In this document: positions 1 through 64,000 of the stretch, in pieces | Layout: each line of letters begins with the position of its first letter | Position numbering within the stretch: the stretch's first letter is position 1 | NCBI GenBank assembly: GCA_030524345.1 | Contig: JAUNGP010000008.1 | Span: 1,610 to 65,609 of the forward strand | DNA length: 64,000 nucleotides | Direction: 5' to 3' | Source: Clostridia bacterium | Lineage (GTDB): Bacteria; Bacillota; Clostridia; TANB77; CAG-465 | The notes under the pieces: model-generated | Database searches by the model: none | What the model was told of the DNA's origin: nothing | What the model saw: the letters and a program-made list of their open reading frames with translations, nothing else | Program-made: the position numbers and the translations under genes

Positions 1-236
1 TAATACTGATGAGCTTTTATTTGATTTTCAACATATGGATAACTTACAGTTATATTCAAATCACGGAAATTAGGATCCTCAAAAGAAAAAATTTTCCTTT
101 TATCCATTTTATTTTGTAGTTCTTTCCATTTTTCTACTGTGAAACGATTTGCAATAGTAAGTCCAATATCAATTGCTTTATCTACACTCATCATTTCTTC
201 ATGTCCATCATTAAATGTGACTTTGATTTCTTTCAT
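1..236 (-). CDS. hypothetical protein, C-terminal end at or beyond window start
   Basis: Minus-strand frame is open from ATG at 236 (MKEIKVTFNDGHEEMMSVDKAIDIG...) with GGAG 6 nt upstream. The in-frame ATG at 248 lacks an SD. The frame stays open to base 1 (last partial codon TA-). It is absent from the ORF track because it is truncated. Confidence 0.45.
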   Translation of the reverse strand, partial: MKEIKVTFNDGHEEMMSVDKAIDIGLTIANRFTVEKWKELQNKMDKRKIFSFEDPNFRDLNITVSYPYVENQIKAHQY

Positions 237-402
237 ACGCTTCTCCATTCTAGAATTTTCTATTATATTGTTATTTGGTAATAAAAATATTATATCATAT
301 TGCGAATGAGACGTCAATTTTGGTTTGACTAATGCCATATCTGATGTTATAATACCCTCAAAAATAATTAGCGATTTCAATATTTTGAAAGGAGAGAGAA
401 CA

Positions 403-819
403 ATGAAAAATTTTGTAAGTGTAAAAGAGATTTTTGATATGATTAATATTTATTCAGAAGAGATTATGCCTAGAGTTACCGAGCTTGAATGCAAAATTAC
501 TTTTATTGATACGCAGGAAGAGTTAAAGATACAAAGAAAAAAGATAATAGGTGTATTTGATGATCTAAAACTTTTGGAAAAGGAATTAAATGTAAAATGT
601 GAAGTTGAATTGAATGTTGTATACAGACTAAAAGACGGAGAAAATCATATTTTTAGAAGTGTTGGATTTTTGATGTTAGAAAATGTTGGAAAAGAAGTTT
701 TTGATGAAGCTGTATTTAACATGAGTGCTGAGCCAAGTGCAATATTTGCAAATGTTTATGAGTCTTTGGGAGAATTTGATAAGGAACTGATAAAGTCATA
801 TCTTATTATTGGAATATAA
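403..819 (+). CDS. hypothetical protein
   Basis: ORF 325..819. The internal ATG at 403 is preceded by GGAGAGAG (391-398). A hairpin terminator follows. No motif recognised. Confidence 0.55.
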   Translation: MKNFVSVKEIFDMINIYSEEIMPRVTELECKITFIDTQEELKIQRKKIIGVFDDLKLLEKELNVKCEVELNVVYRLKDGENHIFRSVGFLMLENVGKEVFDEAVFNMSAEPSAIFANVYESLGEFDKELIKSYLIIGI

Positions 820-834
820 TGTTAAAGCAATAGA

Positions 835-863
835 GTGTCACAAGTTTTTGTGGCACTTTTGTT
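835..863 (+). terminator. intrinsic terminator
   Basis: GTGTCAC (835-841) pairs with GTGGCAC (850-856) including one G-U pair, with an 8-nt loop, followed by TTTTGTT. Confidence 0.6.
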
Positions 864-930
864 GTATATCTAATGATTATTAGTATTGAAAAAGCATACA
901 ATTTAATATATAATGGATATATAATAGGAG

Positions 931-1479
931 ATGATGATTATGAAAAAGAAATTTATAAAAGATACCTATCTTCTAGGTGTAAGTGAATATGATATGAAAG
1001 TTATAAAAGATGAAAACAGAAATGCATATATCGCTGCAAAGCATGTCAAAGATATAGATAAACCATATATAGAAAATCATAGTGGAAAAAATATTTGTTT
1101 ACTTGATAATGGATACTATATTCTTGAGTATCTTCCTATTAATAGTAATTATACTGTTAGAGTATTTTTAAATGATAAAAAAGAAGTACAACAATATTAT
1201 ATAGATGTCACAAAGGAAAATGGGTATGAGAACGGTACTCCTTTTTATCTTGACTTATACTTGGATATCACAATTGATGTGCATAATGATAATAAAGTGA
1301 TTGTCTGGGATGAAAATGAATTAGAAGAGGCTGTAAGAACAAAGGATATATCAGTAGAAGATTATGATTTGGCATACAAGACTTTGAAAAGATTATTAGA
1401 TGAAATTAACAATCATTCTAATATGATTATTAATAATAATCATAAAGATATGATTGATGAAATATTAATAGGTGAATAG
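931..1479 (+). CDS. DUF402-like protein (Ntdp/FomD-type nucleoside di/triphosphatase fold, tentative)
   Basis: Pattern YYIDVT...PFYLDLYLDITID...VWDENELEEA matches my recollection of the DUF402 core. AGGAG lies upstream. The stop TAG at 1477-1479 abuts the next ATG. Confidence 0.5.
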   Translation: MMIMKKKFIKDTYLLGVSEYDMKVIKDENRNAYIAAKHVKDIDKPYIENHSGKNICLLDNGYYILEYLPINSNYTVRVFLNDKKEVQQYYIDVTKENGYENGTPFYLDLYLDITIDVHNDNKVIVWDENELEEAVRTKDISVEDYDLAYKTLKRLLDEINNHSNMIINNNHKDMIDEILIGE

Positions 1480-2037
1480 ATGAAGAAAATATTAAATGAA
1501 AAATTAGAATATAGTGGAAGAAGATTTGATGTAATTCATAAGGAAATAGAAGATGAAAATGGAAGATTTTATGAAAGAGATATTGTTAAAACAAATTCTG
1601 CTTCTCTAATACTTCCAATTACGAAAGCAAACGAAATCATATTTATTAAGCAATTCAGAGAAAGTATAGGTGAGGAAAGTTTAGAACTGCCAGCTGGTAT
1701 CATAGAAGATGGAGAGAGCCCTGAAGATGCAGCAAAAAGAGAATTAGAGGAAGAAACTGGTCTGATAAGTAATCAGGTTTTTTATCTTACAGAATTTTAT
1801 ACATCAGCAGGTTATACAAATGAAAAGGTATATGTTTTTGTTGCTAAAGATTTTGAAGAAGGAAACATGCATCTAGATAGTGATGAGCATATAAATGAGA
1901 TCTCTAAAATTCCTCTTGAAAAATGTCTAGAGCTTATCGAAAATAATTACTTTAAGCATGCTAATATTTACGTGGCGATATTAGTGTATTGTTTAAAAGT
2001 AATGAATCAAGATAAAAAAGATAATAAGTCTAAGTAA
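1480..2037 (+). CDS. NUDIX hydrolase (ADP-ribose pyrophosphatase-like)
   Basis: Nudix box [23 protein letters not shown] (GX5EX7REUXEEXGU). GGTGA SD lies inside the end of the upstream gene. Confidence 0.8.
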
Positions 2038-2074
2038 ACTATCAATAAAAGTGTTTAGTAAAGTAGGGGATGAT

Positions 2075-3319
2075 ATGAATAAGAATGAAAAAATATATAA
2101 AGTATTTAGAGTACTTGGATATGACTATTTTCTATATAATGTAATCATATTCTTATTTATTACTGAGGTAAAAGGAATCTCTGTATCAGAATATTTGTAT
2201 ATGAATTCTTTTTATTGTGCAGCAATTGCTATATTAGAGATACCCATGAATTATATTGTTGAAAGAATTGGAATAAAGAAAAGTATAGTGCTTGGAGGAT
2301 TTTTCTGGATAGTGCATTGCTTAATGATAATGTTATTTAAAGATTTTAAATTATTTTTACTTGCTAATTTATTTTGTGCTCTTGGAACTTCTTTTAAAGG
2401 GCTTTCTGAGACACAAATGCTTTACTCGAGTTTAAAATCTAGTAATAGAACAAGAGAATTTGCAAGGTTGGAAGGGAAATGTGTATCAAAATATTATTAT
2501 ATAGAAGGAATATGTAGTATTTTTGTTGGTTCATTATTTACTTTAAATAGTTACTTACCTATCAGTATTACGCTTATTATACTAATGATTGCCTTTTTAG
2601 TTTCTTTGAGATTTGATGAAGTAAAAGCATATAATCAGGATGGAGAAATTGGCGTTAGAGAATATGTAAAAGATTTTAAATTAGTAATTGGAAGCAGAAG
2701 AATCGTTTCTATACTATTATATGCTTTTTGTATGTCTGGAATTATAGGAGTTATGGCAACATTACAAAAAAGTTTAATTGTTGAATTAGATGTTAATGCT
2801 ACAGCTTATTCAATCATATTTGCAATTCTTACTCTTTGCATTGGTTTGGGATCAAGATTACAGAATAGAATTGAGAAATATACCAAAAGAAAAAATCTTA
2901 CATTTATTGGACTTACATATACTTTATTGTTTATGTTATTAGGTTCATTTAATATGCTCAATTTTAGCACTATATTTTTAATTGTAGTTACAGTAATTAT
3001 ATTATTTTTTCAAAACATATTACAAGGCGTATATCGAATTTCTGTAAAAAAATATATGAATAATTTTACTACATCAAGAGTGAGAGGAAAAATACTTGCT
3101 ATTTTTTACATTTTTGAAAATATTGGACAAACTCTATTTTTGTTTTTAGCGGGATATATCATAGATAGCAAAGGAACGAGTCTAACTACATTAATCATAG
3201 GAGGAATCTCTTTTATTATTATATTACTAGTATTAGGGTTTATGAAAAATAGGCTTGGCCTTGATCCAGAGCAATATGATAAAAAAGATATATTTTATAC
3301 TGATATAAGTAAGAAATAA
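2075..3319 (+). CDS. MFS-type transporter (multipass membrane protein)
   Basis: About 12 hydrophobic segments in a 6+6 layout with a central loop. ATG at 2075 follows AGGGGA. The ORF track start at 2051 is GTG without an SD. Confidence 0.55.
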   Translation: MNKNEKIYKVFRVLGYDYFLYNVIIFLFITEVKGISVSEYLYMNSFYCAAIAILEIPMNYIVERIGIKKSIVLGGFFWIVHCLMIMLFKDFKLFLLANLFCALGTSFKGLSETQMLYSSLKSSNRTREFARLEGKCVSKYYYIEGICSIFVGSLFTLNSYLPISITLIILMIAFLVSLRFDEVKAYNQDGEIGVREYVKDFKLVIGSRRIVSILLYAFCMSGIIGVMATLQKSLIVELDVNATAYSIIFAILTLCIGLGSRLQNRIEKYTKRKNLTFIGLTYTLLFMLLGSFNMLNFSTIFLIVVTVIILFFQNILQGVYRISVKKYMNNFTTSRVRGKILAIFYIFENIGQTLFLFLAGYIIDSKGTSLTTLIIGGISFIIILLVLGFMKNRLGLDPEQYDKKDIFYTDISKK

Positions 3320-3455
3320 CGAACTCTTCTCATATAATATATGGGGTGATCGTTTTGATAAAAATAAGAATAAATAATGCATCTAGGAAAAAAAGAATAG
3401 ATTTGAGTCTAGAAAGAAATGCGCTCAATATATTACATTTAAATAGAAGAAGATA

Positions 3456-3487
3456 AAGAGTATAAGAAGTAGTTCTTATACTCTTTT
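3456..3487. terminator. bidirectional intrinsic terminator
   Basis: AAGAGTATAAGAA (3456-3468), loop GTAG, TTCTTATACTCTT (3473-3485), flanked by A and T runs. Lies between the MFS gene (+) and mscS-like gene (-). Confidence 0.7.
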
Positions 3488-3492
3488 AAATT

Positions 3493-4554
3493 CTATTTTT
3501 TTAAATAAATTGTTTGTGATGGATAAGCAAGATCGATTTTATTTTTTTCAAGTATTTGTATGATTTTATAATTGATATTTTCCTTTAAACTGATATAGTC
3601 GGAATAACTTTTTAGTGGTGTTTTACAAGAAATGTAGATGTTATAACCTGAATCTTCCATTTCAGTAAACTTAACAGTAATTGTTTCATTTACGATATCA
3701 TCATAGCTTTCTAATAATGTTTGAACATCATTTGTAAAATTGCAAAGTTGTTTTAGGTTAGCACGATACTCAAGGATTAAATTCATTTTGATACGTCTTA
3801 AGTTCATTTTTGTCCAATTGATTACCGGACTATTTGCTATATCTGAATTTGGTATTGTAACAACAGAATCATCCCATGTTCTAATTCTTGTACTTCTAAA
3901 AGTGATTTCTTCTACAATTCCTTCATATTTTTCTGTTTGGATCCATTCTCCGATTGCAAAGGGTTTATCAAAAAATATTACCATTCCACCAAATAAATTT
4001 TTTGCTGTATCTTGAGCTGCTAGTGCTATTGTAACACCACTAAGTCCAAGACCTGCAATAAGTCCATTGATATCATATCCTAATTCACTGATTGATATAA
4101 CAATTGCAATACAGAAGATTAATACTCTGGCAATATTACATACTAGGTTAATAATTTTAATATCATGTGAAACTCTGGTCTTTTTTAAAAATGCTTTTAT
4201 AAATAATGAATTTGGTTTTAATGCATTACTTACAGAACAAGCAATTAAAATAATAATAGAGACTCTAAATAATCTATTTATAATTAAAAATAGACTATCT
4301 GGAACTCCCAAAAATAGGATTGCTAAATAGATTCCTAAAATCAAAAAGAAAATTTTTAAAGGCTTATATAAGGCACTGTTTTTTATTTTTTCATTATTTG
4401 TTCCTTTTATTTTAAATATTTTAATCATAATATAGGAAAGCAATGGTCTAATGATCAAGAAAAAAAGTACGATTCCAATAGCAATTAGAATTCTAGAAAA
4501 AGTACTTAATTCAAGGTTTGATATCTTAGTTATCATTTCATTTATTTTATCCAT
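3493..4554 (-). CDS. small-conductance mechanosensitive channel (MscS family)
   Basis: N-terminal TM helices followed by GGMVIFFDKPFAIGEWIQ...GIVEEITFRSTRIRTWDDSVVTIPNSDI, typical of the MscS beta-domain. GAGGAGG SD. Confidence 0.8.
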   Translation of the reverse strand: MDKINEMITKISNLELSTFSRILIAIGIVLFFLIIRPLLSYIMIKIFKIKGTNNEKIKNSALYKPLKIFFLILGIYLAILFLGVPDSLFLIINRLFRVSIIILIACSVSNALKPNSLFIKAFLKKTRVSHDIKIINLVCNIARVLIFCIAIVISISELGYDINGLIAGLGLSGVTIALAAQDTAKNLFGGMVIFFDKPFAIGEWIQTEKYEGIVEEITFRSTRIRTWDDSVVTIPNSDIANSPVINWTKMNLRRIKMNLILEYRANLKQLCNFTNDVQTLLESYDDIVNETITVKFTEMEDSGYNIYISCKTPLKSYSDYISLKENINYKIIQILEKNKIDLAYPSQTIYLKK

Positions 4555-4574
4555 TTTGGACCTCCTCTTTTGTA

Positions 4575-5090
4575 TTATTCATAATAAAAATTTGCAATAT
4601 CTTCATAGCTAAATGGCCATTTTAGCTTATCTAAGACATTACTATCTTTATCAATTAAGTATAAGCTTGGAATACCGGAGCTATTTTCATCAATTTTGTT
4701 TCTAATACTTTTATCAGGATCAAATATGACAAACCAATTTAGATTATTTTCCATTAGGTAGTTTTCTATTTCTTCATAAGATGTATCATGTGAAACGATA
4801 ATAACAGGAATATTTGGATTATTTTCAATATATTCTGTAATCATATTTTCTTCTTCTACACAATGTCCACACCAAGAAGCAAAAAAGACTACTAATGTGT
4901 TTTTAGATTGCAAGTAATGGTCTAAGTAATTTTCATCTACCTGTTTTAATATATAACTACTACGTTTTGCAGTTTTGATATAATCCGTTTGATTTGCTAT
5001 AAAATACCAAATGAAAAATCCTAACATTATTACAATGAAAAAAATAATACCAATTCGTTTATAGGCATATTTGTGCTGTTTTTGTTGCAT
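4575..5090 (-). CDS. membrane-anchored thioredoxin-fold thiol-disulfide oxidoreductase (TlpA/ResA-like)
   Basis: N-terminal TM helix plus WCGHC (CxxC) motif in FFASWCGHCVEE. GAGAGGAG SD. Confidence 0.75.
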   Translation of the reverse strand: MQQKQHKYAYKRIGIIFFIVIMLGFFIWYFIANQTDYIKTAKRSSYILKQVDENYLDHYLQSKNTLVVFFASWCGHCVEEENMITEYIENNPNIPVIIVSHDTSYEEIENYLMENNLNWFVIFDPDKSIRNKIDENSSGIPSLYLIDKDSNVLDKLKWPFSYEDIANFYYE

Positions 5091-5213
5091 ACTAGCTCCT
5101 CTCTAATATTTAAATTATATAATAACCAAATATAAAAATCAACAAATTTCGTATTTAAAGATATAGGAAAACACAAAAATATATATAATTTGCTGTAGAT
5201 ATAGGTGATTCAA

Positions 5214-5242
5214 TTGAAAAAAAAATCAGAATAGTATATAAT
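5214..5242 (+). promoter_or_regulatory. sigma-A type promoter of cysS
   Basis: TTGAAA (5214-5219), 17-nt spacer, TATAAT (5237-5242). Confidence 0.6.
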
Positions 5243-5282
5243 ATACAAAGTAAGTTTCATAAAATATATAAAGAAGGTGAAT

Positions 5283-6680
5283 ATGATGTTAAAATTATAT
5301 AATACGCTTACAAGAGAAAAAAGTGAATTTAAACCAATAGATAAAAATGGAAAGGTAGTAAAGATATATACCTGTGGTCCAACTGTATATAACTATGCTC
5401 ATATTGGAAATATGAGAGCGTATATTTTTATGGATGTTTTAAGAAAAGTATTAAAATATAATGGTTATGCGTTAGACCATGTGATGAATATAACTGATGT
5501 TGGACACTTGACTTCAGATGCTGATGAAGGTGAGGATAAGATGGCTAAATCTGCCAAAGAACAGCATAAGTCTGTCTATGAAATTGCAAAAATGTATACG
5601 GAAGCATTTTTAAAGGATATAGATGAATTAAATATTGAAAGACCAGAGCATATTGTAAAGGCAACAGATCATATTAAAGAAATGGAAGAATATGTCAAGG
5701 AAATTGTTGAAAATGGATATGGCTATGAGACATCCAAAGGAATCTATTTTGATACATCAAAGCTTCCATCATATGGGGAACTTTCAAAAATAGATTTAAA
5801 AAATCAAATGTCTGGTGCAAGAATTGAAGTAGATCCAGAAAAGAGAAATCCACTTGATTTTGCTCTTTGGATTAAAGCTCCAAAAGAACATATCATGAAG
5901 TGGGATAGCAAATGGGGACTTTGCTATCCAGGGTGGCATATTGAATGTAGTGCAATGTCTAGAAAATATTTAGGTGAAGAATTTGACATTCATACAGGTG
6001 GTGTAGATCATATTCCAATACATCATGAAAATGAGATAGCACAGTCTAAAGGTGCTACTGGAAAAAATCTTGCAAGGACTTGGATGCATGTTGAGTTTTT
6101 ACTAATTAATAATGGTAAGATGTCAAAAAGTCTTCACAATGTATATACATTAGAGGATTTAAAGAAAAATGGTATTGAACCACTTGCATATAGATATCTT
6201 ACATATTCGTCGCATTATAGAAATAAATTAAATTTTACTTGGGAGGGAATAAGAGCGGCTCAAGTATCATTAAATAGACTTAGGGAATTAACGTTGCAAC
6301 ATAAAGGTGTAAGATGTGATATTGCTAAAGATAAAATTGAAGATTTGGAAAGTAGATTTTTAAATGCTATCAATGATGATATCAATATACCGGCAGCTCT
6401 TGCTGTAGTATGGGAAGTAGCAAAAGAGCCAATTAAATCAGATAAGTACTATATGTTACTAAAGAAATTTGATACTGTATTATCTTTAAAGTTGGATAAA
6501 GAAGTGAAAGAAAATGAAAATGAGGAATATCCTGAGGAAGTTATGGAGATACTAAAACAAAGAAAAATAGCAAGGGATAATAAAAATTTTGAAGAATCTG
6601 ATCGATTAAGAGATCAACTAAAAGAAATTGGATATTTAGTCATTGATTCAAAAGAAGGACAAAAGTTAAAGAAAGTGTAG
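5283..6680 (+). CDS. cysS: cysteine--tRNA ligase
   Basis: Class I motifs HIGN (AHIGNMRAYI) and KMSKS (GKMSKSLHN), and CysRS-typical CYPGWHIECSAM. ATG at 5283 follows AGAAGG. Confidence 0.95.
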   Translation: MMLKLYNTLTREKSEFKPIDKNGKVVKIYTCGPTVYNYAHIGNMRAYIFMDVLRKVLKYNGYALDHVMNITDVGHLTSDADEGEDKMAKSAKEQHKSVYEIAKMYTEAFLKDIDELNIERPEHIVKATDHIKEMEEYVKEIVENGYGYETSKGIYFDTSKLPSYGELSKIDLKNQMSGARIEVDPEKRNPLDFALWIKAPKEHIMKWDSKWGLCYPGWHIECSAMSRKYLGEEFDIHTGGVDHIPIHHENEIAQSKGATGKNLARTWMHVEFLLINNGKMSKSLHNVYTLEDLKKNGIEPLAYRYLTYSSHYRNKLNFTWEGIRAAQVSLNRLRELTLQHKGVRCDIAKDKIEDLESRFLNAINDDINIPAALAVVWEVAKEPIKSDKYYMLLKKFDTVLSLKLDKEVKENENEEYPEEVMEILKQRKIARDNKNFEESDRLRDQLKEIGYLVIDSKEGQKLKKV

Positions 6681-6687
6681 GGATAAT

Positions 6688-7746
6688 ATGCCAATATTAA
6701 ATAAAAATAATAGGAAACAAGTAGAAAAATATAATAAATTTGTAAGAAACTATACAGGTGCTAGCCTTATGCAAGATCTTGCGTGGGGAAAAGTAAAATC
6801 AAATTGGATTCAAGAAGCTGTTTATTTAGAAGAAAAAGGTAAAATAACTGCTGCTATGATGATTCTGATAGAAAAAGTAAAAAAATTGAATACTACCATC
6901 ATGTATGCTCCACGAGGTCCAGTATGTGATGTATATGATATAGAAAAGGTAAAAAAATTGATTGCAGAAGTAGAACCTTTAGCAAAGAAATACAAATCTT
7001 TTGTATTAAAATTTGATCCACAAATCATATATGATGAAAAACTTGAAAACTTGTATAAAGAGGCGGGATTTAAAACATCAGGTAAAAATCCAAATCCCGA
7101 CACTGTGATTCAACCATCTCATAATATGGTTTTAAAAATAGAAAATAAAACTGCAGACGAACTTTTAAAAGGATTTAGTGAAAAAACTAGATATAATGTA
7201 AGACTATCAAAAAGAAAAGGCGTTATAGTAAGATTTTCTAGAGATGAAGAAGATTTGAAAACTTTTTATGAAATATATAAGATTACAACAATCAGAGATA
7301 AAATTGGCTGTAGACCGTATGAATATTTTAAAAGAATGCTTGATGCTTATGATGAAAATCAGCTAAGAATATATATTGCTGAACACGAAGGAGATAAACT
7401 ATCAGCTGCAATTGCTACTAATTTTGGTGGAGAGTTATTTTATTTATATGGTGCAAGTTCCAATGAAAAAAGGAATCTTATGCCAAACTATGCTATGCAA
7501 TGGGCTATGATTGAGTGGGGACTGGAAACAAAGTGTAAAACATACAATTTTGGTGGACTTTTAAGTTTGAATTTAGATAATGGATTGTACAAATTTAAAG
7601 TTGGATTCTGTAGGGAGGAAGGAATTGAAGAATATATAGGGGAAATTAATAAAGTTTATAAAAAAGGAATGTATTTTATGTATTCAAAAGGACTGCCTTT
7701 AATGCGAAGAACAAATAGGAAATTAAGAGGATTAAAGACTCATTAA
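6688..7746 (+). CDS. FemAB/FemX-family aminoacyl-tRNA-dependent peptidoglycan interpeptide transferase
   Basis: 352 aa. Motifs YAPRGP, FxxKTRYNVRLSxRKG and LFYLYGASSNEKRNLMPNYAMQWAMIEWG match my recollection of the FemAB family. There is no coiled-coil insert, which is FemX-like. Confidence 0.75.
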   Translation: MPILNKNNRKQVEKYNKFVRNYTGASLMQDLAWGKVKSNWIQEAVYLEEKGKITAAMMILIEKVKKLNTTIMYAPRGPVCDVYDIEKVKKLIAEVEPLAKKYKSFVLKFDPQIIYDEKLENLYKEAGFKTSGKNPNPDTVIQPSHNMVLKIENKTADELLKGFSEKTRYNVRLSKRKGVIVRFSRDEEDLKTFYEIYKITTIRDKIGCRPYEYFKRMLDAYDENQLRIYIAEHEGDKLSAAIATNFGGELFYLYGASSNEKRNLMPNYAMQWAMIEWGLETKCKTYNFGGLLSLNLDNGLYKFKVGFCREEGIEEYIGEINKVYKKGMYFMYSKGLPLMRRTNRKLRGLKTH

Positions 7747-7834
7747 AATAGCGTACTCTATTATAACAAACTAGTTATAATAGGGTATATTTATATAGGT
7801 TTTACGTATATATAAATATAAGAGGTATTTATAT

Positions 7835-8377
7835 ATGGAAAAAAAGAATATTTTAAAATATAGTATTATCGGTTTTTTTGTGATATCTATTATTGGTACA
7901 TTGCTTCACTTTACATATGATTTCTTTGGGAGAAATATATTAATTGCACCATTTAGTAGTGTAAATGAAAGTGTTTGGGAGCATGTAAAAATTGCGGTCA
8001 TGCCAGTGTTTTTATGGACGATATTGGAGTTTTGTGAAATGATGTATAGACCTAGGAATTTATGGACTTCATTACTTGTGAAAATACTTACAATTATGCT
8101 CATTATTATAACGGCATATTATACTTATACATATATTATTGGAAAGCATGTACTTTGGGTCGATATATCAATATTTTATATAGCAATTTTAGTTTCACAG
8201 TTACTTGGATATAAAGTTGCGACTTCTGGTGATGTAGATAAAAATAGAGAAGAAATATATCAATATATAACAATATTTTTGTTTATTTTATTTATCTTAT
8301 TTACATTTTTACCACCACGTTTTGAATTATTTAAAGATGAAACGACTGATACTTATGGCGTATTTGAATTAAAATAA
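7835..8377 (+). CDS. multipass membrane protein (DUF6512-like, tentative)
   Basis: Five hydrophobic segments and the motif PFSSVNESVWEHVKIAVMP. AAGAGG SD. Confidence 0.5.
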   Translation: MEKKNILKYSIIGFFVISIIGTLLHFTYDFFGRNILIAPFSSVNESVWEHVKIAVMPVFLWTILEFCEMMYRPRNLWTSLLVKILTIMLIIITAYYTYTYIIGKHVLWVDISIFYIAILVSQLLGYKVATSGDVDKNREEIYQYITIFLFILFILFTFLPPRFELFKDETTDTYGVFELK

Positions 8378-8392
8378 AAGGAGATGAATGAA

Positions 8393-8953
8393 ATGGGAAA
8401 ACAAACTTGGAAAGCGGGTACTTTTGTATATCCTATACCTGCTGTATTGGTCTCTTGCGGAGATGAAAAAGAAAAAAATGTATTAACGATTGCATGGACT
8501 GGTACGATATGTACAGATCCTGCTATGACATATATATCTGTAAGAAAGGAAAGATATTCTTATGATATTATAAAAAGAACAGGGGAATTTTGTATTAATC
8601 TTACAAATGAGGAACTAGCTTATGCAACTGATTTTTGTGGTGTAAAATCGGGAAAAAATATAGATAAGTTTAAGGAAATGAATCTTACACCAGAGAGAGC
8701 AACCTTTATTAAGGCTCCCATGATAAAAGAGAGTCCTGTTTCTATTGAGTGTAGAGTCAAAGAAATCAAGGAACTGGGTTCACATGATATGTTTATAGCA
8801 GAAGTCCTTGCTATTAATGTAGATGAAAAATATATGGATGAGACTGGAAGATTTGATATGCAAAAATGTAAGCTTATTGCTTATTCTCACGGACAGTATT
8901 ATAAACTTGGAGAAAAGATTGGAAAGTTTGGCTATTCTGTAAAAAAGAAATAA
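8393..8953 (+). CDS. flavin reductase family protein (FMN-binding split barrel)
   Basis: PIPAVLVSCG...NVLTIAWTG...P pattern and size typical of flavin reductase-like domain proteins. ATG 8393 lies 9 nt after AAAGGAG. Confidence 0.65.
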   Translation: MGKQTWKAGTFVYPIPAVLVSCGDEKEKNVLTIAWTGTICTDPAMTYISVRKERYSYDIIKRTGEFCINLTNEELAYATDFCGVKSGKNIDKFKEMNLTPERATFIKAPMIKESPVSIECRVKEIKELGSHDMFIAEVLAINVDEKYMDETGRFDMQKCKLIAYSHGQYYKLGEKIGKFGYSVKKK

Positions 8954-8959
8954 AATGAA

Positions 8960-8988
8960 TTGACAAGTCTGAGAGTATATGATATAAG
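8960..8988 (+). promoter_or_regulatory. sigma-A type promoter
   Basis: TTGACA (8960-8965), 17 nt, TATAAG (8983-8988), upstream of 9052..9564. Confidence 0.5.
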
Positions 8989-9051
8989 ATGGTTAGTTAA
9001 TTATAAGTAATATTTATTATAATTAAAATATGTTTTAGGAGGGTCATAGGT

Positions 9052-9564
9052 ATGACTATATCAATTCCAGATTATGAATTTTGTGAACCAACTGTTTTAG
9101 AAACTCAAAATATTCCCAATTCTGAGCATTTAGAAGCTATTGAAAAATGGATTGAACATTACAAAATGTTAGAAGCCGAAAAAATGCAAAGAGTAAGGCG
9201 GTTATATAATTGTGCTGGAAAAAATAAAAAATATCGGTATAAGAAAAAGCTTTGTCAAAATGTTGTAAAAAGAGCAATTAAGAAAAAGTCTTTAAAATAT
9301 AATGATAAGGGAATGTTAAAAATCAGACTTTGGCCAAGATTAGATGAAAATGGAAACAAATTACATGATAGCCGCGGTGTTGTAGTAAAGGTTGAACGAT
9401 ATGATATATTAGCTTTCGTTAGAATTTTGGTTGCAGCGAAAAGTTTGGGCAATGATATTTTTTATGAGTTCTTGTCAATATATGATGTAAAACAAATAAT
9501 GAATAATATTACGGAGGATTACTTTGGTGATTTAAGATTGTTTTTATCTAGAGATACAATATAA
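9052..9564 (+). CDS. hypothetical protein (basic central region)
   Basis: AGGAGGG SD. 170-aa ORF followed by a terminator. No family recognised. Confidence 0.55.
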   Translation: MTISIPDYEFCEPTVLETQNIPNSEHLEAIEKWIEHYKMLEAEKMQRVRRLYNCAGKNKKYRYKKKLCQNVVKRAIKKKSLKYNDKGMLKIRLWPRLDENGNKLHDSRGVVVKVERYDILAFVRILVAAKSLGNDIFYEFLSIYDVKQIMNNITEDYFGDLRLFLSRDTI

Positions 9565-9572
9565 AACTTTAG

Positions 9573-9605
9573 GCATATGATTATGAATTTAATCATATGC
9601 TTTTT
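9573..9605 (+). terminator. intrinsic terminator
   Basis: GCATATGATT (9573-9582) pairs with AATCATATGC (9591-9600), followed by TTTTT. Confidence 0.7.
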
Positions 9606-9651
9606 GAATATATCATATTGAAAAGTAAATAATATATAATGGTGATCAGTT

Positions 9652-10101
9652 ATGAGAGAAGAATTGGAATTTTTGGAGTATTTGTATAATATTGTAAAAC
9701 TAGAAAAAGATGCATTATCAAGAATGATAAAAATGCGAGATAAGAATGATTTATTAAATAATATATTAAAAGAACAAATTGGTATATATAAAAGATTTGG
9801 AATTTCTATTGAAAAAATGATAGAAAATAGAAAAAAGAAAGTAGAGGATTTAAGCATATTTGCTAAGATGGCATCTCATGTTGGCGCAAAATTTGTAACC
9901 TCAAAAGATAACGATATCGATAGAATTTTTAATATTTTAATGCAAAGATACCAGGTTTGTATAGAAGAAGTAAATTCTAAAGTACAAGAAAATAAAATTA
10001 CTAGTAAAACGATTTTAAATCTTACAAATAGATTTATAGAATTTCAAAATAGGAATATTAATACCCTGAATAAAGCTTATAAATTATTTGACAAATCATG
10101 A
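9652..10101 (+). CDS. hypothetical protein (helical, coiled-coil-like)
   Basis: 149-aa ORF with GGTGA SD. No motif recognised. Its stop codon lies inside the spacer of the promoter of the downstream RNA gene. Confidence 0.5.
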   Translation: MREELEFLEYLYNIVKLEKDALSRMIKMRDKNDLLNNILKEQIGIYKRFGISIEKMIENRKKKVEDLSIFAKMASHVGAKFVTSKDNDIDRIFNILMQRYQVCIEEVNSKVQENKITSKTILNLTNRFIEFQNRNINTLNKAYKLFDKS

Positions 10102-10116
10102 ATATTATGATATAAT
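10088..10116 (+). promoter_or_regulatory. perfect consensus sigma-A promoter driving the tRNA-like RNA
   Basis: TTGACA (10088-10093), exactly 17 nt, TATAAT (10111-10116). The predicted transcription start is near 10123. Confidence 0.7.
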
Positions 10117-10183
10117 ACATGAAGATTGATGATTTGAGTTAAAAAGTGAAGAATTTTGATTTTGTTGATAGTTATGTTTGTTT

Positions 10184-10257
10184 GCTCTATTAAGTCTCAG
10201 TGGGAGAGCTTATAAATGAAAATTTATAGTGCATCAGTTCGATTCTGATATAGAGCT
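10184..10257 (+). ncRNA. tRNA-shaped RNA (tRNA-Phe-like; non-canonical D arm and 18-nt anticodon arm); either a pseudo-tRNA or a tRNA mimic
   Basis: Acceptor stem GCTCTAT/ATAGAGC. T8 A9 present. D loop AGTGGGA with GAGC as the 3' strand; the 5' strand is GTCTC (one bulge) plus an extra A. The anticodon arm is TATAA-ATGAAAAT-TTATA, which can also fold as 7 bp plus a GAAA loop. Variable region GTGC. T arm ATCAG-TTCGATT-CTGAT. Discriminator T, no CCA encoded. Confidence 0.6.
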
Positions 10258-10260
10258 TAG

Positions 10261-10304
10261 TACAATAACTGGCCTTGTCGAGCGGCCATCGTGAAGTTAT
10301 TGTA
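10261..10304 (+). ncRNA. structured 3' extension of the tRNA-like transcript (10-bp helix)
   Basis: TACAATAACT (10261-10270) pairs perfectly with AGTTATTGTA (10295-10304). The interior contains GGCC-N9-GGCC. Confidence 0.45.
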
Positions 10305-10330
10305 TTTCTCCAAAATTTAAAATGTGTTGA

Positions 10331-10366
10331 GAAAAAGCGACCTATTATGGTTGCTTTTTCGCTTTT
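10331..10366 (+). terminator. intrinsic terminator of the tRNA-like RNA unit
   Basis: GAAAAAGCGACC (10331-10342), loop TATTAT, GGTTGCTTTTTC (10349-10360, one G-U pair), then GCTTTT. Confidence 0.75.
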
Positions 10367-10409
10367 ATGATTTATTTTTAATAAATTTAATACATTTTTT
10401 TCTAAAGTC

Positions 10410-10438
10410 TTGATTTTTGACATATTATATAGTATAAT
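10410..10438 (+). promoter_or_regulatory. sigma-A type promoter of the rimP operon
   Basis: TTGATT (10410-10415), 17 nt, TATAAT (10433-10438). Confidence 0.55.
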
Positions 10439-10456
10439 ATTATTGCAATATTGAAG

Positions 10457-10486
10457 AGTGAGAGGGTGAACAAAAGTCCTCTCACT
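10457..10486 (+). promoter_or_regulatory. 5' leader hairpin of rimP mRNA (candidate rimP-leader element)
   Basis: AGTGAGAGG (10457-10465) pairs with CCTCTCACT (10478-10486), 12-nt loop. Located about +12 to +42 of the predicted transcript. No U-tract follows. Confidence 0.4.
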
Positions 10487-10511
10487 TATGTTTAAGTAGT
10501 AGGTGATTTTT

Positions 10512-11039
10512 TTGAAATGGAAGATAGAAGAAAAAATTGAGAACGAAATAGGTTCAAGAATAGAAGAATTAGGTTTTGAAATTGAATATGTTGAATATGT
10601 TAAAGAAGGGGACAGAAATATACTAAGAATTGTATTAGATAAATTGGATGGCAGTGTAACAATTGATGATTGTGAACTTGTTAGTAGGGATGTTGAAGAT
10701 AGAATCGACAAATTATTAGATAGTGAATATGTTCTTGAAGTATCATCTCCTGGTGTTGAAAGACAGTTAAAAAATATCAAATTGTATAAAAAGTATATTA
10801 ATCATGAAATATACATTAAATTATTTAAAAAAGATGAGGATGGAAAAGAATTTACTGGCATTTTAACAGATGTTGATGAAGATAGAGAATATATTACTTT
10901 AAAATTAGAAAATAAAAATAAAATAATAGATTTAAAGAATGTGACTACAGCACACACAGTATATGATTTTGATGCTGTTTTAAAACAAAATTCTGATAAT
11001 GTTAACTTAAACAAGTTAAATAAATTTAATAAAAAGTAG
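10512..11039 (+). CDS. rimP: ribosome maturation factor RimP
   Basis: Position upstream of nusA plus typical RimP segments (LRIVLDK...TIDDCELVSR...LEVSSPGVERQLK). TTG 10512 lies 6 nt after AGGTGA; GTG 10503 is the alternative start. Confidence 0.85.
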   Translation: MKWKIEEKIENEIGSRIEELGFEIEYVEYVKEGDRNILRIVLDKLDGSVTIDDCELVSRDVEDRIDKLLDSEYVLEVSSPGVERQLKNIKLYKKYINHEIYIKLFKKDEDGKEFTGILTDVDEDREYITLKLENKNKIIDLKNVTTAHTVYDFDAVLKQNSDNVNLNKLNKFNKK

Positions 11040-11053
11040 GGGGAATTAATAAA

Positions 11054-12118
11054 ATGAAGAGTGAAAAAATTAGTTCAAAAGAACTTTTCAATGCAATTGA
11101 TCAAATTTATGAAGAGAAAGGAATTACAAAAGAATATTTAATAGAATCATTAAAACTTGCACTAGAGGCTGCATATAAGAAAAATTATGATACAAATGAG
11201 TCTATTATAGTGGATATTAATGAGCAAACAATAAAGGTATATGCTGTAAAAGAAGTTGTGGAAGTTGTGGAAGATCCAAATTTACAAATATCTTTAGCAG
11301 ATGCGAAAAATATAACCAAAAGAGCAAAGATTGGTGATACAGTAAATGTTGAAGTTACACCAAAAAACTTTGGAAGAATAGCAGCAGTTTCTGGAAAACA
11401 GATTATTGTTCAGAGATTAAGAGAGGCTGAACGTAATTTAGTATATACACAATATTCTGATAAGGAAGGTCAAATTGTAGTTGGAGTAGTTCAAAGAACA
11501 GACAAATTTGGAACAATTGTTGATCTTGGTAGAGTTGAGGCTTTAATACCGTTAAAAGAACAAATTAGTACAGAAAAGTTGCAAACACATCAAAGAATTA
11601 AAGCATATGTAGTGAGTGTAACAGAATCTGGCAAATTTGGACCACAAATTGTTTTATCTAGAAAAGACCCTAATTTTGTTAAAAGGTTATTTGAACTAGA
11701 AGTACCAGAGATTATTGATGGAATCGTTGAAATAAAAGGTGTTGCTAGAGAAGCGGGTAGCAGAACAAAAATAGCTGTTTGGTCTAATGATGAAAATATC
11801 GATCCTGTGGGTAGTTTGGTTGGAAAGAAAGGTATGAGAATACAGCCAATCATAGACGAATTAAATGGTGAAAGAATAGATGTCATTCCATATAGTGACG
11901 ATATACCAAGCTATATTATCAACGCTATATCTCCAGCACCAATTCTTGCAATAGATATCAATGATGAAGAAAAAATAGCAACTGTTGTTGTACCAGATGA
12001 TGCATTATCTTATGCAATTGGTGCAGGAGGCCAAAATGTAAGACTTGCTGCAATACTTACTGGATGGAAAATCGATATAAAAACAGAAACTCAAATAAAA
12101 GAAGCAATCGTTGAATAA
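11054..12118 (+). CDS. nusA: transcription termination/antitermination factor NusA
   Basis: S1 and two KH-domain signatures (GRVEALIP..., AIGAGGQNVRLAAILTGWKIDI). Conserved operon position. GGGGGA SD. Confidence 0.95.
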   Translation: MKSEKISSKELFNAIDQIYEEKGITKEYLIESLKLALEAAYKKNYDTNESIIVDINEQTIKVYAVKEVVEVVEDPNLQISLADAKNITKRAKIGDTVNVEVTPKNFGRIAAVSGKQIIVQRLREAERNLVYTQYSDKEGQIVVGVVQRTDKFGTIVDLGRVEALIPLKEQISTEKLQTHQRIKAYVVSVTESGKFGPQIVLSRKDPNFVKRLFELEVPEIIDGIVEIKGVAREAGSRTKIAVWSNDENIDPVGSLVGKKGMRIQPIIDELNGERIDVIPYSDDIPSYIINAISPAPILAIDINDEEKIATVVVPDDALSYAIGAGGQNVRLAAILTGWKIDIKTETQIKEAIVE

Positions 12119-12127
12119 TAAAGTAAG

Positions 12128-12403
12128 GTGATGAAAGTGAGACCTACAAGATGTTGTGTCGCATGCAGAAAGAGAAATGATAAGAATAATTTAATAAGAA
12201 TAGTCGCTGATAAAGGCGGAAATGCTATATATGATAAGGAACAAAAGATGAATGCAAGAGCAATTTATCTTTGTAGGAATATAGAGTGTTTGAAAAATAT
12301 AAAGAAATGTATTATGAAAGATAAATTTAAATCAAAAGAAAATATGAAAATAGATAGTTTGTTAAAATTGATAGATGAATTAGAAATTGAAGTGGGGGAG
12401 TAA
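12128..12403 (+). CDS. ylxR: YlxR/RnpM family RNA-binding protein (DUF448)
   Basis: RxCVACRK...LIRIV motif, about 90 aa, between nusA and infB. The true start may be GTG 12137 (8 nt after AAGGTG). Confidence 0.85.
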
Positions 12404-12405
12404 AT

Positions 12406-15375
12406 TTGGGAAAAATGAAAGTATATGAATTAGCAAAGGAATTAAATATTACTAATACCGAAATGGTTGATTGGTTAAAGAAAGAAAAAATAGAAGTAAA
12501 ATCTCACCTTTCAACACTTGAGGATAGTGATGTTGAAAAAGTAAGAAGTAATTTTAAGAAAAAAAATGTAAAAGATGAAAAGAAAGTAGCTGACACAAAA
12601 AATCAGGTTCACATTATTCGTAGAAATGTGAAAGTAATTAATACAGATGGAGATAAGAAAGAAGTACAACAAATTACAACAAATATAGCAGGAGATGTAA
12701 AAAAGTCTCGTCAAACGATTATAGAAAACAAAGATAAACAAGAAAAATATAATAAAAATGGTTTAGGTGTAGTTTCACCTTATAGAAAAAATAATGATAG
12801 AAAGCCAAGATTTGCCGGAAATAGGAATGCCAATGTTGTTATAACAAGAAATGGAAAACCAATTGAGACAAAAAAAGAAGAAGTAGCAAAAGAAGTTATA
12901 GAAAATGTGGAAAAAGAAAGTGTTGAGAATCAAAATATGAATCCAGTAAAAGAAGAAGTAAATGTTGCAAAATATCAAAAAAATGATAATGATACAAGGC
13001 AAAATAAATATCAAGGTAAAAAATCAAATTATAATTCCCAATTTAACCCAAATTATAATAATAGATATCCTAGAAATCAACAAAAAGATAATGAGTTTAA
13101 TAATAATAGATATAAAAACAATGGTGAGAATAATACATCTAATTATAATAAAAATGACAATAACAATCAAAGAGTAAATAATAATGGATATAATAATAGA
13201 CAAAATAATAATTATAGAAATAATAATTACAGAAATAATAATAATGGAGAAAATTCTAAATTTAATAACAATTATAGAAATAGAAATAACGATAATACAA
13301 GCTATCAAGTAAATAAGTTTATCAAACAAGCAGAAAAATTGCCAGTTGAACAAAAAGAAACCAGAGAATATTCTAATTTAAATATTGATAAGAAAAAATA
13401 TAATGATAGAAACGAAAATAATCAAAGAAGAGAAAAATTAGATAAGAACAAACTTCGTGAGGAACATTCTAGAGTATCAACATCAAAACTAAGAGGTTTA
13501 GAAGTTGATTCGTCTTCTGGATTATTAGATTTATATGAAAGAGATAGTGATTTAAGTAGAAAATCATTTGGAAAGAAAAAAGCAAAACAAAAAACAGAAT
13601 TAAAACAAACTAAAATTATACCAATGACTGAGGTAAAACTTCCAGAAACAATGACTGTAAAAGAGTTTGCAGAAGCGATAAAGAAACAAGCATCAGAGGT
13701 AATAAAGAAATTATTTGCCTTAGGAATTATGGCTACTGTAAATCAAGATATTGATTTTGATACTGCTTATTTGGTCGCTGGAGAGTTTGGTATCACTGCT
13801 GAAAAAGAAGTAAAAGTGACAGAAGAAGATATTTTGTTTGATGATAGTGAAGATAAAGAAGAGGATTTAAAACCAAGACCACCAATTGTTGTTGTAATGG
13901 GGCATGTTGACCATGGTAAAACATCACTTTTGGATAGGTTAAGAAAAACAAATGTTGTTGAAGGAGAAGCCGGAGGAATTACACAACATATAGGAGCATA
14001 CAAAGTAAATATTAATGATAGGGAAGTATGTTTCTTAGATACACCAGGACATGAAGCTTTTACTGCTATGAGAGCAAGAGGGGCCCAAGTTACAGATATT
14101 GCAATTATTGTGGTCGCAGCAGATGATGGTATCAAGCCACAGACTATTGAAGCTATAGATCATGCTAAAGCTGCAGGTGTTTCTATCATAGTTGCAATTA
14201 ATAAAATTGATAAACCAACTGCAAATATTGAAAAAGTAAAACAAGAATTATTAGAAGTAGGTCTTGTTCCAGAAGAATGGGGTGGAGATACAATATGTGT
14301 CCCAATATCTGCTATGACAGGTGAGGGAATAGATAATTTACTTGAAATGATACTTCTTGTTGCAGATATGAAAAACTTACGTGCAAATCCTAATAAGCAA
14401 GCTAAAGGAACAGTACTTGAGGCAAGACTTGATAAAACAAAAGGTACAATTGTATCAATGCTTGTACAAAGAGGAGAATTAAATGTAGGTGACACAATTG
14501 TTCTTGATGATATGGTGGCAAAAATCCGTGCTATGAAGGATGATAAAGGTAGAAAGGTAAAATCTGCTGGTCCATCTACACCAGTTGAAGTATTAGGACT
14601 ATCACATGTACCACAAACTGGAGACTTATTTTATGAAGTTGAAAATGATAAAGTTGCAAAACAATTGATCGAAAAAAGAAAAGCAAAGGCTCGTAGTGAA
14701 CTTATCAAGCATGGAAGTAAAGTTACTTTAGATGATCTATTTGGACAAATAAAACAAGGAAAAATAAAAGATCTAAATGTAATTATAAAAGCTGATGTTC
14801 AGGGTTCTGTTGAAGCATTAAAAGAATCTTTAGAGAAATTATCCAATGATGAAGTAAGAGTAAGAATATTACATGCATCTACTGGTGGTGTTAAAGAAAG
14901 TGATGTTACACTAGCTTCTGTGTCAAATGCTATTATCATTGGATTTAATGTAAGGCCTGAATCTACTGCAGCAGAGCAAGCGAAGAAAGAAAAAGTTGAT
15001 TTAAGACTTTATAGCGTTATATATGATGCAATTGATGCTGTTGAAACTGCACTAAAAGGTATGATGCCTAAGAAATATAAAGAAGTGATGCATGGAACTG
15101 CAGAAGTTAGAAAAATATTTAAAATTACAGGTGTTGGAATTGTTGCTGGATGCTATGTAAAATCAGGAAAAATAGTAAGAGGCGCAATGGTAAGACTTGT
15201 TAGAGATTCTATAGTACTTCTTGAAATAAAAATTGATTCTTTAAAAAGAGAAAAAGATGATGTAAAAGAAGTAGCAGAAGGATATGAGTGTGGAATTAAA
15301 CTAGAAAAATTTAGCGATATTAAAGAAGGCGATATATTTGAATGCTTTACTATGGAAGAAGAAAAAATAAAGTGA
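12406..15375 (+). CDS. infB: translation initiation factor IF-2 with an Asn-rich low-complexity insertion
   Basis: N-terminal [12 protein letters not shown] and G domain [32 protein letters not shown] 12406 lies 8 nt after GGGGGAG; ATG 12415 is the alternative start. Confidence 0.95.
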
Positions 15376-15385
15376 GGATAAAAAT

Positions 15386-15742
15386 ATGCAAAGACATGAA
15401 AGATTAGAACAAGATGTAAAGTTTGCTTTAAGTGAAATCATTTTAAATGAAGTAAAAGAACCATCAGTTACAGGACTTATTTCTGTAACTGATGTAAAAA
15501 TTACTCCAGATCAAAAATATGCTAAAGTATATGTAAGTGTTTTTGGAAAACAGAATAAGACTAAAGTAATTGATGCACTAAAAAAAGCAAGTGGTTTTAT
15601 TAAATTAGAACTTGGCAGAAGAGTTCGCATGAGAAACATGCCAGAACTAATATTTGAGCTTGATGATTCTATGGAGTATGGTGCTTATATGGATAAGGTG
15701 ATTCAAGAAGTAATAAAAAAGGATAATGAGAATAAAAAATAA
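15386..15742 (+). CDS. rbfA: ribosome-binding factor A
   Basis: 118 aa with typical RbfA pattern (RHERLEQDVKFALSEIILNEVKEP...VTDVKITPDQKYAKVYVS). Operon position after infB. Confidence 0.9.
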   Translation: MQRHERLEQDVKFALSEIILNEVKEPSVTGLISVTDVKITPDQKYAKVYVSVFGKQNKTKVIDALKKASGFIKLELGRRVRMRNMPELIFELDDSMEYGAYMDKVIQEVIKKDNENKK

Positions 15743-15761
15743 ATTAAGGATGTGTTAGAAT

Positions 15762-16736
15762 ATGTTTGAGGAATTTGAAAAAGCAAAGAAAATAATAGAA
15801 AAGTCAAATAGTATTTATATGGTAGCCCATATCAACCCAGATGGGGATGCTATAGGATCTACTTGCGCGCTTTACTTTGCACTTAAAAGTATAGGAAAAG
15901 ATGCACATGTAATATGTCCAAGTTATTCAGAAGTATTTACGTTTTTACCAGGACTTAAAGAGGCGGTATCGAAAGTAGAAAAGGATGAGATTGATTTATT
16001 AATATGCTTAGATGCGAGTGATAATGGTAGACTTGCTATTTCTGAAGAAGATTATAAGAAAGCTAAAAAGGTTATTATGCTAGATCATCATCAAAAGTCA
16101 CATCCATATGGTGATGTACAGTATATTAATGATGAACTTTCTTCAGCATGTGAAATTGTATACCATTTTATAAAATATTTGAAAATTCCTTTTGATCAGA
16201 AGTCTGCTTCCCTTTTATATACTGGAATGATGACAGATACTGGTAGTTTTAATTATTCCAATACTTCTTCTAATACACATAGAGCAGTTGCAGAATTACT
16301 TGATGTTGGTATTGATTCTGTAGCGATTTGTAAACAATTAAATGATACAATCAAAGAGGCAAAATTAAAATTGATTGCTAAAACGATCGAAAATATGGAA
16401 GTATTTTATGATGGAAAAATGAGATATAGTTATATTGACTATGAAACGATCAAAGCTTTAGGAATTCATGATGAAGATGCTGAAGGGATGACTAACTATT
16501 TAAGAATGGTAGAAGGAACTGAAGTAGCTGCATATGTTAGAGGAAAAAGTGATGGGACTTTAAAAGTAAGTATGCGTTCAGGTGGAAATGTTGATATTTC
16601 AAAAATTGCAATAGAATTCGGTGGTGGAGGTCATCCTAGAGCTGCGGGATATACTATGAGAGAAGATATAGAAGTAGAAAAGAAAAAGTTAGTTGATATT
16701 GTAGGAGTGATGTTAGGTGATGGTACCCAAAATTAA
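15762..16736 (+). CDS. nrnA: DHH/DHHA1 phosphoesterase, NrnA-type oligoribonuclease/pAp phosphatase
   Basis: Motifs HINPDGDAIGS, DHHQ and GGGGHPRAAG. Located between rbfA and truB. Confidence 0.85.
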   Translation: MFEEFEKAKKIIEKSNSIYMVAHINPDGDAIGSTCALYFALKSIGKDAHVICPSYSEVFTFLPGLKEAVSKVEKDEIDLLICLDASDNGRLAISEEDYKKAKKVIMLDHHQKSHPYGDVQYINDELSSACEIVYHFIKYLKIPFDQKSASLLYTGMMTDTGSFNYSNTSSNTHRAVAELLDVGIDSVAICKQLNDTIKEAKLKLIAKTIENMEVFYDGKMRYSYIDYETIKALGIHDEDAEGMTNYLRMVEGTEVAAYVRGKSDGTLKVSMRSGGNVDISKIAIEFGGGGHPRAAGYTMREDIEVEKKKLVDIVGVMLGDGTQN

Positions 16737-17595
16737 AAATGGAATATTAAACATTGATAAACCGCAAGGAATCACTTCTCATGATGTTGTAGATGCTATT
16801 CGAAAATTATTTCCGAACACGAAAGTAGGTCATACAGGGACGTTAGATCCTCTAGCTACAGGGGTGTTACCAATATGTATAGGAGAGGCTACAAAACTTA
16901 CCAATCATATAACTTCAGAAGATAAAATGTATCAAGTTAAGATGTTACTTGGTGTTGAAACTGATACTTATGATATTACTGGAAAGATCATGTTTGCAAG
17001 TGTAGTGAATAAGGATGAAATTTATATAAAAGAAAGAATAAAGAGATTTATAGGAAGACAATCCCAAATACCACCTATGTATAGTGCAATTCGTGTTGAG
17101 GGAAAACATGCTTATACACTTGCAAGAGAGGGAAAAGAAGTTGAACTTGCACCACGTGAGATAGAAATATTTTCCATAGATAATATATATGTGAATTTAG
17201 AAACAAAGATAGTTAGTTTTGATGTTTCTTGTACAAAGGGAACTTATATCAGAAGTTTGGTAAATGATATAGGCAAAAATATTGGTTGCGGTGCTACTAT
17301 GATTGAATTAAGAAGAATTAAGACAGGCAACTTTTTAATAGAAGATAGCATTCCATTGTATGACTATTTAAAATTGGAATATTTTGAAATGCTTGATAAG
17401 ATAATATCAATTGAGGAATATTATAAAGAGTCTAAAAAAATTATTTTGGAGGCAAATGAATATAATCAATTCCTAAATGGTGTTAAACTTCCATGTGAAA
17501 CGCAGGAAAAAATCGTTAGAGTTTATACCAATAATGTATTTCATGGGTTAGGGATAGTGGAAGATAATAAGCTAAAAAGATATATTATAGAGTAA
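16717..17595 (+). CDS. truB: tRNA pseudouridine(55) synthase TruB
   Basis: GILNIDKPQGITSHDVV and GHTGTLDPLATGVLPI (catalytic Asp motif). Overlaps the end of nrnA. Start is GTG 16717 or ATG 16720. Confidence 0.93.
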   Translation: MMVPKIKNGILNIDKPQGITSHDVVDAIRKLFPNTKVGHTGTLDPLATGVLPICIGEATKLTNHITSEDKMYQVKMLLGVETDTYDITGKIMFASVVNKDEIYIKERIKRFIGRQSQIPPMYSAIRVEGKHAYTLAREGKEVELAPREIEIFSIDNIYVNLETKIVSFDVSCTKGTYIRSLVNDIGKNIGCGATMIELRRIKTGNFLIEDSIPLYDYLKLEYFEMLDKIISIEEYYKESKKIILEANEYNQFLNGVKLPCETQEKIVRVYTNNVFHGLGIVEDNKLKRYIIE

Positions 17596-17599
17596 AGAG

Positions 17600-17627
17600 A
17601 GTATTAGTTGATGCTAATACTTTTTTT
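17600..17627 (+). terminator. intrinsic terminator ending the rimP-truB operon
   Basis: AGTATTAG (17600-17607) pairs with CTAATACT (17614-17621), followed by TTTTTT. Confidence 0.75.
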
Positions 17628-17630
17628 CTG

Positions 17631-17659
17631 TTGAAAAAAGTTGTAAAAGTATATATAAT
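17631..17659 (+). promoter_or_regulatory. sigma-A promoter of the pseudopilin-like gene trio
   Basis: TTGAAA (17631-17636), 17 nt, TATAAT (17654-17659). Confidence 0.65.
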
Positions 17660-17683
17660 AATTATATTAAGGGTGAAGATAGG

Positions 17684-18163
17684 ATGAAAAACTTAAATAA
17701 AAAAAGTGGAATATCTCTTATGGTGCTTGCAATCACAGTAGTCATAATGATCGTTATTGCCTCAACGATTTTAGTTTCATATAACAATATCATTGAAGAT
17801 ACATTAAAAAAAGACTTTGCAAGTGAAATATATTCTATACAAAAATTAGTAGACCAATATTATTTTATCAATGGTAGATATCCGATTACAAGCCAATATA
17901 TTTTAGATATCGATACTATCGATGAAAAATTTAGATTTGAATTTGAAGAGGAAAGGGTAGAAAATAATAGTATAAAATTATCGATTATCGACTTAAAAGA
18001 ATGTGATGTAGAAAATTCCAAACGAGGAAAAAAAGATACAGATAATGATATCTACGTCGTATCTGAAAAAACTGGTATCATTTATTATATAAAAGGTGCA
18101 AAATTTGATGATTTTGTATATTATACTTTAACAGACGACTTAAAAAGAGAGATTGGTCTTTAA
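17684..18163 (+). CDS. pseudopilin-like protein, short paralog (N-terminal module only)
   Basis: N-terminus MKNLNKKSG-ISLMVLAITVVIMIVIAS (basic, Gly, about 20 hydrophobic residues), then an amphipathic helix ending QYYFINGRYP. Shares the YYTLTDDLK end motif with the next two genes. Confidence 0.6.
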   Translation: MKNLNKKSGISLMVLAITVVIMIVIASTILVSYNNIIEDTLKKDFASEIYSIQKLVDQYYFINGRYPITSQYILDIDTIDEKFRFEFEEERVENNSIKLSIIDLKECDVENSKRGKKDTDNDIYVVSEKTGIIYYIKGAKFDDFVYYTLTDDLKREIGL

Positions 18164-18176
18164 AAGAGGTGAAAAT

Positions 18177-19202
18177 ATGAGAAAAGGTGTATCTCTTGCA
18201 TCTTTAATGATTACCATTGTAATTATTATGTTACTTGCTACGACAGTAGCAATTTCTGCTAGTTCTAGTATCAATGATTCAAGAAAAATTAGTTTTGCTA
18301 CTGAGATTTCGTTTATTCAGGAGGCAGTGAATCATTATTATATGAAACATGGAAATATTCCTGTATTGGAAAAAATAGAAATGAATTTATCCACTTTAGA
18401 TGAAGAAAATAGATTAGAATTTAAGGGCGAGAATGTGAATAATGATATAGTTCAATTATATAGATTAGATCTACCAAGTCTTGGAAAGATAGATACTGTA
18501 TTTGGAAATGATGAAAAAGAAAGAGATTATTACGCGGTTTCTTTAGATACAAATAGAGTGTACTATGTTTTAGGACTTCATGTGGGTGAGAAGAACTATT
18601 ATAGCCTAACAGACGAGCTAAGAAGTATTATTCGATACTTTGATAATTCTTTAACAGATAACATTATATTTAGTAAATCTATCAGTAAATGGACAAATCA
18701 AAATATTGATGTACAGATACTGATTCCAAGTGAATATTCTAACATTAATATCGTTGTAAAACAAAGTGGTAATGTGATTTCTAATGTGTCAAATAGTATA
18801 TTGAATGGCAAATATCATCAATATATGATTGAAGGAATATCCGGAAATTATAATATTAGTGTATCATATTTAAAAAATAATGAGAATAAGAATATATCAT
18901 TTGTAGTAGATAATTATGATAATGAAAAACCAACATACCAAGTATCAGATCGAAAAAATTTAGACAATGGTGATGAAAGATATAGTTATATAGAACTGTA
19001 TGATGTTAATGATAATCTTAGTGGTATATCTAAAATGAAATATATGAAATCTGAAGTATCAGAGGGGGATATCAGAGAAAATGGTATTGATATTCAAGAC
19101 GGTATATTAGAACTTGATGATGACACAGAATATATTACAATATATATAGAAGATAATGCTGAAAATTATGACTATCGAGTGCTTGATGTTAGGGGGAAAT
19201 AA
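18177..19202 (+). CDS. pseudopilin-like protein with Ig-like C-terminal extension (paralog 2)
   Basis: MRKG-VSLASLMITIVIIMLLATT, HYYMKHGNIP, YYSLTDELR. C-terminal half has KWTNQNIDVQI, GNYNISVSY, DNEKP, YITIYIEDNAENY. AAGAGGTGA SD before ATG 18177. Confidence 0.6.
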   Translation: MRKGVSLASLMITIVIIMLLATTVAISASSSINDSRKISFATEISFIQEAVNHYYMKHGNIPVLEKIEMNLSTLDEENRLEFKGENVNNDIVQLYRLDLPSLGKIDTVFGNDEKERDYYAVSLDTNRVYYVLGLHVGEKNYYSLTDELRSIIRYFDNSLTDNIIFSKSISKWTNQNIDVQILIPSEYSNINIVVKQSGNVISNVSNSILNGKYHQYMIEGISGNYNISVSYLKNNENKNISFVVDNYDNEKPTYQVSDRKNLDNGDERYSYIELYDVNDNLSGISKMKYMKSEVSEGDIRENGIDIQDGILELDDDTEYITIYIEDNAENYDYRVLDVRGK

Positions 19203-20231
19203 ATGAGAAAGAAAAGTGGAATTAGTCTTGCTTCAGTGATGATTGTTACATTTCTTATTATCTTACTTACAACAACCATTACGATATCTGTAAGTAGAGT
19301 GTCTGAAAATGCGAAAAAATTATCATTTGCAAGCGAGTTAAATAGTTTACAGACTACAATAGATTCTTACTATTTAGCAAATAAGGAGTATCCAGTACTT
19401 GATGAAAGTATACTTTTAGATATTAGTAATGTAGAAGATCAAGAAATATTTAAAGAGGAAAATATTGTGAATAATAAAATTACTTTAAGTAAAATTGATT
19501 ATGATAAGATTCATTATATCAGTCTTCATTATGGAACAAATTTAAATGAGGGGGATATATATGGAGTATCATTGCTCACTGGGAAAGTATATTATGCTTC
19601 TGGTATGAGATTTGGAAATATGATATATTATACATTAAATGAGGAGTTAAAGACTTTACTTGCTAGTGGAAGAAATAGTAGTATTTATGAAAATCATATG
19701 GTGATTTTTACTCCATCTGAAATTAAATGGACAAATCATGAAATACAAGTAGATGTAAAGGTACCTAAAAAGTTTACAAATATCTCTGTTATTTCAGGAG
19801 TTGATAGTTATTCCTTGAGCCAAGAGGATGAAAATTATGATATATATCGTGTAAGCAAAAAAGGAAATTATACAGTTGAAGTAACATATTTTGATGAGAA
19901 TGGAAAGCAGAAACATGCTATTTATGATGTAAAGAATTTTGATGATCAAAAACCAGTATTAGAAATCGACTCTCATGTAACTTTAAATGAGGAATACAAT
20001 CATGAAACATATGGTTATTATACAATCATAAAGGCAGAAGATAATGATAGTGGAGTAAAAGAGATAAAATATGAATATGGAAAGATTGAGAATCATGTTA
20101 ACTATTATTTTAAAACAAATGGTAACTTAGTAAAAGATAACAGAATTATTATAAAGAGAGGATATGAGTATATAACAGTTTATATAGAAGACAATGCAGG
20201 AAATTATAATATAGAATATCTCAAAATATAA
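19203..20231 (+). CDS. pseudopilin-like protein with Ig-like C-terminal extension (paralog 3)
   Basis: MRKKSG-ISLASVMIVTFLIILLTTT, SYYLANKEYP, YYTLNEELK. C-terminal KWTNHEIQVDV, GNYTVEVTY, DDQKP, DNDSGVKEIKY, YITVYIEDNAGNY. The ATG abuts the previous stop. Confidence 0.6.
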   Translation: MRKKSGISLASVMIVTFLIILLTTTITISVSRVSENAKKLSFASELNSLQTTIDSYYLANKEYPVLDESILLDISNVEDQEIFKEENIVNNKITLSKIDYDKIHYISLHYGTNLNEGDIYGVSLLTGKVYYASGMRFGNMIYYTLNEELKTLLASGRNSSIYENHMVIFTPSEIKWTNHEIQVDVKVPKKFTNISVISGVDSYSLSQEDENYDIYRVSKKGNYTVEVTYFDENGKQKHAIYDVKNFDDQKPVLEIDSHVTLNEEYNHETYGYYTIIKAEDNDSGVKEIKYEYGKIENHVNYYFKTNGNLVKDNRIIIKRGYEYITVYIEDNAGNYNIEYLKI

Positions 20232-20232
20232 A

Positions 20233-20254
20233 GACCAAGCTTTTAAGCTTGGTC
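20233..20254. terminator. bidirectional hairpin terminator
   Basis: GACCAAGCTT (20233-20242) pairs with AAGCTTGGTC (20245-20254). Lies between convergent genes and overlaps the 3' end of 20243..20698. Confidence 0.55.
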
Positions 20255-20698
20255 CTTGTCTTTCTCATTTGCTTTCTTAATTAAATTATCAAGACACATA
20301 TGAGCACTACTTTGGGGAATAGAAATCAGATGCCGTTCGGCAGGTGAAAATAACCTGTTATAAAATTTTGTGTCATGATCAATATTGTTTAGCTCTATTT
20401 GAAGTCTTGCAATGCTTATATCGCAATTTTCATCAAAATGCCGTTCTACAATTTTATTTGCTATGCTGTCATATTGATCAAGTATCCGATTTAATATTTT
20501 AAAGGATTTTAGGTTATATAACGAGATAGTTGATATCATGAGACAGAAAATAGAAATAATAAGATAAAGAGGACCTAATCTGTTTTGTGTGATAATGCAT
20601 AAAGTAAATAAAATTAAGAGCTCTATTAAAAAGACGACCATACAACTTAGGGTTAGTTTTGTTTTTCCATCGTATCTGATTTTGATTTTAAGATTCAT
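20243..20698 (-). CDS. hypothetical two-TM membrane protein
   Basis: GAAGGAGGAG SD. Two hydrophobic helices followed by a soluble tail. No motif recognised. Confidence 0.55.
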   Translation of the reverse strand: MNLKIKIRYDGKTKLTLSCMVVFLIELLILFTLCIITQNRLGPLYLIISIFCLMISTISLYNLKSFKILNRILDQYDSIANKIVERHFDENCDISIARLQIELNNIDHDTKFYNRLFSPAERHLISIPQSSAHMCLDNLIKKANEKDKDQA

Positions 20699-20925
20699 TT
20701 TCTCCTCCTTCTTAAACCATGAATATAGTTAGTTCATGAAATCCTCTAGTTTTCTAGATTAATAGTAAAAAATCGCTATTATTATACCATAGAATCATAA
20801 TTATGTCAATTGTTTGACGAATCTGATATAATGGAAGCAAATTAAAAAAATACTTATTTTTTGTTATCTTAAGAAATGGAATATCGTTATATGAGGTATA
20901 AAGAGTTTATGTATGGGAGGGTGAA

Positions 20926-21450
20926 ATGAGCATTGATTATTTAGTAGAAAAATATAGTAAGCTAGTATATAAAATATGTTATGATATGCTTAAAAACGCT
21001 CTTGATGCAGAAGATATCACTCAGGAAGTATATGTCAGCTTATATCTTAATTTCGATAGATATGGTATTTTAGAAGAAAATGAGATCAAAAATATCATTT
21101 GTAAGATAGCATTGAACAAATGTAAAGATGTACTGAAAAGTAAAGCAAAAAAATTAGAGAATATGACAATGGATGGTGTACTTGTATTGGAAAATTTTAT
21201 TGATCATGATAGTGTAGAGCAAGAGGTAATAAAAATAGAAAATAAAAAAATGATACAAGAATTAATAAACAGTTTAAAACATCCATATAAAGAGATTTTG
21301 AATGATTATTATATAGAGGAATATTCATTAGATAATATTGCTAGTAAAATGAATGTTACGAAAGGAACATTAAAAATGCAACTTTATCGAGGTAAAAAGA
21401 TTTTAAAAGAAAAACTAGAAGAGTTTAAAGGAGGAGATTACTATGATTGA
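20926..21450 (+). CDS. ECF-type RNA polymerase sigma-70 family factor
   Basis: Region 2 pattern (LVYKICYDML...AEDITQEVYVSLY) and region 4 HTH (YSLDNIASKMNVTKGTLKMQLYRGKKIL). 174 aa. Confidence 0.8.
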   Translation: MSIDYLVEKYSKLVYKICYDMLKNALDAEDITQEVYVSLYLNFDRYGILEENEIKNIICKIALNKCKDVLKSKAKKLENMTMDGVLVLENFIDHDSVEQEVIKIENKKMIQELINSLKHPYKEILNDYYIEEYSLDNIASKMNVTKGTLKMQLYRGKKILKEKLEEFKGGDYYD

Positions 21451-21814
21451 TGATAAAATAAATGAAATTGATAAATTACTAGATGATGATAGTTTATTAA
21501 ACGATTATGTAAGTATGATTGATAATAGTAATGTTGAAATTCCAAGTGGACTTGAAAGTAGAATCTTAAATGGAATCAAAGTAAGGCGTATAAACAAACA
21601 ATACCAGTCTAACAAGTTTGTTGATATATTAAAAATTGTTGCATGTACAGTTGTAGCTATATGTATATGGAATTCTAGTATCCCTAGCAATATCTGTTAT
21701 GCAACAAGTAAGAATATCAAAAGAAGTGATGTTTATACGAAATTTGACAGTGTTATAAGTGATATAAATGCTTTCTTTATGACACCTATTAAATTAGAAA
21801 GGAGAGAAAAATAA
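21443..21814 (+). CDS. putative single-pass anti-sigma factor
   Basis: 8-nt overlap with the sigma gene (ATG at 21443, stop at 21448-21450). One TM (ILKIVACTVVAICIW). Function inferred from position only. Confidence 0.45.
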   Translation: MIDDKINEIDKLLDDDSLLNDYVSMIDNSNVEIPSGLESRILNGIKVRRINKQYQSNKFVDILKIVACTVVAICIWNSSIPSNICYATSKNIKRSDVYTKFDSVISDINAFFMTPIKLERREK

Positions 21815-22314
21815 TGAAAAAGAACTTGTTTTTTACATTCTGTTTTAGCTTTATACCTGGTGCTGGTCAAATGTATCAAGGATATATGAAAAGAGGAGGG
21901 TCTATATTAATAGTTCTTACACTTTTTTGCATGTTAACTGTTATTATTTCAACACCAATTATGATGTTTCCAATCATGGCACTCTTTGCATATAGTTTTT
22001 TTGATACTTTTAACGTAAGAAATAGAATAGGGACAGATAAAGAAGTAATAGATGACTATATTTGGAACAATAAAGATATGATTGATCTAAAATCAAAATT
22101 TAATATGTCTAAAAGGCACACATTTTTTGGTATTATTTTAATTATATTTGGTGCATATATTTTACTGAATTCAGTGATTGTAGATTTAGCATATAGTATA
22201 CCAGCACTAAGAATATTTGCTAGTTTACTTTCTAATTATTTACCACCAATCGTAATTGCAGTAATCTGCATCTATATTGGTATAAAATTTATTTCAAAAA
22301 AGGAAGAAAAATAG
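21814..22314 (+). CDS. membrane protein (N-terminal IPGAGQMYQGYMKRG motif)
   Basis: TAATG overlap with the previous gene. Four hydrophobic segments. Family not identified. Confidence 0.5.
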   Translation: MKKNLFFTFCFSFIPGAGQMYQGYMKRGGSILIVLTLFCMLTVIISTPIMMFPIMALFAYSFFDTFNVRNRIGTDKEVIDDYIWNNKDMIDLKSKFNMSKRHTFFGIILIIFGAYILLNSVIVDLAYSIPALRIFASLLSNYLPPIVIAVICIYIGIKFISKKEEK

Positions 22315-22323
22315 GTGATGTTT

Positions 22324-22977
22324 ATGGAAAATAATGATATAAAAAAGATAGGTAGAAACACCTTTGGAATTACTTTTATTATTGTAGGAATTGCGATTAT
22401 CTTACAATTATTTATCAAGTACGATATATTCAAATATGCAATGCTTATGTGGCCAGTAGTCTTAATTCTGCTTGGAATTGAAATATTATACTATTCACAT
22501 AAAAAAGATATTACAATAAAATATGATGGAATTGGAATATTTTTAACATTTTTGGTAATTATTTTTGGAAGTATTTTTAGTATTGTTAATCTTGGAATAA
22601 TGAGACTTACAGAAAGTAAATTCTTATTTAATAGGCCACTTGAATATAGTTATGCAAAGTATTTTAATGTGGAAGAAATAGAATTAAAGATTATGAATCT
22701 ATCAGAGGATAATATTAATGTAGTAGTAAAAGAAGAAAAAGGATTAGACATGACAAGAGTAGATATTAAAATTGAGTCCAAAGATGAAAAAATTAGTAAT
22801 TTAAGAGAGCTTTTTGATGATAATAGCATATATGAATTTATCACTGTCAATTCGTATAATGACAATAGTATAGAAATATATAATTATCCAGATTGGGTAA
22901 AAAAGGTTAGTATAACAGTGTATACTCCAAATAAGGAGAAAGTAAAATGTACTGGTAGTATTAACTTAAAAGACTAA
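22324..22977 (+). CDS. membrane protein with C-terminal beta-rich domain (LiaF/LiaG-like, tentative)
   Basis: Three N-terminal TM helices, then a soluble domain. ATG 22324 lies 7 nt after AGGTGA; 22315 and 22318 are alternative starts. Confidence 0.45.
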   Translation: MENNDIKKIGRNTFGITFIIVGIAIILQLFIKYDIFKYAMLMWPVVLILLGIEILYYSHKKDITIKYDGIGIFLTFLVIIFGSIFSIVNLGIMRLTESKFLFNRPLEYSYAKYFNVEEIELKIMNLSEDNINVVVKEEKGLDMTRVDIKIESKDEKISNLRELFDDNSIYEFITVNSYNDNSIEIYNYPDWVKKVSITVYTPNKEKVKCTGSINLKD

Positions 22978-23022
22978 ATTGTATGCAAATCCCATAATAT
23001 AAATATCATAAGAGTAAGTAGT

Positions 23023-23736
23023 TTATTGACTACTTACTTTTATGATATGAAAGCCATAATTTTTAGCTTTATTGATACAGTCTTCATTATTAAAATGCAT
23101 ACAATATATCTTTTTCCTATGTTCTTCTGGAACAGTATTTGCAAGTAAATCAACATTTAAATGTACTGGTAGAGAGGAAGTATTTGTATCTACATAGATC
23201 CTATCAATCTCATCGATTCTGTTTAGTAATGATTTTAATACTGTAATATCATTTGTATCTCCTGTATAAAATATTTCTCCATTTTCTGTATCAAATCTAA
23301 TAGCATAACTAATAAGCTGTGGGCAATGTGTTATTTCTTGATATCTTACTGCTTTAAAAGCTTTAAATTGATTATCTAAAATATCAGGCGTTTCTAAATA
23401 ATACATATGCTCTTCTAATCCGAATATTCTAAGAAGTGTTTTCATATCTTCTTTTATTTTACTATGGTAATCTAATACGATATGTATTTTTTGATTAAAA
23501 GTTAAAAAATAGTAATTTGCAAGTGTTCCGATACTTCCTATATGATCAGAATGTGTATGAGTTACAAGTACATATACATGATCGATACCATCTAGTAGAT
23601 GATACATATTAAGTCTTTCATATACAGTTTCACCACAGTCGATCAAAAGAATAGAGTTTCCTTCAATGATATATGCAGAGTTACTTCCCTCTAATACATT
23701 AAAAGCAGAGCCTCTACCTAAAAAGTTTAATTCCAT
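23023..23736 (-). CDS. MBL-fold metallo-hydrolase
   Basis: HTHSDH motif (VTHTHSDHIGS) and N-terminal LGRGSAF. The ATG at 23736 has a GGTGA SD. Confidence 0.75.
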   Translation of the reverse strand: MELNFLGRGSAFNVLEGSNSAYIIEGNSILLIDCGETVYERLNMYHLLDGIDHVYVLVTHTHSDHIGSIGTLANYYFLTFNQKIHIVLDYHSKIKEDMKTLLRIFGLEEHMYYLETPDILDNQFKAFKAVRYQEITHCPQLISYAIRFDTENGEIFYTGDTNDITVLKSLLNRIDEIDRIYVDTNTSSLPVHLNVDLLANTVPEEHRKKIYCMHFNNEDCINKAKNYGFHIIKVSSQ

Positions 23737-23790
23737 AATGATCACCAAGAATATTATATCAAAAAAATCTTAAACATACAATAAAATATA

Positions 23791-23819
23791 TTGACAAAAA
23801 AATGCTGATATGGTAACAT
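23791..23819 (+). promoter_or_regulatory. promoter of arsR-cadA operon
   Basis: TTGACA (23791-23796), 17 nt, TAACAT (23814-23819). Confidence 0.5.
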
Positions 23820-23830
23820 ATTAATTGAAC

Positions 23831-23850
23831 ATGTGAATATATTTTCACAT
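23831..23850 (+). promoter_or_regulatory. candidate ArsR/SmtB operator (7-6-7 inverted repeat)
   Basis: ATGTGAA (23831-23837), TATATT, TTCACAT (23844-23850), just downstream of the -10 element. Confidence 0.45.
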
Positions 23851-23865
23851 AATAGGAGGGGAAAT

Positions 23866-24225
23866 ATGAAAGAATATAAAGGGGAATATAGAATAATTCA
23901 TGAAAGTAATAATATAAATGATATTACTGAACATATTCCAAGTGAAGAAAAATTAGAGAGAATATCTGAAATTTTTAAAATTTTAGGAGATCAAACAAGA
24001 ATCAAAATAATGTATAGTATTTTAAAAACGGAGCTTTGTGTTTGTGATATAGCAGAAGCAATTGATATGACACCATCTGCTGTGTCACATCAGTTGAGAA
24101 ATTTAAAACAATTAAGACTTGTTAGTGCAAGAAGATCCGGAAAAGAAATATACTATTCACTGGCTGATGAACATGTAGAAGAATTATTTGATATTGCATT
24201 AGAACATATTGAGGAGGAAAAATAA
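23866..24225 (+). CDS. ArsR/SmtB family metal-responsive repressor (CadC-like)
   Basis: HTH segment ELCVCDIAEAIDMTPSAVSHQLRNLKQLRLV. ATG 23866 follows AGGAGGGG. Confidence 0.85.
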   Translation: MKEYKGEYRIIHESNNINDITEHIPSEEKLERISEIFKILGDQTRIKIMYSILKTELCVCDIAEAIDMTPSAVSHQLRNLKQLRLVSARRSGKEIYYSLADEHVEELFDIALEHIEEEK

Positions 24226-24228
24226 TAT

Positions 24229-26121
24229 ATGGGAGATTGCTGTTTACATGATGAACATAATCATTGTCATGAGCATGAACATGAAGAGTCAAATTTAGTA
24301 GAATATATTTTTACAGTCATAGGTATTTTATTTTTTATAGTAGCTATATTGATACAAAATAATAACATATCATTTTATCTATATTTACTAAGTTATCTTT
24401 TGATTGGGTATAAAATTATATGGAATGCTATTAAAAGGTTATTTAAAAAGGATATGTTTGATGAAAATTTTATCATGACCATTGCAACGATTGGTGCTTT
24501 TGCTATTGGTGAATATAAAGAGGCAATCGCTGTACTATTATTTTATAAAGTTGGTGAATTCTTACAAGACAAAGCTGTTGAAAATTCTAAAAAGAAAATA
24601 AAAGGGATTTTGGATATGCGAGCTGAATATGCTAATTTAAAAAAGGGCGATGATATTCAAAGAGTAGATCCTAAGAAAGTAAGTATTGGAGATACTATTG
24701 TTGTAAAAACAGGTGAAAAAGTTCCTTTAGATGGGGTAATCATTTATGGAAATACTGAACTTGATATGTCTTCTTTAAGTGGAGAGAGTATCCCAAAAAA
24801 CGTGAAAGAAAAGGATGAAGTATTGTCTGGTTCTGTCAATATTGGAGGAGTCATAGAGATAGAGGTAACTAGTAGTTTTGAAAATTCAACCGTATCTCAA
24901 ATAATTGATTTAATAGAAAATGCCACATCTAAAAAATCTAAAACAGAAAAATTTATTACCAGATTTGCAAAAGTGTATACTCCTATTGTGACTTTACTTG
25001 CTATTTTCATATTAATTCTTTTACCTTTGGTATTTCAATTATCTTTTTCAGAGGCCTTAACAAGAGCTTGTACTTTTTTAGTTGTATCTTGTCCTTGCGC
25101 GCTTGTTATATCTGTACCACTTGGATTTTTTGTGGGGATTGGAACATGTAGTAAAAATGGAATTTTAATAAAAGGTAGCAATTATTTGGATATTTTAAAT
25201 CAAGTAGATGCAATTGTTTTTGATAAAACTGGTACGCTCACAAAAGGAGTATTTAAAGTTACAAAAACAGAAAGCCTAAGTGAAAAATATTCAAAGGAAC
25301 AGGTTTTAGAATATATTGCTCATTTGGAATATTTTTCTAATCATTATATTGCAAAATCAGTTATGAATTCTTTTGATGGAAAAATGGATGTAAAAAGGGT
25401 AACATCTCACGAAGAAATTGCAGGATTTGGTATTGTTGCAACTATGGATAATAAATCTGTTATTTGCGGAAACAAGAAACTGATGAAAAAGGAGAAGATT
25501 GAACTTCCTACCATGGAAGAGGAAGGAACAATTATTTATTTAGCAGTTGATAACAGTTTAATAGGTTATGCCATACTTTCTGATGAGATAAAAGAAGATA
25601 GCATATTACTAGTAGAAAAATTAAATAAATTAGGAAAATACGATGTATATATGCTTACAGGTGATAATCAAAAGACAGCAGAAAATATTGCTAGAAAATT
25701 GAACATACAAAAAGTATTTTCTGAACTTTTGCCAAATGATAAAGCTAAAATATTAGAAGAGATTAAAAAGGATCATCAAAAAGTAATGTATGTAGGTGAT
25801 GGAATCAATGATAGTCCAGTACTTGCATTGGCAGATGTGGGAGTATCAATGGGAAAAGGATCTGATATTGCAATTGAAACTTCTGATATGGTTCTTATGA
25901 CCGATAGTCCTATTAAGATCATAGATTCAATAAAAATTTCAAGGAAAACAAAGAAAATTGTTAGTGAAAATATAGCATTTGCACTTTTGATAAAAGTATT
26001 GTTTTTGATATTTAGTGGATTTGGAATAGTAGGAATGTGGTTTGCGGTTTTTGCAGATGTTGGTGTTGCTTTAATTGCAATTCTTAATTCCCTAAGAATC
26101 TTTAGATTTAAAAATAGATAA
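24229..26121 (+). CDS. cadA: P1B-type heavy-metal (Cd/Zn/Co-type) translocating ATPase
   Basis: Motifs SCPCALV (CPC), DKTGTLT and GDGINDSP. His/Cys-rich N-terminus CCLHDEHNHCHEHEHEE in place of an HMA domain. Confidence 0.85.
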   Translation: MGDCCLHDEHNHCHEHEHEESNLVEYIFTVIGILFFIVAILIQNNNISFYLYLLSYLLIGYKIIWNAIKRLFKKDMFDENFIMTIATIGAFAIGEYKEAIAVLLFYKVGEFLQDKAVENSKKKIKGILDMRAEYANLKKGDDIQRVDPKKVSIGDTIVVKTGEKVPLDGVIIYGNTELDMSSLSGESIPKNVKEKDEVLSGSVNIGGVIEIEVTSSFENSTVSQIIDLIENATSKKSKTEKFITRFAKVYTPIVTLLAIFILILLPLVFQLSFSEALTRACTFLVVSCPCALVISVPLGFFVGIGTCSKNGILIKGSNYLDILNQVDAIVFDKTGTLTKGVFKVTKTESLSEKYSKEQVLEYIAHLEYFSNHYIAKSVMNSFDGKMDVKRVTSHEEIAGFGIVATMDNKSVICGNKKLMKKEKIELPTMEEEGTIIYLAVDNSLIGYAILSDEIKEDSILLVEKLNKLGKYDVYMLTGDNQKTAENIARKLNIQKVFSELLPNDKAKILEEIKKDHQKVMYVGDGINDSPVLALADVGVSMGKGSDIAIETSDMVLMTDSPIKIIDSIKISRKTKKIVSENIAFALLIKVLFLIFSGFGIVGMWFAVFADVGVALIAILNSLRIFRFKNR

Positions 26122-26136
26122 TAAAAAATCCTATGA

Positions 26137-26850
26137 CTATTCATAGGATTTTTCAGCTGGTGTCATATGAGGATATATTACTTTCATAGTATTATCATCG
26201 TAATATTCATCATAGAATTCTTTTATGATGTTATTCGCTGGGATATTTTCTCTCCTTTCTTGCCATCTTAAAACAGCATAAGAAGAAAATATAACATCAA
26301 TTGATACAATAATACTTAAAATGATAGTCAATGTCCTTCCAATTTTGTTTGGAATACTTTCAATTTTTGAGGATAAAAAAGGATAAATGAGTCTTATCCA
26401 AGCAATTCCTAAAACTCCCCAAAATATTGAATATACAAGACTAGTTCTTCCAAATATGCCAAAAGTATCTTCATAGTATTGCCAAGAAACAGTACCAAAT
26501 ACTAATTCTTGAAAAAAGCTACAAAGCCATTCAAAAGTTCCCCCAGCAATCATGCAACCTACGAAGATAAATAGATTACTCTTTTTTTCAAACTTGATAA
26601 ATAGTAGTGATATTAGTATGGCTCCAAGACCATATACAGGATTTAGTGGTTCTAATATCAATGCAGTTCTACTTTCAAAAAATCCATTTGTTATTCTACA
26701 CCAGATTGTTTCTACAATGACACCTGCTAAGCATCCTATATAAAATATCCAAAAAATTTTATAAAAATTAAAGCCATGTGCAAAAGAAATTTCTTCTTTT
26801 TCAGTTTCTATACTATTTATTTTTGCGTTTGAAGCTATATTATTATCCAT
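26137..26850 (-). CDS. multipass membrane protein, PF06541/DUF1113-like (paralog type 2)
   Basis: FNFYKIFWIF..., LEPLNPVYGLGA, GTVSWQYY. Similar in layout and motifs to 41062..41727. Family name recalled, not searched. Confidence 0.55.
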   Translation of the reverse strand: MDNNIASNAKINSIETEKEEISFAHGFNFYKIFWIFYIGCLAGVIVETIWCRITNGFFESRTALILEPLNPVYGLGAILISLLFIKFEKKSNLFIFVGCMIAGGTFEWLCSFFQELVFGTVSWQYYEDTFGIFGRTSLVYSIFWGVLGIAWIRLIYPFLSSKIESIPNKIGRTLTIILSIIVSIDVIFSSYAVLRWQERRENIPANNIIKEFYDEYYDDNTMKVIYPHMTPAEKSYE

Positions 26851-26952
26851 AATTTTGCTCCTTTGTTTACATACTATTATTTTACATTATTATATGACAA
26901 AATACAACATTTTTCTACAAATAATACAGTTTTGTAAGATAAGAAAACATGG

Positions 26953-26981
26953 TTGACGTAAAAGGGAAAAAATGGTATAAT
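26953..26981 (+). promoter_or_regulatory. sigma-A promoter with extended -10
   Basis: TTGACG (26953-26958), 17 nt, TGgTATAAT (26973-26981). Confidence 0.6.
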
Positions 26982-27020
26982 ATAGCGAAAAAATAAAAAA
27001 GTAAAAGGAGATTTCTCGAT

Positions 27021-27365
27021 ATGGTATTAGTAAAAGAACGATTGGAAAATTTAGAGAGGGAGTATACTTATGATGAAATTGCTGCTGTATATAATAAGCT
27101 GAATCATAATAGAAGATTAGGGCCTGGTATTGCAAAGCAGATGGAAAAAAGAGATGAGACTTCATTTTGTGAATTCATTGCTAAAAAGCTTTCCGAAAAA
27201 TATACAGGATCAGAAAAATTTGATTTGGACTTTAAAGAAGAGGCAGAAGAGGTATATGCGATATTTAGTAAAGGACCAGCAAATATTTCTTTACAGGAGT
27301 TTTTCTATAAAATGCCAGATGAAATTCATAATAGGTGTATGAAAGTAGCAGAAAGATTAAAGTAA
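27021..27365 (+). CDS. hypothetical protein
   Basis: AAAGGAG SD. 114-aa ORF followed by a terminator. No motif recognised. Confidence 0.5.
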   Translation: MVLVKERLENLEREYTYDEIAAVYNKLNHNRRLGPGIAKQMEKRDETSFCEFIAKKLSEKYTGSEKFDLDFKEEAEEVYAIFSKGPANISLQEFFYKMPDEIHNRCMKVAERLK

Positions 27366-27370
27366 TGAGT

Positions 27371-27400
27371 AAGGTGACTTTTCAAGAGTCACCTTATTTA
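27371..27400 (+). terminator. intrinsic terminator
   Basis: AAGGTGACT (27371-27379) pairs with AGTCACCTT (27387-27395), followed by ATTTA. Confidence 0.6.
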
Positions 27401-27480
27401 CATTTTTATATGTAGGAAATTTTTAAGTCACCTTTTTATCGGTTCCATATTGTACTAAAATGTATGACCTTAGATATCAC

Positions 27481-27523
27481 TTACAAAATCGTAAGAAACA
27501 ATATTGTTATCATATGGTATAAT
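27481..27523 (+). promoter_or_regulatory. BceR-type box plus extended -10 promoter upstream of the response regulator
   Basis: TTACA-AAAT-CGTAA (27481-27494) differs by one base from TNACA-N4-TGTAA. TGgTATAAT at 27515-27523. Confidence 0.4.
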
Positions 27524-27542
27524 ATTGATAGGAGTGATTGAA

Positions 27543-28214
27543 ATGGCTAAAATTTTAATTGTTGAAGATGATGAAAAACTAAGAAATGAACTTGAAATTT
27601 TTTTGATGAAAAATGGGTATGAAGTAGGGAGTTTAAGTAAATTTGATAATACAGTAAAGGATATATTAAAAATTAGTCCAAGCTTAATTCTATTAGATAT
27701 TAATTTACCTTTTTTAGATGGAGAGTTTGTTTTAAAGGAAATTAGGAAAGTATCAGATGTGCCGATTATCATGGTGACGAGCAGAGAAAATGAAATAGAT
27801 GAACTGTTAAGTTTAAATTATGGTGCCGATGATTATGTTACAAAGCCATTTAATATTCAAATTCTTCTTGCTAAAATTGCAACTGTATTAAAGAGAGTCA
27901 ATAAAGGAGATATATCGTATAATAAGATTGACTGTGGAAATTTTACTTTAAATATCTCTAAAAGTGTCATTGAAAAAGATGATAAAGTGATAGATTTGAC
28001 AAAAAATGAATTAAAAATATTGCATTTTCTTGTTCAAAAAAGAGGACATATTGTATCAAGAGATGAAATTATGGAATATTTATGGGATAGTTCTAATTTT
28101 ATAGATGATAATACTTTAACTGTAAATGTAACAAGGCTTAGAAATAAATTAGAAGATATTAATTTAAAAGATATTATCGAAACAAAGAGAGGACAGGGAT
28201 ATATATTAAAATGA
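27543..28214 (+). CDS. OmpR-family response regulator (BceR-like)
   Basis: Receiver domain (KILIVEDD...LILLDINLP) and winged-helix output (LTKNELKILHFLV...RGQGYIL). ATG 27543 follows GGAGTGA. Confidence 0.88.
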   Translation: MAKILIVEDDEKLRNELEIFLMKNGYEVGSLSKFDNTVKDILKISPSLILLDINLPFLDGEFVLKEIRKVSDVPIIMVTSRENEIDELLSLNYGADDYVTKPFNIQILLAKIATVLKRVNKGDISYNKIDCGNFTLNISKSVIEKDDKVIDLTKNELKILHFLVQKRGHIVSRDEIMEYLWDSSNFIDDNTLTVNVTRLRNKLEDINLKDIIETKRGQGYILK

Positions 28215-29224
28215 AACTGTTTGATTTTTTAAAACAAAAGATTATTACAATATTCTTGATTAGTTTTGCATTAGCGACAATAGAAATTTTTTTACTTGTA
28301 TATGATATACCGATGCTTTTTAGACTTTATATTCCAATTTCTATTTTAATTGTGTATTTTGTTGGAATCATGATAGAATATCTCAGGAAAAAGTATTTTT
28401 ATAATGCGGTACTTAATCATTTAAATGAACTCGACAAAAAATTCTTGCTTGCAGAGGTAATAGATGATTCTAATTTTATAGAAGGAAAAATTCTAAAAAG
28501 TGTATTAGAAGAAACAGATAAATCAATGCTTGAACACGTGAACATATATAAGCGTTTGCAAGAGGATTATAAAGATTATATTGAACTTTGGATCCATGAG
28601 ATAAAACTTCCAATTGCTACCAGTAAGATGATTATAGAAAATAATAAATCAGAAGTTACTAAAAGTATTGATGAAGAATTAGATAAGATTGATAATTATA
28701 CAGAGCAGGCACTGTTTTATGCAAGAAGTAATACTGTTGAAAAAGACTATGCTATTAAGAAAAATAGTTTAGAGGAAATCGTAGACCTTGCTATCAAAAA
28801 GAATAAGAATATATTAATCTCTAATAGAGTAAAAATAGAGTTAAATCATTTGGACCATATTGTTTATACAGATAGTAAATGGTGTTCTTTTATATTAAGT
28901 CAAATTATTCAAAATAGTGTTAAATACTCAAAAGGAGATGAAAAAACAATTCAATTTTATAGTAGAGAAAATAAAGATAATGTTATATTATATATAGAAG
29001 ATAAAGGTATAGGGATTAAAGAAAGTGAAATTGTTAGAGTTTTTGATAAAGGTTTTACTGGATCAAATGGTAGAGTAAGTGACAAAAAATCTACTGGGAT
29101 TGGATTATATTTATGCAAGAAATTATGTGAAAAATTAGGACTTGCTATTCATATTAGTTCCGAGTATAATAAATATACCATAGTAGAAATTGTTTTTCCT
29201 AAGGGAAGTTATACACAAATGTAA
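28211..29224 (+). CDS. intramembrane-sensing histidine kinase (BceS-like)
   Basis: Two TM helices joined by about 4 residues, H-box WIHEIKLPIAT, and an ATPase domain (DKGIGI...GTGIGLYLCKKL). ATGA overlap with the RR gene. Confidence 0.85.
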   Translation: MKLFDFLKQKIITIFLISFALATIEIFLLVYDIPMLFRLYIPISILIVYFVGIMIEYLRKKYFYNAVLNHLNELDKKFLLAEVIDDSNFIEGKILKSVLEETDKSMLEHVNIYKRLQEDYKDYIELWIHEIKLPIATSKMIIENNKSEVTKSIDEELDKIDNYTEQALFYARSNTVEKDYAIKKNSLEEIVDLAIKKNKNILISNRVKIELNHLDHIVYTDSKWCSFILSQIIQNSVKYSKGDEKTIQFYSRENKDNVILYIEDKGIGIKESEIVRVFDKGFTGSNGRVSDKKSTGIGLYLCKKLCEKLGLAIHISSEYNKYTIVEIVFPKGSYTQM

Positions 29225-29236
29225 ATAGGAGAGAAT

Positions 29237-31120
29237 ATGAATTATAAAATTGTAAATGGTTCTGTTTCCTATGGAGCAGAAACTATATTAGAAGAGATTA
29301 ATTTTGAAATTAAAGAGAAAGAAAAAATTGCGATTGTTGGAAGAAATGGTAGTGGAAAGTCTACACTACTTAAAGCTATTATTCATAATGAGTTATTAGA
29401 GGAAGGAATTGGTTCATCAAAATTTGGTGTGTATCAACAGGGAAGTCCTGTAATTGGATATTTGAAGCAAATAGAATTTGAAGATGCTAATACCACACTG
29501 TTGGATGAAATATTAAAAATATATCAGATATTGACTGATTTAGAAAAAAAGATGATATATTTAGAGAATCAATTAAAAGAGGACTCTAATGAAAAAATGA
29601 TTAGAGAATATACAGATACTTTAGAAAAATATAAAAGGCTAGATGGATATACTTATCAAAAAGAATATGAAACTGTTCTTAATAAGTTTGGATTTGATAA
29701 AGAGGACAAGTATAAAAAAATAAGTGAGTTCTCAGGCGGACAAAAAACAAAAATTGCATTTGTTAAATTACTTTTGAGTAAACCTGATATATTGTTATTA
29801 GATGAGCCTACTAATAATTTAGATATTACGACAATTGAGTGGCTTGAAAATTATCTTAAAAATTATCCTAAGTCAGTAGTCATTGTATCTCATGATAGAA
29901 TGTTCTTAGATAAGATAGTAAGTAAGATATATGAGATTGAATATGCAACACTTACAGAATATACGGGAAATTATGCTTCTTTTGAAGTCCAAAAAAGAAT
30001 GAACTATGAAAAGCAGCTAAAGGACTATGAATATCAACAAAAAGAAATAAAAAGATTACAAACAATTGCAGATAGATTTAGGTACAAGCCTACAAAAGCT
30101 AAAATGGCTTTATCAAAACTAAAAAAAATTGAGCAAATGGTAAAAGTAGAAGAGCCAAATCAATATGATTTAAGAACATTTCATACTAATTTTAGTATAG
30201 AAGTAAATAGTGGAAATAAAGTACTTACTGTAAGAGATCTAGAGATAGGCTATGATAAAGTACTGTCCAAAGTTTCTTTTGAGTTATATAAGGGTCAAAA
30301 GCTTGGAATTATCGGTGCAAATGGAATGGGAAAGACAACTCTTTTAAGGACTCTTATGGGAATGATCCCAAAGCTTAGTGGAACATTTGAATATGGGTAT
30401 CATGTAAAAAAAGAGTATTTTGATCAGCAACTTCATTTTGAGGATAAAAATAGAACTGTATTAGAAGAATTTAGTAAGGAATTTCCAAATCTTACAATAA
30501 CAGAAACAAGAAATGCTTTAGGAGCTTTTATGTTTTCTGGGGAAGATGTATTAAAGAAAATAGCGGTTTTATCAGGTGGAGAAAGAAGTAGGTTACAACT
30601 GTGCAAAATTTTTAAGAAAAAACCAAATCTATTAATTTTGGATGAACCTACAAATCATATGGATATCATTGGAAAGGAAAGTTTAGAATACTTGCTGAAA
30701 AACTATGAGGGATCTTTGCTATTTGTTTCACATGATAGATATTTTGTGAATAAAATTGCAGATTCTTTGCTTGTTTTTGAAAATGGAAAAGTAAAGTATT
30801 TTAATTTAACATATAATGAATATTTAGCTATGAAAGAAAATAGTGAAGAAATAGAAGAAGAGAATAAAAACGAGAAAATACAAAATAGTAAAACATTGGA
30901 AAATAAAGAAAAATATAAAATACGTAAAAGAATTGGTAAGTTAGAGACAGAAATTTCCAAAAGAGAGGAGAAAATTAAATTATTGGAATTTGAAATGCAA
31001 AAGGAAGAAGTTTGTACGGACTATGTAAAACTTGGGGAACTTCAAAAGGAAATTCAAAATTTAAATGATGAACTTGATATATTATTAAATGAATGGGAAG
31101 AGTTAAGTAGCAATATATAA
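29237..31120 (+). CDS. ABC-F family ATPase (Uup/YdiF-like, C-terminal coiled coil)
   Basis: Two NBDs (GRNGSGKST, LSGGQ..LLLDEPTN; GANGMGKTT, LSGGE..LILDEPTN). No TM segments. Inter-domain linker and Glu/Lys-rich tail. Confidence 0.85.
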   Translation: MNYKIVNGSVSYGAETILEEINFEIKEKEKIAIVGRNGSGKSTLLKAIIHNELLEEGIGSSKFGVYQQGSPVIGYLKQIEFEDANTTLLDEILKIYQILTDLEKKMIYLENQLKEDSNEKMIREYTDTLEKYKRLDGYTYQKEYETVLNKFGFDKEDKYKKISEFSGGQKTKIAFVKLLLSKPDILLLDEPTNNLDITTIEWLENYLKNYPKSVVIVSHDRMFLDKIVSKIYEIEYATLTEYTGNYASFEVQKRMNYEKQLKDYEYQQKEIKRLQTIADRFRYKPTKAKMALSKLKKIEQMVKVEEPNQYDLRTFHTNFSIEVNSGNKVLTVRDLEIGYDKVLSKVSFELYKGQKLGIIGANGMGKTTLLRTLMGMIPKLSGTFEYGYHVKKEYFDQQLHFEDKNRTVLEEFSKEFPNLTITETRNALGAFMFSGEDVLKKIAVLSGGERSRLQLCKIFKKKPNLLILDEPTNHMDIIGKESLEYLLKNYEGSLLFVSHDRYFVNKIADSLLVFENGKVKYFNLTYNEYLAMKENSEEIEEENKNEKIQNSKTLENKEKYKIRKRIGKLETEISKREEKIKLLEFEMQKEEVCTDYVKLGELQKEIQNLNDELDILLNEWEELSSNI

Positions 31121-31123
31121 TAC

Positions 31124-31187
31124 TTACATTTTTGTAAGCTTTTGTAAGGTAAATCGATGGCAAAGACTATATTATTTCCGTTATAAT
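31124..31187 (+). promoter_or_regulatory. BceR-type binding site and promoter of the ABC transporter genes
   Basis: TTACA-TTTT-TGTAA (31124-31137), an exact TNACA-N4-TGTAA match. TTTGTAAG is repeated at 31141-31148. TATAAT at 31182-31187. Confidence 0.55.
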
Positions 31188-31212
31188 ATAGCTAAATGAA
31201 GGGAGAATGATT

Positions 31213-31980
31213 ATGGATACAGTATTAGAAGTTAAAAATTTGGAAAAATACTATGGCAATAAATCAAATCTTACTAAAGCTATCGATGATATTAGTTTTA
31301 AAGTAGATGAGGGTGAGTTTGTAGGAATTATGGGAGCAAGTGGTAGTGGAAAGACTACACTTTTAAATACGATTTCTACTATTGATAGAGTGACAGCAGG
31401 AAATATCATTATAAAAGGAAAAGATATTACAAAGCTTAAGGGAAATCATTTAAATAAATTTAGAAGAGAGGAATTAGGCTTTATATTTCAGGATTTCAAT
31501 TTACTAGATACTTTAACATCTTATGAAAATATTGCACTTGCCCTTACCATTCAAAAAGAATCACCTAAGGAAATAGAGGAAAAAGTAAAAGACATAGCAA
31601 AAAAATTAGAGATCGAAGATATTTTAAATAAATATCCGTATCAAATATCCGGCGGTCAGAAACAAAGAGTTGCTTCTGCAAGAGCAATTATCACAAATCC
31701 TAAGATAGTACTTGCTGACGAGCCAACAGGTGCGCTTGATTCTAAGTCTGCTAAAAAGCTACTTGAAAATTTTGAATATTTAAATAAAGAATTAAGGGCA
31801 ACAATCTTAATGGTAACACACGATGCCTTTACTGCTTCCTATGCAGATAGAATTTTGTTTATTAAAGATGGAAAGATATTTAATGAAATTATTAAAGGAA
31901 AAGATAGTAGAAAAGAATTTTTCGAAAAAATCATCGAGGTAGTTACACTTCTTGGAGGTGAACTAAACGATGTTATTTAA
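31213..31980 (+). CDS. ABC transporter ATP-binding protein (BceA-like)
   Basis: Walker A GASGSGKTT, signature SGGQKQR, Walker B VLADEPTG. ATG 31213 lies 7 nt after GGAG. Confidence 0.88.
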   Translation: MDTVLEVKNLEKYYGNKSNLTKAIDDISFKVDEGEFVGIMGASGSGKTTLLNTISTIDRVTAGNIIIKGKDITKLKGNHLNKFRREELGFIFQDFNLLDTLTSYENIALALTIQKESPKEIEEKVKDIAKKLEIEDILNKYPYQISGGQKQRVASARAIITNPKIVLADEPTGALDSKSAKKLLENFEYLNKELRATILMVTHDAFTASYADRILFIKDGKIFNEIIKGKDSRKEFFEKIIEVVTLLGGELNDVI

Positions 31981-34042
31981 ACTGTCATTAAAAAATATAA
32001 AAAAGAGTTTTAAAGATTATACAATTTATTTTATTACTTTGGCTTTAGGCGTTGCAATATTTTATATTTTTAATTCTTTGGATTCTCAAAGAGCAATGAT
32101 AGAAGTATCAAAAAGTACTGAGAAATTAATTGAACTTATGATTAATATGCTTGCTTGGGTCTCAGTATTTGTATCATTTATACTTGGGTTTTTAATTGTA
32201 TATGCAAACAACTTTCTCATTAAAAGAAGAAAAAAAGAGTTTGGAATATATATGACACTTGGAATGGGAAGAAGAAAAATATCAAAAATACTAATTATAG
32301 AGACATTGATGATTGGTGTAATGTCACTAGGCGTTGGACTTATTATGGGAATATTTGGGTCACAATTTATGTCCATATTGGTTGGAAAATTATTTGCAGC
32401 GGATATGAGTAAATTTGAATTTGTATTCTCAAGTGCTGCTTGCATCAAAACTTGTGTATATTTTGGAATTATGTATTTGTTAGTAATGCTTTTTAATACA
32501 TTTACTATTTCAAGATATAAATTGATTGATTTATTAACAGCAGTTAAAAAGACGGAGAAGATAAAATTAAAAAATACTGTCATATCAGTGATATTATTTA
32601 TCATATCAATTGTTATGCTTGGATACGCCTATTATAATGTTTCAGCAAGAATACATAATTTAAATCAAGAGAAAATACTAATAATGATTGGAATTGGAAC
32701 TTTTGCAACATTTTTATTTTTCTTTTCTCTTTCAGGATTTATATTAAAATTAGTACAGTCATGTAAAAAGATATATTTTAAAGAGCTTAATATGTTTGTA
32801 TTAAGACAGACGAATGCTAAAATTAATACAACAGTAGTTTCTATGTCAATTATATGTTTATTATTATTTTTAACGATCTGTATATTATCTTCTGCACTTG
32901 CTGTTAATTTAGTAATACAGACAGGAATCAGAGAACTTGCTCCTGTTGATATAGGAATTTCAAAAACCTTAGACTTGTCAGGAAATGATGCTTATGGTAA
33001 TCCATATTCTGAAAAAAGAATTGAAGACTCTAAAATATCAATTATTGATACATTAAAAAAAGTAGATTTTGATTTTAATGATTTGGTAGATTTAGTAGAT
33101 ATTACGATTTATGCTACAAATGAGCTGACAGTAGAAGATACATTTGGGGATCAACTCGAAAATGTGAAATCTCAATTTCAGATGCTCAAATTAGATACTG
33201 CTGAAGATATTATAAAAGTATCAGATTATAATAAGGTGGCAAGACTATATGGTATTCAAGAATATAGTTTGCAAGATGATGAATATATCATTTTGTGTGA
33301 TTATAAGAATATGAAAATAGTAAGAGATATGGCTTTAAAAGAAAATACCAATATAAAATTACTTGGAAAAACTTATCATCCAAAATATAATGAATGTCAG
33401 GATGGATTTATATATATGTCAGCAAATCATATTAACACTGGGATTATACTTGTACCAGATAGTTGTAATTTAACAGAGGATGTAAGAGCAGTAAATTATA
33501 TAGCAGCAAATTATCATGCCACAACGAAAGAAGAAAGAAAAGCAATTGAAGAAAAATTTTTAAGTGATGATTTCTTAAATAAATTAAAGGAGTTGGATTC
33601 TGATCTATCAGCAGAAAGCAAAATTAGTATTTTTGAGGCATCCACAGGATTGAGTGCTATGGTAACTTTTATTGGAATATATTTAGGTATGATATTTTTA
33701 ATATCTAGTGCAGCAATCCTTGCCTTAAAGGAACTTTCAGAGAGCTCAGATAATAAAGAGAGATATAATATTTTAAGAAGAATTGGTGCAGATGAAAAAA
33801 TGATTAATAAAGCACTATTTCGTCAAATTGGTATCTTTTTTATAACACCACTTTTGCTTGCAATCATTCATTCAATATTTGGAATATACTTTGCCACAAA
33901 TATATTAGATAGTTTGTTCTCTGGTTCAGATTTAACAACATCTATCATCATGACAGCAACATTTATCATTTTTATATATGGTGGATATTTTGTAGCAACT
34001 TATTTTGGAAGCAAAAATATTATAAAAGAATGCAATCATTAA
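31970..34042 (+). CDS. FtsX-domain ABC permease with large extracellular domain (BceB-like)
   Basis: 690 aa with a 4 TM + ~230-aa loop + C-terminal TM layout. Overlaps the ATPase gene by 11 nt. Confidence 0.8.
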   Translation: MLFKLSLKNIKKSFKDYTIYFITLALGVAIFYIFNSLDSQRAMIEVSKSTEKLIELMINMLAWVSVFVSFILGFLIVYANNFLIKRRKKEFGIYMTLGMGRRKISKILIIETLMIGVMSLGVGLIMGIFGSQFMSILVGKLFAADMSKFEFVFSSAACIKTCVYFGIMYLLVMLFNTFTISRYKLIDLLTAVKKTEKIKLKNTVISVILFIISIVMLGYAYYNVSARIHNLNQEKILIMIGIGTFATFLFFFSLSGFILKLVQSCKKIYFKELNMFVLRQTNAKINTTVVSMSIICLLLFLTICILSSALAVNLVIQTGIRELAPVDIGISKTLDLSGNDAYGNPYSEKRIEDSKISIIDTLKKVDFDFNDLVDLVDITIYATNELTVEDTFGDQLENVKSQFQMLKLDTAEDIIKVSDYNKVARLYGIQEYSLQDDEYIILCDYKNMKIVRDMALKENTNIKLLGKTYHPKYNECQDGFIYMSANHINTGIILVPDSCNLTEDVRAVNYIAANYHATTKEERKAIEEKFLSDDFLNKLKELDSDLSAESKISIFEASTGLSAMVTFIGIYLGMIFLISSAAILALKELSESSDNKERYNILRRIGADEKMINKALFRQIGIFFITPLLLAIIHSIFGIYFATNILDSLFSGSDLTTSIIMTATFIIFIYGGYFVATYFGSKNIIKECNH

Positions 34043-34062
34043 AGATTCCCATAATATAATAT

Positions 34063-34088
34063 AAAAGAGCAATTTATTGCTCTTTTAT
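34063..34088. terminator. intrinsic terminator
   Basis: AAAAGAGCAAT pairs with ATTGCTCTTTT (34063-34086), followed by a T-run. Confidence 0.65.
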
Positions 34089-34184
34089 ATTGTGCACTTG
34101 AATGTGTAAAAGAATTATAGTATAATATGTGCTGTGAAAAATAGCAAAAAATATATATTTCTTATAAAAAAGGAGTGATACTAG

Positions 34185-34646
34185 ATGAAAAGAATAACAA
34201 ACACAATACTTACAAATATGTGTATGATAGAAAATGATAAAGGAGAAGTTGTAGTACAGGATAGAGTTGGAAAATGGTGTGGCATAGCTTTTCCTGGTGG
34301 GCATGTTGAAAAAGGAGAATCTTTTCATGAATCTGTTATTAGAGAAATAAAGGAGGAGACTGGTCTTACCATTTCCAATGTAAAATTATGTGGAATAAAA
34401 GATTGGTATGATGAGAAAAATGATATTAGAAATATTATTCTTTTATATAAAACCAAAGACTTTGAGGGAGAACTTTTAGGTGAGACTTATGAAGGAAAAG
34501 TATTTTGGACAAAATTAGAAGATATCAAAAATCTAAATACTGCAGATAGTTTCCTTGAAAGTATAGAAGTGTTTACAAATGATCATGTAAATGAATTTTT
34601 CTTTGAGGAAACGAATACCGATCATTGGAAAAAATCTGTATTATAA
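34185..34646 (+). CDS. NUDIX hydrolase (MutT-like)
   Basis: Nudix box GGHVEKGESFHESVIREIKEETGL. AAGGAG SD. Confidence 0.8.
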   Translation: MKRITNTILTNMCMIENDKGEVVVQDRVGKWCGIAFPGGHVEKGESFHESVIREIKEETGLTISNVKLCGIKDWYDEKNDIRNIILLYKTKDFEGELLGETYEGKVFWTKLEDIKNLNTADSFLESIEVFTNDHVNEFFFEETNTDHWKKSVL

Positions 34647-34745
34647 CATGTTATTTATTCTCAATACTGCTAAAGTATTGAGTTTTTTATAAAATATATT
34701 TACATAGATTGTATTAAAGGGTAAAATATATTTAGGAGGTTAATT

Positions 34746-35336
34746 ATGGATAACAAAAAAATTACAGAAGCTAATGACATAGCAAAAAAGATTATGTGGA
34801 ATTTTATACTATGGGGAATCTTATTTTCAGTCGTAAAATTTGGTATAGATATCGTATTAAATTCATTAAGCAATATTAATAGTAGTTTTGGAATTTTAAC
34901 AAGTATTGTTTCTATTTTTATATCAGCTGTAATTACATTATTAAATTGGAATTTTGCAATATCTAGTTCATTTAAGAACAGAACAACATATATAAAAGAG
35001 ATACCGCAAATAATGAAATATCTTTTTATTTTTTTAATCGTGATTATGATAATCAATGCCATATCTACGTTTTTATCTGTAAAAGAAGATATTCGTAAAG
35101 AAATTGAGAAAAATTTAGGGGATACAAAATCAATGGATATGCTAATTGAAAGATATGGTTCTTATTTAGATGCTGATATGGTTTCAGAATACAATATGAA
35201 AAAGCAAGAGATTGTATCTAGTGTCAGTAAAAAAGCATATATTACTTTTGCTATTTCTGAACTTGTGATTATAGTAGTAAATTTAGGTATTTTAAAATAT
35301 GAAGAAAGCAATATTTTAAAATATACGATAGATTAA
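34746..35336 (+). CDS. hypothetical membrane protein
   Basis: AGGAGG SD. Four hydrophobic segments. No motif recognised. Confidence 0.5.
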   Translation: MDNKKITEANDIAKKIMWNFILWGILFSVVKFGIDIVLNSLSNINSSFGILTSIVSIFISAVITLLNWNFAISSSFKNRTTYIKEIPQIMKYLFIFLIVIMIINAISTFLSVKEDIRKEIEKNLGDTKSMDMLIERYGSYLDADMVSEYNMKKQEIVSSVSKKAYITFAISELVIIVVNLGILKYEESNILKYTID

Positions 35337-35413
35337 GTTGTTTATATTATACAAAAGTGCTCATAAATATTAAATTATTAATACTTAGAGCACTTTTCAT
35401 TTGCTACTTCTTC

Positions 35414-36097
35414 TTATTCTTCCTTTTCTTTTGCTTCTTCTTTTTCAGCTTTATCAATAGAATCTTCAATGCAGGTCATAAATATTGCCATTTCAGCTGA
35501 TACATCACTAGAATCTTTTATAGTGATCGTATAGGCGCTGGTAAAAAGATTAAAGTTTTTATGAACAGTATAAATTTCATCTTTATCTGTATTATAAAAC
35601 TTATCCTTCTTTAATAAGCTGACCACTTCATCACTAACACCAATTTCATTTTTATCCTTGTCATAAAAGTGAAAATAATATCCTACTCTAAAGAGGTCTT
35701 CTAACCTTTCTTCACCCATATATCCTACGACATTTCCTTCATTGTCATACATCTCAGCCAGTCTGTTTAGCTTGATCCCCCAGCGTTTTATCTGTTTTTC
35801 CTTGCCGACTAATTCACCGGAAATATTAGTTAGGGATAAAACTTCACCAGTAATATTAATATATTTTCCTGTAACATTTGCAATGTATTCATCGTTTACA
35901 AATATTCTGTAGCTTTTGTTACCAGCAATGATCCTTTCCTTTATTTTAATTTCATCTGCATTGTTTAATATTTCTTTTACTTCATCAACAGAATATTTTA
36001 CTCCGCCAGTATTTTCGGAGATAATAATTGCTAAAAATATAGCTAGTGATAAGATAATTAAAATAGCTGCAAAAATAATAAAACGTTTTTTCTTCAT
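35414..36097 (-). CDS. membrane-anchored protein, possibly LURP-one-related (YxjI/tubby-like fold)
   Basis: AGGAGG SD and an N-terminal TM. Beta-rich repeats and the C-terminal DVSAEMAIFMTCIEDSI resemble LOR family ends. Weak, recall-based. Confidence 0.35.
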   Translation of the reverse strand: MKKKRFIIFAAILIILSLAIFLAIIISENTGGVKYSVDEVKEILNNADEIKIKERIIAGNKSYRIFVNDEYIANVTGKYINITGEVLSLTNISGELVGKEKQIKRWGIKLNRLAEMYDNEGNVVGYMGEERLEDLFRVGYYFHFYDKDKNEIGVSDEVVSLLKKDKFYNTDKDEIYTVHKNFNLFTSAYTITIKDSSDVSAEMAIFMTCIEDSIDKAEKEEAKEKEE

Positions 36098-36257
36098 AAA
36101 AAATCCTCCTGTAATTTTGATAGTTACAAAATCATAAATAATATGTTGGCAATCATTATAGTATAATTATTAAATTATGTCAAGCAAATTTAAAATAATT
36201 GTTTACGAGGTTGGAAAGTTATTAAGAAATCGTAACAAGGACCGAATCTCTTTTAAA

Positions 36258-36286
36258 TTGACTTTTTATATCTACTATGGTATAAT
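36258..36286 (+). promoter_or_regulatory. sigma-A promoter with extended -10
   Basis: TTGACT (36258-36263), 17 nt, TGgTATAAT ending at 36286. Confidence 0.6.
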
Positions 36287-36313
36287 TTAGCTTAGCAATT
36301 TGGAGGAATTAAT

Positions 36314-38428
36314 ATGGAAAAGAAGCCTAAAACAATAAGCGAGATGAATTATTTTAATTTTTCTTTTGAACCAGGAAAAGAAGAGGCAAAAAGAATCAGT
36401 ATCAATAATGGTTCACCTCTTATTAGTGTTATCACTGTATATAATGATCGAAGTAATGAAGAATATATGCTTCAAACAATGAGATCCTTAAAAAATCAAA
36501 CATTTCCATTTTGGGAATGGATTATCGTAACAAATAATAAAAATATAGTATTAAAGGAATATGCTAAAAAAGATAAAAGAATCAAGATCATCATTGAAGA
36601 ATATGATAATATATCTAAAGCAAAAATAACTGCTGTTAAGAGTTCTGTAACAGAGTTAATTTTTATGCTAGATGAGAATAATTTAATTGATAAGACAATG
36701 CTTGAATGTGGCTTTTTTGCCATGAAATTTAATGGAGAAGCTGTGTTTTCTTATTCCAGACTTGTAGACTTTGGAATCAAAGAGGCACTATATAATAAAA
36801 AATTAAGTATTTCTGAAGAAAAGAAAAAAAACATTATATCTTCAGGAGCCTTTATTAGAAAAGATAAATTTTTAGAAGTTGAAAATTATTCGAAGCTAAG
36901 TAATGATGTCTATGAGGACTGGTATATGTGGTTATATTTTTTATCAAAAAGCTATATCCCATTGAAAATGGGATTTTATGGGTTTTGGCATAGAAACGTA
37001 ACGAAATTAAAAAGATTAAAAAAAGATAGTGAAGCAGAAAAAGTTTTATTTGAAATGGCAGAAAAAGTTGACTTAAAAACAGAAATTATACAATTTGATG
37101 ATAGCTATGAAGTAAGCTATAAAAATGTTCCACAGAAAATAGATTTGAAAAGGAAACCCATTGTTTTAGATGATGGTACAAAAAGAGTGCTTTTTATATT
37201 ACCATGGTCAGTCGTTGGCGGAGCCGATATATTTAACTTAAATTTGATAAAGGGATTAAGAGGAAAGGGATATGAAATTAGTGTTATTACAACACAAAAA
37301 TGTGATTATGCCCTAAGACAGGGAATAGAGCAATATGTAGACGAATATTTTGATTTGACGAGTTTTTTAAAAAGAAAAGATTGGGCTTCTTTTATTGAAT
37401 ATATTATTAGGACAAGAAGAATCAATTTAGTATTTTTAAGTAATAGTTATTATGGATATTATGCACTTCCATGGCTAAAATGCCAATTTAAAGATATCCC
37501 ATTTGTAGATTATATTCATGCTGAAAATTGGACACTTAGAAATGGTGGATTTCCAAAAGATTCAAATGCAGTGGCAAATTATTTGGATAGTACATATACA
37601 TGCACCGCACATTTAAGAGAAGTAATGTATAAAACAATGAAAAGAAGTGTTAAAAATATAAAGCCTGTATATATTGGAACAGATGCTAGCTTTTTTGATC
37701 CAAATATTTCACTAGAAAAAGATGAGGAATTGAGTAACATGTATTCTGGAAAGAAAGTAATATTATTTCCAAGTAGAATTGTACATTATAAAAGACCATT
37801 ATTTGCAATTAACATCATGAAGAAGATATCTAAAATAAGAGATGACGTGAGGCTTGCAATAGTAGGAGATGGTGCAGCATTTGACGATGTGAAAAGGTAT
37901 ATTATTGATAATAATATGCAAGAGTATGTTACTTGTTTTGGCTTACAGCATGATGTCAGACCATTTTATAAAATTGCTGATGTTACATTAATTTGTTCGT
38001 TACGTGAGGGTCTTACTTTGACTACTTATGAATCTTTATCTATGGGGGTTCCTATTGTATCTTCTAATGTAGGAGGACAAAGTGAATTAATTGGAAATGA
38101 TTGTGGAATATTAGTAAAACCTTATCAGACCGCTGATGAACAATTTGATTTTAATTATTCAGAAGAAGAATTAGAAGAATATACACAAGCTATTTTAAAA
38201 GTATTAAATGAATTTGAAAAAGAAAAAGTAAAAGATGTTTGTAGGAATAAAATTATTAGTAAATTTACAATAGATAACATGGTTTCTACATTAGATAAGG
38301 AATTTACCAAAAATATAGAAAGTGGAAGTAGAATAAATAAAGAAGTATGTAAAAACATTGAACTTGCTGAGAGGTATTTATTAGTACATAGTGTTCTTGA
38401 AAGTAAAGACGAAAGGAAAAAATACTAA
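36314..38428 (+). CDS. bifunctional glycosyltransferase (N-terminal GT2 fused to C-terminal GT4/GT1-type domain)
   Basis: ISVITVYNDRS...SLKNQTF (GT2 start). Later GGADIFNLNLIKGL and EGLTLTTYESLSMGVPIVSSNVGGQSELI (GT4 E-x7-E region). Confidence 0.75.
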   Translation: MEKKPKTISEMNYFNFSFEPGKEEAKRISINNGSPLISVITVYNDRSNEEYMLQTMRSLKNQTFPFWEWIIVTNNKNIVLKEYAKKDKRIKIIIEEYDNISKAKITAVKSSVTELIFMLDENNLIDKTMLECGFFAMKFNGEAVFSYSRLVDFGIKEALYNKKLSISEEKKKNIISSGAFIRKDKFLEVENYSKLSNDVYEDWYMWLYFLSKSYIPLKMGFYGFWHRNVTKLKRLKKDSEAEKVLFEMAEKVDLKTEIIQFDDSYEVSYKNVPQKIDLKRKPIVLDDGTKRVLFILPWSVVGGADIFNLNLIKGLRGKGYEISVITTQKCDYALRQGIEQYVDEYFDLTSFLKRKDWASFIEYIIRTRRINLVFLSNSYYGYYALPWLKCQFKDIPFVDYIHAENWTLRNGGFPKDSNAVANYLDSTYTCTAHLREVMYKTMKRSVKNIKPVYIGTDASFFDPNISLEKDEELSNMYSGKKVILFPSRIVHYKRPLFAINIMKKISKIRDDVRLAIVGDGAAFDDVKRYIIDNNMQEYVTCFGLQHDVRPFYKIADVTLICSLREGLTLTTYESLSMGVPIVSSNVGGQSELIGNDCGILVKPYQTADEQFDFNYSEEELEEYTQAILKVLNEFEKEKVKDVCRNKIISKFTIDNMVSTLDKEFTKNIESGSRINKEVCKNIELAERYLLVHSVLESKDERKKY

Positions 38429-38429
38429 A

Positions 38430-39449
38430 ATGAGTGATTTGATTAGTGTAATAATCCCTATGTATAATACAGAATTATATATTGAAAAGACGCTTAATTG
38501 CTTAAGAAATCAGACATATCAAAATCTTCAAATTATTGTAGTAAACGATGGTTCTACTGATCATAGCCTAGAAATTGTTCGAGAAAGTGCCAAAAAAGAT
38601 GATAGAATTGAGATTATAAATACCAAGAACTGTGGAGTTAGTGCCGCTAGAAATATTGGTCTTGAAAATGTAAGAGGAGAATATATTATTTTTTTAGATT
38701 CAGATGATTATATTGAGCCTGATATGTATGAAAAAATGCTTGCAAAAATAAAAGAAAAAAATGTAGATATGGTAAGATGTAATTTCGTATTAGAAGATAT
38801 AGGAGGAAACAAAATAAAGACGGGAAATATGTATGATCTTTCTAATAGGACTTTAAATAATGAAGAGATAAGAAAGATTTTACTACCATATATTTTCGAT
38901 AATAAGATCGAGATGTATACACCGTTGATTTTGGTAAAGACAGATATTATCAAGAGAGTGAGTAAGTTTCATTCTAATATACACATGATGGAAGACCTAC
39001 TATTTTGTTTAGAACTATTTTTAAATATTGATACAGTTTATTTTTTCGATATAGAACTGTATCATTATGTGTATCATTCATCAAGTAGCAGTAAATCTAG
39101 AAAAAGACTGATTATGAATTTTCATGATACTTTAAAAGTTGTAGAACTAGTAGAAAAAATAATAAAAGATTATAATATTAATGAAAGCATATTAGAAAAG
39201 GTATACCATGTCTATTCTACTATGATTATAAAATATACACTTCGTACATTTCAAAAAGATGATGAATTTAAACTATCTTATAGCCAGATGAAGGATCTTG
39301 TCTCTAGTGATGAAGTACACAGAATTATAGAAAATGTGAACTTTTTGAGAGATAATATATATATCAAAACGTCTGGTGAATTCATAAAACATCATGACTA
39401 TCAAAAGTTGTATCAATATGCAGAAAGCATAAAAGACATTCCAATATAG
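38430..39449 (+). CDS. family 2 glycosyltransferase
   Basis: ISVIIPMYN...NQTYQNLQIIVVNDGSTD...FLDSDD motifs. ATG 38430 lies 1 nt after the upstream stop. Confidence 0.85.
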   Translation: MSDLISVIIPMYNTELYIEKTLNCLRNQTYQNLQIIVVNDGSTDHSLEIVRESAKKDDRIEIINTKNCGVSAARNIGLENVRGEYIIFLDSDDYIEPDMYEKMLAKIKEKNVDMVRCNFVLEDIGGNKIKTGNMYDLSNRTLNNEEIRKILLPYIFDNKIEMYTPLILVKTDIIKRVSKFHSNIHMMEDLLFCLELFLNIDTVYFFDIELYHYVYHSSSSSKSRKRLIMNFHDTLKVVELVEKIIKDYNINESILEKVYHVYSTMIIKYTLRTFQKDDEFKLSYSQMKDLVSSDEVHRIIENVNFLRDNIYIKTSGEFIKHHDYQKLYQYAESIKDIPI

Positions 39450-39479
39450 ATAAAAACAAGTATATGATTTGATAAAATA

Positions 39480-40262
39480 TCATATACTTGTTTTCTTTTT
39501 TTCTTTTCTTTTCTGTTTTAATTGTTGTTGATATTTATGAATATCTAATTTGAATTCTTGCAACTGAACATTTAAATTTTTAAAGTCTAGATTTGGGAAA
39601 GCCTCCAAAAATCTCTTTCCGATACTGGATCTTTTAATTAGTAATTTTTGTCTAAATTCAGTTAGTTCTTTATATAATGCAAATTCAGATAATTTTCCAT
39701 TACTATTTTCTTTTAATTTTTCAGCTATTTCATTTAAAGCTTTTAGTTTTTCCTTAAAGTTGAATAAACTATTTAAAGTGGCGGTTAAATCTACAGAAAG
39801 TATTACTAGTATCATAATGTCTAATATATAAATAACATTCTGAGGAATAAGAAGTACAAGCTTTTCTATATTTGGATGAATGAAATAGGTTAATAATAAT
39901 CCAAGCAGCCCAAATTCTATGGAATTGAGAAGACAAACTCTGCCATTAATATTAAATCGATAGGTACTATAATCCCACCACTTAGCATTAAATAGTTTTT
40001 CCATTAATAAACTAGTGATATATTCTAAAGTTGTTGTAAAAATCATTCCTAGTAAAAATATCATTAGGCAATTATCAGCAAATGGTGAAAGTAGTAAGAT
40101 TACAATGAGTCCACCAAATCCATAAATAGGACAGTATGGCCCAAAAAAGAATCCACGTGATGACCATTTACCATCACACAGTCTACAGTAGATCATTTCG
40201 GCGCACCAACCTATGATACTATATATAAAAAAGTATAAAAAATATAGGCTTAAAGTCTCCAT
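39480..40262 (-). CDS. multipass membrane protein, PF06541/DUF1113-like (paralog type 1) with C-terminal coiled-coil tail
   Basis: GWCAEMIY, FFGPYCPIYGFGG, EKLFNAKWWDYSTYRFNINGRVCL. GGTGA SD. Confidence 0.6.
   Translation of the reverse strand: METLSLYFLYFFIYSIIGWCAEMIYCRLCDGKWSSRGFFFGPYCPIYGFGGLIVILLLSPFADNCLMIFLLGMIFTTTLEYITSLLMEKLFNAKWWDYSTYRFNINGRVCLLNSIEFGLLGLLLTYFIHPNIEKLVLLIPQNVIYILDIMILVILSVDLTATLNSLFNFKEKLKALNEIAEKLKENSNGKLSEFALYKELTEFRQKLLIKRSSIGKRFLEAFPNLDFKNLNVQLQEFKLDIHKYQQQLKQKRKEKKKTSI
39933..39980 (-). repeat. 48-nt perfect inverted repeat, copy A (inside CDS 39480..40262)
   Basis: The reverse complement equals 40662-40709 exactly (TGGTGGGATTATAGTACCTATCGATTTAATATTAATGGCAGAGTTTGT). 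Encodes WWDYSTYRFNINGRVC starting at codon phase 0. Confidence 0.9.
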
Positions 40263-40376
40263 TTTATCACCAATTTTATTATATCATAATTTAATGATAA
40301 GTCAAACCAATATGTAATTGACAAAATTTGATAAAAAGTGTAATATATTATTATCTCAATAGAAGGAGAGGAGATT

Positions 40377-41057
40377 ATGATATATAGTATTCAGATATAT
40401 TTTATGTTATATATAATATATTCAGTTTGTGGTTGGATACTAGAAGTAACTTGTAAATTTTTCCAGTATAAGAGATTTATTAATAGAGGTTTTCTATTAG
40501 GACCATACTGTCCTATTTATGGTACAGGAGCAATTGTTATGACATTACTTCTACAAAAATATATAGATGATCCTGTGACACTTTTTATCATGGCTATGCT
40601 GATCTGTTCTATATTAGAATATGCTACAAGTTATTTTATGGAGAAAATATTTAAAGCCAGATGGTGGGATTATAGTACCTATCGATTTAATATTAATGGC
40701 AGAGTTTGTTTAGAAACTACAATACCATTTGGAATATTTGGCTTTATTATCATGTATGTAACGAATCCATTCATTCTAAAATATCTTTATTTAATTCCAA
40801 GTGTTGCTTTAAATATTCTTACTATTGTGATTGCACTTCTATTTATTATAGATAATATCATTTCATTTAAAGTCATGTTTGGAGTAAGAGGAGTGACAAA
40901 GGAATTTAACCAAAATATTAAAGATAATACAGAAGAGATAACTACTAGGGTAAAAGAGATACTTAAGAATCAATCATTTCTTAGTAAAAGACTTATTGGT
41001 GCTTTCCCAGGATTTGAAAGTGTCAAGAGTAAAATAAAGGAGAAAAAAAGTAGGTAA
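40377..41057 (+). CDS. multipass membrane protein, PF06541/DUF1113-like (paralog type 1)
   Basis: GWILEVTC, LLGPYCPIYGTGA, EKIFKARWWDYSTYRFNINGRVCL. GAAGGAGAGGAG SD. Confidence 0.6.
   Translation: MIYSIQIYFMLYIIYSVCGWILEVTCKFFQYKRFINRGFLLGPYCPIYGTGAIVMTLLLQKYIDDPVTLFIMAMLICSILEYATSYFMEKIFKARWWDYSTYRFNINGRVCLETTIPFGIFGFIIMYVTNPFILKYLYLIPSVALNILTIVIALLFIIDNIISFKVMFGVRGVTKEFNQNIKDNTEEITTRVKEILKNQSFLSKRLIGAFPGFESVKSKIKEKKSR
40662..40709 (+). repeat. 48-nt perfect inverted repeat, copy B (inside CDS 40377..41057)
   Basis: Identical to the reverse complement of 39933-39980, with the same codon phase (starts at codon 96; copy A starts at codon 95). Confidence 0.9.
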
Positions 41058-41061
41058 TTTT

Positions 41062-41727
41062 ATGGATGATGATAATAATAGTGTAAATCAAGTGTTTGCT
41101 AAAGGATTTAACTTTTATAAAGTGTTTTGGATTTTTATGCTAGGCTGTTTTTTAGGCGATGTTCATGAAGTAGCATTACATTTTTTGAAGCATGGCGAAT
41201 TTGTTGTTAGACGTGGTGTTATATATGGACCTCTTAATCCGGTATATGGGTTTGGTGCTGCGCTCTTTTTTATAGCAATGTATAGAATGAAAAATAGTAC
41301 ACATATTTTTTTAATTGGTGGAATCATTGGAGGTACCTTTGAATATTTATGTTCTTTTATACAGGAGCATGTATTTGGAACAATCTCTTGGGATTATAGT
41401 AATTATTTTTTAAATATAGAAGGAAGAACCAGTATATTTCATATTATTTGTTGGGGACTTCTTGCGATACTTTTTGTAAAATATGTTATGCCCTTTGCTG
41501 AAAGGACAATTGAAAAATTACCAAAAAAGTTTGGTACCGTATTTACATGGTGTGTTGTAGTGTTTATGATTTTTGATATGGCTATTTCTGCGATAGCTTC
41601 AAGAAGGCAATTTGAAAGACATGAAGGCTACTTACCAAGAAATTATTTTGAGCAAAAAATAGATGAGATCTATACAGACGAGAGATTAAAAATGGTATAT
41701 CAAAATACAATGGAAGTAAAAAAATAG
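41062..41727 (+). CDS. multipass membrane protein, PF06541/DUF1113-like (paralog type 2)
   Basis: FNFYKVFWIF, YGPLNPVYGFGA, GTISWDYS. Starts 4 nt after the previous stop. Confidence 0.55.
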   Translation: MDDDNNSVNQVFAKGFNFYKVFWIFMLGCFLGDVHEVALHFLKHGEFVVRRGVIYGPLNPVYGFGAALFFIAMYRMKNSTHIFLIGGIIGGTFEYLCSFIQEHVFGTISWDYSNYFLNIEGRTSIFHIICWGLLAILFVKYVMPFAERTIEKLPKKFGTVFTWCVVVFMIFDMAISAIASRRQFERHEGYLPRNYFEQKIDEIYTDERLKMVYQNTMEVKK

Positions 41728-41857
41728 GATTTTTTGACTATTTTTGGGAAATATGTTGAATAAAATTTCAATCATAATATAATGATAGTGTAATTCATTT
41801 TACTATATAAAAATATATCACATTTTAGAAAATATTATTTTCTAATCACCAAAGAAG

Positions 41858-41888
41858 GGTACATATATTCATATATGTATCTTTTCTT
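41858..41888 (+). terminator. intrinsic terminator
   Basis: GGTACATATAT (41858-41868) pairs with ATATATGTATC (41871-41881), followed by TTTTCTT. Confidence 0.5.
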
Positions 41889-41903
41889 GTAGTTTCAATA
41901 TGA

Positions 41904-41932
41904 TTGAAACTTCATTAATCATATAGTATAAT
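41904..41932 (+). promoter_or_regulatory. sigma-A promoter
   Basis: TTGAAA (41904-41909), 17 nt, TATAAT (41927-41932). Confidence 0.6.
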
Positions 41933-41959
41933 GATTCATAAAATAAGGGGGATATGCAA

Positions 41960-42313
41960 ATGTCAAAAAATGATGCGTTTTGGAATTTAATTGATCAAAT
42001 GGTAGAAAGCTCTCAAATTGTGATTGATAGAGAGAAAGGAACAAGTCATCCTAAATATCCAGAAACTATATATGAAGTTGATTATGGATATTTGAAAAAC
42101 ACTACTTCTATGGATGGCGCGGGGATTGATGTTTGGAGAGGAACTGCTAATACAGGACGAGTAAATGCAGTTATATGTATAGTAGACTTATTAAAAAGAG
42201 ATTCTGAAATTAAGCTTTTAATTGGTTGTACAGAAGAAGAAAAAGAAAAAATTGAAAAATTTCATAACAGGTATGAGAATATGAAAGGAATTTTGATTAA
42301 TAGAGAAGAATAA
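41960..42313 (+). CDS. small pyrophosphatase-like protein (degenerate family I PPase motif, tentative)
   Basis: VDYGYLKNTTSMDGAGIDVW resembles DYGFIPxTxxxDGDPLDV. ATG 41960 lies 7 nt after GGGGGA. Confidence 0.4.
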   Translation: MSKNDAFWNLIDQMVESSQIVIDREKGTSHPKYPETIYEVDYGYLKNTTSMDGAGIDVWRGTANTGRVNAVICIVDLLKRDSEIKLLIGCTEEEKEKIEKFHNRYENMKGILINREE

Positions 42314-42320
42314 CTAGTAA

Positions 42321-42353
42321 AAGAGTGTACTTTGAAATTTAAAGTACACTCTT
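42321..42353. terminator. bidirectional intrinsic terminator
   Basis: AAGAGTGTACTTT (42321-42333) pairs with AAAGTACACTCTT (42341-42353). Confidence 0.7.
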
Positions 42354-42356
42354 TGA

Positions 42357-43073
42357 TTATGTAGAATATACAGTTACATGATACTGACTGCAAAACTTAA
42401 CAAAATCTTTTCTAACGAAACTATGAAACTTTTCTTTGTTGTAATCCTCATATTCAAATTCTTTATAAATTTTGACATGATGAAGTTTAAGGTAATCTTC
42501 ATATTTAAAATGTTGTCTCATATTTGTATCATATACTTCATCATCTTTATGTATGATTGCATGCGCAACTCCATGGGGATGATTTGGTTCATATATAATA
42601 CAATAGATAATGGTTGCATTTGAAAGTAATAATGCTAAGTCACGACAATAACTATAACAATACCCACAGCTTTCGTCACATTTAGCAGCTTTGTACAATT
42701 CTTTATCTTTTCGTTTAATATTTTTCCAATCTGCTTTTGTGATAACCTTTCCTACTGGTGGAATCAGTAAAGCAATGAGAAAATTTTGAAGATACATTCC
42801 TCTGACTTGGAATTTTGTTCTTAAAATTCCAAAATATTTAATCTCCTTTATTAATTCCAATATTTCCAATGCTAAAATAATATAAGATAAGGTAATCAGT
42901 AAATATTGATATTTCTTGATTATAAGAGATAGGATAGCGAAAAATAATATTAAAATGAGCCGTCTGAATACCACGAATAAAGATATGAAAATTCTTTTGT
43001 GAAAATAGGCATAATATATTTCAAATATCTCATTATTTAGGTTTAAACTTTGATTGATTAATTTTCGTAACAT
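42357..43073 (-). CDS. membrane protein with C-terminal transglutaminase/papain-like Cys-His-Asp domain (tentative)
   Basis: Three TM helices, then CGYCYSYCRDLALLL...HGVAHAIIHKDDEVYDTN (C...H...D spacing as in transglutaminase-like peptidases). ATG 43073 lies 5 nt after GGAGG. Confidence 0.45.
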   Translation of the reverse strand: MLRKLINQSLNLNNEIFEIYYAYFHKRIFISLFVVFRRLILILFFAILSLIIKKYQYLLITLSYIILALEILELIKEIKYFGILRTKFQVRGMYLQNFLIALLIPPVGKVITKADWKNIKRKDKELYKAAKCDESCGYCYSYCRDLALLLSNATIIYCIIYEPNHPHGVAHAIIHKDDEVYDTNMRQHFKYEDYLKLHHVKIYKEFEYEDYNKEKFHSFVRKDFVKFCSQYHVTVYST

Positions 43074-43240
43074 AAAATCCTCCATATATAGTTAATATGA
43101 TATATATAATTGATACATAGATATTTTAGCATAAATATTAATGAAAATCAATAATTATATTTACATAAATAAAATAAGTGCGTTAATATTTTATATACAA
43201 ATTGTATCTGAATTTCATATACTATCATAGGAGGTGAAAT

Positions 43241-43897
43241 ATGAAAATTTTAGTATATAATAACGATACAAATAGAATGGAGACATACAATAGAGAACTG
43301 AATGATCCAATGCCTTATTCCAAAGATAAATATTTATCAGTAAGAGAATTTAGGGGTTCTTCAAAATCTGATGTGCTTTGGACAGATAAAAGAACAATGG
43401 AAGCTTTTAACAGATTAAGAGAATTATATGGTTCACCTATTCATGTTGGTTATGCTTTTAAAAGGATAGGAGAAGGTGGACATTCTAATATGTCACAGCA
43501 TTATGCTGGAACAGCTCTAGATATAGGGCAGACAATGAGTAGTGCAGATCGTGATAGAATAAGAAGCATTGCTATCAATAATAAAATCTTTACATATGTT
43601 GAACCTAAATATTTAACACCTACATGGGTTCATGTAGATAAAAGAAATCCGAATCCAGCTTGTTCAACCGGTGGATATCCTTTAATAAAACAGGGATCAA
43701 AAGGTGTATATGTTGCAGTATTACAGGATGCATTAAATACACTTGGATATAATGCTGGAGCAATTGATGGAGTATTTGGTAATAATACAAGAAATGCTGT
43801 TATCAGATATCAAAGAGCCAGGGGCCTTAGTCAAGATGGAATAGTTGGTTGTAATACATGGCGAACTTTGACAACACAAGTCGCAAATAGTAGATAA
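43241..43897 (+). CDS. peptidase M15-type cell wall hydrolase with PG_binding_1 domain
   Basis: GGHSNMSQHYAGTALDIG...WVHVD (H-x-D...H zinc motif) and C-terminal GSKGVYVAVLQDALNTLGY...DGVFGNNTRNAVIRYQRARGL. Confidence 0.7.
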   Translation: MKILVYNNDTNRMETYNRELNDPMPYSKDKYLSVREFRGSSKSDVLWTDKRTMEAFNRLRELYGSPIHVGYAFKRIGEGGHSNMSQHYAGTALDIGQTMSSADRDRIRSIAINNKIFTYVEPKYLTPTWVHVDKRNPNPACSTGGYPLIKQGSKGVYVAVLQDALNTLGYNAGAIDGVFGNNTRNAVIRYQRARGLSQDGIVGCNTWRTLTTQVANSR

Positions 43898-43909
43898 TGA
43901 TAATTTTAT

Positions 43910-43937
43910 TTGACTTTTGGGATAGGTGTGATATAAT
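43910..43937 (+). promoter_or_regulatory. sigma-A promoter
   Basis: TTGACT (43910-43915), 16 nt, TATAAT (43932-43937). Confidence 0.5.
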
Positions 43938-43996
43938 AACTGCGGTAAAAATATGAAAATACTAAAATTAAAGTATTTGGAAAGGATGATTAGCAA

Positions 43997-45385
43997 ATGA
44001 ATAAAAAATATGATGTTGCAATTATTGGAGCTGGAATTTCTGGTATTTGTACAGCGTATGAATTGGTAGAAAAACGGCCTGATTTAAAGATCGTTATGCT
44101 GGAACAGGGAAATGATATCAATGAGAGAATTTGTCCAATTATTGCCAACAAAACAGAAAAGTGCATTAAATGTAAGAAATGCAGTATTATGAAAGGTTTT
44201 GGTGGTGCCGGTAGCTTCTCAGATGGAAAGTATAACCTGACAACAGAATTTGGCGGTTGGCTAAATCGGTACATTTCGGATGAGAAAGTTATGGAGTTAA
44301 TTGAGTATGTTGATCGTATTAATGTAAAATTTGGTGCTTGTGAAGAAATGTATTCAACGGACACCCCTGTTGCAAGAAGCATTGAGAAAAAAGCAATTGA
44401 AAATGATCTGCATTTGTTACACGCTAGAGTAAAGCATCTTGGAACTGAAAATAATTTTAATATTCTAAAAGCAATGAATCAATATTTAAAAGGAAAGATT
44501 GAGCTAAGATGTGGAGTAAAAGCACTAGATATTGTAAGTAAAGAAGATGGTTATAGCATTATTTTGGATGATTCAACGATGGTTGATACTAAATTTTTAG
44601 TAGCAGCCCCCGGTAGAGCTGGGGCAGAATGGTTTAGTGATACTTGCAAAAAAATGAATATTTCCCTGATTAACAATCAGGTAGATATTGGCGTAAGAGT
44701 AGAAGTACCTGCAATTATTCTTGAAGATATTACTTCTAACATTTATGAGGCAAAAATTAAGTATAGAACCAAATGTTATGGGAATATTGTTAGAACATTT
44801 TGCATGAATCCTTATGGGCACGTTGTTACAGAGAATGTAGATGGTGTTATTACTGTAAATGGTCATAGCTATTCTGACAAAGCACTTGGAAGTAGTAACA
44901 CAAACTTTGCCTTACTGGTAAGTGCCGAGTTTACAGAACCTTTCAATGATCCTTATCAGTATGGGAAACGGGTTGCATCCTTTTCTAATCTTCTTGGTAA
45001 TGGTATTATTGTACAAAGATTTGGTGATTTGATTAATGGAAGACGAACTAACAAAAAAAGGCTTGAAAAAAGTTTTGTAAGACCTACACTTACTTCTGCA
45101 GAGCCCGGGGATCTTAGTTATGTACTTCCTAAGCGACCACTTGATAGCATTATTGAAATGATTTATGCACTTGATAAATTGTTTCCAGGAATTGCTAATG
45201 AAGATACTTTACTATATGGAGTGGAAGTGAAATTTTATAGTGCAAGACCTGAACTTTCGAATTGCTTGGAAACGAAGTATCAAAACTTTTTTGCAATTGG
45301 TGATGGAGCAGGTGTTACAAGAGGACTTGCACAAGCTGGAGCAAGCGGAATTCTTGTTGCAAGAGAAATATTGCGAAGAATTTGA
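43997..45385 (+). CDS. FAD-dependent oxidoreductase (COG2509-like uncharacterised dehydrogenase)
   Basis: Dinucleotide-binding motif YDVAIIGAGISGICTAYEL and C-terminal FAIGDGAGVTRGL. Confidence 0.7.
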   Translation: MNKKYDVAIIGAGISGICTAYELVEKRPDLKIVMLEQGNDINERICPIIANKTEKCIKCKKCSIMKGFGGAGSFSDGKYNLTTEFGGWLNRYISDEKVMELIEYVDRINVKFGACEEMYSTDTPVARSIEKKAIENDLHLLHARVKHLGTENNFNILKAMNQYLKGKIELRCGVKALDIVSKEDGYSIILDDSTMVDTKFLVAAPGRAGAEWFSDTCKKMNISLINNQVDIGVRVEVPAIILEDITSNIYEAKIKYRTKCYGNIVRTFCMNPYGHVVTENVDGVITVNGHSYSDKALGSSNTNFALLVSAEFTEPFNDPYQYGKRVASFSNLLGNGIIVQRFGDLINGRRTNKKRLEKSFVRPTLTSAEPGDLSYVLPKRPLDSIIEMIYALDKLFPGIANEDTLLYGVEVKFYSARPELSNCLETKYQNFFAIGDGAGVTRGLAQAGASGILVAREILRRI

Positions 45386-45390
45386 AAATG

Positions 45391-45417
45391 AAGATACCCT
45401 AGACTTTAGGGTATCTT
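45391..45417 (+). terminator. intrinsic terminator
   Basis: AAGATACCCTA (45391-45401) pairs with TAGGGTATCTT (45407-45417), followed by TGTTG. Confidence 0.65.
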
Positions 45418-45419
45418 TG

Positions 45420-45448
45420 TTGTAATTTATGTAAATTTATGGTATAAT
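45420..45448 (+). promoter_or_regulatory. sigma-A promoter with extended -10
   Basis: TTGTAA (45420-45425), 17 nt, TGgTATAAT ending at 45448. Confidence 0.55.
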
Positions 45449-45498
45449 ATATTTTGTAATTTATATAAAAAATTCTATCTAATGAAAGGAATTGTGAA

Positions 45499-46425
45499 AT
45501 GCTGAGTAAAATTATTTTTATGGCAAAAAAATTAAAAGTCAATCACATTTATGTTTTTGCACATTCTAATCCGGATGGAGATGCTAAAGGCTCCTGTATG
45601 GCATTAGTAAAGTATTTTCAGTTGTATGGATTTGATTCCAAATATATTTTGACAAAAGAAAACAGTTATTTGAATGGAATCTTTGGTGAGATCACTACTA
45701 TTACAGATATTGGAGATGAGAGGTTTATTTCTGTGATCTGTGATTCTTCTAATAAGCAAATTTGCGAAAATAATTTGTATGAGAGAGGGATCATTACGTA
45801 TAAGATTGATCATCATAAGAATAGTGAAGAATTTGCTGATGAAAATTATATTAATAGCAAAGCTAGCTCTACTTGTGAGATTGTATGGTCAATGATGAAT
45901 AGGGAAATGATTACTCCTGAGATTGCAACTTATCTGTATACTGGAATTTATACAGATACTGGTGGATTTGATTATTCACTTAGTGAAAGTGTTTTTCTGG
46001 CATGTGCAGATTTAATTAAAAGAGGAGCAAATAATGTCATGATTGCTAAAGTGGTTAATAGCATGGGATATCATAGGGCGAAAATGAGTGGTTATATTTT
46101 GCTTAATTATACTTCTTATGCAGATGGCCTTTTAGGGATTGTTATGAGTTATAAGGAATGCTCTAAGTATCATTTTACTTCTAAAAATGTTGCAAAGTCT
46201 GTAAATGTTCTCAAAAACATTGCTGACGTGAGAATTTATTTTGTAGCATGCGAGGATTATAATGGAAGCTATTTCGTAGAACTTCGGAGCAGTGAAAGTA
46301 CAAATGTAGATGTTTCAAAAATTGCCATTGCAAATGGTGGAGGAGGCCATGTTCATGCAGCTGGTTTTACAGCCAAAAATCTGAAACACGTACTGGCAGT
46401 TTTAGATATGCTTAAGGTTTTGTAA
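45499..46425 (+). CDS. second DHH/DHHA1 phosphoesterase (NrnA paralog)
   Basis: Motifs HSNPDGDAKGS, DHHKN and GGGGHVHAAG. Confidence 0.8.
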   Translation: MLSKIIFMAKKLKVNHIYVFAHSNPDGDAKGSCMALVKYFQLYGFDSKYILTKENSYLNGIFGEITTITDIGDERFISVICDSSNKQICENNLYERGIITYKIDHHKNSEEFADENYINSKASSTCEIVWSMMNREMITPEIATYLYTGIYTDTGGFDYSLSESVFLACADLIKRGANNVMIAKVVNSMGYHRAKMSGYILLNYTSYADGLLGIVMSYKECSKYHFTSKNVAKSVNVLKNIADVRIYFVACEDYNGSYFVELRSSESTNVDVSKIAIANGGGGHVHAAGFTAKNLKHVLAVLDMLKVL

Positions 46426-46432
46426 TTTGCTG

Positions 46433-46461
46433 GGTCAGACAATGATTTGTCTGGCCTTTTT
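46433..46461 (+). terminator. intrinsic terminator
   Basis: GGTCAGACAA pairs with TTGTCTGGCC (one G-U pair), loop TGAT, followed by TTTTT. Confidence 0.7.
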
Positions 46462-46533
46462 CTGTTGTAATGAAAATCATAAAATGGTATAATAGTGTTA
46501 TAGTATTTTATGACATAGAAAAGGGGTGAAAAA

Positions 46534-47205
46534 ATGGAAGACAATGTTATACAAGAAAGAAGTTCTACAATGAGTCTGTTTCAAAAAGTATTTTTATGGA
46601 TGTTTATGGGACTTTTGGCAACTGGAATTGTTTCATGGTTTACCTATTCTTCCGGATTGACTGAAACGATAGCTTTTAATATGGGATTTCAAATAGTGGC
46701 ACTCATTGAGATTGCTGTAGTAGTTGTATTCTCATTATTCTTTAGGAAACTTCCGCCAATAGCGGCAAGTATATTATTTTTCATATATGCAGTGATGAAT
46801 GGTATCTGTGTATCAACGATATTTTATTTCTTTGAATTAGATTCTATTACTTTAATATTCTTTGCAAGCGCTGCAGTATATGGAATTACTGGATTATTAG
46901 GTTATATAACAAAAATAGATTTAAGTAGGTTTTGGCCTATGCTATTTGTTACATTAATTATTGGAGTGATAGTAAGTATCATTAATATATTTGTTGGAAA
47001 TACTATGTTAGATGTAATACTTACTTGGATTTTACTACTTGAATTTTTTGTTATTACTGCATATGATGTTCAAAGAATGAAAATAATGTCTGAGGCTGGA
47101 TATGATACGACCGAAAAATTACATATATATGGTGCAATGGAACTATATTTAGATTTTATTAATATCTTCTTAAAGATATTAGGATTATTTGGAAAAAGGA
47201 AATAA
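46534..47205 (+). CDS. Bax inhibitor-1/YccA family membrane protein
   Basis: Seven TM helices and the C-terminal GAMELYLDFINIFLKILGLFG typical of BI-1. Confidence 0.8.
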   Translation: MEDNVIQERSSTMSLFQKVFLWMFMGLLATGIVSWFTYSSGLTETIAFNMGFQIVALIEIAVVVVFSLFFRKLPPIAASILFFIYAVMNGICVSTIFYFFELDSITLIFFASAAVYGITGLLGYITKIDLSRFWPMLFVTLIIGVIVSIINIFVGNTMLDVILTWILLLEFFVITAYDVQRMKIMSEAGYDTTEKLHIYGAMELYLDFINIFLKILGLFGKRK

Positions 47206-47207
47206 GG

Positions 47208-47240
47208 AAAAAGTACTTAGCTTTTGCTAAGTATTTTTTT
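47208..47240 (+). terminator. intrinsic terminator
   Basis: AAAAAGTACTTAGC pairs with GCTAAGTATTTTT, loop TTTT, followed by a long T-run. Confidence 0.75.
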
Positions 47241-47303
47241 CTTTTTGATTGATGGAGAAGAAAAACTATGGTAAAATGTTGATAAATTGTTAGGAGAGAG
47301 AAA

Positions 47304-48062
47304 ATGAAAGCATTGGTAACTGGTGCTTCTTCTGGTATAGGGTATAACATGTCTAAATATTTAAGTCAGCTTGGATATGATTTAATAGTAGTGGCAAGAA
47401 GGAGCGATTGTTTAGAAAATTTAAAAAAAGAATGTAGTACAAAAGTAGAAATAATTGTATTAGACTTAAGTATTAAAGATAATGTTTATCAACTTTATAG
47501 TAGGGTGAAAAATCAAAATATTGATATGGTCATTAATAATGCTGGATTTGGCGTATTTGGTAAATTTGACCATACAGAATTAAGTAGAGATTTATCTATG
47601 ATCAATCTAAATATTGTATCGCTTCATATACTTACCAAGTTATTTTTAAAAGATATGAAGAAACGAAATAGTGGCGTTATTTTAAATGTAGGTTCGATTG
47701 CAGGATTTACTCCGGGTCCCCTTATGAGCACTTATTATGCGACAAAGTCTTATGTTGTAAGATTGACACAATCTATATATTATGAACTGAAGAAGGAGAA
47801 ATCTAAAGTAAAGATTAGTGTACTGTGTCCAGGACCTGTTGATACACAATTTAATGATGCATTAGGAATTTCTTTTCGCTTACCACCACTTAGCTCTGAT
47901 TATGTAGCAAAATATGCAATTAATAAGTGTTTAAAGGGAAAAGTTGTTATCATTCCAGGAATATCTGCAAAGATAGTAAGATTATTTAGTAAAATAATTC
48001 CTGATATAGTGATTATGAAAGTAAATTATATCATTCAATTAAGTAAAAAAAGAAGTTGCTAA
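47304..48062 (+). CDS. short-chain dehydrogenase/reductase (SDR)
   Basis: Motifs TGASSGIG, NNAG and YYATKSY (YxxxK). Confidence 0.88.
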   Translation: MKALVTGASSGIGYNMSKYLSQLGYDLIVVARRSDCLENLKKECSTKVEIIVLDLSIKDNVYQLYSRVKNQNIDMVINNAGFGVFGKFDHTELSRDLSMINLNIVSLHILTKLFLKDMKKRNSGVILNVGSIAGFTPGPLMSTYYATKSYVVRLTQSIYYELKKEKSKVKISVLCPGPVDTQFNDALGISFRLPPLSSDYVAKYAINKCLKGKVVIIPGISAKIVRLFSKIIPDIVIMKVNYIIQLSKKRSC

Positions 48063-48251
48063 AAATAGACAAAATACAATTTATTATTTGAATATATGTA
48101 CATATATGATAAATATGATAGCGATAGCGAAAAATCTTGCTTATTAATTAAATGAATTTTTTAAATAGTGAAATTTACATAAAAATATGATATAATATAA
48201 AAGGAGAAACTTATTTTTATTTTTCATAATAATTTATAGGAGGATATTGAA

Positions 48252-48932
48252 GTGAATATTAAAGAGAGGATTAAAAGTATTGAGAAAACCGATAAAGGTA
48301 TTTCTATTTTTCATAGGGCTACAGCTGAATTTTTATCATCCACAGCTGAAATACGGCCATCTGTAATATTTCCGGGATTTTACTTAGATAATGAAGAGTT
48401 ATATGAGGAAGCCTTGCATGATGCAAAAGATATATCGGATACTGTATATAATGTGAATATGCTTATTGGATATATGGTAAAGAAATTTGGTGTATTTGGT
48501 GATGAAAACAGACGAATGGATATACTGCTTAATGGAAAGGCTGATGAAGATGGAATGATAGGTGGTGTATCTATAACAGAGTTTATAGGCCAAGATGCTG
48601 CCTTATGTTGTGAGAGATCAGCATTTATGCATAATTGTCTAAGACTTTTAGGGTATAAGGACACTATTATTTTTGGTAAAATAAAATCTGAAAAAGCCAA
48701 TGTTTTTGATAATCATGCATATAACATTTTGGTTACAGGAAATGCTAACCATTGCTTAATTGATGCTACCAACCACTCAAAGCGAGCTAATGGCAATTTT
48801 ATTCCAACTATTTTCAAATTAGACCTTGATACATATACTGGTTTGTTGACTGGTAGCTTAACATACAAGGTTAATATGATTGACCATGCTTTTACAGGAG
48901 ATAAAATGGAGGTAGATTGGGAATACTTTTAA
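48252..48932 (+). CDS. cytoplasmic transglutaminase-like Cys-His-Asp protein (tentative)
   Basis: GQDAALCCERSAFMHNCLRLLGY...NHAYNIL...CLIDATN. GTG start 7 nt after AGGAGGA. Confidence 0.45.
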   Translation: MNIKERIKSIEKTDKGISIFHRATAEFLSSTAEIRPSVIFPGFYLDNEELYEEALHDAKDISDTVYNVNMLIGYMVKKFGVFGDENRRMDILLNGKADEDGMIGGVSITEFIGQDAALCCERSAFMHNCLRLLGYKDTIIFGKIKSEKANVFDNHAYNILVTGNANHCLIDATNHSKRANGNFIPTIFKLDLDTYTGLLTGSLTYKVNMIDHAFTGDKMEVDWEYF

Positions 48933-48935
48933 GAC

Positions 48936-48967
48936 AAGGCCTTGGAATTTTTTAATTCCAAGGCTTT
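48936..48967 (+). terminator. intrinsic terminator
   Basis: AAGGCCTTGGAATT pairs with AATTCCAAGGCTTT (14 bp including one G-U pair), loop TTTT. Confidence 0.7.
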
Positions 48968-49043
48968 CATTGACATATCTGATATAATGGATAAGTAAAG
49001 AGATAAGATCAAATTCAAAGTGGAAGATGAAAGGAGAGGTGCT

Positions 49044-49457
49044 ATGGCAACATTGATGGAAAAAGTGAACATTTTAAAAGGCGTATCGTTAGAGGAAAAG
49101 TCTCAGAAGAAGAGAGAGTATCGAAAACTTTGTATGAGACACTGGAAAGAACATGAAGCGGAGATTATAAGTTTCTTGTCAAAAATGGAATCAAAGGAAG
49201 GAAAAGTCTTCATTTCTTTTATGAATTTAGAGTTTACTCCTTTTAAAGATATTCCTATTGCTCAAGAAGTAACATTTTTGCATGATGATATGAGACCAGG
49301 AGTTAAGGAGAGTATCATACCTTATTTAACGTGTTTAGAAATTGAAGCAGAGCTTGTTGGAAGATTAGATTTTTCAACTTGTGAAAAAAGTTATAAAAAA
49401 AACGGAGTGAATATTTCCCTATTTTCAAATGTACCGGAGGAAATGAATGAAGATTAA
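49044..49457 (+). CDS. hypothetical protein
   Basis: ATG 49044 follows GAAAGGAGAGG. Overlaps the next gene by 11 nt. Confidence 0.5.
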   Translation: MATLMEKVNILKGVSLEEKSQKKREYRKLCMRHWKEHEAEIISFLSKMESKEGKVFISFMNLEFTPFKDIPIAQEVTFLHDDMRPGVKESIIPYLTCLEIEAELVGRLDFSTCEKSYKKNGVNISLFSNVPEEMNED

Positions 49458-50124
49458 AACAACGATAGGTGCTTGCTCTTATGAGGATGGAATTGAATTC
49501 TTTTTACAGAAAAAAATTGGCTATTCATCACGGGCAAGGTTATTAAAAAATGGAGAGATTGAGGTTTCTATTGTAGAAAAAGAACATAGCTTTTTGAATA
49601 AGTCAAAATGTTCGTTAAAGGAAAAAATAATTATGTTTTTCATGATCATCATCATAATGTATATTATGAATTTGGTAAATAGTCCATTATTAAAGCACAT
49701 TTTAAATATGCTCATTGTGTGGTGTTTTGTAATAGTATTTTTTTATACTGGTAGCAAAAATCCAAGTACTAGGAGATTTCATGGAGCAGAGCATAAAGTG
49801 CTAAATGCATTTGAAACTTTAAAACGTACTCCGACGATTGAGGAAGCTCTAAGATATAGCAGATATTATATGTTTTGTGGAGGCACGATAGTTGCAGTGC
49901 TTTTAAGTATCGTTACTGTTATCTATTTTGGTCTTGTCATTTTTGATCATATAGTGTTTTCTGCTTTATTTATCATTATCATGCTATATTTAGTTTTAAA
50001 ATTATGGGCAAATGATCAATTAAATTTTTTGCAAAGTTTTACTACTGCAGAGCCTACTGTTATTGAAATCAAAGTGGCAATTGAGGGGCTTAAAGGCTTC
50101 ATAAAAGAAGAAGGCTTGGATTAA
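49447..50124 (+). CDS. membrane protein with HGAEHK motif (DUF1385/YqhQ-like, tentative)
   Basis: RRFHGAEHKVLNAFE lies between TM helices, and the N-terminus IGACSYEDGIEF resembles the DUF1385 start. The stop overlaps the convergent asd stop. Confidence 0.4.
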   Translation: MKIKTTIGACSYEDGIEFFLQKKIGYSSRARLLKNGEIEVSIVEKEHSFLNKSKCSLKEKIIMFFMIIIIMYIMNLVNSPLLKHILNMLIVWCFVIVFFYTGSKNPSTRRFHGAEHKVLNAFETLKRTPTIEEALRYSRYYMFCGGTIVAVLLSIVTVIYFGLVIFDHIVFSALFIIIMLYLVLKLWANDQLNFLQSFTTAEPTVIEIKVAIEGLKGFIKEEGLD

Positions 50125-51104
50125 TTTCCAAGTCTTTTTTCAAGTAAATTTTCAAGTATTTGAACTGCATTTGTAGCCGCTCCTTTTCTAATGTTATCTG
50201 CAACACACCATATATTAAGTCCATTTTTTACACTAAAATCACGTCTGATTCTTCCAACAAATACTTCATCTTTCCCATCAACAAAAGTATTAATTGGATA
50301 AATGTTTCTTGAAATATCATCAAGCACAACAATATTTTCTTTTAAGTTTAATTTTTGTTTTATATCAAGTATATCAAATTCCTCATAGAATTCTATGTTA
50401 ATACTTTCACTATGACAGTTTTTAACTGGAACCCTTACACAGGTTGCCGTAATTTTTATATTAGAGTCATCTAATATTTTTTTAGTTTCTTCAATCATCT
50501 TTACTTCTTCTTTGGTATATCCGTTTTCAAGGAAGATATCGATATGTGGTAAACAATTGTTAACAATCTGATACGGAAATTTTTTATTTGTATTTTCTTC
50601 AAGGTCAACAATACCTTTATGTCCGGCTCCGGATACTGCTTGATAAGTATTGTATACAACACGTTTTATTCCGAGTTCTTTTAACGCATTTAGCAAAACA
50701 ACTGCCTGGATTGTTGAACAATTTGGATTTGCTATAATTCCATGATTTTGAAATGCTTTTTGTATATTGACTTCTGGAACTACAAGTGGAACATCATCTT
50801 TCATTCTGAATGCTGAGCTATTGTCTATGACAATACATCCATTTCTAGCTGCTATTGGAGCAAATGTTTTGCTAGTATCACCTCCTGCGGAAAATAAGGC
50901 ATAATCAAATCTATTATGATCAAATGAATTTTCCGTAAGCTCTTCTACTACATAATCTTCACCTAGGAAGTGTATTATTTTTCCTTTCGATTTTTTGGAT
51001 GCTAGTAACACGTATTTGTCAATTTTTAGCTGTCTTTCTTCTAAGACCTTTAAAAAAGTAGAGCCTACAAGACCTGTGGCTCCGACAATTGCACAAGTTA
51101 TCAT
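50121..51104 (-). CDS. asd: aspartate-semialdehyde dehydrogenase
   Basis: N-terminal IVGATGLVGSTF, active-site NPNCSTIQ, and SGAG. ATG 51104 follows AGAGGTGA. Confidence 0.92.
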   Translation of the reverse strand: MITCAIVGATGLVGSTFLKVLEERQLKIDKYVLLASKKSKGKIIHFLGEDYVVEELTENSFDHNRFDYALFSAGGDTSKTFAPIAARNGCIVIDNSSAFRMKDDVPLVVPEVNIQKAFQNHGIIANPNCSTIQAVVLLNALKELGIKRVVYNTYQAVSGAGHKGIVDLEENTNKKFPYQIVNNCLPHIDIFLENGYTKEEVKMIEETKKILDDSNIKITATCVRVPVKNCHSESINIEFYEEFDILDIKQKLNLKENIVVLDDISRNIYPINTFVDGKDEVFVGRIRRDFSVKNGLNIWCVADNIRKGAATNAVQILENLLEKRLGN

Positions 51105-51153
51105 ATATTTCACCTCTAGTATAAATATATGGGTTGTAAATATCATTTATGAA

Positions 51154-51177
51154 AAAAACAGACTAATTGTCTGTTTT
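51154..51177 (-). terminator. hairpin with U-tract between the membrane-protein gene and asd
   Basis: On the minus strand AAAACAGAC pairs with GTCTGTTTT and is followed by TTTTTTT. It overlaps the stop of 51176..51781. Confidence 0.55.
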
Positions 51178-51781
51178 AAGGATTTACTAACTTATATAAT
51201 ATATCTGGATTACCAACAATTCTATATACAGAGATGACAAAGTCTGTAGCATATATTAATATGATTAAGATAGCAGTACGATTTGCTATGACTTTTGGTA
51301 AAATTGAGACGATTTTTAGTAATAGTCTATGTATAAAAAACACATAGATAGTTCCAAGAATTCCCCATCCAAGAAGTATAGGTACAGTAGTATAATCAAG
51401 TATTGATAAAAAATGTCCATGATAATTCCACATTTCTATATTTAAGATATACTTAAATCCTAATCCGCTTAAAAGTTCAAAAGCACCCATCGTGATAGAA
51501 GCAGTAAGAAAGGTATAGGGAATATTTGCTTTTGTTGGTTTTAAATTATAGAAAAGAAAGTATAAAATGAGAGCACCAAATCCATATATTGGACAATATG
51601 GTCCCATTAGCATTCCTCTTTTTACAATTCTTCCAACAGATAGATATACATAACCTGTTTCAACAAACCATCCCAAAATAGAACATATTGCAAAAATAAA
51701 TATCATCTCTGTAAGGGATCTTTTTTTATCTTCAATAATGTCTCTTTTTCCAAACGTTACTAATTTATATTTTTTATCCAT
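51176..51781 (-). CDS. multipass membrane protein, PF06541/DUF1113-like (paralog type 1, divergent)
   Basis: GWFVETGY, LMGPYCPIYGFGA, IEMWNYHGH. Lies 11 nt downstream of the rlu gene. Confidence 0.55.
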   Translation of the reverse strand: MDKKYKLVTFGKRDIIEDKKRSLTEMIFIFAICSILGWFVETGYVYLSVGRIVKRGMLMGPYCPIYGFGALILYFLFYNLKPTKANIPYTFLTASITMGAFELLSGLGFKYILNIEMWNYHGHFLSILDYTTVPILLGWGILGTIYVFFIHRLLLKIVSILPKVIANRTAILIILIYATDFVISVYRIVGNPDILYKLVNP

Positions 51782-51792
51782 ATTCTTTCATC

Positions 51793-52707
51793 CTACCTTA
51801 TCATATTATTATAAAGATTTTCATCTAAGGAAATAGAAATATTATTTAAATAAGAAAGAGGCGAATCTTTATAAAAACTAAACGAATATTTTACAGCAAA
51901 AAGTAGCTGTTTGTATATTTTAAATTTTTTATTTATTTCATTTTTTCCATACTTGGGGTCTCCAATAATTGGATGTGAGATGTTGGCAAGTTGTGCTCGT
52001 ATTTGATGTGTTTTTCCAGTGTGTATTATGACTTTTAAGATAGCAAAGTCATCATCGATATTTTTTTGTAAAACATAGTATTCTGTAATGATTTTTTTGC
52101 TATTTGCCACTTTTTTATCATATATTTTTGAAAAACTATCTTTTTGCTTTAAAATATATTTTTCTAATATATCGTGTTCTTTTTCAAAATTAGAATTTGC
52201 AACATAAGCAATATATTCCTTATGAATATAACCTTCTTTAAAAGCTTTTAGCATTTCTAAATAGGCTATCTCATTTTTAGAAAAAATAACAACACCTGCA
52301 GTGTTTCTATCTAATCTATGGCAAATTTTATAGTTTGAATTTACTTTGCATACTATTGTTTCTAAAGTTGGCTCTAATCCTCCAATGCGCTTCATATTTT
52401 CTTCATCAAACTTTTCTATATTTGACAATATCCCTTGTGGTTTATAGACAGCTAGTATATTATCATCTTCATAAATGGTAGTTAAATTCTTGGGTAAATT
52501 AAATAAATAGATATCGGATATATAAATGTCTAATTTATCATTATATTTTACGCAACAATCTATATTTATTTTTACATTATTTAATCGAATATCTTTATTT
52601 CTTAATGCTTTGTATAAAGTAGAAGTAATCATATTGGGAAATATAGATTTTAGATATGATATAACAGTTTCATTTTTCCTTTTACTTTTTATATAAATAG
52701 TTCTCAT
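51793..52707 (-). CDS. RluA-family 23S rRNA/tRNA pseudouridine synthase with S4 domain
   Basis: Motifs HRLDRNTAGVVIF and GKTHQIRAQLA. ATG 52707 has no SD but sits 7 nt after a TATAAT, so it may be leaderless. Confidence 0.85.
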   Translation of the reverse strand: MRTIYIKSKRKNETVISYLKSIFPNMITSTLYKALRNKDIRLNNVKINIDCCVKYNDKLDIYISDIYLFNLPKNLTTIYEDDNILAVYKPQGILSNIEKFDEENMKRIGGLEPTLETIVCKVNSNYKICHRLDRNTAGVVIFSKNEIAYLEMLKAFKEGYIHKEYIAYVANSNFEKEHDILEKYILKQKDSFSKIYDKKVANSKKIITEYYVLQKNIDDDFAILKVIIHTGKTHQIRAQLANISHPIIGDPKYGKNEINKKFKIYKQLLFAVKYSFSFYKDSPLSYLNNISISLDENLYNNMIR

Positions 52708-52714
52708 AATATTT

Positions 52715-52743
52715 ATTATATCGTTATTCTGTAGAAAAATCAA
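52715..52743 (-). promoter_or_regulatory. sigma-A promoter placed for a leaderless transcript
   Basis: On the minus strand: TTGATT (52743-52738), 17 nt, TATAAT (52720-52715), then AAATATT and ATG at 52707. Confidence 0.5.
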
Positions 52744-52785
52744 TAATCATACTAAAATATAATCAAATAATGTAAAAAGTTGTCA

Positions 52786-52815
52786 TAAAAAATGAGTAAG
52801 TAGATACTTACTCAT
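52786..52815 (-). terminator. intrinsic terminator
   Basis: ATGAGTAAGTA pairs with TACTTACTCAT (52792-52815). The A-run at 52786-52791 is a U-tract on the minus strand. Confidence 0.65.
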
Positions 52816-53081
52816 AATCTTTTTATTAAATTTTCTATGATGCTATCAATTTTTTCATTTATTTTTCTTCTTTCTTCCTCCTTTTTCATTTCAATGATAG
52901 AAAATAAGTAAAAATATGAAATTAAAGAGGCAAACAATAAAATAGTCCAAAATATTGTTCCAGGTACTACATTAATTGTTGAAAGTATTGCTAAGAATAC
53001 AGATGCCCAAAATAGGCAATATAATACTAGAAAAATATTTTGAAGTGTAGAAAGTTTTAATGATAATAATTTTTTTGACAT
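52812..53081 (-). CDS. small two-TM membrane protein
   Basis: AAGGAG SD. 89 aa with two hydrophobic helices and a charged tail. Confidence 0.5.
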   Translation of the reverse strand: MSKKLLSLKLSTLQNIFLVLYCLFWASVFLAILSTINVVPGTIFWTILLFASLISYFYLFSIIEMKKEEERRKINEKIDSIIENLIKRL

Positions 53082-53190
53082 TTTTCGTCTCCTTTTTAAT
53101 TATAGAATAGATATATATATGGTTTCCAAAGAATTATATCATATGTAAATTGAAAATGAAATACATATATAGAATAAATTGTCATAAAGT

Positions 53191-53219
53191 TTGAAAAATA
53201 GCTATATTAATGATATAAT
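53191..53219 (+). promoter_or_regulatory. sigma-A promoter
   Basis: TTGAAA (53191-53196), 17 nt, TATAAT (53214-53219). Confidence 0.6.
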
Positions 53220-53272
53220 AAGAAGAATAACTTTTTGATGCCAATGTTTAATAATATTTAGGAGGTATGATT

Positions 53273-54925
53273 ATGTTAAATAACAAGGTCAAAGTATCAT
53301 TTGAAAATGGTAAGGAAATTGTAGTAACTGAAGAAACTACTGTATTAAAAGCAATGCAAGAGGCTGACATAAATGTTGATGAAGTTTTTGCGGTAATCAT
53401 TAATAATAATTTAAGATCGATATTTTATCCAATTATTGAAGATTGTACATGTAAATGTGTTACTTATTTTGATCGAGAAGGAGAGCGGATTTATAGTCGT
53501 AGTTTAAGATTTATACTCCTTATGGCTCTTTACAAACTCTATCCAGAAGCTAAAGCTGAATTTACAAATAAAAATGGAAGAGATTATTTTGCTTTCTTTG
53601 AAAATTTTGAACTTACAGAAGAGGTGGTAGCGAATATAAAAGCTAAGATGAATGAAATTATTGCATTTAATTTTAAGATTGAAAAGAAAAAAGAGAGTCG
53701 AAGAAGAATTATTAGATATTATCGACTGAATAGCAACGTAGAAAAAATAAATGAAATTATGAGGGGAATAAAGGACACATATACTGTGTATGAATGCGAT
53801 GGCTATTATAATTATCTTTTTGGAAATTTAGTCCCTTATACTGGCTATATAAAGGGCTTTGATTTAAAGCTATATCAAAATGGTATTGCTCTAATGCTTC
53901 CCGAACGCGATAATATTAATTTAGTAAAAAATGAATTTGAAACAAATAGAATTTTTGAACTTTCTCAAAAATTTGCTAGAGTTTGTAAAGTGACTGGCGT
54001 AAAAACGGTTTCTGACTTAAATGAGGCAATCATCAATAATCGAATTGGCGAGGTGATAAGGCGAGCAGAACTCTATCACACTAGAGAAATTCTTGGAATT
54101 GCAGAAAGGATTGTTAAGGCTAATTCTAAAATAGTTCTTCTTGCTGGCCCTTCTTCTTCTGGAAAAACGACAACAGCACAAAGAGTTGCGGATGCACTGA
54201 TGACTTATGGGAAAAATGCAAGTGTTATCAGTATGGATAATTATTTTAATGATCTTGAAAATATTCCTATTGGTGCAGATGGTAAGAGAGATTATGAGAC
54301 GTTTGACAATATAGATTTAACAGTATTTAAGTCTCAAATGCTTGCCTTGCTTTCTGGTAAGGAAGTTGTTATTCCAGAATATGATTTTAAAAATCATGTT
54401 AAAATCTATGGCGATACTAAGATGCGACTTGGGTTGGAAGATATTATTATTATAGAAGGAATTCATGGATTGAATCCGAAGGCTTCTAACTTTATGCCTA
54501 AAGATACTGTTTTTAAGCTCTATGTGAATCCTAGTGTTAGTATTAGAGATGATTCTGATAGTATGCTTTCTTCTTCAGATCTTAGGCTCATAAGAAGAGC
54601 AGTAAGAGATTTTTCTAAGCGTGGAATGTCAGTGGAAGAAACTTTTGAGCTTTGGGAGAATGTTAGAAAAGGTGATGAAGAGAATATTTTCCCATATGTA
54701 AATGAGGCAGATTATGTCTTTAACTCTGCTTTGATATATGAAATGGCAGTTTTAAAGAATACATCGGAAAGGCTGTTTAATGCAGTGAAAAAAGATAGTA
54801 ACTCGTGGCCTGAGGCAAGAAGAATTCTGAAACGATTTGAATCTTTTTTGGGATTTGAGCAAGATCTTGTTCCCTCTACATCTATCGCTAGAGAATTTAT
54901 TGGGGGCGGTTGCTACAGAAGTTAA
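53273..54925 (+). CDS. uridine kinase/PRK-family P-loop nucleoside kinase with long N-terminal (TGS-like) extension
   Basis: Walker A LLAGPSSSGKTTTAQ at about residue 290, then a Udk-like IIIEGIHGLNP. ATG 53273 lies 7 nt after AGGAGG. Confidence 0.55.
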   Translation: MLNNKVKVSFENGKEIVVTEETTVLKAMQEADINVDEVFAVIINNNLRSIFYPIIEDCTCKCVTYFDREGERIYSRSLRFILLMALYKLYPEAKAEFTNKNGRDYFAFFENFELTEEVVANIKAKMNEIIAFNFKIEKKKESRRRIIRYYRLNSNVEKINEIMRGIKDTYTVYECDGYYNYLFGNLVPYTGYIKGFDLKLYQNGIALMLPERDNINLVKNEFETNRIFELSQKFARVCKVTGVKTVSDLNEAIINNRIGEVIRRAELYHTREILGIAERIVKANSKIVLLAGPSSSGKTTTAQRVADALMTYGKNASVISMDNYFNDLENIPIGADGKRDYETFDNIDLTVFKSQMLALLSGKEVVIPEYDFKNHVKIYGDTKMRLGLEDIIIIEGIHGLNPKASNFMPKDTVFKLYVNPSVSIRDDSDSMLSSSDLRLIRRAVRDFSKRGMSVEETFELWENVRKGDEENIFPYVNEADYVFNSALIYEMAVLKNTSERLFNAVKKDSNSWPEARRILKRFESFLGFEQDLVPSTSIAREFIGGGCYRS

Positions 54926-55055
54926 ACTTTTTAGGGAGTAAATTTTATTTACTCCTTTTTTTAATTTAAATTTTTGTTTTATATTGTATGATTTTTGCAT
55001 ATATGTTATAATAAAAAAACGATATAAGTAAAATATTAAGGGAGATGATATACTT

Positions 55056-56660
55056 TTGGCAGTAAAGAAACAATCATTTATGAATGGGGTACTAGTGATT
55101 ATGGTATCTCAAGTTATAATAAAGCTTATGGGATTTTTATATCGTATTATATTAACGAACTTTCCGGAGTTTTCAAATGAAGGAAATAGTTATTATGGTT
55201 CAGGATATCAAATTTATACATTTATTCTTGCAATAGCTACCATGGGAATTCCAAATACTATGTCTAAACTTATTTCTGAAAAACTTGCAGTAGGAGATAA
55301 AAGAGGAGCTCATAGAATATTTAGGACTGCTATGGGTCTGTTTACATTGATAGCTATCCTATTTTCACTTGGACTTTTCTTTGGCTCTGGATTTATTTCA
55401 ACTAATTTATTGCATAATCCAGGAGTAAAGTATACTCTTATGGCACTTTCACCAGCTATTATATTTGTTGCAATGTCTGCAGTACTTAGAGGATATTTTG
55501 TTGGAATGCAGAATATGATGGAATATAGCAAAGCTCAAATATTAGAACAGATCATAAATAGTGCTTTTTCAATTATATTTGTCATGATGTTACTTGGATC
55601 AAATGATCCTGCAATTATGGCTGCAGGTTCTACACTTGCAACTACAGTAGCAACATCTAGTGCATTTTTATATTTATTAATCTATTATAATAGAAATAAA
55701 AAAGATATATGGAAAGAAATCAAAAAATCAGAGAAGTTTGCAATAGACTCTAGAAATAAAATTGTAAAAAAGTTGATATCTTATGTTATACCAATAGCAC
55801 TTGGAAGTGTAGTTTCAGCGCTTGCTGGTGTCATTGACGTTGTGACTGTTGTTGATGGACTTCAAAAAGCTGGTTGTACACTTCAGGAAGCAAACGATAA
55901 ATTTGGTATAATTGTTGGAAAAGTTGACATACTAAATGCAGTGCCAATGTCTATAAATGTTGCATTTTCAGTGGCTCTCGTGCCATTTATTTCATCTGCA
56001 ATGGCAAGACACAGAAAAGATGAAGCAGTAAACAAAATCAATTATTCACTTAAAATATCGTCCATCATTGCTCTACCTTGTACATTTGGTTTATTTATTC
56101 TTGCAAAGCCAATATTTGAATTGATATTTCCAAATTCACCGGATGGATATAATCTTTTGCAAATTCAGTGTTGGCAATTGATATTTGCAGTATTAGCACA
56201 AACTGTATATGGAGCATTGCAAGGATTAGGCAAACTGTATGTTCCTGGTGTATGTTTGATCATTGGAGCAGTGGTCAAATATGTGATGAATGTAGCATTG
56301 ATACCAATCTATCAGGAATATATACCAGTACTTTCTAGTGTAACTTATAATGTGATATCTTGTATGCTTGCTTTTATCATTTTATTTAAAGTTTTAAAAG
56401 AGAAGCCAAATTTAAAAGAGATATTCTTAAAGCCTTTAATGGCAACACTTGCAATGTCTATCGTAACTATTTTGGCATACAAAGGACTTGGTTACATAAA
56501 TATAAATGGAAATGTTAATACAATCATTACTATTTGTATTGCAGTTGTCGCATATTTAGCCTTTATCATGACATTTGGTGTACTTAATTCTGAAGAATTA
56601 TCGCAATTACCTTATGGTAACAAGATATGTAAAGTGTTTGGAAACAAGAAAAAAAAGTGA
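55056..56660 (+). CDS. MOP-superfamily flippase (MurJ/SpoVB-like)
   Basis: About 14 TM helices. N-terminal KQSFMNGVLVIMVSQVIIKLMGFLYRIILTN is typical of SpoVB/MurJ. TTG start. Confidence 0.7.
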   Translation: MAVKKQSFMNGVLVIMVSQVIIKLMGFLYRIILTNFPEFSNEGNSYYGSGYQIYTFILAIATMGIPNTMSKLISEKLAVGDKRGAHRIFRTAMGLFTLIAILFSLGLFFGSGFISTNLLHNPGVKYTLMALSPAIIFVAMSAVLRGYFVGMQNMMEYSKAQILEQIINSAFSIIFVMMLLGSNDPAIMAAGSTLATTVATSSAFLYLLIYYNRNKKDIWKEIKKSEKFAIDSRNKIVKKLISYVIPIALGSVVSALAGVIDVVTVVDGLQKAGCTLQEANDKFGIIVGKVDILNAVPMSINVAFSVALVPFISSAMARHRKDEAVNKINYSLKISSIIALPCTFGLFILAKPIFELIFPNSPDGYNLLQIQCWQLIFAVLAQTVYGALQGLGKLYVPGVCLIIGAVVKYVMNVALIPIYQEYIPVLSSVTYNVISCMLAFIILFKVLKEKPNLKEIFLKPLMATLAMSIVTILAYKGLGYININGNVNTIITICIAVVAYLAFIMTFGVLNSEELSQLPYGNKICKVFGNKKKK

Positions 56661-56678
56661 GAAAAAAGCTGAAAAGTG

Positions 56679-56707
56679 TTGACAATATTGAGCATTTGTA
56701 GTATATT
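56679..56707 (+). promoter_or_regulatory. sigma-A promoter of hup
   Basis: TTGACA (56679-56684), 17 nt, TATATT (56702-56707). Confidence 0.6.
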
Positions 56708-56738
56708 CTTAGTGTAATCTTAAATAGGAGGGATTTAA

Positions 56739-57017
56739 ATGAACAAAGCTGAATTAATAGCTAAAATTGCTGAAGAAAGCAAATTAACAAAAAAAGCAGC
56801 TGAAACTGCTTTAGATGCATTCGTAACTAGCGTTGAAGGTGCATTAAAAAATGGTGAAAAAGTACAATTAGTAGGTTTTGGAACTTTCGAAGTTAGAGAA
56901 AGAGCTGCTAGAAAAGGTAGAAATCCACAAACTAAAGCTGAAATAAAAATACCAGCTTCTAAAGCACCAGTTTTCAAAGCAGGAAAAGCTTTAAAAGAAT
57001 TAGTAAACAAAAAATAA
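56739..57017 (+). CDS. hup: DNA-binding protein HU
   Basis: [12 protein letters not shown]...[20 protein letters not shown]...[15 protein letters not shown]. Confidence 0.95.
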
Positions 57018-57032
57018 TTTTGTTTCATTATG

Positions 57033-57091
57033 TCACGGGAATTTAATAAGGTTATAGTAAAATATAATTTTATTAAATTCCCGTGATTTTT
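57033..57091 (+). terminator. intrinsic terminator (17-bp stem)
   Basis: TCACGGGAATTTAATAA (57033-57049) pairs with TTATTAAATTCCCGTGA (57070-57086), followed by TTTTT. Confidence 0.8.
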
Positions 57092-57158
57092 GATAGAAAA
57101 AGAGTGCCATATTTTAGGCACAATCATATATATGTTAGTGTAAAATCAAGAAAAAGTA

Positions 57159-57716
57159 CTACTCATGTTTTTTCTTAACATATCTTTTACTATTTTCTTC
57201 TTTTTTTTCTATTAAGTCACTTGCGCAATGGGCACATTTAATTGCCTTTATTGGTATAGTACTTAGACAATATGGACATTCTTTTGTTGTCTTTTCTTTT
57301 GCTTTAGCATCTTTTTTGTTAGACATAGATATTACTTTTACTATAATAAATAATACGATTGATATAATAAAGAAATTCAATATAGCATTAATCAAAGAGC
57401 CGTAGTTCCAAGTGATAGCGCCAGCCGTTTTAGCTGCTTCTAAACTTTCAAAGTTTCCTCCTTTTAATGTAACAAATAATGTAGACAAGTCAACATTACT
57501 TGTAAGAAGACTAATTAATGGTGTGATCGTAGAAGATACAAGGGTATTTACGATATTGGTAAATGCACTACCAATTACAACACCGATAGCCATATCTAGT
57601 ACATTTCCTTTGATAGCAAATTTTTTGTAATCATTTACTGCTTTTTTAGCAAGTTCTTTTGTCTTTTTTTGATTTTCTTTTAAATTTTCTATAGTGCCTT
57701 TTTTTATTTTTTTCAT
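57159..57716 (-). CDS. mscL: large-conductance mechanosensitive channel MscL with C-terminal zinc-ribbon extension
   Basis: FAIKGNVLDMAIGVVIGSAFTNIVNTLVSSTITPLI core. The C-terminus contains CPYC...CAHC. Confidence 0.85.
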   Translation of the reverse strand: MKKIKKGTIENLKENQKKTKELAKKAVNDYKKFAIKGNVLDMAIGVVIGSAFTNIVNTLVSSTITPLISLLTSNVDLSTLFVTLKGGNFESLEAAKTAGAITWNYGSLINAILNFFIISIVLFIIVKVISMSNKKDAKAKEKTTKECPYCLSTIPIKAIKCAHCASDLIEKKEENSKRYVKKKHE

Positions 57717-57867
57717 TTCTAATCACCATAATTATTCTATAATATGAATTAAGAAAAATCAAGAAAATGATATGAAGTACTAGTAAATATCGTAAAAAGA
57801 AAAGATTTTGGTTGATTTTTTAATTTGTATATAGTAAAATATACAAAGACTAAAAAGGAGAGATAAA

Positions 57868-59478
57868 ATGTTAGGTACAAACGGAGTTACATTAAGATTT
57901 GGAAAAAGAACATTATTTGAAGATGTAAATGTTAAATTTACACCAGGAAATTGTTATGGAATTATAGGGGCAAATGGAGCTGGAAAATCCACTTTTTTAA
58001 AAATACTTTCAGGAGAAATAGAGCCAAGTGAAGGTGAAGTATATATGTCTGAAAATGAAAGACTTGGTATACTAAAACAAAACCATTATGAGTATGATGA
58101 TGTAAAAGTGATTGATACTGTAATACGTGGAAATGCTAGACTATATGAGATAATGCAAGAAAAAGATGCCTTATATGCAAAACCTGATTTTAATGATGAA
58201 GATGGAATTAAGGCAGGAGAACTAGAAGCTGAGTTTGCAGAGCTAAATGGTTGGATGGCAGAAACTGATGCAGCGCAGCTTTTAAATGGTCTTGGAATTG
58301 ATACTGAATTACATGAGAAATTTATGAGAGAACTTACAGGTCCTGAAAAAGTAAAAGTTTTACTTGCTCAAGCTCTATTTGGAAATCCTGATGTGTTATT
58401 ACTTGATGAGCCTACAAATAACTTAGATATAGCTGCAATTTCATGGCTGGAAGAGTTTCTTATTAATTTTGAAAATACAGTGATCGTAGTATCTCATGAT
58501 AGACACTTTTTAAATAAAGTATGTACGCATACATTAGATATTGATTATAACAAGATCACTATGTATATTGGAAACTATGATTTTTGGTATGAATCAAGTC
58601 AACTTGCTCTAAAACAAATGAAAGAATCTAATAAGAAAAAAGAAGAGAAAATTAAGGAATTAGAAGATTTCATACGTAGATTTAGTGCAAATGCTTCTAA
58701 ATCAAAGCAAGCTACTTCAAGAAAGAAAACTCTTGAAAAAATCCAGTTAGATGAAATTAAACCATCTACTAGAAGATATCCATATATAGAATTTAAACCT
58801 GAAAATGAATCTGGAAAAGAAATTTTAGAAGTAGAAAACATATGCAAAGAAGTGGATGGAGAAAAAGTATTAAATAATGTATCTTTTAAGGTTTTAAAGG
58901 GAGATAAAATAGCACTTGTTGGAAGTAATGGCATCGCAAAGACTACATTATTTAAAATTTTGATGGGAGAGTTAAAGGCTGATAGTGGTAAATTTACTTT
59001 TGGAAAAACAATTAATCCTTCTTATTTGCCTCAAGACAATGATGAATATTTTAAATCAAATAAAAGCATTGTAGAATGGATAGCAGATGAGTATCATATC
59101 AATGATGAAACAGTTATACGTAGCTTTTTAGGAAGAATGTTATTTTCTGGAGATGAGGCGTTAAAAAAGGTAAATGTTTTATCTGGAGGAGAAAAGGCAA
59201 GATGCATGTTATCTAGATGTATGCTTGAATCTCCAAATTTTATACTTTTAGATGAGCCAACGAATCATTTAGACCTTGAAAGTATCACAGCTTTAAATAA
59301 TGGACTCATTAGAAGTACAGCTGAAATGATATTTGTATCACACGATCATCAGTTTATTCAAACAATCGCAAATCGAATTATAGAAATTACAGATAATGGT
59401 GTCATTGATAAGAGAATGACTTATGACGAATATTTGGAGCAAAATCAAGAAAAAATGAAAAGTGAGAAAAGTTTTTAA
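57868..59478 (+). CDS. ABC-F family ATPase (YbiT/EttA-like translation factor type)
   Basis: Two NBDs (GANGAGKST, LLLDEPTNNLD; GSNGIAKTT, LSGGE, ILLDEPTNHLD). No TM segments. Confidence 0.88.
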   Translation: MLGTNGVTLRFGKRTLFEDVNVKFTPGNCYGIIGANGAGKSTFLKILSGEIEPSEGEVYMSENERLGILKQNHYEYDDVKVIDTVIRGNARLYEIMQEKDALYAKPDFNDEDGIKAGELEAEFAELNGWMAETDAAQLLNGLGIDTELHEKFMRELTGPEKVKVLLAQALFGNPDVLLLDEPTNNLDIAAISWLEEFLINFENTVIVVSHDRHFLNKVCTHTLDIDYNKITMYIGNYDFWYESSQLALKQMKESNKKKEEKIKELEDFIRRFSANASKSKQATSRKKTLEKIQLDEIKPSTRRYPYIEFKPENESGKEILEVENICKEVDGEKVLNNVSFKVLKGDKIALVGSNGIAKTTLFKILMGELKADSGKFTFGKTINPSYLPQDNDEYFKSNKSIVEWIADEYHINDETVIRSFLGRMLFSGDEALKKVNVLSGGEKARCMLSRCMLESPNFILLDEPTNHLDLESITALNNGLIRSTAEMIFVSHDHQFIQTIANRIIEITDNGVIDKRMTYDEYLEQNQEKMKSEKSF

Positions 59479-59541
59479 TAAAATGTAAAAAAAATGTTGC
59501 TTTTTAAAATGGTATGTGCTATAATAACTAATGTAGTAAAT

Positions 59542-59618
<77 letters not shown>

Positions 59619-59628
59619 ATACATGAAA

Positions 59629-59654
59629 AGGACTGACGTGATGTCAGTCTTTTT
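59629..59654 (+). terminator. intrinsic terminator after tRNA-Arg
   Basis: AGGACTGAC pairs with GTCAGTCTT, loop GTGAT, followed by TTT. Confidence 0.7.
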
Positions 59655-59661
59655 GCTATAT

Positions 59662-59692
59662 AAAAAAGCTAACATTAATCATGTTAGCTTTT
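59662..59692 (-). terminator. intrinsic terminator of the HD-domain gene (works on both strands)
   Basis: AGCTAACAT (59667-59675) pairs with ATGTTAGCT (59681-59689), flanked by A5 and T3. Confidence 0.65.
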
Positions 59693-59697
59693 AAAAT

Positions 59698-60783
59698 TCA
59701 TTGTGAAATAGCTTTTTTTAGAACTTCTTCGAAAAGATATCTGTCAAGTGCCATTTTTTTCATCATATTAACAAATTCACTATTTTCATCATTTAAGATC
59801 CAAAAGTGAACTAATCCATTTGGACCGAATTTTTTGTTTAGCTGTTCATAGCAGTTGTCCATCATTTGCTCAAAGGAATAGTCTGGATAATATACTTTGG
59901 TATATTCCCATGCCCTTTTTAGACCCTTTAAGTAGTCATCATCTTTATCTGCATCGCAAACAATTTTACCATATATATTTCTTGGTTCTCTGTTAAGAGA
60001 AGTTGAATGATCTTCCACTGCACTAGCAATAGTTTCAATTTCATCCTTGCTAAAGAAGTGTTTTAATATATTATCTTCTCTTACAAGTGTTGCAGAATGT
60101 GTTGCATGATTTTTTCTGGCAATTTTGATTCCAAGATCATGGTATGCAGCAACAGCAAATATGATATCCATATTTAATTGATCATCTAAATAGGAAGAAA
60201 TTTGAAATGAGCGTCTAATTACATCTTGTATATGATGTAAATCATGTCCTTTGTCAAATGTCTCATAGTATGGAAAAATATTTTGATATATATACATTTG
60301 CAGATATTTTGAGACATCCGTTCTATATTTAGTCTTAAGAGATAAATTCCAAGTAATATAGATTGTATGCTCTACAGAATATTTTCCAGCTAATGTGTAA
60401 TAGAGAATGTAATTATCCGGTATGCAGCCCATTGGACAGCCATTTTTGTAGGGACTATTAAGAAGATGTTGTTTGGCGCGACATACTTTTTCACATTCTA
60501 AAGAGTTGGAAACGTTATGAGGACAGATATTTTCCGACATTTCTTGGGAAATAATAGATATGAAAATATTTTTTGTAGAGTGACGTAATCCAATTTCCAT
60601 TAATTCATACTTTAGATTTTTGGCTAGGATTTCTAAATCAACAGTATGAAAGAATTCATCTACTAACTTAGGACTGGAATAGTCAAGAGTTATTAAAGAT
60701 TCCTGGAATTTTCCTAATTCTTGAGAAAAAGCTTTTGCGTCAAATCCATTTCGCTGTAAATAAGTTTGTAACAGTTCCACCAT
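59698..60783 (-). CDS. HD-domain phosphohydrolase with Cys-rich N-terminal domain
   Basis: HHIQDV...AAYHDLG...DHS (HD motif). The N-terminal 170 aa contains CPHN...CEKVC...CPMGC. AAAGGTGG SD. Confidence 0.65.
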   Translation of the reverse strand: MVELLQTYLQRNGFDAKAFSQELGKFQESLITLDYSSPKLVDEFFHTVDLEILAKNLKYELMEIGLRHSTKNIFISIISQEMSENICPHNVSNSLECEKVCRAKQHLLNSPYKNGCPMGCIPDNYILYYTLAGKYSVEHTIYITWNLSLKTKYRTDVSKYLQMYIYQNIFPYYETFDKGHDLHHIQDVIRRSFQISSYLDDQLNMDIIFAVAAYHDLGIKIARKNHATHSATLVREDNILKHFFSKDEIETIASAVEDHSTSLNREPRNIYGKIVCDADKDDDYLKGLKRAWEYTKVYYPDYSFEQMMDNCYEQLNKKFGPNGLVHFWILNDENSEFVNMMKKMALDRYLFEEVLKKAISQ

Positions 60784-61027
60784 TAGTTGGTACCACCTTT
60801 CTTTAAATTATAAATATATGTTAACATAAAAAGTAAAATAAATCAAGTGTACAATATGATATAGAAAAATGATCAAAAAATAGCATAAAAAAATGTTTGA
60901 CAAATATGATATAATAAGAAAAAATAATTAGTAGAAAGTTTTAATAACTATTCTTAAAATTCGTGTTACCTTTAGTTTATGATCGCGCATCCTAAGATTG
61001 ATGTAAAAAAGAAAGGAGGAAAGTCAA

Positions 61028-61183
61028 ATGTTACGTAAGAGGATTCATTATTTAGGAGTTTGTAAGCGGTATAGGATGAAAGGAAATAATATTTGTCCTT
61101 TTTGCTGGGGAACTGGATTTGTTGTTGAGGAAGATGGAAGTACATCAATCTGTGCAGGTTGCTTTGGTACAGGACGTGTCTAA
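61028..61183 (+). CDS. unannotated 51-aa zinc-ribbon miniprotein with two CxxCxGxG motifs
   Basis: ATG 61028 lies 8 nt after AAAGGAGGA. Sequence MLRKRIHYLGVCKRYRMKGNNICPFCWGTGFVVEEDGSTSICAGCFGTGRV, stop at 61181-61183, then a strong terminator. Below the ORF track size cutoff. Confidence 0.6.
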   Translation: MLRKRIHYLGVCKRYRMKGNNICPFCWGTGFVVEEDGSTSICAGCFGTGRV

Positions 61184-61186
61184 GAA

Positions 61187-61216
61187 AGGGGATATCTTTT
61201 GATATCCCCTATTTTA
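61187..61216 (+). terminator. intrinsic terminator
   Basis: AGGGGATATC (61187-61196), loop TTTT, GATATCCCCT (61201-61210), then ATTTTATT. Confidence 0.8.
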
Positions 61217-61230
61217 TTACAAAAAACGAG

Positions 61231-61259
61231 TTGACATAACTAAAAATGTATGTTATAAT
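61231..61259 (+). promoter_or_regulatory. perfect consensus sigma-A promoter
   Basis: TTGACA (61231-61236), 17 nt, TATAAT (61254-61259). Confidence 0.7.
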
Positions 61260-61310
61260 ATATTATGTAGAAAATAAACAAAAACAATCAAATTAGAGAG
61301 GAGGCAAAAT

Positions 61311-61691
61311 ATGAATAATTATTCATATGAGAACAAAAACAAAAAAATGATAGGTACTTCTCTCGCTTTTTGCGTTAGAGACATTATCGCCGGAAAGTAT
61401 GATATCGGCGATGTAGAGGCTATTATAGCCGGTACCCATTTTAAGTCTGCTGATGACATTATCAAAAAATACCGTGAAACGTATTGGGCTTCAGATGCCG
61501 AAAAGGCAGCAGACATCTGCAAGGAGCTTTGGAACACTGGTAAGATCATACAGCCGTGTCTAAGTGATCCGCAGGCACTTATCTTTGTAAGAAAAGTATG
61601 GTATTTCAACTTAGAGTCATTGATTGACTCTCAGGTTGATGCTGGTAGAGATTATGCAGCAGCTAATTTAAGGCAGCTTGCATTTGCTTAA
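61311..61691 (+). CDS. hypothetical protein (locally elevated GC)
   Basis: GAGAGGAGG SD. 126 aa, flanked by a consensus promoter and a terminator. No motif recognised. Confidence 0.55.
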   Translation: MNNYSYENKNKKMIGTSLAFCVRDIIAGKYDIGDVEAIIAGTHFKSADDIIKKYRETYWASDAEKAADICKELWNTGKIIQPCLSDPQALIFVRKVWYFNLESLIDSQVDAGRDYAAANLRQLAFA

Positions 61692-61703
61692 ATTGAATAC
61701 ATG

Positions 61704-61734
61704 AAAGGGACTGAAAGAAATTTCAGCCCCTTTT
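61704..61734. terminator. bidirectional intrinsic terminator
   Basis: AAAGGGACTGAAA pairs with TTTCAGCCCCTTT (one mismatch), loop GAAA. Lies between convergent genes. Confidence 0.65.
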
Positions 61735-61737
61735 ACT

Positions 61738-64000
61738 TTAATATTGGTAATAGTAATAATAATTGTTATTTTTGTTATTCTTTTCATCATCATTATTGTC
61801 GTCATTATGATTGTTATTGAAGTAATTATTAAAAAAGTTTTTATAATCATGAATCGTACAATAGCCACTAGGTTCTGTAGTACTATACCAATCATTTGGA
61901 AGTGTTGGTGGAATATAGTCTCTTTTAATGTAGGATACATTTTTCGTATAATAGCATCCAGAAGAAGCTTTTAGACCACTTACTCCACATATTTTTACAG
62001 TCTCGTGTAAATTACAATATTCTGTTGGAACAGAATCACTTGCACATATTGCTGTTATCTCTTGATTTCCTCTAGAATCGTTTCTACAGGCATCAGTAGC
62101 TAGTAATCCAGATGTTTTACAGATTTTTGTTTCTATAATTCCTTCAGGTTTATCAAAGTATTTTATCTCTTTGTTACTATGAATCTTGTTCATGACAGAA
62201 TTAAAAAGGGCCATAGATGCGTAAGGATAAGGTCGATTAATAGATTTATTGGTATCATATCCATTCCAACATGCGATTGTATAATAGGGGGTATATCCAC
62301 AAAACCATTGATCATAATCATAGTTGGAATTACCAGTTTTTCCAGCAAGTGGCATATTTCCGACTTTTACATATCCAGTAGCGGTTCCATTGGTAATAAC
62401 TTCTTGAAGACATTCAGTCAGCATATATGCAGTAGTATCTTTCATTGCTCTTTGAGAATTAACCTTATTATCAATTAATAGATTATCACTAGCATCTAAA
62501 ATTTTAGTATAAAAACGTGGCTTATTATACATTCCACTATTTGCAATTGTAGCATAAGCACTTGCTAATTCTAATGGAGTAACACCGTTTGTAAGTCCTC
62601 CAAGTGCTAGCGGCGCTGTATATTTGTCACTATCTACAAGACTTTTTAAACCACAATTTTTAGCAAATGTGTATGCAAAATCAGTATCGACACGTTGATT
62701 GGCCTTTACGGCAGGTAGATTCATTGATTGTGCAATTGCCTGTCGTACAGTCACAAAGCCATTGAAATATCCATACCAGTTTGCTGGGTTATACTTTCCT
62801 AAAGGAAGTGGGGAGTCATCAAGACTTGCTTCTGGAGAGGTAATTGCTCCTTTTTCAAAGGCTGGTCCATATGCACCAAATGGTTTCATACAAGAGCCCG
62901 GTTGTCTATATGATTGTGTAGCTCGATTTAAAACTAAATTTGCGCTTTTTTCGCCAATTCCACCAATGAGTCCTAAAACGTCTCCAGTGGATTGGTCTAA
63001 GACTACCATTGAAGATTGCATGATTGTACCATCATATTCTGTATAGAATATGTTGCTGGAATAATCAGCATAAGTAGTGTCTATTGCATTTTGAACAGTA
63101 GGGTCAAATGTAGAATATATTTTGTATCCTCCAGTATATACTTGTTTGATGGCTTCCTCATAAGTTAATCCTTTTTCATCTTGTAGTGTTTTGGCAAGAT
63201 CTTCGATGAGGGCATCGATGAAATAACTTTGAACTTTCGTTCCCTCAGAAGACTTTTGAAATACTAACTTGGTATTGATTGCAGTGTCATATTCTTCTTG
63301 TGTTATTTTTCCAAGTTCTAACATTTTGTTTAAAACAATTTTTTGTCTGTCTAATAGTTTTTGTTTTGCTTCTTCTCCTTTATATGGATTAGTGATTTCA
63401 GGTGACTGAATCGTTGCAGCAAGACAGGCAGCTTCCGCAAGATTTAGGTCCTTTACAGATTTTGCAAAGTAATTTTGCGATGCTATTTCTATTCCATAAG
63501 AGCCTTCTCCCATATATATAGTGTTAATATATGCTTCAAAAATTTCTTCTTTTGAAAGTTCTTTTTCCAATTTATATGCACGTACCCATTCTCTTATTTT
63601 TCTTTGTATACTAGTTTCATTATCTTTGGTAACATTTTTGATCAGTTGTTGTGTGATAGTACTACCACCAAAACTAGAATTACCACCATTTTTTAAGTAA
63701 GTAAAAATTGCCCCAAGTGTTCTTTTGATATCAATACCTTTATGTGTTAAAAAACGTTCATCTTCAATAGATATTACAGCATCTATCACTGAGTTTGGCA
63801 AGTCCTTGTATTCAACTGGAATTCTATTTTCTAGTCCATATAATTTACAAATTTCATTTCCATCTTTATCGTATATAAAAGTGGTAAGTTCAAGAGCAGT
63901 TTCTTCTGTGCCTGTTATTTTTACGATTTTGTCAAGTGAGTTAAGAAGATCTGCATTTACCTGATAAATCGGTAATGTATAAAATAGCATTATTAATAAT
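61738..64000 (-). CDS. class A penicillin-binding protein (GT51 transglycosylase + transpeptidase), N-terminus beyond window; Asn/Tyr-rich C-terminal tail
   Basis: SIEDERFLTHKGID and GGSTITQQLIKN (GT51), plus the SCMKP (SxxK) transpeptidase motif. The frame is still open at 64000 and the expected N-terminal TM is missing. Confidence 0.9.
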   Translation of the reverse strand, partial: LLIMLFYTLPIYQVNADLLNSLDKIVKITGTEETALELTTFIYDKDGNEICKLYGLENRIPVEYKDLPNSVIDAVISIEDERFLTHKGIDIKRTLGAIFTYLKNGGNSSFGGSTITQQLIKNVTKDNETSIQRKIREWVRAYKLEKELSKEEIFEAYINTIYMGEGSYGIEIASQNYFAKSVKDLNLAEAACLAATIQSPEITNPYKGEEAKQKLLDRQKIVLNKMLELGKITQEEYDTAINTKLVFQKSSEGTKVQSYFIDALIEDLAKTLQDEKGLTYEEAIKQVYTGGYKIYSTFDPTVQNAIDTTYADYSSNIFYTEYDGTIMQSSMVVLDQSTGDVLGLIGGIGEKSANLVLNRATQSYRQPGSCMKPFGAYGPAFEKGAITSPEASLDDSPLPLGKYNPANWYGYFNGFVTVRQAIAQSMNLPAVKANQRVDTDFAYTFAKNCGLKSLVDSDKYTAPLALGGLTNGVTPLELASAYATIANSGMYNKPRFYTKILDASDNLLIDNKVNSQRAMKDTTAYMLTECLQEVITNGTATGYVKVGNMPLAGKTGNSNYDYDQWFCGYTPYYTIACWNGYDTNKSINRPYPYASMALFNSVMNKIHSNKEIKYFDKPEGIIETKICKTSGLLATDACRNDSRGNQEITAICASDSVPTEYCNLHETVKICGVSGLKASSGCYYTKNVSYIKRDYIPPTLPNDWYSTTEPSGYCTIHDYKNFFNNYFNNNHNDDNNDDEKNNKNNNYYYYYQY

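Follow-up and report, generated by a model that had tools for sequence, protein, structure and literature searches.

What kind of RNA is made from the short tRNA-shaped gene that lies just upstream of the rimP-nusA-infB operon in the window (the whole stretch of 64 kb that was analysed, 28.7% G+C)? We put at about 50% the probability that this gene is transcribed on its own and specifies a tRNA-derived RNA without anticodon, which would be matured like a pre-tRNA lacking CCA and would act outside translation. Among the four identities offered by a first-pass annotation of this DNA, that of a tRNA mimic, taken as a non-decoding tRNA-like RNA, is the one which fits best.

The unit is read from the + strand and begins with a sigma-70 promoter (10088..10116) which matches TTGACA-17-TATAAT at 12 positions out of 12: TTGACA at 10088-10093, a 17-nt spacer with TGA at its end, which provides the extended -10 TG at 10108-10109, and TATAAT at 10111-10116. 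The 64-kb window holds four such perfect matches, for 0.13 expected. Transcription should start near 10123-10124 and is followed by an AT-rich 5' leader of about 60 nt (10124..10183), presumably the RNase P leader, with a U at -1. After the tRNA-like element (10184..10257) come a trailer hairpin (10260..10305) and an intrinsic terminator (10331..10366) consisting of an A-tract, a GCGACC / GGTTGC stem and a U-tract. This terminator forms 12 pairs over 10331-10360 and is the sole terminator-like site in the 1.5 kb scanned (9500-11000), where 0.1 was expected. Bounded in this way by a consensus promoter and an intrinsic terminator, the predicted primary transcript has a length of about 240 nt. 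None of the small ORFs that the unit contains is plausible; they show neither conservation nor ribosome-binding sites. The promoter, the leader of about 60 nt, the cloverleaf, the 10-bp helix and the terminator listed by the first-pass annotation were all found where it had placed them.

The element is 74 nt long and is cloverleaf-like in both its sequence and its fold: when it is folded alone, the minimum free energy structure is the cloverleaf, at -20.7 kcal/mol (z = -2.8). The 5' strand of the 7-bp acceptor stem (GCTCTAT, 10184-10190) is followed by TA (U8-A9, 10191-10192), by an irregular D arm with GG, AGTCTCAGTGGGAGAGC (10193-10209), and by a single T (10210). The position of the anticodon arm is then occupied by an 18-nt hairpin, TATAAATGAAAATTTATA (10211-10228), made of 7 bp and GAAA; in the minimum free energy fold this 7-bp stem, lengthened there to 9 pairs, is likewise capped by GAAA. 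The variable region GTGC (10229-10232), the T arm ATCAG-TTCGATT-CTGAT (10233-10249), the acceptor stem's 3' strand (ATAGAGC, 10250-10256) and the discriminator T (10257, U in the RNA) complete the element. No CCA is encoded after the discriminator, whereas the genuine tRNA-Arg(TCT) at 59542 does encode it, as had been stated in the first-pass annotation. With a plain hairpin in place of the anticodon, the RNA should be unable to decode.

Standard models hardly recognise this gene. In the window ARAGORN calls no tRNA at the element and no tmRNA, and the Rfam tRNA model (RF00005) gives it 20.1 bits for a gathering score of 29. Across the relatives described below, tRNA finders either miss the element, label it tRNA-Phe or report a tRNA of undetermined identity whose anticodon has 4 nt: ARAGORN gives tRNA-??? 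for the copies of L268 and L015, each with a 4-nt anticodon (gaaa in L268), and the L015 copy reaches 45.5 bits when aligned to the Rfam tRNA model, though only with 12 nt inserted in the anticodon loop. This is a warning for annotation, as such an element can be missed or mislabelled. No family of Rfam 15, bacterial Y RNA included, reaches its gathering score in the 64 kb, and the Y-RNA-like module which had been suggested for this locus finds no matching family. At permissive thresholds, applied to the window region, to eight relatives and to the type-B loci (see below), no family explains the unit; the matches to DapZ (23.7 bits) and RefA9 (22.8 bits), both over the terminator, are below threshold and at chance level. 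The tmRNA was considered as well and rejected: neither ARAGORN nor Rfam gives a match, and pair 3:70 is U-A or C-G, not G3-U70. By the measure of these models, the element belongs to no described RNA family.

Through the homologues of RimP we found six distinct versions of the unit at the same position, all of them from metagenome assemblies; covariation statistics based on six distinct versions are thin. Samples which contain these contigs include ERR13998934, SRR23105296, SRR32783982 and ERZ28614570. Four versions form type A, and the cloverleaf folds in all four. In the two others, which are more distant (type B, L272 and L273), the D arm and the anticodon arm are reduced to a stub of about 25 nt. 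Perfect hexamers with 17-nt spacing are present in 6/6 versions and the U at -1 in 5/6, while the length of the leader ranges from 41 to 107 nt. The terminator of the window is 86-94% identical to those of L010 and L268, and L015, L272 and L273 have terminators at the equivalent place. Both types have the 7-bp acceptor stem and the 5-bp T stem with a UUCRAnU loop that are proper to a tRNA; a regular anticodon arm, with 5 bp and a conserved 7-nt loop holding an anticodon, is not found. The D stem is GCTC / GAGC with GG in L268 and L015 and absent in type B; the D arm of the window and of L010 contains one extra nucleotide (AGTCTC...GAGC), with an alternative 4-bp stem, and in the window it may fold less well than in L268 and L015.

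The acceptor stem, U8-A9, the D arm and the T arm are kept across the versions with compensatory changes. When the four type-A versions are aligned, 97.8% of the cells pair (100% in the acceptor and T helices) and four pairs are changed on both sides. Acceptor pairs 3:70 and 5:68 pass from U-A to C-G, and two pairs of the anticodon-arm stem are changed on both sides; in type B the same holds for acceptor pair 6:67 and for T-stem pairs 49:65 and 50:64. The first-pass annotation had advised looking for covariation upstream of rimP, and the acceptor and T helices do keep their pairing in this way. The T arms of the window and of L015 agree at 17/17 positions. The 5' and 3' parts of the tRNA-like element are 72-97% identical between lineages, against 47-49% for shuffled sequences, while leader and trailer, with 45-59%, are at the shuffled level (the window leader compared to those of L268 and L015 gives 50-59%, equal to shuffled controls). 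The four-fold degenerate sites of nusA, with 46-63% identity against a chance expectation of 42%, are near saturation.

Judged from these alignments, purifying selection within the transcript evidently bears only on the top half of the tRNA and its elbow, which comprise the acceptor stem with its 7 bp, U8-A9, the GG-bearing D arm, and a T arm with a 5-bp stem and a UUCRAnU loop. The anticodon arm, on the other hand, is evidently a hairpin free to vary between 7 and 11 bp, where it exists at all: we found 7 bp with GAAA, 7 bp with UAAAU, 8 bp with GAAA, and 10-11 bp with a loop of 4-6 nt, in which case the cap is UUAUUG. A conserved top half, randomised flanks and a variable hairpin argue for a non-decoding tRNA-like RNA under purifying selection and not for a tRNA-Phe with an 8-nt loop. 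The view of the first-pass annotation that the unit is self-contained, tRNA-shaped and no freely decaying relic is borne out by the six versions, which keep promoter, helices and terminator between randomised flanks and also speak against a chance fold. One can notice that the acceptor end is not the same everywhere: type A has G1-C72, C2-G71 and U73, and type B has G2-U71 and A73. This makes it less likely that a single fixed synthetase, or a single partner specific for sequence, is involved.

The trailer hairpin has an 11-bp lower helix (10260-10270 / 10295-10305), of which 10 bp are perfect (10261-10270 / 10295-10304) and the last is an extra G-U pair (10260/10305), and an upper GGCC/GGCC helix (10271-10274 / 10284-10287), with an internal loop on the 3' side. 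The lower helix had been proposed as a conserved design. L015 does keep it with compensatory changes, the hairpin having the same shape and another sequence (CATATAGTAGT / ACTACCTATATG, with inner GGCC / GGCT), but L268 has only a short unrelated hairpin, TGCAAC-ATT-GTTGCA; the family as a whole thus does not share this hairpin.

The segment 10410..10511, outside the unit, is nearly invariant in all relatives, including those without the tRNA-like unit; on the + strand it carries a near-consensus rimP promoter, TTGATT-17-TATAAT (10410-10438), and a conserved rimP leader hairpin (10457-10486). RimP starts at the TTG at 10512, its homologues having 175 aa; the start of the 178-aa ORF is not the true one. 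Some contigs encode the identical RimP protein and yet do not have the unit (L274-L277 compared to L273, L271 compared to L268), and in the lineage with 79-80% RimP identity (L011, L264) other genes stand in its place. Any function is hence dispensable, and the unit probably serves an accessory one, some strains being without it. A remnant of the element was sought in L011 and L264 and gave a weak AGTTC...TATAGAG similarity only, which is unconvincing in AT-rich DNA. Neither the two hypothetical proteins encoded upstream nor the proteins replacing the unit elsewhere have a match in Pfam or NCBIfam.

We also looked for further copies. A covariance model built from type A (R1), run on the window and on 38 loci, found its own training copies only, with no second copy in the 64 kb; type B is too diverged to be detected by it. 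A RimP scan of the contigs of species genomes gave distant relatives only (34-47% identity), none with the element, which means that the clade of the window is missing among those genomes. A RimP of 58% identity bears the label of a Clostridia bacterium, the sole taxonomic hint obtained. The T-arm pattern CATCAGTTCRAWTCTGATAT was scanned in metagenome and viral contigs; ordinary tRNAs prevail, 127 of the 228 matches listed being tRNA-Gly(UCC). None of the 15 stretches among the matches listed that were not called as normal tRNA resembled the element: they are coding sequence, tRNA fragments (several at the end of a contig) or otherwise unlike it. A 21-mer specific to type A had no match in viral contigs, which gives no hint of an origin from phages.

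Several other explanations must be weighed against a non-decoding tRNA-like RNA. The element could be a decoding tRNA derived from tRNA-Phe, with an 8-nt anticodon loop, which reads quadruplets or shifts frame. Indeed the window arm, taken alone, can be drawn as a 5-bp stem with an 8-nt loop, AUGAAAAU, and the gaaa reported by ARAGORN for L268 is in the same vein; however even closely related versions differ in their loop (GAAA or UAAAU, or else UUAUUG on a 10-bp stem), the additional pairs of the stem persist, and type A has U73 where tRNA-Phe has A73. In the active tRNAs that are known, the anticodon stem has 5-6 bp (PMC7609411). We find this reading scarcely credible, and with it falls the description of the gene as tRNA-Phe-like with single-nucleotide insertions: GAA(A) is a tetraloop, relatives vary at this place and two of them have no anticodon arm. 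A decaying tRNA pseudogene, functionless and transcribed because its promoter is not yet eroded, would account for the absence of the unit from some strains and its replacement in some lineages, for the irregular D arm of the window copy and for the loss of the D and anticodon arms in type B. It is very improbable all the same, given that the promoter hexamers are perfect in 6/6 versions although nusA has come close to saturation at its synonymous sites and the flanks are randomised, that the T arm is identical in the window and L015 and that the helices change by compensatory substitutions. We give just as little credit to the idea that the tRNA shape is a processing handle, as mascRNA is for MALAT1, the functional RNA being the hairpin plus terminator (10258-10366) or the leader, freed by RNase Z or RNase P. 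Some hairpin does lie 3' of the element in 6/6 versions, and in L015 it has the shape seen in the window with another sequence, but the identity of leader and trailer is at the shuffled level, they share no single-stranded motif and hold nothing like a conserved seed, and the hairpin of L268 has only 6 bp.

Two further explanations appeal to neighboring genes. The unit could act in cis as the head of the operon, its strong promoter, element, hairpin and terminator serving rimP-nusA-infB: read-through of the terminator, possibly sensitive to NusA, would add transcription linked to growth rate, and the tRNA shape would be a mere signal for RNase P and RNase Z, detaching the upstream RNA and setting the 5' end of the mRNA. 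The order and the position of the parts match those of metY in E. coli, a gene which is itself non-essential and strain-variable (PMC6511841); in a distant Lachnospiraceae MAG (L008) a genuine tRNA-Glu lies upstream of rimP, at about 280 nt; and the type-B terminator is weakly similar to the rimP leader RF01770. This last match, restricted to the terminator of L272, is far below threshold (23.2 bits, E = 2.8, for a gathering score of 47), and the model matches nothing within the window, even with E values of up to 10 admitted. Moreover the terminator is strong, rimP's own promoter and leader hairpin are unchanged in strains without the unit, and a cleavage signal alone has no obvious need of a conserved D arm with GG. 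We regard such a role as unlikely, without being far-fetched. More doubtful still is an aminoacyl carrier without anticodon, which would be charged by a synthetase reading the acceptor end only (G1-C72, C2-G71, U73), GlyRS for instance, and would feed a FemX-like transferase for peptidoglycan cross-bridges, the loss of the anticodon barring it from translation. If true, this would be a case of a tRNA which has shed its decoding half and for that reason can never enter translation. The FemX-type gene which the first-pass annotation had pointed out at 6688-7746 is indeed of the FemAB family, in conserved synteny 2.4 kb upstream of the RNA. C2-G71 and U73, which are acceptor determinants of bacterial tRNA-Gly, are present in 4/4 type-A versions, and the same T arm is found mostly in tRNA-Gly(UCC) of environmental contigs, as counted above among the matches listed. 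But the link which had been drawn to this gene is weakened by three lineages without the RNA (L011, L019 and L020) in which it keeps its place. Four genes separate it from the RNA, which has its own promoter; its product scores 276 bits on the FemX Lys-N6-alanyltransferase model, below the NCBIfam cut-off of 500; the acceptor end of type B shows G2-U71 and A73, a G3-U70 that AlaRS could read is lacking, and the T and D loops are canonical, unlike those of the staphylococcal tRNA-Gly which evade EF-Tu.

For a non-decoding tRNA-like RNA, the following course of events can be proposed. The transcript would be matured as a CCA-less pre-tRNA of Firmicutes: RNase P would cut after the leader, with its U at -1, RNase Z would cut after the discriminator, the next nucleotide being a U, and the CCA-adding enzyme would then complete the 3' end. 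The product would be a stable L-shaped RNA of about 74-77 nt, a mimic of tRNA which some protein able to recognise the elbow and the acceptor/T minihelix would use as ligand, decoy or carrier; a role as an sRNA pairing with mRNAs probably does not apply. The element is a clear-cut natural example in which selection has discarded the anticodon and kept just those parts which are seen by RNase P and RNase Z, by the CCA-adding enzyme, by modification enzymes and by proteins reading the acceptor. The unit is a compact and strongly promoted object on which the use of the top half of a tRNA alone can be tested.

Bacterial tRNA-like RNAs acting outside translation are few and poorly understood: tRNAOther, the modules of Y RNAs and the cell-wall tRNAs of staphylococci. 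The non-proteinogenic tRNA-Gly of staphylococci are substrates of Fem enzymes; they have a normal UCC anticodon loop, deviating T and D loops, and evade EF-Tu. They resemble our case as extra tRNA-shaped genes outside translation in organisms with Fem-type transferases, and their acceptor features G1-C72, C2-G71 and U73 are common to type A. The element differs from them by its canonical T and D loops, by the lack of an anticodon and by the lack of co-occurrence with FemAB. YrlA, a bacterial Y RNA, likewise has a module with T and D arms mimicking a tRNA within a non-coding RNA. In YrlA the ends come out of the Ro-binding stem, which is on the anticodon side, the acceptor side being closed, whereas the ends of the element are at the acceptor stem; Rfam gives no match and no Ro/Rsr gene is near the unit. 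The tRNA-like domain of tmRNA also consists of the upper half of a tRNA only, with a reduced D region and no anticodon (PMC3985003), and type B (L272, L273) is most like this bare domain. In tmRNA, however, the domain is built from the 5' and 3' ends of an RNA of about 360 nt with pseudoknots, a tag reading frame and G3-U70, while the element is a contiguous domain without tag ORF or G3-U70.

Closer in organisation is tRNAOther of B. cereus, a dispensable tRNA-like element outside translation, carried by a longer transcript with its own promoter and terminator (PMC3399842). Both are tRNA-like genes of Firmicutes which are not translational, have their own promoter and terminator and can be dispensed with. 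According to its description, tRNAOther has kept an anticodon, of the Trp type (CCA), is tied to the T-box control of trpS1, flanks a genomic island and has transcripts extending about 500 nt on each side (PMC3399842); the present unit has no anticodon, is compact (240 nt) and sits beside rimP. As to position, the best parallel is metY of E. coli, the gene of tRNA-fMet2, after which come RNase III sites, the terminators t1 and t2, the promoter P2 and then rimP (PMC6511841). The real initiator tRNA of metY has an anticodon where the unit has a hairpin, and E. coli belongs to another phylum, no sequence homology being seen (RF01770 has no match in the window and 23 bits in L272). The order is nevertheless alike, with a strong promoter, a tRNA-shaped gene, a hairpin, one or more terminators and a second promoter ahead of rimP-nusA-infB-rbfA, and both the unit and metY are dispensable and vary from strain to strain. 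The most likely ancestor of the element is a genuine tRNA gene placed, like metY, ahead of rimP-nusA-infB, and the element could then represent an evolutionary intermediate, a tRNA gene at the head of this operon recruited to a new role.

The unit lies on the + strand between the stop of a 149-aa hypothetical gene (9652-10101) and rimP, whose start, judged from its homologues, is TTG 10512. It opens with a promoter at 10088-10116 (TTGACA at 10088-10093, TATAAT at 10111-10116 and, between them, 17 nt that end in TGA) that matches at 12/12 positions and has an extended -10 TG; the 64-kb window holds four perfect TTGACA-N17-TATAAT sites against 0.13 expected from shuffles. Behind a leader of ~60 nt comes the 74-nt tRNA-like element (10184-10257). 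From 5' to 3' the element reads GCTCTAT (acceptor strand), TA, AGTCTCAGTGGGAGAGC (D region), T, TATAAATGAAAATTTATA (an 18-nt arm), GTGC, ATCAG-TTCGATT-CTGAT (T arm), ATAGAGC (acceptor strand) and a discriminator T, with no CCA encoded. Folded alone, it forms a cloverleaf; its "anticodon arm" is a stem of 7 bp with a GAAA cap, which the fold extends to 9 pairs. A trailer helix follows (10261-10270/10295-10304, + strand; a perfect 10 bp plus a G-U pair 10260/10305) enclosing GGCC-N9-GGCC, and the unit ends at a + strand terminator (10331-10360), with no second terminator-like site in a scan of 1.5 kb. No plausible ORF was found within the unit. The structural description in the first-pass annotation, from promoter and leader through element and second helix to terminator, was accurate.

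ARAGORN, run on the window, did not call the element and found only the tRNA-Arg(TCT) at 59542, which encodes CCA and was also the sole match of Rfam 15 at gathering thresholds over the 64 kb. At permissive thresholds the element reached 20.1 bits with the Rfam tRNA model (gathering score 29), the remaining matches in the unit region being weak and over the terminator; the version on L015, the contig of a relative, scored 45.5 bits, in an alignment that places 12 extra nt in the anticodon loop. The element is no ordinary tRNA and a member of no described family. A covariance model of its full cloverleaf-like form found no second copy in the window and 38 related loci, and a 21-mer specific to that form was absent from viral contigs.

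The RimP relatives in the species-genome collection are all distant; relatives were gathered from the RimP homologues of a large protein collection, and then their contigs. Throughout them the gene order cysS, FemAB, DUF6512, flavin reductase, two hypothetical genes, rimP, nusA, ylxR, infB is kept. The two hypothetical proteins directly upstream (9052-9564, 170 aa; 9652-10101, 149 aa) are clade-specific, keep their position in all relatives and match nothing in Pfam or NCBIfam. Six distinct versions of the unit occupy the same slot, all with an exact TTGACA-17-TATAAT promoter. Four are full cloverleaf-like versions (type A): that of the window, identical in L009 (RimP 98%), and that of L010 (RimP 83% to the window) have an irregular D arm with one extra nucleotide and arms of 7 bp capped by GAAA and UAAAU, respectively; those of L268-L270 (78%) and L015-L018 (71%) have a regular D arm (GCTC/GAGC in the former) and arms of 8 bp with GAAA and of 10-11 bp with a 4-6-nt loop. 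The two others (type B; L272, RimP 66%, and L273, 63%) have acceptor stems GGGATGT/GCATCTC and GGGATAT/ATATCTC, discriminator A, U8-A9 and T arms TGTGG-TTCGAGT-CCACA and ATTGG-TTCAAGT-CTAAT, while the D and anticodon arms give way to a single ~25-nt stub.

Aligning the regions upstream of rimP, as the first-pass annotation had proposed, revealed both-side pair changes in acceptor, anticodon-arm and T stems. In type A (four sequences), 97.8% of cells pair, against 33-55% in slid controls, and both partners differ in four pairs: 3:70 and 5:68 of the acceptor, and two within the stem of the anticodon arm. In type B both partners differ in pair 6:67 of the acceptor and in pairs 49:65 and 50:64 of the T stem. 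At its four-fold degenerate sites nusA has 46-63% identity between these genomes, where composition would lead one to expect 42%, which means that neutral sites are near saturation. Leader and trailer stand at shuffled level (45-59%), whereas identity is 72-96% over the 5' portion (acceptor and D) and 76-97% over the 3' portion (variable region, T arm, acceptor), with shuffles at 47-49 ± 5-6% for both. The anticodon-arm sequence compared with L015 is at shuffled level too, and the hairpin is nonetheless formed. By these comparisons of pairing, saturation and identity, purifying selection acts on the top half and elbow of the tRNA, and the anticodon arm is retained just as a helix of arbitrary length, with no anticodon. 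A free-running pseudogene is therefore unlikely. In tRNAs known to be active, the anticodon stem has 5-6 bp and the loop 7 nt (PMC7609411). An arm of arbitrary length lacking an anticodon excludes decoding, also in the form of the 8-nt-loop reading: the tRNA-Phe with an expanded loop that had been suggested gives way to arms of 7 to 10-11 bp with varying loops.

The unit is dispensable and separable. Four loci (L274-L277) have the same RimP protein as L273, yet a 149-bp intergenic region without the whole unit, and L271 has the RimP of L268 with a different upstream gene, the breakpoint lying just 5' of the rimP promoter. In the lineage with 79-80% RimP (L011, L012, L264-L267) the slot holds a 125-aa ORF (L011:3443-3820; no Pfam or NCBIfam match) with a long leader. 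This ~300-nt leader (L011:3150-3443; also L012, L264) has its own promoter and several hairpins, gave no Rfam match and could be an unrecognised cis-regulatory RNA. Another perfect TTGACA-17-TATAAT in the window (61231-61259) drives a small ORF from ~61311, beginning MNNYSYENKNKKMIGTSLAFCVRDIIAGKYDIGDVEAIIAGTHF, which seems to be paralogous to the 125-aa ORF. In L019 (RimP 62%) the slot is taken by a different ~300-nt promoter-terminator unit (3551-3860); it lacks a recognisable T loop, no ORF stands out in it, and it may be another unannotated RNA. Two ORFs fill the slot in L020, where an intergenic (CA)n microsatellite of ~17 repeats (2676-2709) lies 5' of them. With or without the unit, 10410-10511 is nearly invariant in all relatives fetched: it comprises the rimP promoter TTGATT-17-TATAAT (10410-10438) and a leader hairpin (10457-10486) GTGAGAGGG...CCTCTCAC, then UUAUGUUU. 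It matches no Rfam family, has the look of a leader or attenuator for rimP-nusA-infB and may respond to NusA.

The unit has its own promoter and terminator and a tRNA-like fold with the canonical signatures of T loop and D loop, and encodes neither CCA nor an anticodon. If its transcript matures along the known Firmicute tRNA route, RNase P would cut at 10183/10184 (U stands at -1, the leader end, in 5/6 versions) and RNase Z after U10257 (the base following the discriminator is U in every version); CCA would then be added, and a stable L-shaped RNA of ~77 nt, unable to decode, would result. Given such a product, we favour a trans-acting tRNA mimic, acting as ligand, decoy or carrier for a reader of the acceptor/T minihelix and elbow. 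Types A and B have different acceptor sequences and discriminators, which speaks against one sequence-specific synthetase serving both. The main rival, in which the unit works in cis alone, through read-through and processing, is weakened because the terminator is strong and the rimP promoter is autonomous and unchanged. The FemX-like single-domain transferase gene (6688-7746), directly after cysS in an arrangement kept across the clade, scores 276 bits with the NCBIfam FemX Lys-N6-alanyltransferase model (cut-off 500). The proposal that the RNA is a donor for this enzyme finds no support in co-occurrence, since FemAB persists in L011, L019 and L020, all without the RNA. The tRNA-shaped, self-contained, functional-looking gene of the first-pass annotation stands, but a FemX donor, a tRNA-Phe with an expanded loop and a second helix as a conserved part are either rejected or unsupported.

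None of the defining features of tmRNA, Y RNA or the Rfam rimP leader is found in the unit. The tRNA-like domain of tmRNA is like type B in shape, but differs in topology, tag ORF and G3-U70. The type-B terminator of L272 (2270-2338; AAAGUACCGAUUUUUAUCGGUACUUUUU) weakly matches the gammaproteobacterial rimP leader RF01770 (23.2 bits, threshold 47), which may be a chance likeness between terminators. In tRNAOther, the tRNA-like gene outside translation of the B. cereus group, the anticodon is kept, whereas the element has none (PMC3399842). The unit, known in six distinct sequences, is a family-level variant new among bacterial tRNA-like non-coding RNAs. The layout of the window mirrors the head of the same operon in E. 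coli, where the tRNA gene metY, non-essential and strain-variable, is followed by RNase III sites, terminators t1 and t2, the internal promoter P2 and rimP (PMC6511841). A genuine tRNA-Glu(CTC) ~280 nt upstream of rimP in a distant Lachnospiraceae MAG (L008:3155-3227) suggests that an operon-head tRNA gene recurs outside gammaproteobacteria. The most economical history would be that of an operon-head tRNA gene which lost decoding and was retained for another use.

Follow-up and report, generated by a model that had tools for sequence, protein, structure and literature searches.

The three genes that follow truB in the DNA analysed here, a 64-kb (64,000-nucleotide) stretch from the genome of an uncultured gut Clostridia bacterium that we call the window, probably encode non-canonical type IV pilins. 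We put at roughly 70% the probability that their products, T1, T2 and T3, are substrates of an A24 peptidase and are assembled by a PilM/N-PilB-PilC machine encoded on another contig. A first-pass annotation of the sequence had weighed pilin-like proteins against plain signal-anchored ones. The former are favoured by profile matches to pilins, by an invariant Gly ahead of the hydrophobic segment, by the pilin C29_148 from the pilus locus, by the presence of the machinery, and by the loss of the family together with PilB.

The three open reading frames were confirmed at their reported place on the forward strand, with 159, 341 and 342 codons for amino acids. T1 (17684-18163) encodes a pilin-like protein made of a single module, and T2 (18177-19202) and T3 (19203-20231) encode modular pilin-like proteins. 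The longest frame of T2 begins at TTG 18153, but its start is most likely ATG 18177, because a ribosome-binding site, AAGAGGTGA, lies 5 nt upstream. The ATG of T3 immediately follows the T2 stop codon. The promoter proposed ahead of the trio is indeed near-consensus: a sigma-70-type TTGAAA-17-TATAAT before T1 (17631-17659, forward strand), matching at 11 of 12 positions. A terminator had also been placed between truB and the trio, and the sequence agrees: the truB stop codon (17593-17595) is followed by an AT-rich, perfect 8-bp hairpin (17600-17621), AGTATTAG-6 nt-CTAATACT, and then by T7, so that the element as read from the sequence covers 17600-17628 on the forward strand. The element probably serves the rimP-nusA-infB-rbfA-nrnA-truB operon as a weak intrinsic terminator; with fewer than three GC pairs in its stem, it escaped the consensus terminator scan. 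At the distal end, a terminator scan gave a bidirectional intrinsic terminator (20230-20257) common to T3 and a convergent gene (20243-20698, reverse strand).

Synteny in relatives had been suggested as a check, and the short-long-long order behind truB proved to be conserved in most of 20 related loci, with TruB identities reaching as low as about 68%. The gap between truB and T1 is only about 10-20 nt in some relatives (loci L016, L017 and L020), and co-transcription with truB is therefore likely there. In no relative among the loci surveyed was the trio adjacent to pilus genes.

The description of the three proteins as tandem paralogs held: T1 is 35% identical to T2 and 38% to T3, and a full-length alignment of T2 with T3 gives 34% identity (E 4e-47). 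Every motif quoted earlier was found again, namely K/R..G followed by a hydrophobic tract, YY...YP, YYTLTDELK, KWTN, GNY, D..KP and YIT(I/V)YIEDNA.NY. T1 starts with the leader MKNLNKKSG (residues 1-9), followed by the hydrophobic alpha1N ISLMVLAITVVIMIVIASTIL, and its cleavage site is predicted after Gly9; the leaders of the long paralogs are MRKG in T2 and MRKKSG in T3. We tallied the signal-peptide anatomy over 192 family proteins, restricting the Gly count to intact N-termini. The leader is basic, with a median length of 4 aa and the consensus M-K-K-G (192 proteins). Position -1 is Gly in all 186 of the 186 proteins with an intact N-terminus, and Ala in one more. The mature protein begins with I, V or F at +1, S or T at +2 and L or M at +3. 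At least 18 of the 21 residues after the Gly are hydrophobic, with no Asp or Glu among them (186 proteins); at +5 these proteins carry A, S, T or V, and Glu in 0 of 186. Glu+5, whose lack in the trio had been noted earlier, is thus absent from the whole family. The canonical G|FTLIE N-terminus was not found at any ORF start in the source genome, whose Glu5-bearing repertoire consists of a single A24_N-fused pilin (C29:18603-19373) with an internal G|VFLTE site.

Almost every bacterial pilin that polymerises into the body of the filament has Glu5. The residue is typical of pilins rather than universal, being absent from GspK/PilK, from Streptococcus sanguinis PilA and from archaeal pilins. Its absence here, along with a single N-terminal TM helix and a basic cytoplasmic stub, would also suit uncleaved signal-anchored (type II membrane) adhesins, in which the helix tethers Ig-like, lectin and LRR ectodomains and no pilus is formed. 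We regard this explanation as unlikely: it leaves the invariant Gly at the n/h boundary unexplained, and T1 carries no cargo to tether.

Comparison with known profiles bears on the same question. With an alignment of 35 module-only family members as query, a profile search against the PDB matched GspG (5wda, E 1.8e-5), Geobacter PilA-N (3.2e-5) and S. sanguinis PilE1 (0.005), and 17 of the 28 among the matches listed were pilins. A second search with a module profile gave the same picture, with matches to GspG and PilA. The alignments with pilins span the cleavage site and alpha1 up to the Y...YP motif. The likeness to GspG and PilA thus reaches about 35 residues past the TM segment, which argues against a signal anchor. 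The idea of a pseudopilin-like N-terminus was well founded in this respect, as GspG and type IVa pilins are matched significantly from the cleavage Gly through alpha1.

Curated models gave weaker signals. In the Pfam and NCBIfam scans, no family match reached the cutoff of the pilin HMMs PF07963, PF08334 and TIGR01710, and such sub-threshold scores would also suit signal-anchored proteins. TIGR01710 (GspG) matched the N-terminus of T2 at E 1.6e-4, below its curated cutoff, as were all its matches in 13 of 26 relatives of the long paralogs. The best curated-HMM score came from the paralog C25_507, which covered positions 4-105 of the 108 in Pfam T2SSG with 20.9 bits against a cutoff of 21. PF07963 was weak (E 0.07 in T2; E 0.0077 in one of 17 T1 orthologs) and was absent among the matches at E<=1e-3 in 47 long family members. 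DUF3939 (5 of 17 members, weak, with E at least 3.8e-4) and single matches to unrelated families were treated as chance. GspG/PulG (5wda) is the best sequence match; its alignment spans mature residues 2-64 and takes in the Y-x-x-D/N-x-x-x-YP motif that closes alpha1. The trio nevertheless differs from it in several respects: the scores, 21.7 bits at most and in the N-terminal half only, lie far under the equivalog cutoff of 88.85 bits, Glu5 is missing, a calcium-binding head like that of GspG could not be demonstrated, and the host, being a monoderm, has neither an outer membrane nor a T2SS.

AF2 models of T1 and T3 were built as monomers. T1 was predicted as a continuous helix over residues 8-63 (56 residues), followed by a small beta-sheet of six short strands (pLDDT 86.6, pTM 0.72). 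Foldseek with this model returned no significant match in the PDB (best E 0.33), and the comparison with C. difficile PilA1 gave E 5.7 and TM 0.31/0.36. Because no match was significant, the modelled T1 head is not demonstrably a known pilin head, a result that a signal anchor would accommodate. The T3 model (pLDDT 82.5) comprises an N-terminal helix, a small beta head and two beta-sandwich domains. Its predicted parts are a pilin-like module (residues about 1-155, 19203-19667), a linker of low pLDDT (residues 156-163), and two Ig-like domains assigned with Foldseek (residues 168-243, 19704-19931; residues 252-341, 19956-20225). The Foldseek matches were SiiE BIg, GhpA, CbhA Fn3, intimin and SraP domains, and the full-length T3 search returned Ig-like domains only. 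In T2, likewise, the pilin-like module takes up about 155 aa and is followed by a predicted Ig-like region at the C-terminus. Thus the Ig-like character proposed for the C-terminal extensions survives at the level of prediction, while the single module of about 190 aa is replaced by two beta-sandwich domains. The Foldseek check recommended for the models accordingly recovered the Ig fold in T3 and not a pilin head in T1.

None of an A24 peptidase, PilB or PilC is encoded within the 64-kb window, as had been reported, but the genome carries all three on other contigs, where the proposed genome-wide search for pilD, pilB and pilC located them. The A24 prepilin peptidase (C17:90062-90811; Peptidase_A24, 71.3 bits) is the sole A24 peptidase of the source genome, and it lacks an N-terminal methylase domain. 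PilB and PilC are encoded on contig C29, adjoining a PilM/N-like gene and small pilins. One of these in-locus pilins, C29_148, has a signal peptide and alpha1N as in the trio (hhalign 95%, E 3e-8), and the sharing of this N-terminus by a pilus-locus protein also speaks against a signal anchor.

In principle, the PilB/PilC machine could instead use the proteins to build a short pseudopilus that works as a piston for protein secretion or DNA uptake, as in T2SS-like or Com-like systems, rather than an extended adhesive pilus. In line with this, the best curated matches are to the T2SS pseudopilin GspG, and T4P-linked secretion has been reported for Clostridium perfringens (PMC11580942). In addition, only one T2SSE ATPase scored above the cutoff in the source genome, so no PilT-like retraction ATPase was found there. 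We nevertheless hold a pseudopilus to be quite improbable. The fused lectin, LRR and Ig-like cargo represents binding modules that need surface exposure, and the locus has PilM/N-like genes, which are typical of monoderm T4aP. Moreover, PilB is a 548-aa protein of the PilB/GspE type, and in most relatives PilB is adjoined by another ATPase, of about 375 aa.

We then compared the distribution of the module with that of PilB over the same 121 order-level genomes. Both were present in 98 genomes and neither in 14, leaving one genome with the module only and eight with PilB only (Fisher p = 6e-12). The module-only genome rests on one weak match, and the eight PilB-only genomes all belong to one family with a different PilB type. 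It is this co-occurrence over the 121 genomes that points to a dependence on PilB/PilC. Within the genus the association was complete, with module and PilB together in 16 genomes, neither in eight and no discordant case (p = 1.4e-6). The eight PilB-less congeners keep truB without the trio behind it, and every other copy of the module, the scattered ones included, is gone from them as well. A family of independent membrane-anchored proteins would hardly be expected to vanish together with PilB in this way, although the co-loss within the genus may represent a single evolutionary event. The peptidase is less useful in this regard: A24 occurs in 119 of the 121 genomes, and because it is near-universal in the order, its co-occurrence is uninformative.

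The distribution also bears on whether the proteins are subunits of the Tad-like pilus that has been described as conserved in TANB77 (Kim et al. 2024), whose cluster is present in the source genome at C36:20404-34199. The two share lineage and genome, both involve predicted single-TM surface-fibre proteins, those encoded downstream of the cluster having been termed 'pilin-like' (PMC11680825), and the genome's only A24 peptidase resembles TadV/CpaA-type peptidases in having no N-terminal methylase domain. However, the Tad-like ATPase is retained, at 83-86% identity, in all eight congeners that lost PilB and every copy of the module, and also in genomes G065, G083, G107, G115 and G117. What the family follows in its distribution is thus PilB rather than the Tad system. 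In their N-termini, too, the pilin-like proteins of the Tad cluster (e.g. MDNAQKAIMVGVGLF) are unlike MKKG|ISL, and the Tad-like system is built from CpaB/TadZ/CpaE/TadA/TadBC as against PilM/N-PilB-PilC. With the ATPase persisting without the module and the N-termini differing, we rejected a place for the trio in the published Tad-like pilus, an assignment that we consider very improbable indeed.

That bacteria can display adhesins on pili by means of modular type IV pilins has been recognised only recently. Such pilins consist of an N-terminal pilin module, a short linker and at least one further module of structural or functional kind (PMC8179133), and T3, with its module (1-155), linker (156-163) and two beta-sandwich domains, has this architecture. 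The family as a whole comprises about 800 clusters at 50% identity, and a single genome may carry as many as 30 copies or more. The module always lies at the extreme N-terminus, in proteins of 111-1822 aa, and the C-terminal cargo of relatives consists of binding domains of extracellular type: the Laminin_G_3 lectin, DUF285/LRR, Flg_new, GLUG, Y_Y_Y and BNR. The family genes are scattered among housekeeping genes, which is one more feature that signal-anchored adhesins would share. At present they are annotated as 'hypothetical' and occasionally as 'PulG'. The census of modular pilins (Raynaud et al. 2021) relied on the N-terminal methylation motif IPR012902/PF07963, which this family does not trigger.

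By analogy, the closest counterpart would be pilABC of S. sanguinis, in which PilA is a small Glu5-less pilin and PilB (vWA) and PilC (Ig-like and lectin) are modular pilins (PMC9934059, PMC8179133). Both are three-gene operons in monoderms, each with a small pilin of about 17 kDa bearing a degenerate, Glu5-less signal peptide and two bimodular pilins that carry binding modules on a short linker. The signal peptides of both slip past standard detectors, and relatives of T2 and T3 carry the ConA-like lectin superfamily of PilC. On the other hand, no homology of the trio to the S. sanguinis proteins was established beyond alpha1; T1-T3 and the putative major pilin all lack Glu5; and the trio lies outside the pil locus, with two Ig-like domains as cargo and tens of copies of the family per genome. 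The absence of Glu5 in known systems marks a filament-capping subunit (PMC10191384), and the tip minor pilins GspK/PilK/PilX share it with the trio. There, however, a single subunit lacks Glu5, whereas here the whole repertoire does so except for the A24_N-fused pilin, and the trio has no GspK alpha-domain insertion. Archaeal type IV pilins and archaellins likewise have a short leader whose last residue is Gly or Ala, lack Glu5 and are served by a peptidase that has no methylase domain, but the host here is bacterial, PilB, PilC and PilM/N are of the bacterial type, and alpha1 is closest to bacterial GspG and T4a pilins.

Taking T1-T3 as non-canonical pilins, we suggest that all three would be made as prepilins with a very short basic leader, which the A24 peptidase would cut after the invariant Gly on the cytoplasmic face of the membrane. 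The mature proteins would then start with (I/V)-(S/T)-L and the 21-residue hydrophobic alpha1N without Glu5. T1 would be the pilin module alone, and T2 and T3 the same module bearing two Ig-like domains via the short linker. The subunits would presumably enter the filament through the PilM/N-PilB-PilC machine. By analogy with the HIJK/PilABC tip complex, a staggered assembly of interacting minor pilins that caps the filament, the products of the operon would most likely make up a complex of minor pilins at the tip of the pilus or close to it; the analogy lies in gene organisation only (the conserved short-long-long order). Such a complex could expose the Ig-like modules so that they adhere to ligands of host or dietary origin.

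A broader scenario is possible, and we offer it tentatively. In the uncultured gut order that bears the TANB77 cluster, a whole bacterial type IV pilus lineage may have given up Glu5 and the N-terminal salt bridge, with major and minor pilins all Glu5-less. The prepilin peptidase may have been split, so that A24 stands alone and the methylation-associated A24_N is fused as a giant membrane-embedded 'leader' to the only Glu5-bearing pilin. Duplication of the module would have supplied genomes of 1.1-2 Mb with as many as 30 or more interchangeable adhesins, each a carrier plus its cargo, and the truB-linked trio would be the conserved core priming or tip complex, an analogue of PilABC/HIJK, that recruits variable adhesins.

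Amounting to about 800 clusters, with tens of copies in a small genome, the family points to a sizeable blind spot of the modular-pilin census: it is large, has not been described before and escapes the standard detectors of pilins. If the reading is true, a PilB-type system with no Glu5 in any of its pilins would put to the test the salt-bridge model of subunit docking, in which Glu5 pairs with the N-terminus. The TANB77 gut clade has been linked to the response to cancer immunotherapy via a different pilus (Kim et al. 2024, PMC11680825), and the family described here may be a major part of the contact of these bacteria with host or dietary surfaces.

The paralogs T1, T2 and T3 lie directly downstream of rimP-nusA-infB-rbfA-nrnA-truB, all on one strand, in the 1.7-Mb genome (~28% GC) of an uncultured Clostridia bacterium. 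The ORFs T1 (17684-18163, +, 159 aa), T2 (18177-19202, +, 341 aa) and T3 (19203-20231, +, 342 aa) are separated by 13 nt and 0 nt respectively, each with a strong ribosome-binding site ahead of it. An AT-rich 8-bp hairpin with T7 is visible in the sequence 3' of the truB stop, a sequence scan placed a promoter (TTGAAA-17-TATAAT) at 17631-17659, and a bidirectional terminator (20230-20257) ends the unit. T1 is 35% identical to T2 and 38% to T3; T2 and T3 share 34% identity (E 4e-47). The ORFs, pairwise identities and promoter scan bore out the three paralogs with a promoter behind truB described in the first-pass annotation, and every motif quoted there was found in T1-T3. The short-long-long operon behind truB is kept in most of 20 related loci; the related loci all come from gut or rumen MAGs, labeled uncultured Clostridia or Clostridium sp.

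Several features of the neighborhood were observed alongside. At three related loci (L016, L017 and L020), T1 starts only ~10-20 nt past the truB stop, and there the translation-factor operon and the pilin genes probably share one transcript; it is unusual for surface-fibre genes to be tied to a housekeeping operon in this way. The terminator of T3 also serves a convergent gene (20243-20698, -). Its product, a small membrane protein of 151 aa, matched no family; L007, L008 and L026 have a weakly conserved counterpart (24-34% identity) in this position. Further 3' of the trio, a four-gene operon (20926-22977) encodes an ECF sigma factor, an anti-sigma factor and two membrane proteins. It is syntenic with the trio in L007, L011, L022 and L024-L026. 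In PilB-less congeners (L035-L040) the 10 kb past truB lack it, and a regulatory tie to the pilins is possible.

The N-termini of 192 family proteins taken from two database searches followed one pattern. The leader is mostly M-K-K only, and Gly comes next in all 186 proteins with an intact N-terminus (Ala in one more). Then follow I/V/F, S/T, L/M and a 21-residue hydrophobic tract that holds no acidic residue across the surveyed proteins; position +5 is A, S, T or V. By its sequence, this is a putative class III (prepilin-type) signal peptide without Glu5 (Glu at position +5 of the mature pilin), its motif matching canonical G|F-T-L-I-E except that another residue takes the place of Glu. Were it a plain membrane anchor, an invariant Gly at the n/h boundary would not be expected.

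Profile comparisons with solved structures extended this similarity. A first profile of the module alone (the shared N-terminal region of ~155 aa) matched Geobacter PilA-N (E 7e-4) and GspG (8e-3). A 35-sequence module-only profile matched GspG 5wda (E 1.8e-5), PilA-N (3.2e-5) and S. sanguinis PilE1 (0.005), and further gonococcal and meningococcal PilE, MshA and several PilA proteins. The alignments run from the cleavage site through alpha1 up to the Y-x-x-x-N-x-YP motif, so that the Y...YP motif previously noticed at the end of alpha1 falls inside them. Matches to curated pilin HMMs were recurrent, all below threshold: TIGR01710 (GspG) in T1, T2, T3 and 13 of 26 relatives, and Pfam T2SSG in a paralog of the trio, at 20.9 against 21 bits with nearly the whole model covered.

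T1 was modeled with confidence (pLDDT 86.6, pTM 0.72): residues 8-63 form a single helix of 56 residues and a small beta-sheet comes after it, a predicted layout that is the pilin "lollipop". Foldseek of this model against the PDB gave no significant match (best E 0.33; C. difficile PilA1 only E 5.7), so the T1 head is not assignable to a known pilin head. In the T3 model (pLDDT 82.5), a low-confidence linker (156-163) joins this module to two beta-sandwich domains. In the PDB, the latter best match Ig/Fn3/BIg domains of adhesins (SiiE, GhpA, CbhA Fn3, intimin, SraP), in agreement for T3 with the Ig-like extension proposed earlier.

In agreement with the suggested processing in trans, the genome search found an A24 peptidase, PilB and PilC on other contigs. 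The genome's one Peptidase_A24 protein (C17:90062-90811) has 249 aa and the catalytic domain only. A pilus locus on contig C29 holds a PilM/N-like gene, small pilin-like genes, PilB (320 bits) and PilC (two T2SSF domains). A 148-aa pilin of this locus starts MNSKRG|VSLIVLAIT, and its signal peptide and alpha1N (the hydrophobic N-terminal part of alpha1) align with the T1 profile at an hhalign probability of 95% (E 3e-8). Since no canonical G|FTLIE prepilin was found at the ORF N-termini scanned across the genome, the atypical motif is the normal form for this organism. Two further trio paralogs (142 aa and 507 aa) each stand alone among housekeeping genes.

The C29 locus also encodes a 256-aa protein (18603-19373, +; related loci L041, L043, L044 and L046) that joins a PilD N-terminal domain (A24_N_bact, E 3.6e-28), an extra TM helix and a minor-pilin-like C-terminus. 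This C-terminal part opens with a canonical internal class III site bearing Glu5; such sites read RNHG|VFLTE, QKKG|VFITE and KSG|VFLVE. At least 24 genomes from 6 genera encode the fusion in a single open frame, and in one genome (G027) it is split. The catalytic A24 domain is the separate C17 gene, without A24_N. The sequences suggest that the prepilin peptidase is split and that, in the fused pilin, a membrane domain of ~140 aa would serve as the "leader". Only one T2SSE-family ATPase in the genome, PilB, scores above cutoff. In most relatives PilB adjoins a second one of ~375 aa, probably a PilT-like retraction ATPase, which may have been lost here or fallen in an assembly gap.

We searched the same 121 genomes of the order with all profiles. 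The module occurs in 99, often in 10 to at least 30 copies per genome of 1.1-2 Mb, PilB in 106, and the A24 peptidase in 119, a distribution too wide to be informative. Both module and PilB are present in 98 genomes, neither in 14, the module only in 1 and PilB only in 8 (Fisher p = 6e-12). For the window's genus, the counts are 16 with both and 8 with neither (p = 1.4e-6). These p-values overstate independence, since the two may have been lost together just once in the genus. The sole module-only genome rests on one weak match; the 8 PilB-only genomes are all of one family, with a distinct, higher-scoring PilB. In the 8 PilB-less congeners, arsR-cadA or other genes directly follow truB and the trio is absent. 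Their TruB is 72-74% identical to the window's, against 68-71% in several trio-bearing MAGs, which points to a secondary, joint loss of module and PilB.

A Tad-like pilus cluster has been described as conserved in the uncultured order TANB77 (Kim et al. 2024, PMC11680825), and contig C36 carries it at 20404-34199 (-) with the published gene order and sizes, which suggests that the organism is a member of TANB77. Its CpaB-, TadZ-, CpaE-, TadA- and TadBC-like genes encode 345, 235, 269, 631 and 688 aa, and seven pilin-like genes come after the last; the genome thus has two type IV filament systems and only one A24 peptidase. All 8 congeners in which PilB and the module were lost still have the Tad-like ATPase, so the trio family follows the PilB/PilC system. 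This retention, together with N-termini of the C36 pilin-like proteins unlike the family's, speaks against the trio as Tad-like pilus subunits.

T1-T3 would enter the membrane with the basic leader on the cytoplasmic side, the A24 peptidase would cut after Gly, and the PilB/PilC machine would pull them from the membrane into a filament. Their location, like their ligand, is something we infer. The closest characterized analogue is the S. sanguinis pilABC operon, in which a small Glu5-less pilin, its signal peptide missed by PilFind, and two modular pilins form a tip-located adhesive complex (PMC9934059); in known systems, a Glu5-less subunit caps the filament (PMC10191384). On these analogies, the most likely role of T1-T2-T3 is as a minor-pilin complex, at the tip or close to it, that would display the Ig-like modules. 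T1 could instead be a major subunit, with which its strong promoter is compatible.

An exhaustive profile search returned 3,650 cluster representatives at E<=1e-3, of which 803 reach E<=1e-10 and 151 reach E<=1e-30. The module sits at residues ~2-155 in all matches listed, and these range in length from 111 to 1,822 aa. Among the extracellular binding domains of long members are Laminin_G_3 (ConA-like lectin), DUF285 and other LRRs, and further Listeria-Bacteroides repeats, GLUG, Y_Y_Y and BNR. The family thus joins a pilin module to binding domains. PilB and PilC of S. sanguinis were the basis for defining this "modular pilin" architecture; the published census of such proteins required the IPR012902 motif (PMC8179133), which the trio family proteins do not trigger. 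Short and long family genes recur as pairs at other loci in relatives, which hints, by analogy, at a functional pairing like PilA-PilC of S. sanguinis. At several loci per genome, a module-only gene of ~155 aa is directly 5' of a long modular member (for example G008:C13:76485-77402, G018:C12:166692-167623 and G060:C4:169266-170211).

Type IV pilins and modular pilins are already known as kinds of system. Full-text literature searches found no description of the trio family, and the TANB77 paper covers only the Tad-like cluster (PMC11680825). What appears to be new, judging from the sequences, is a bacterial PilB-type system whose whole pilin repertoire would be without Glu5. The family also appears to be new in how large and expanded it is, in going undetected by standard pilin signatures, and in its occurrence in an uncultured gut lineage that is now of clinical interest.
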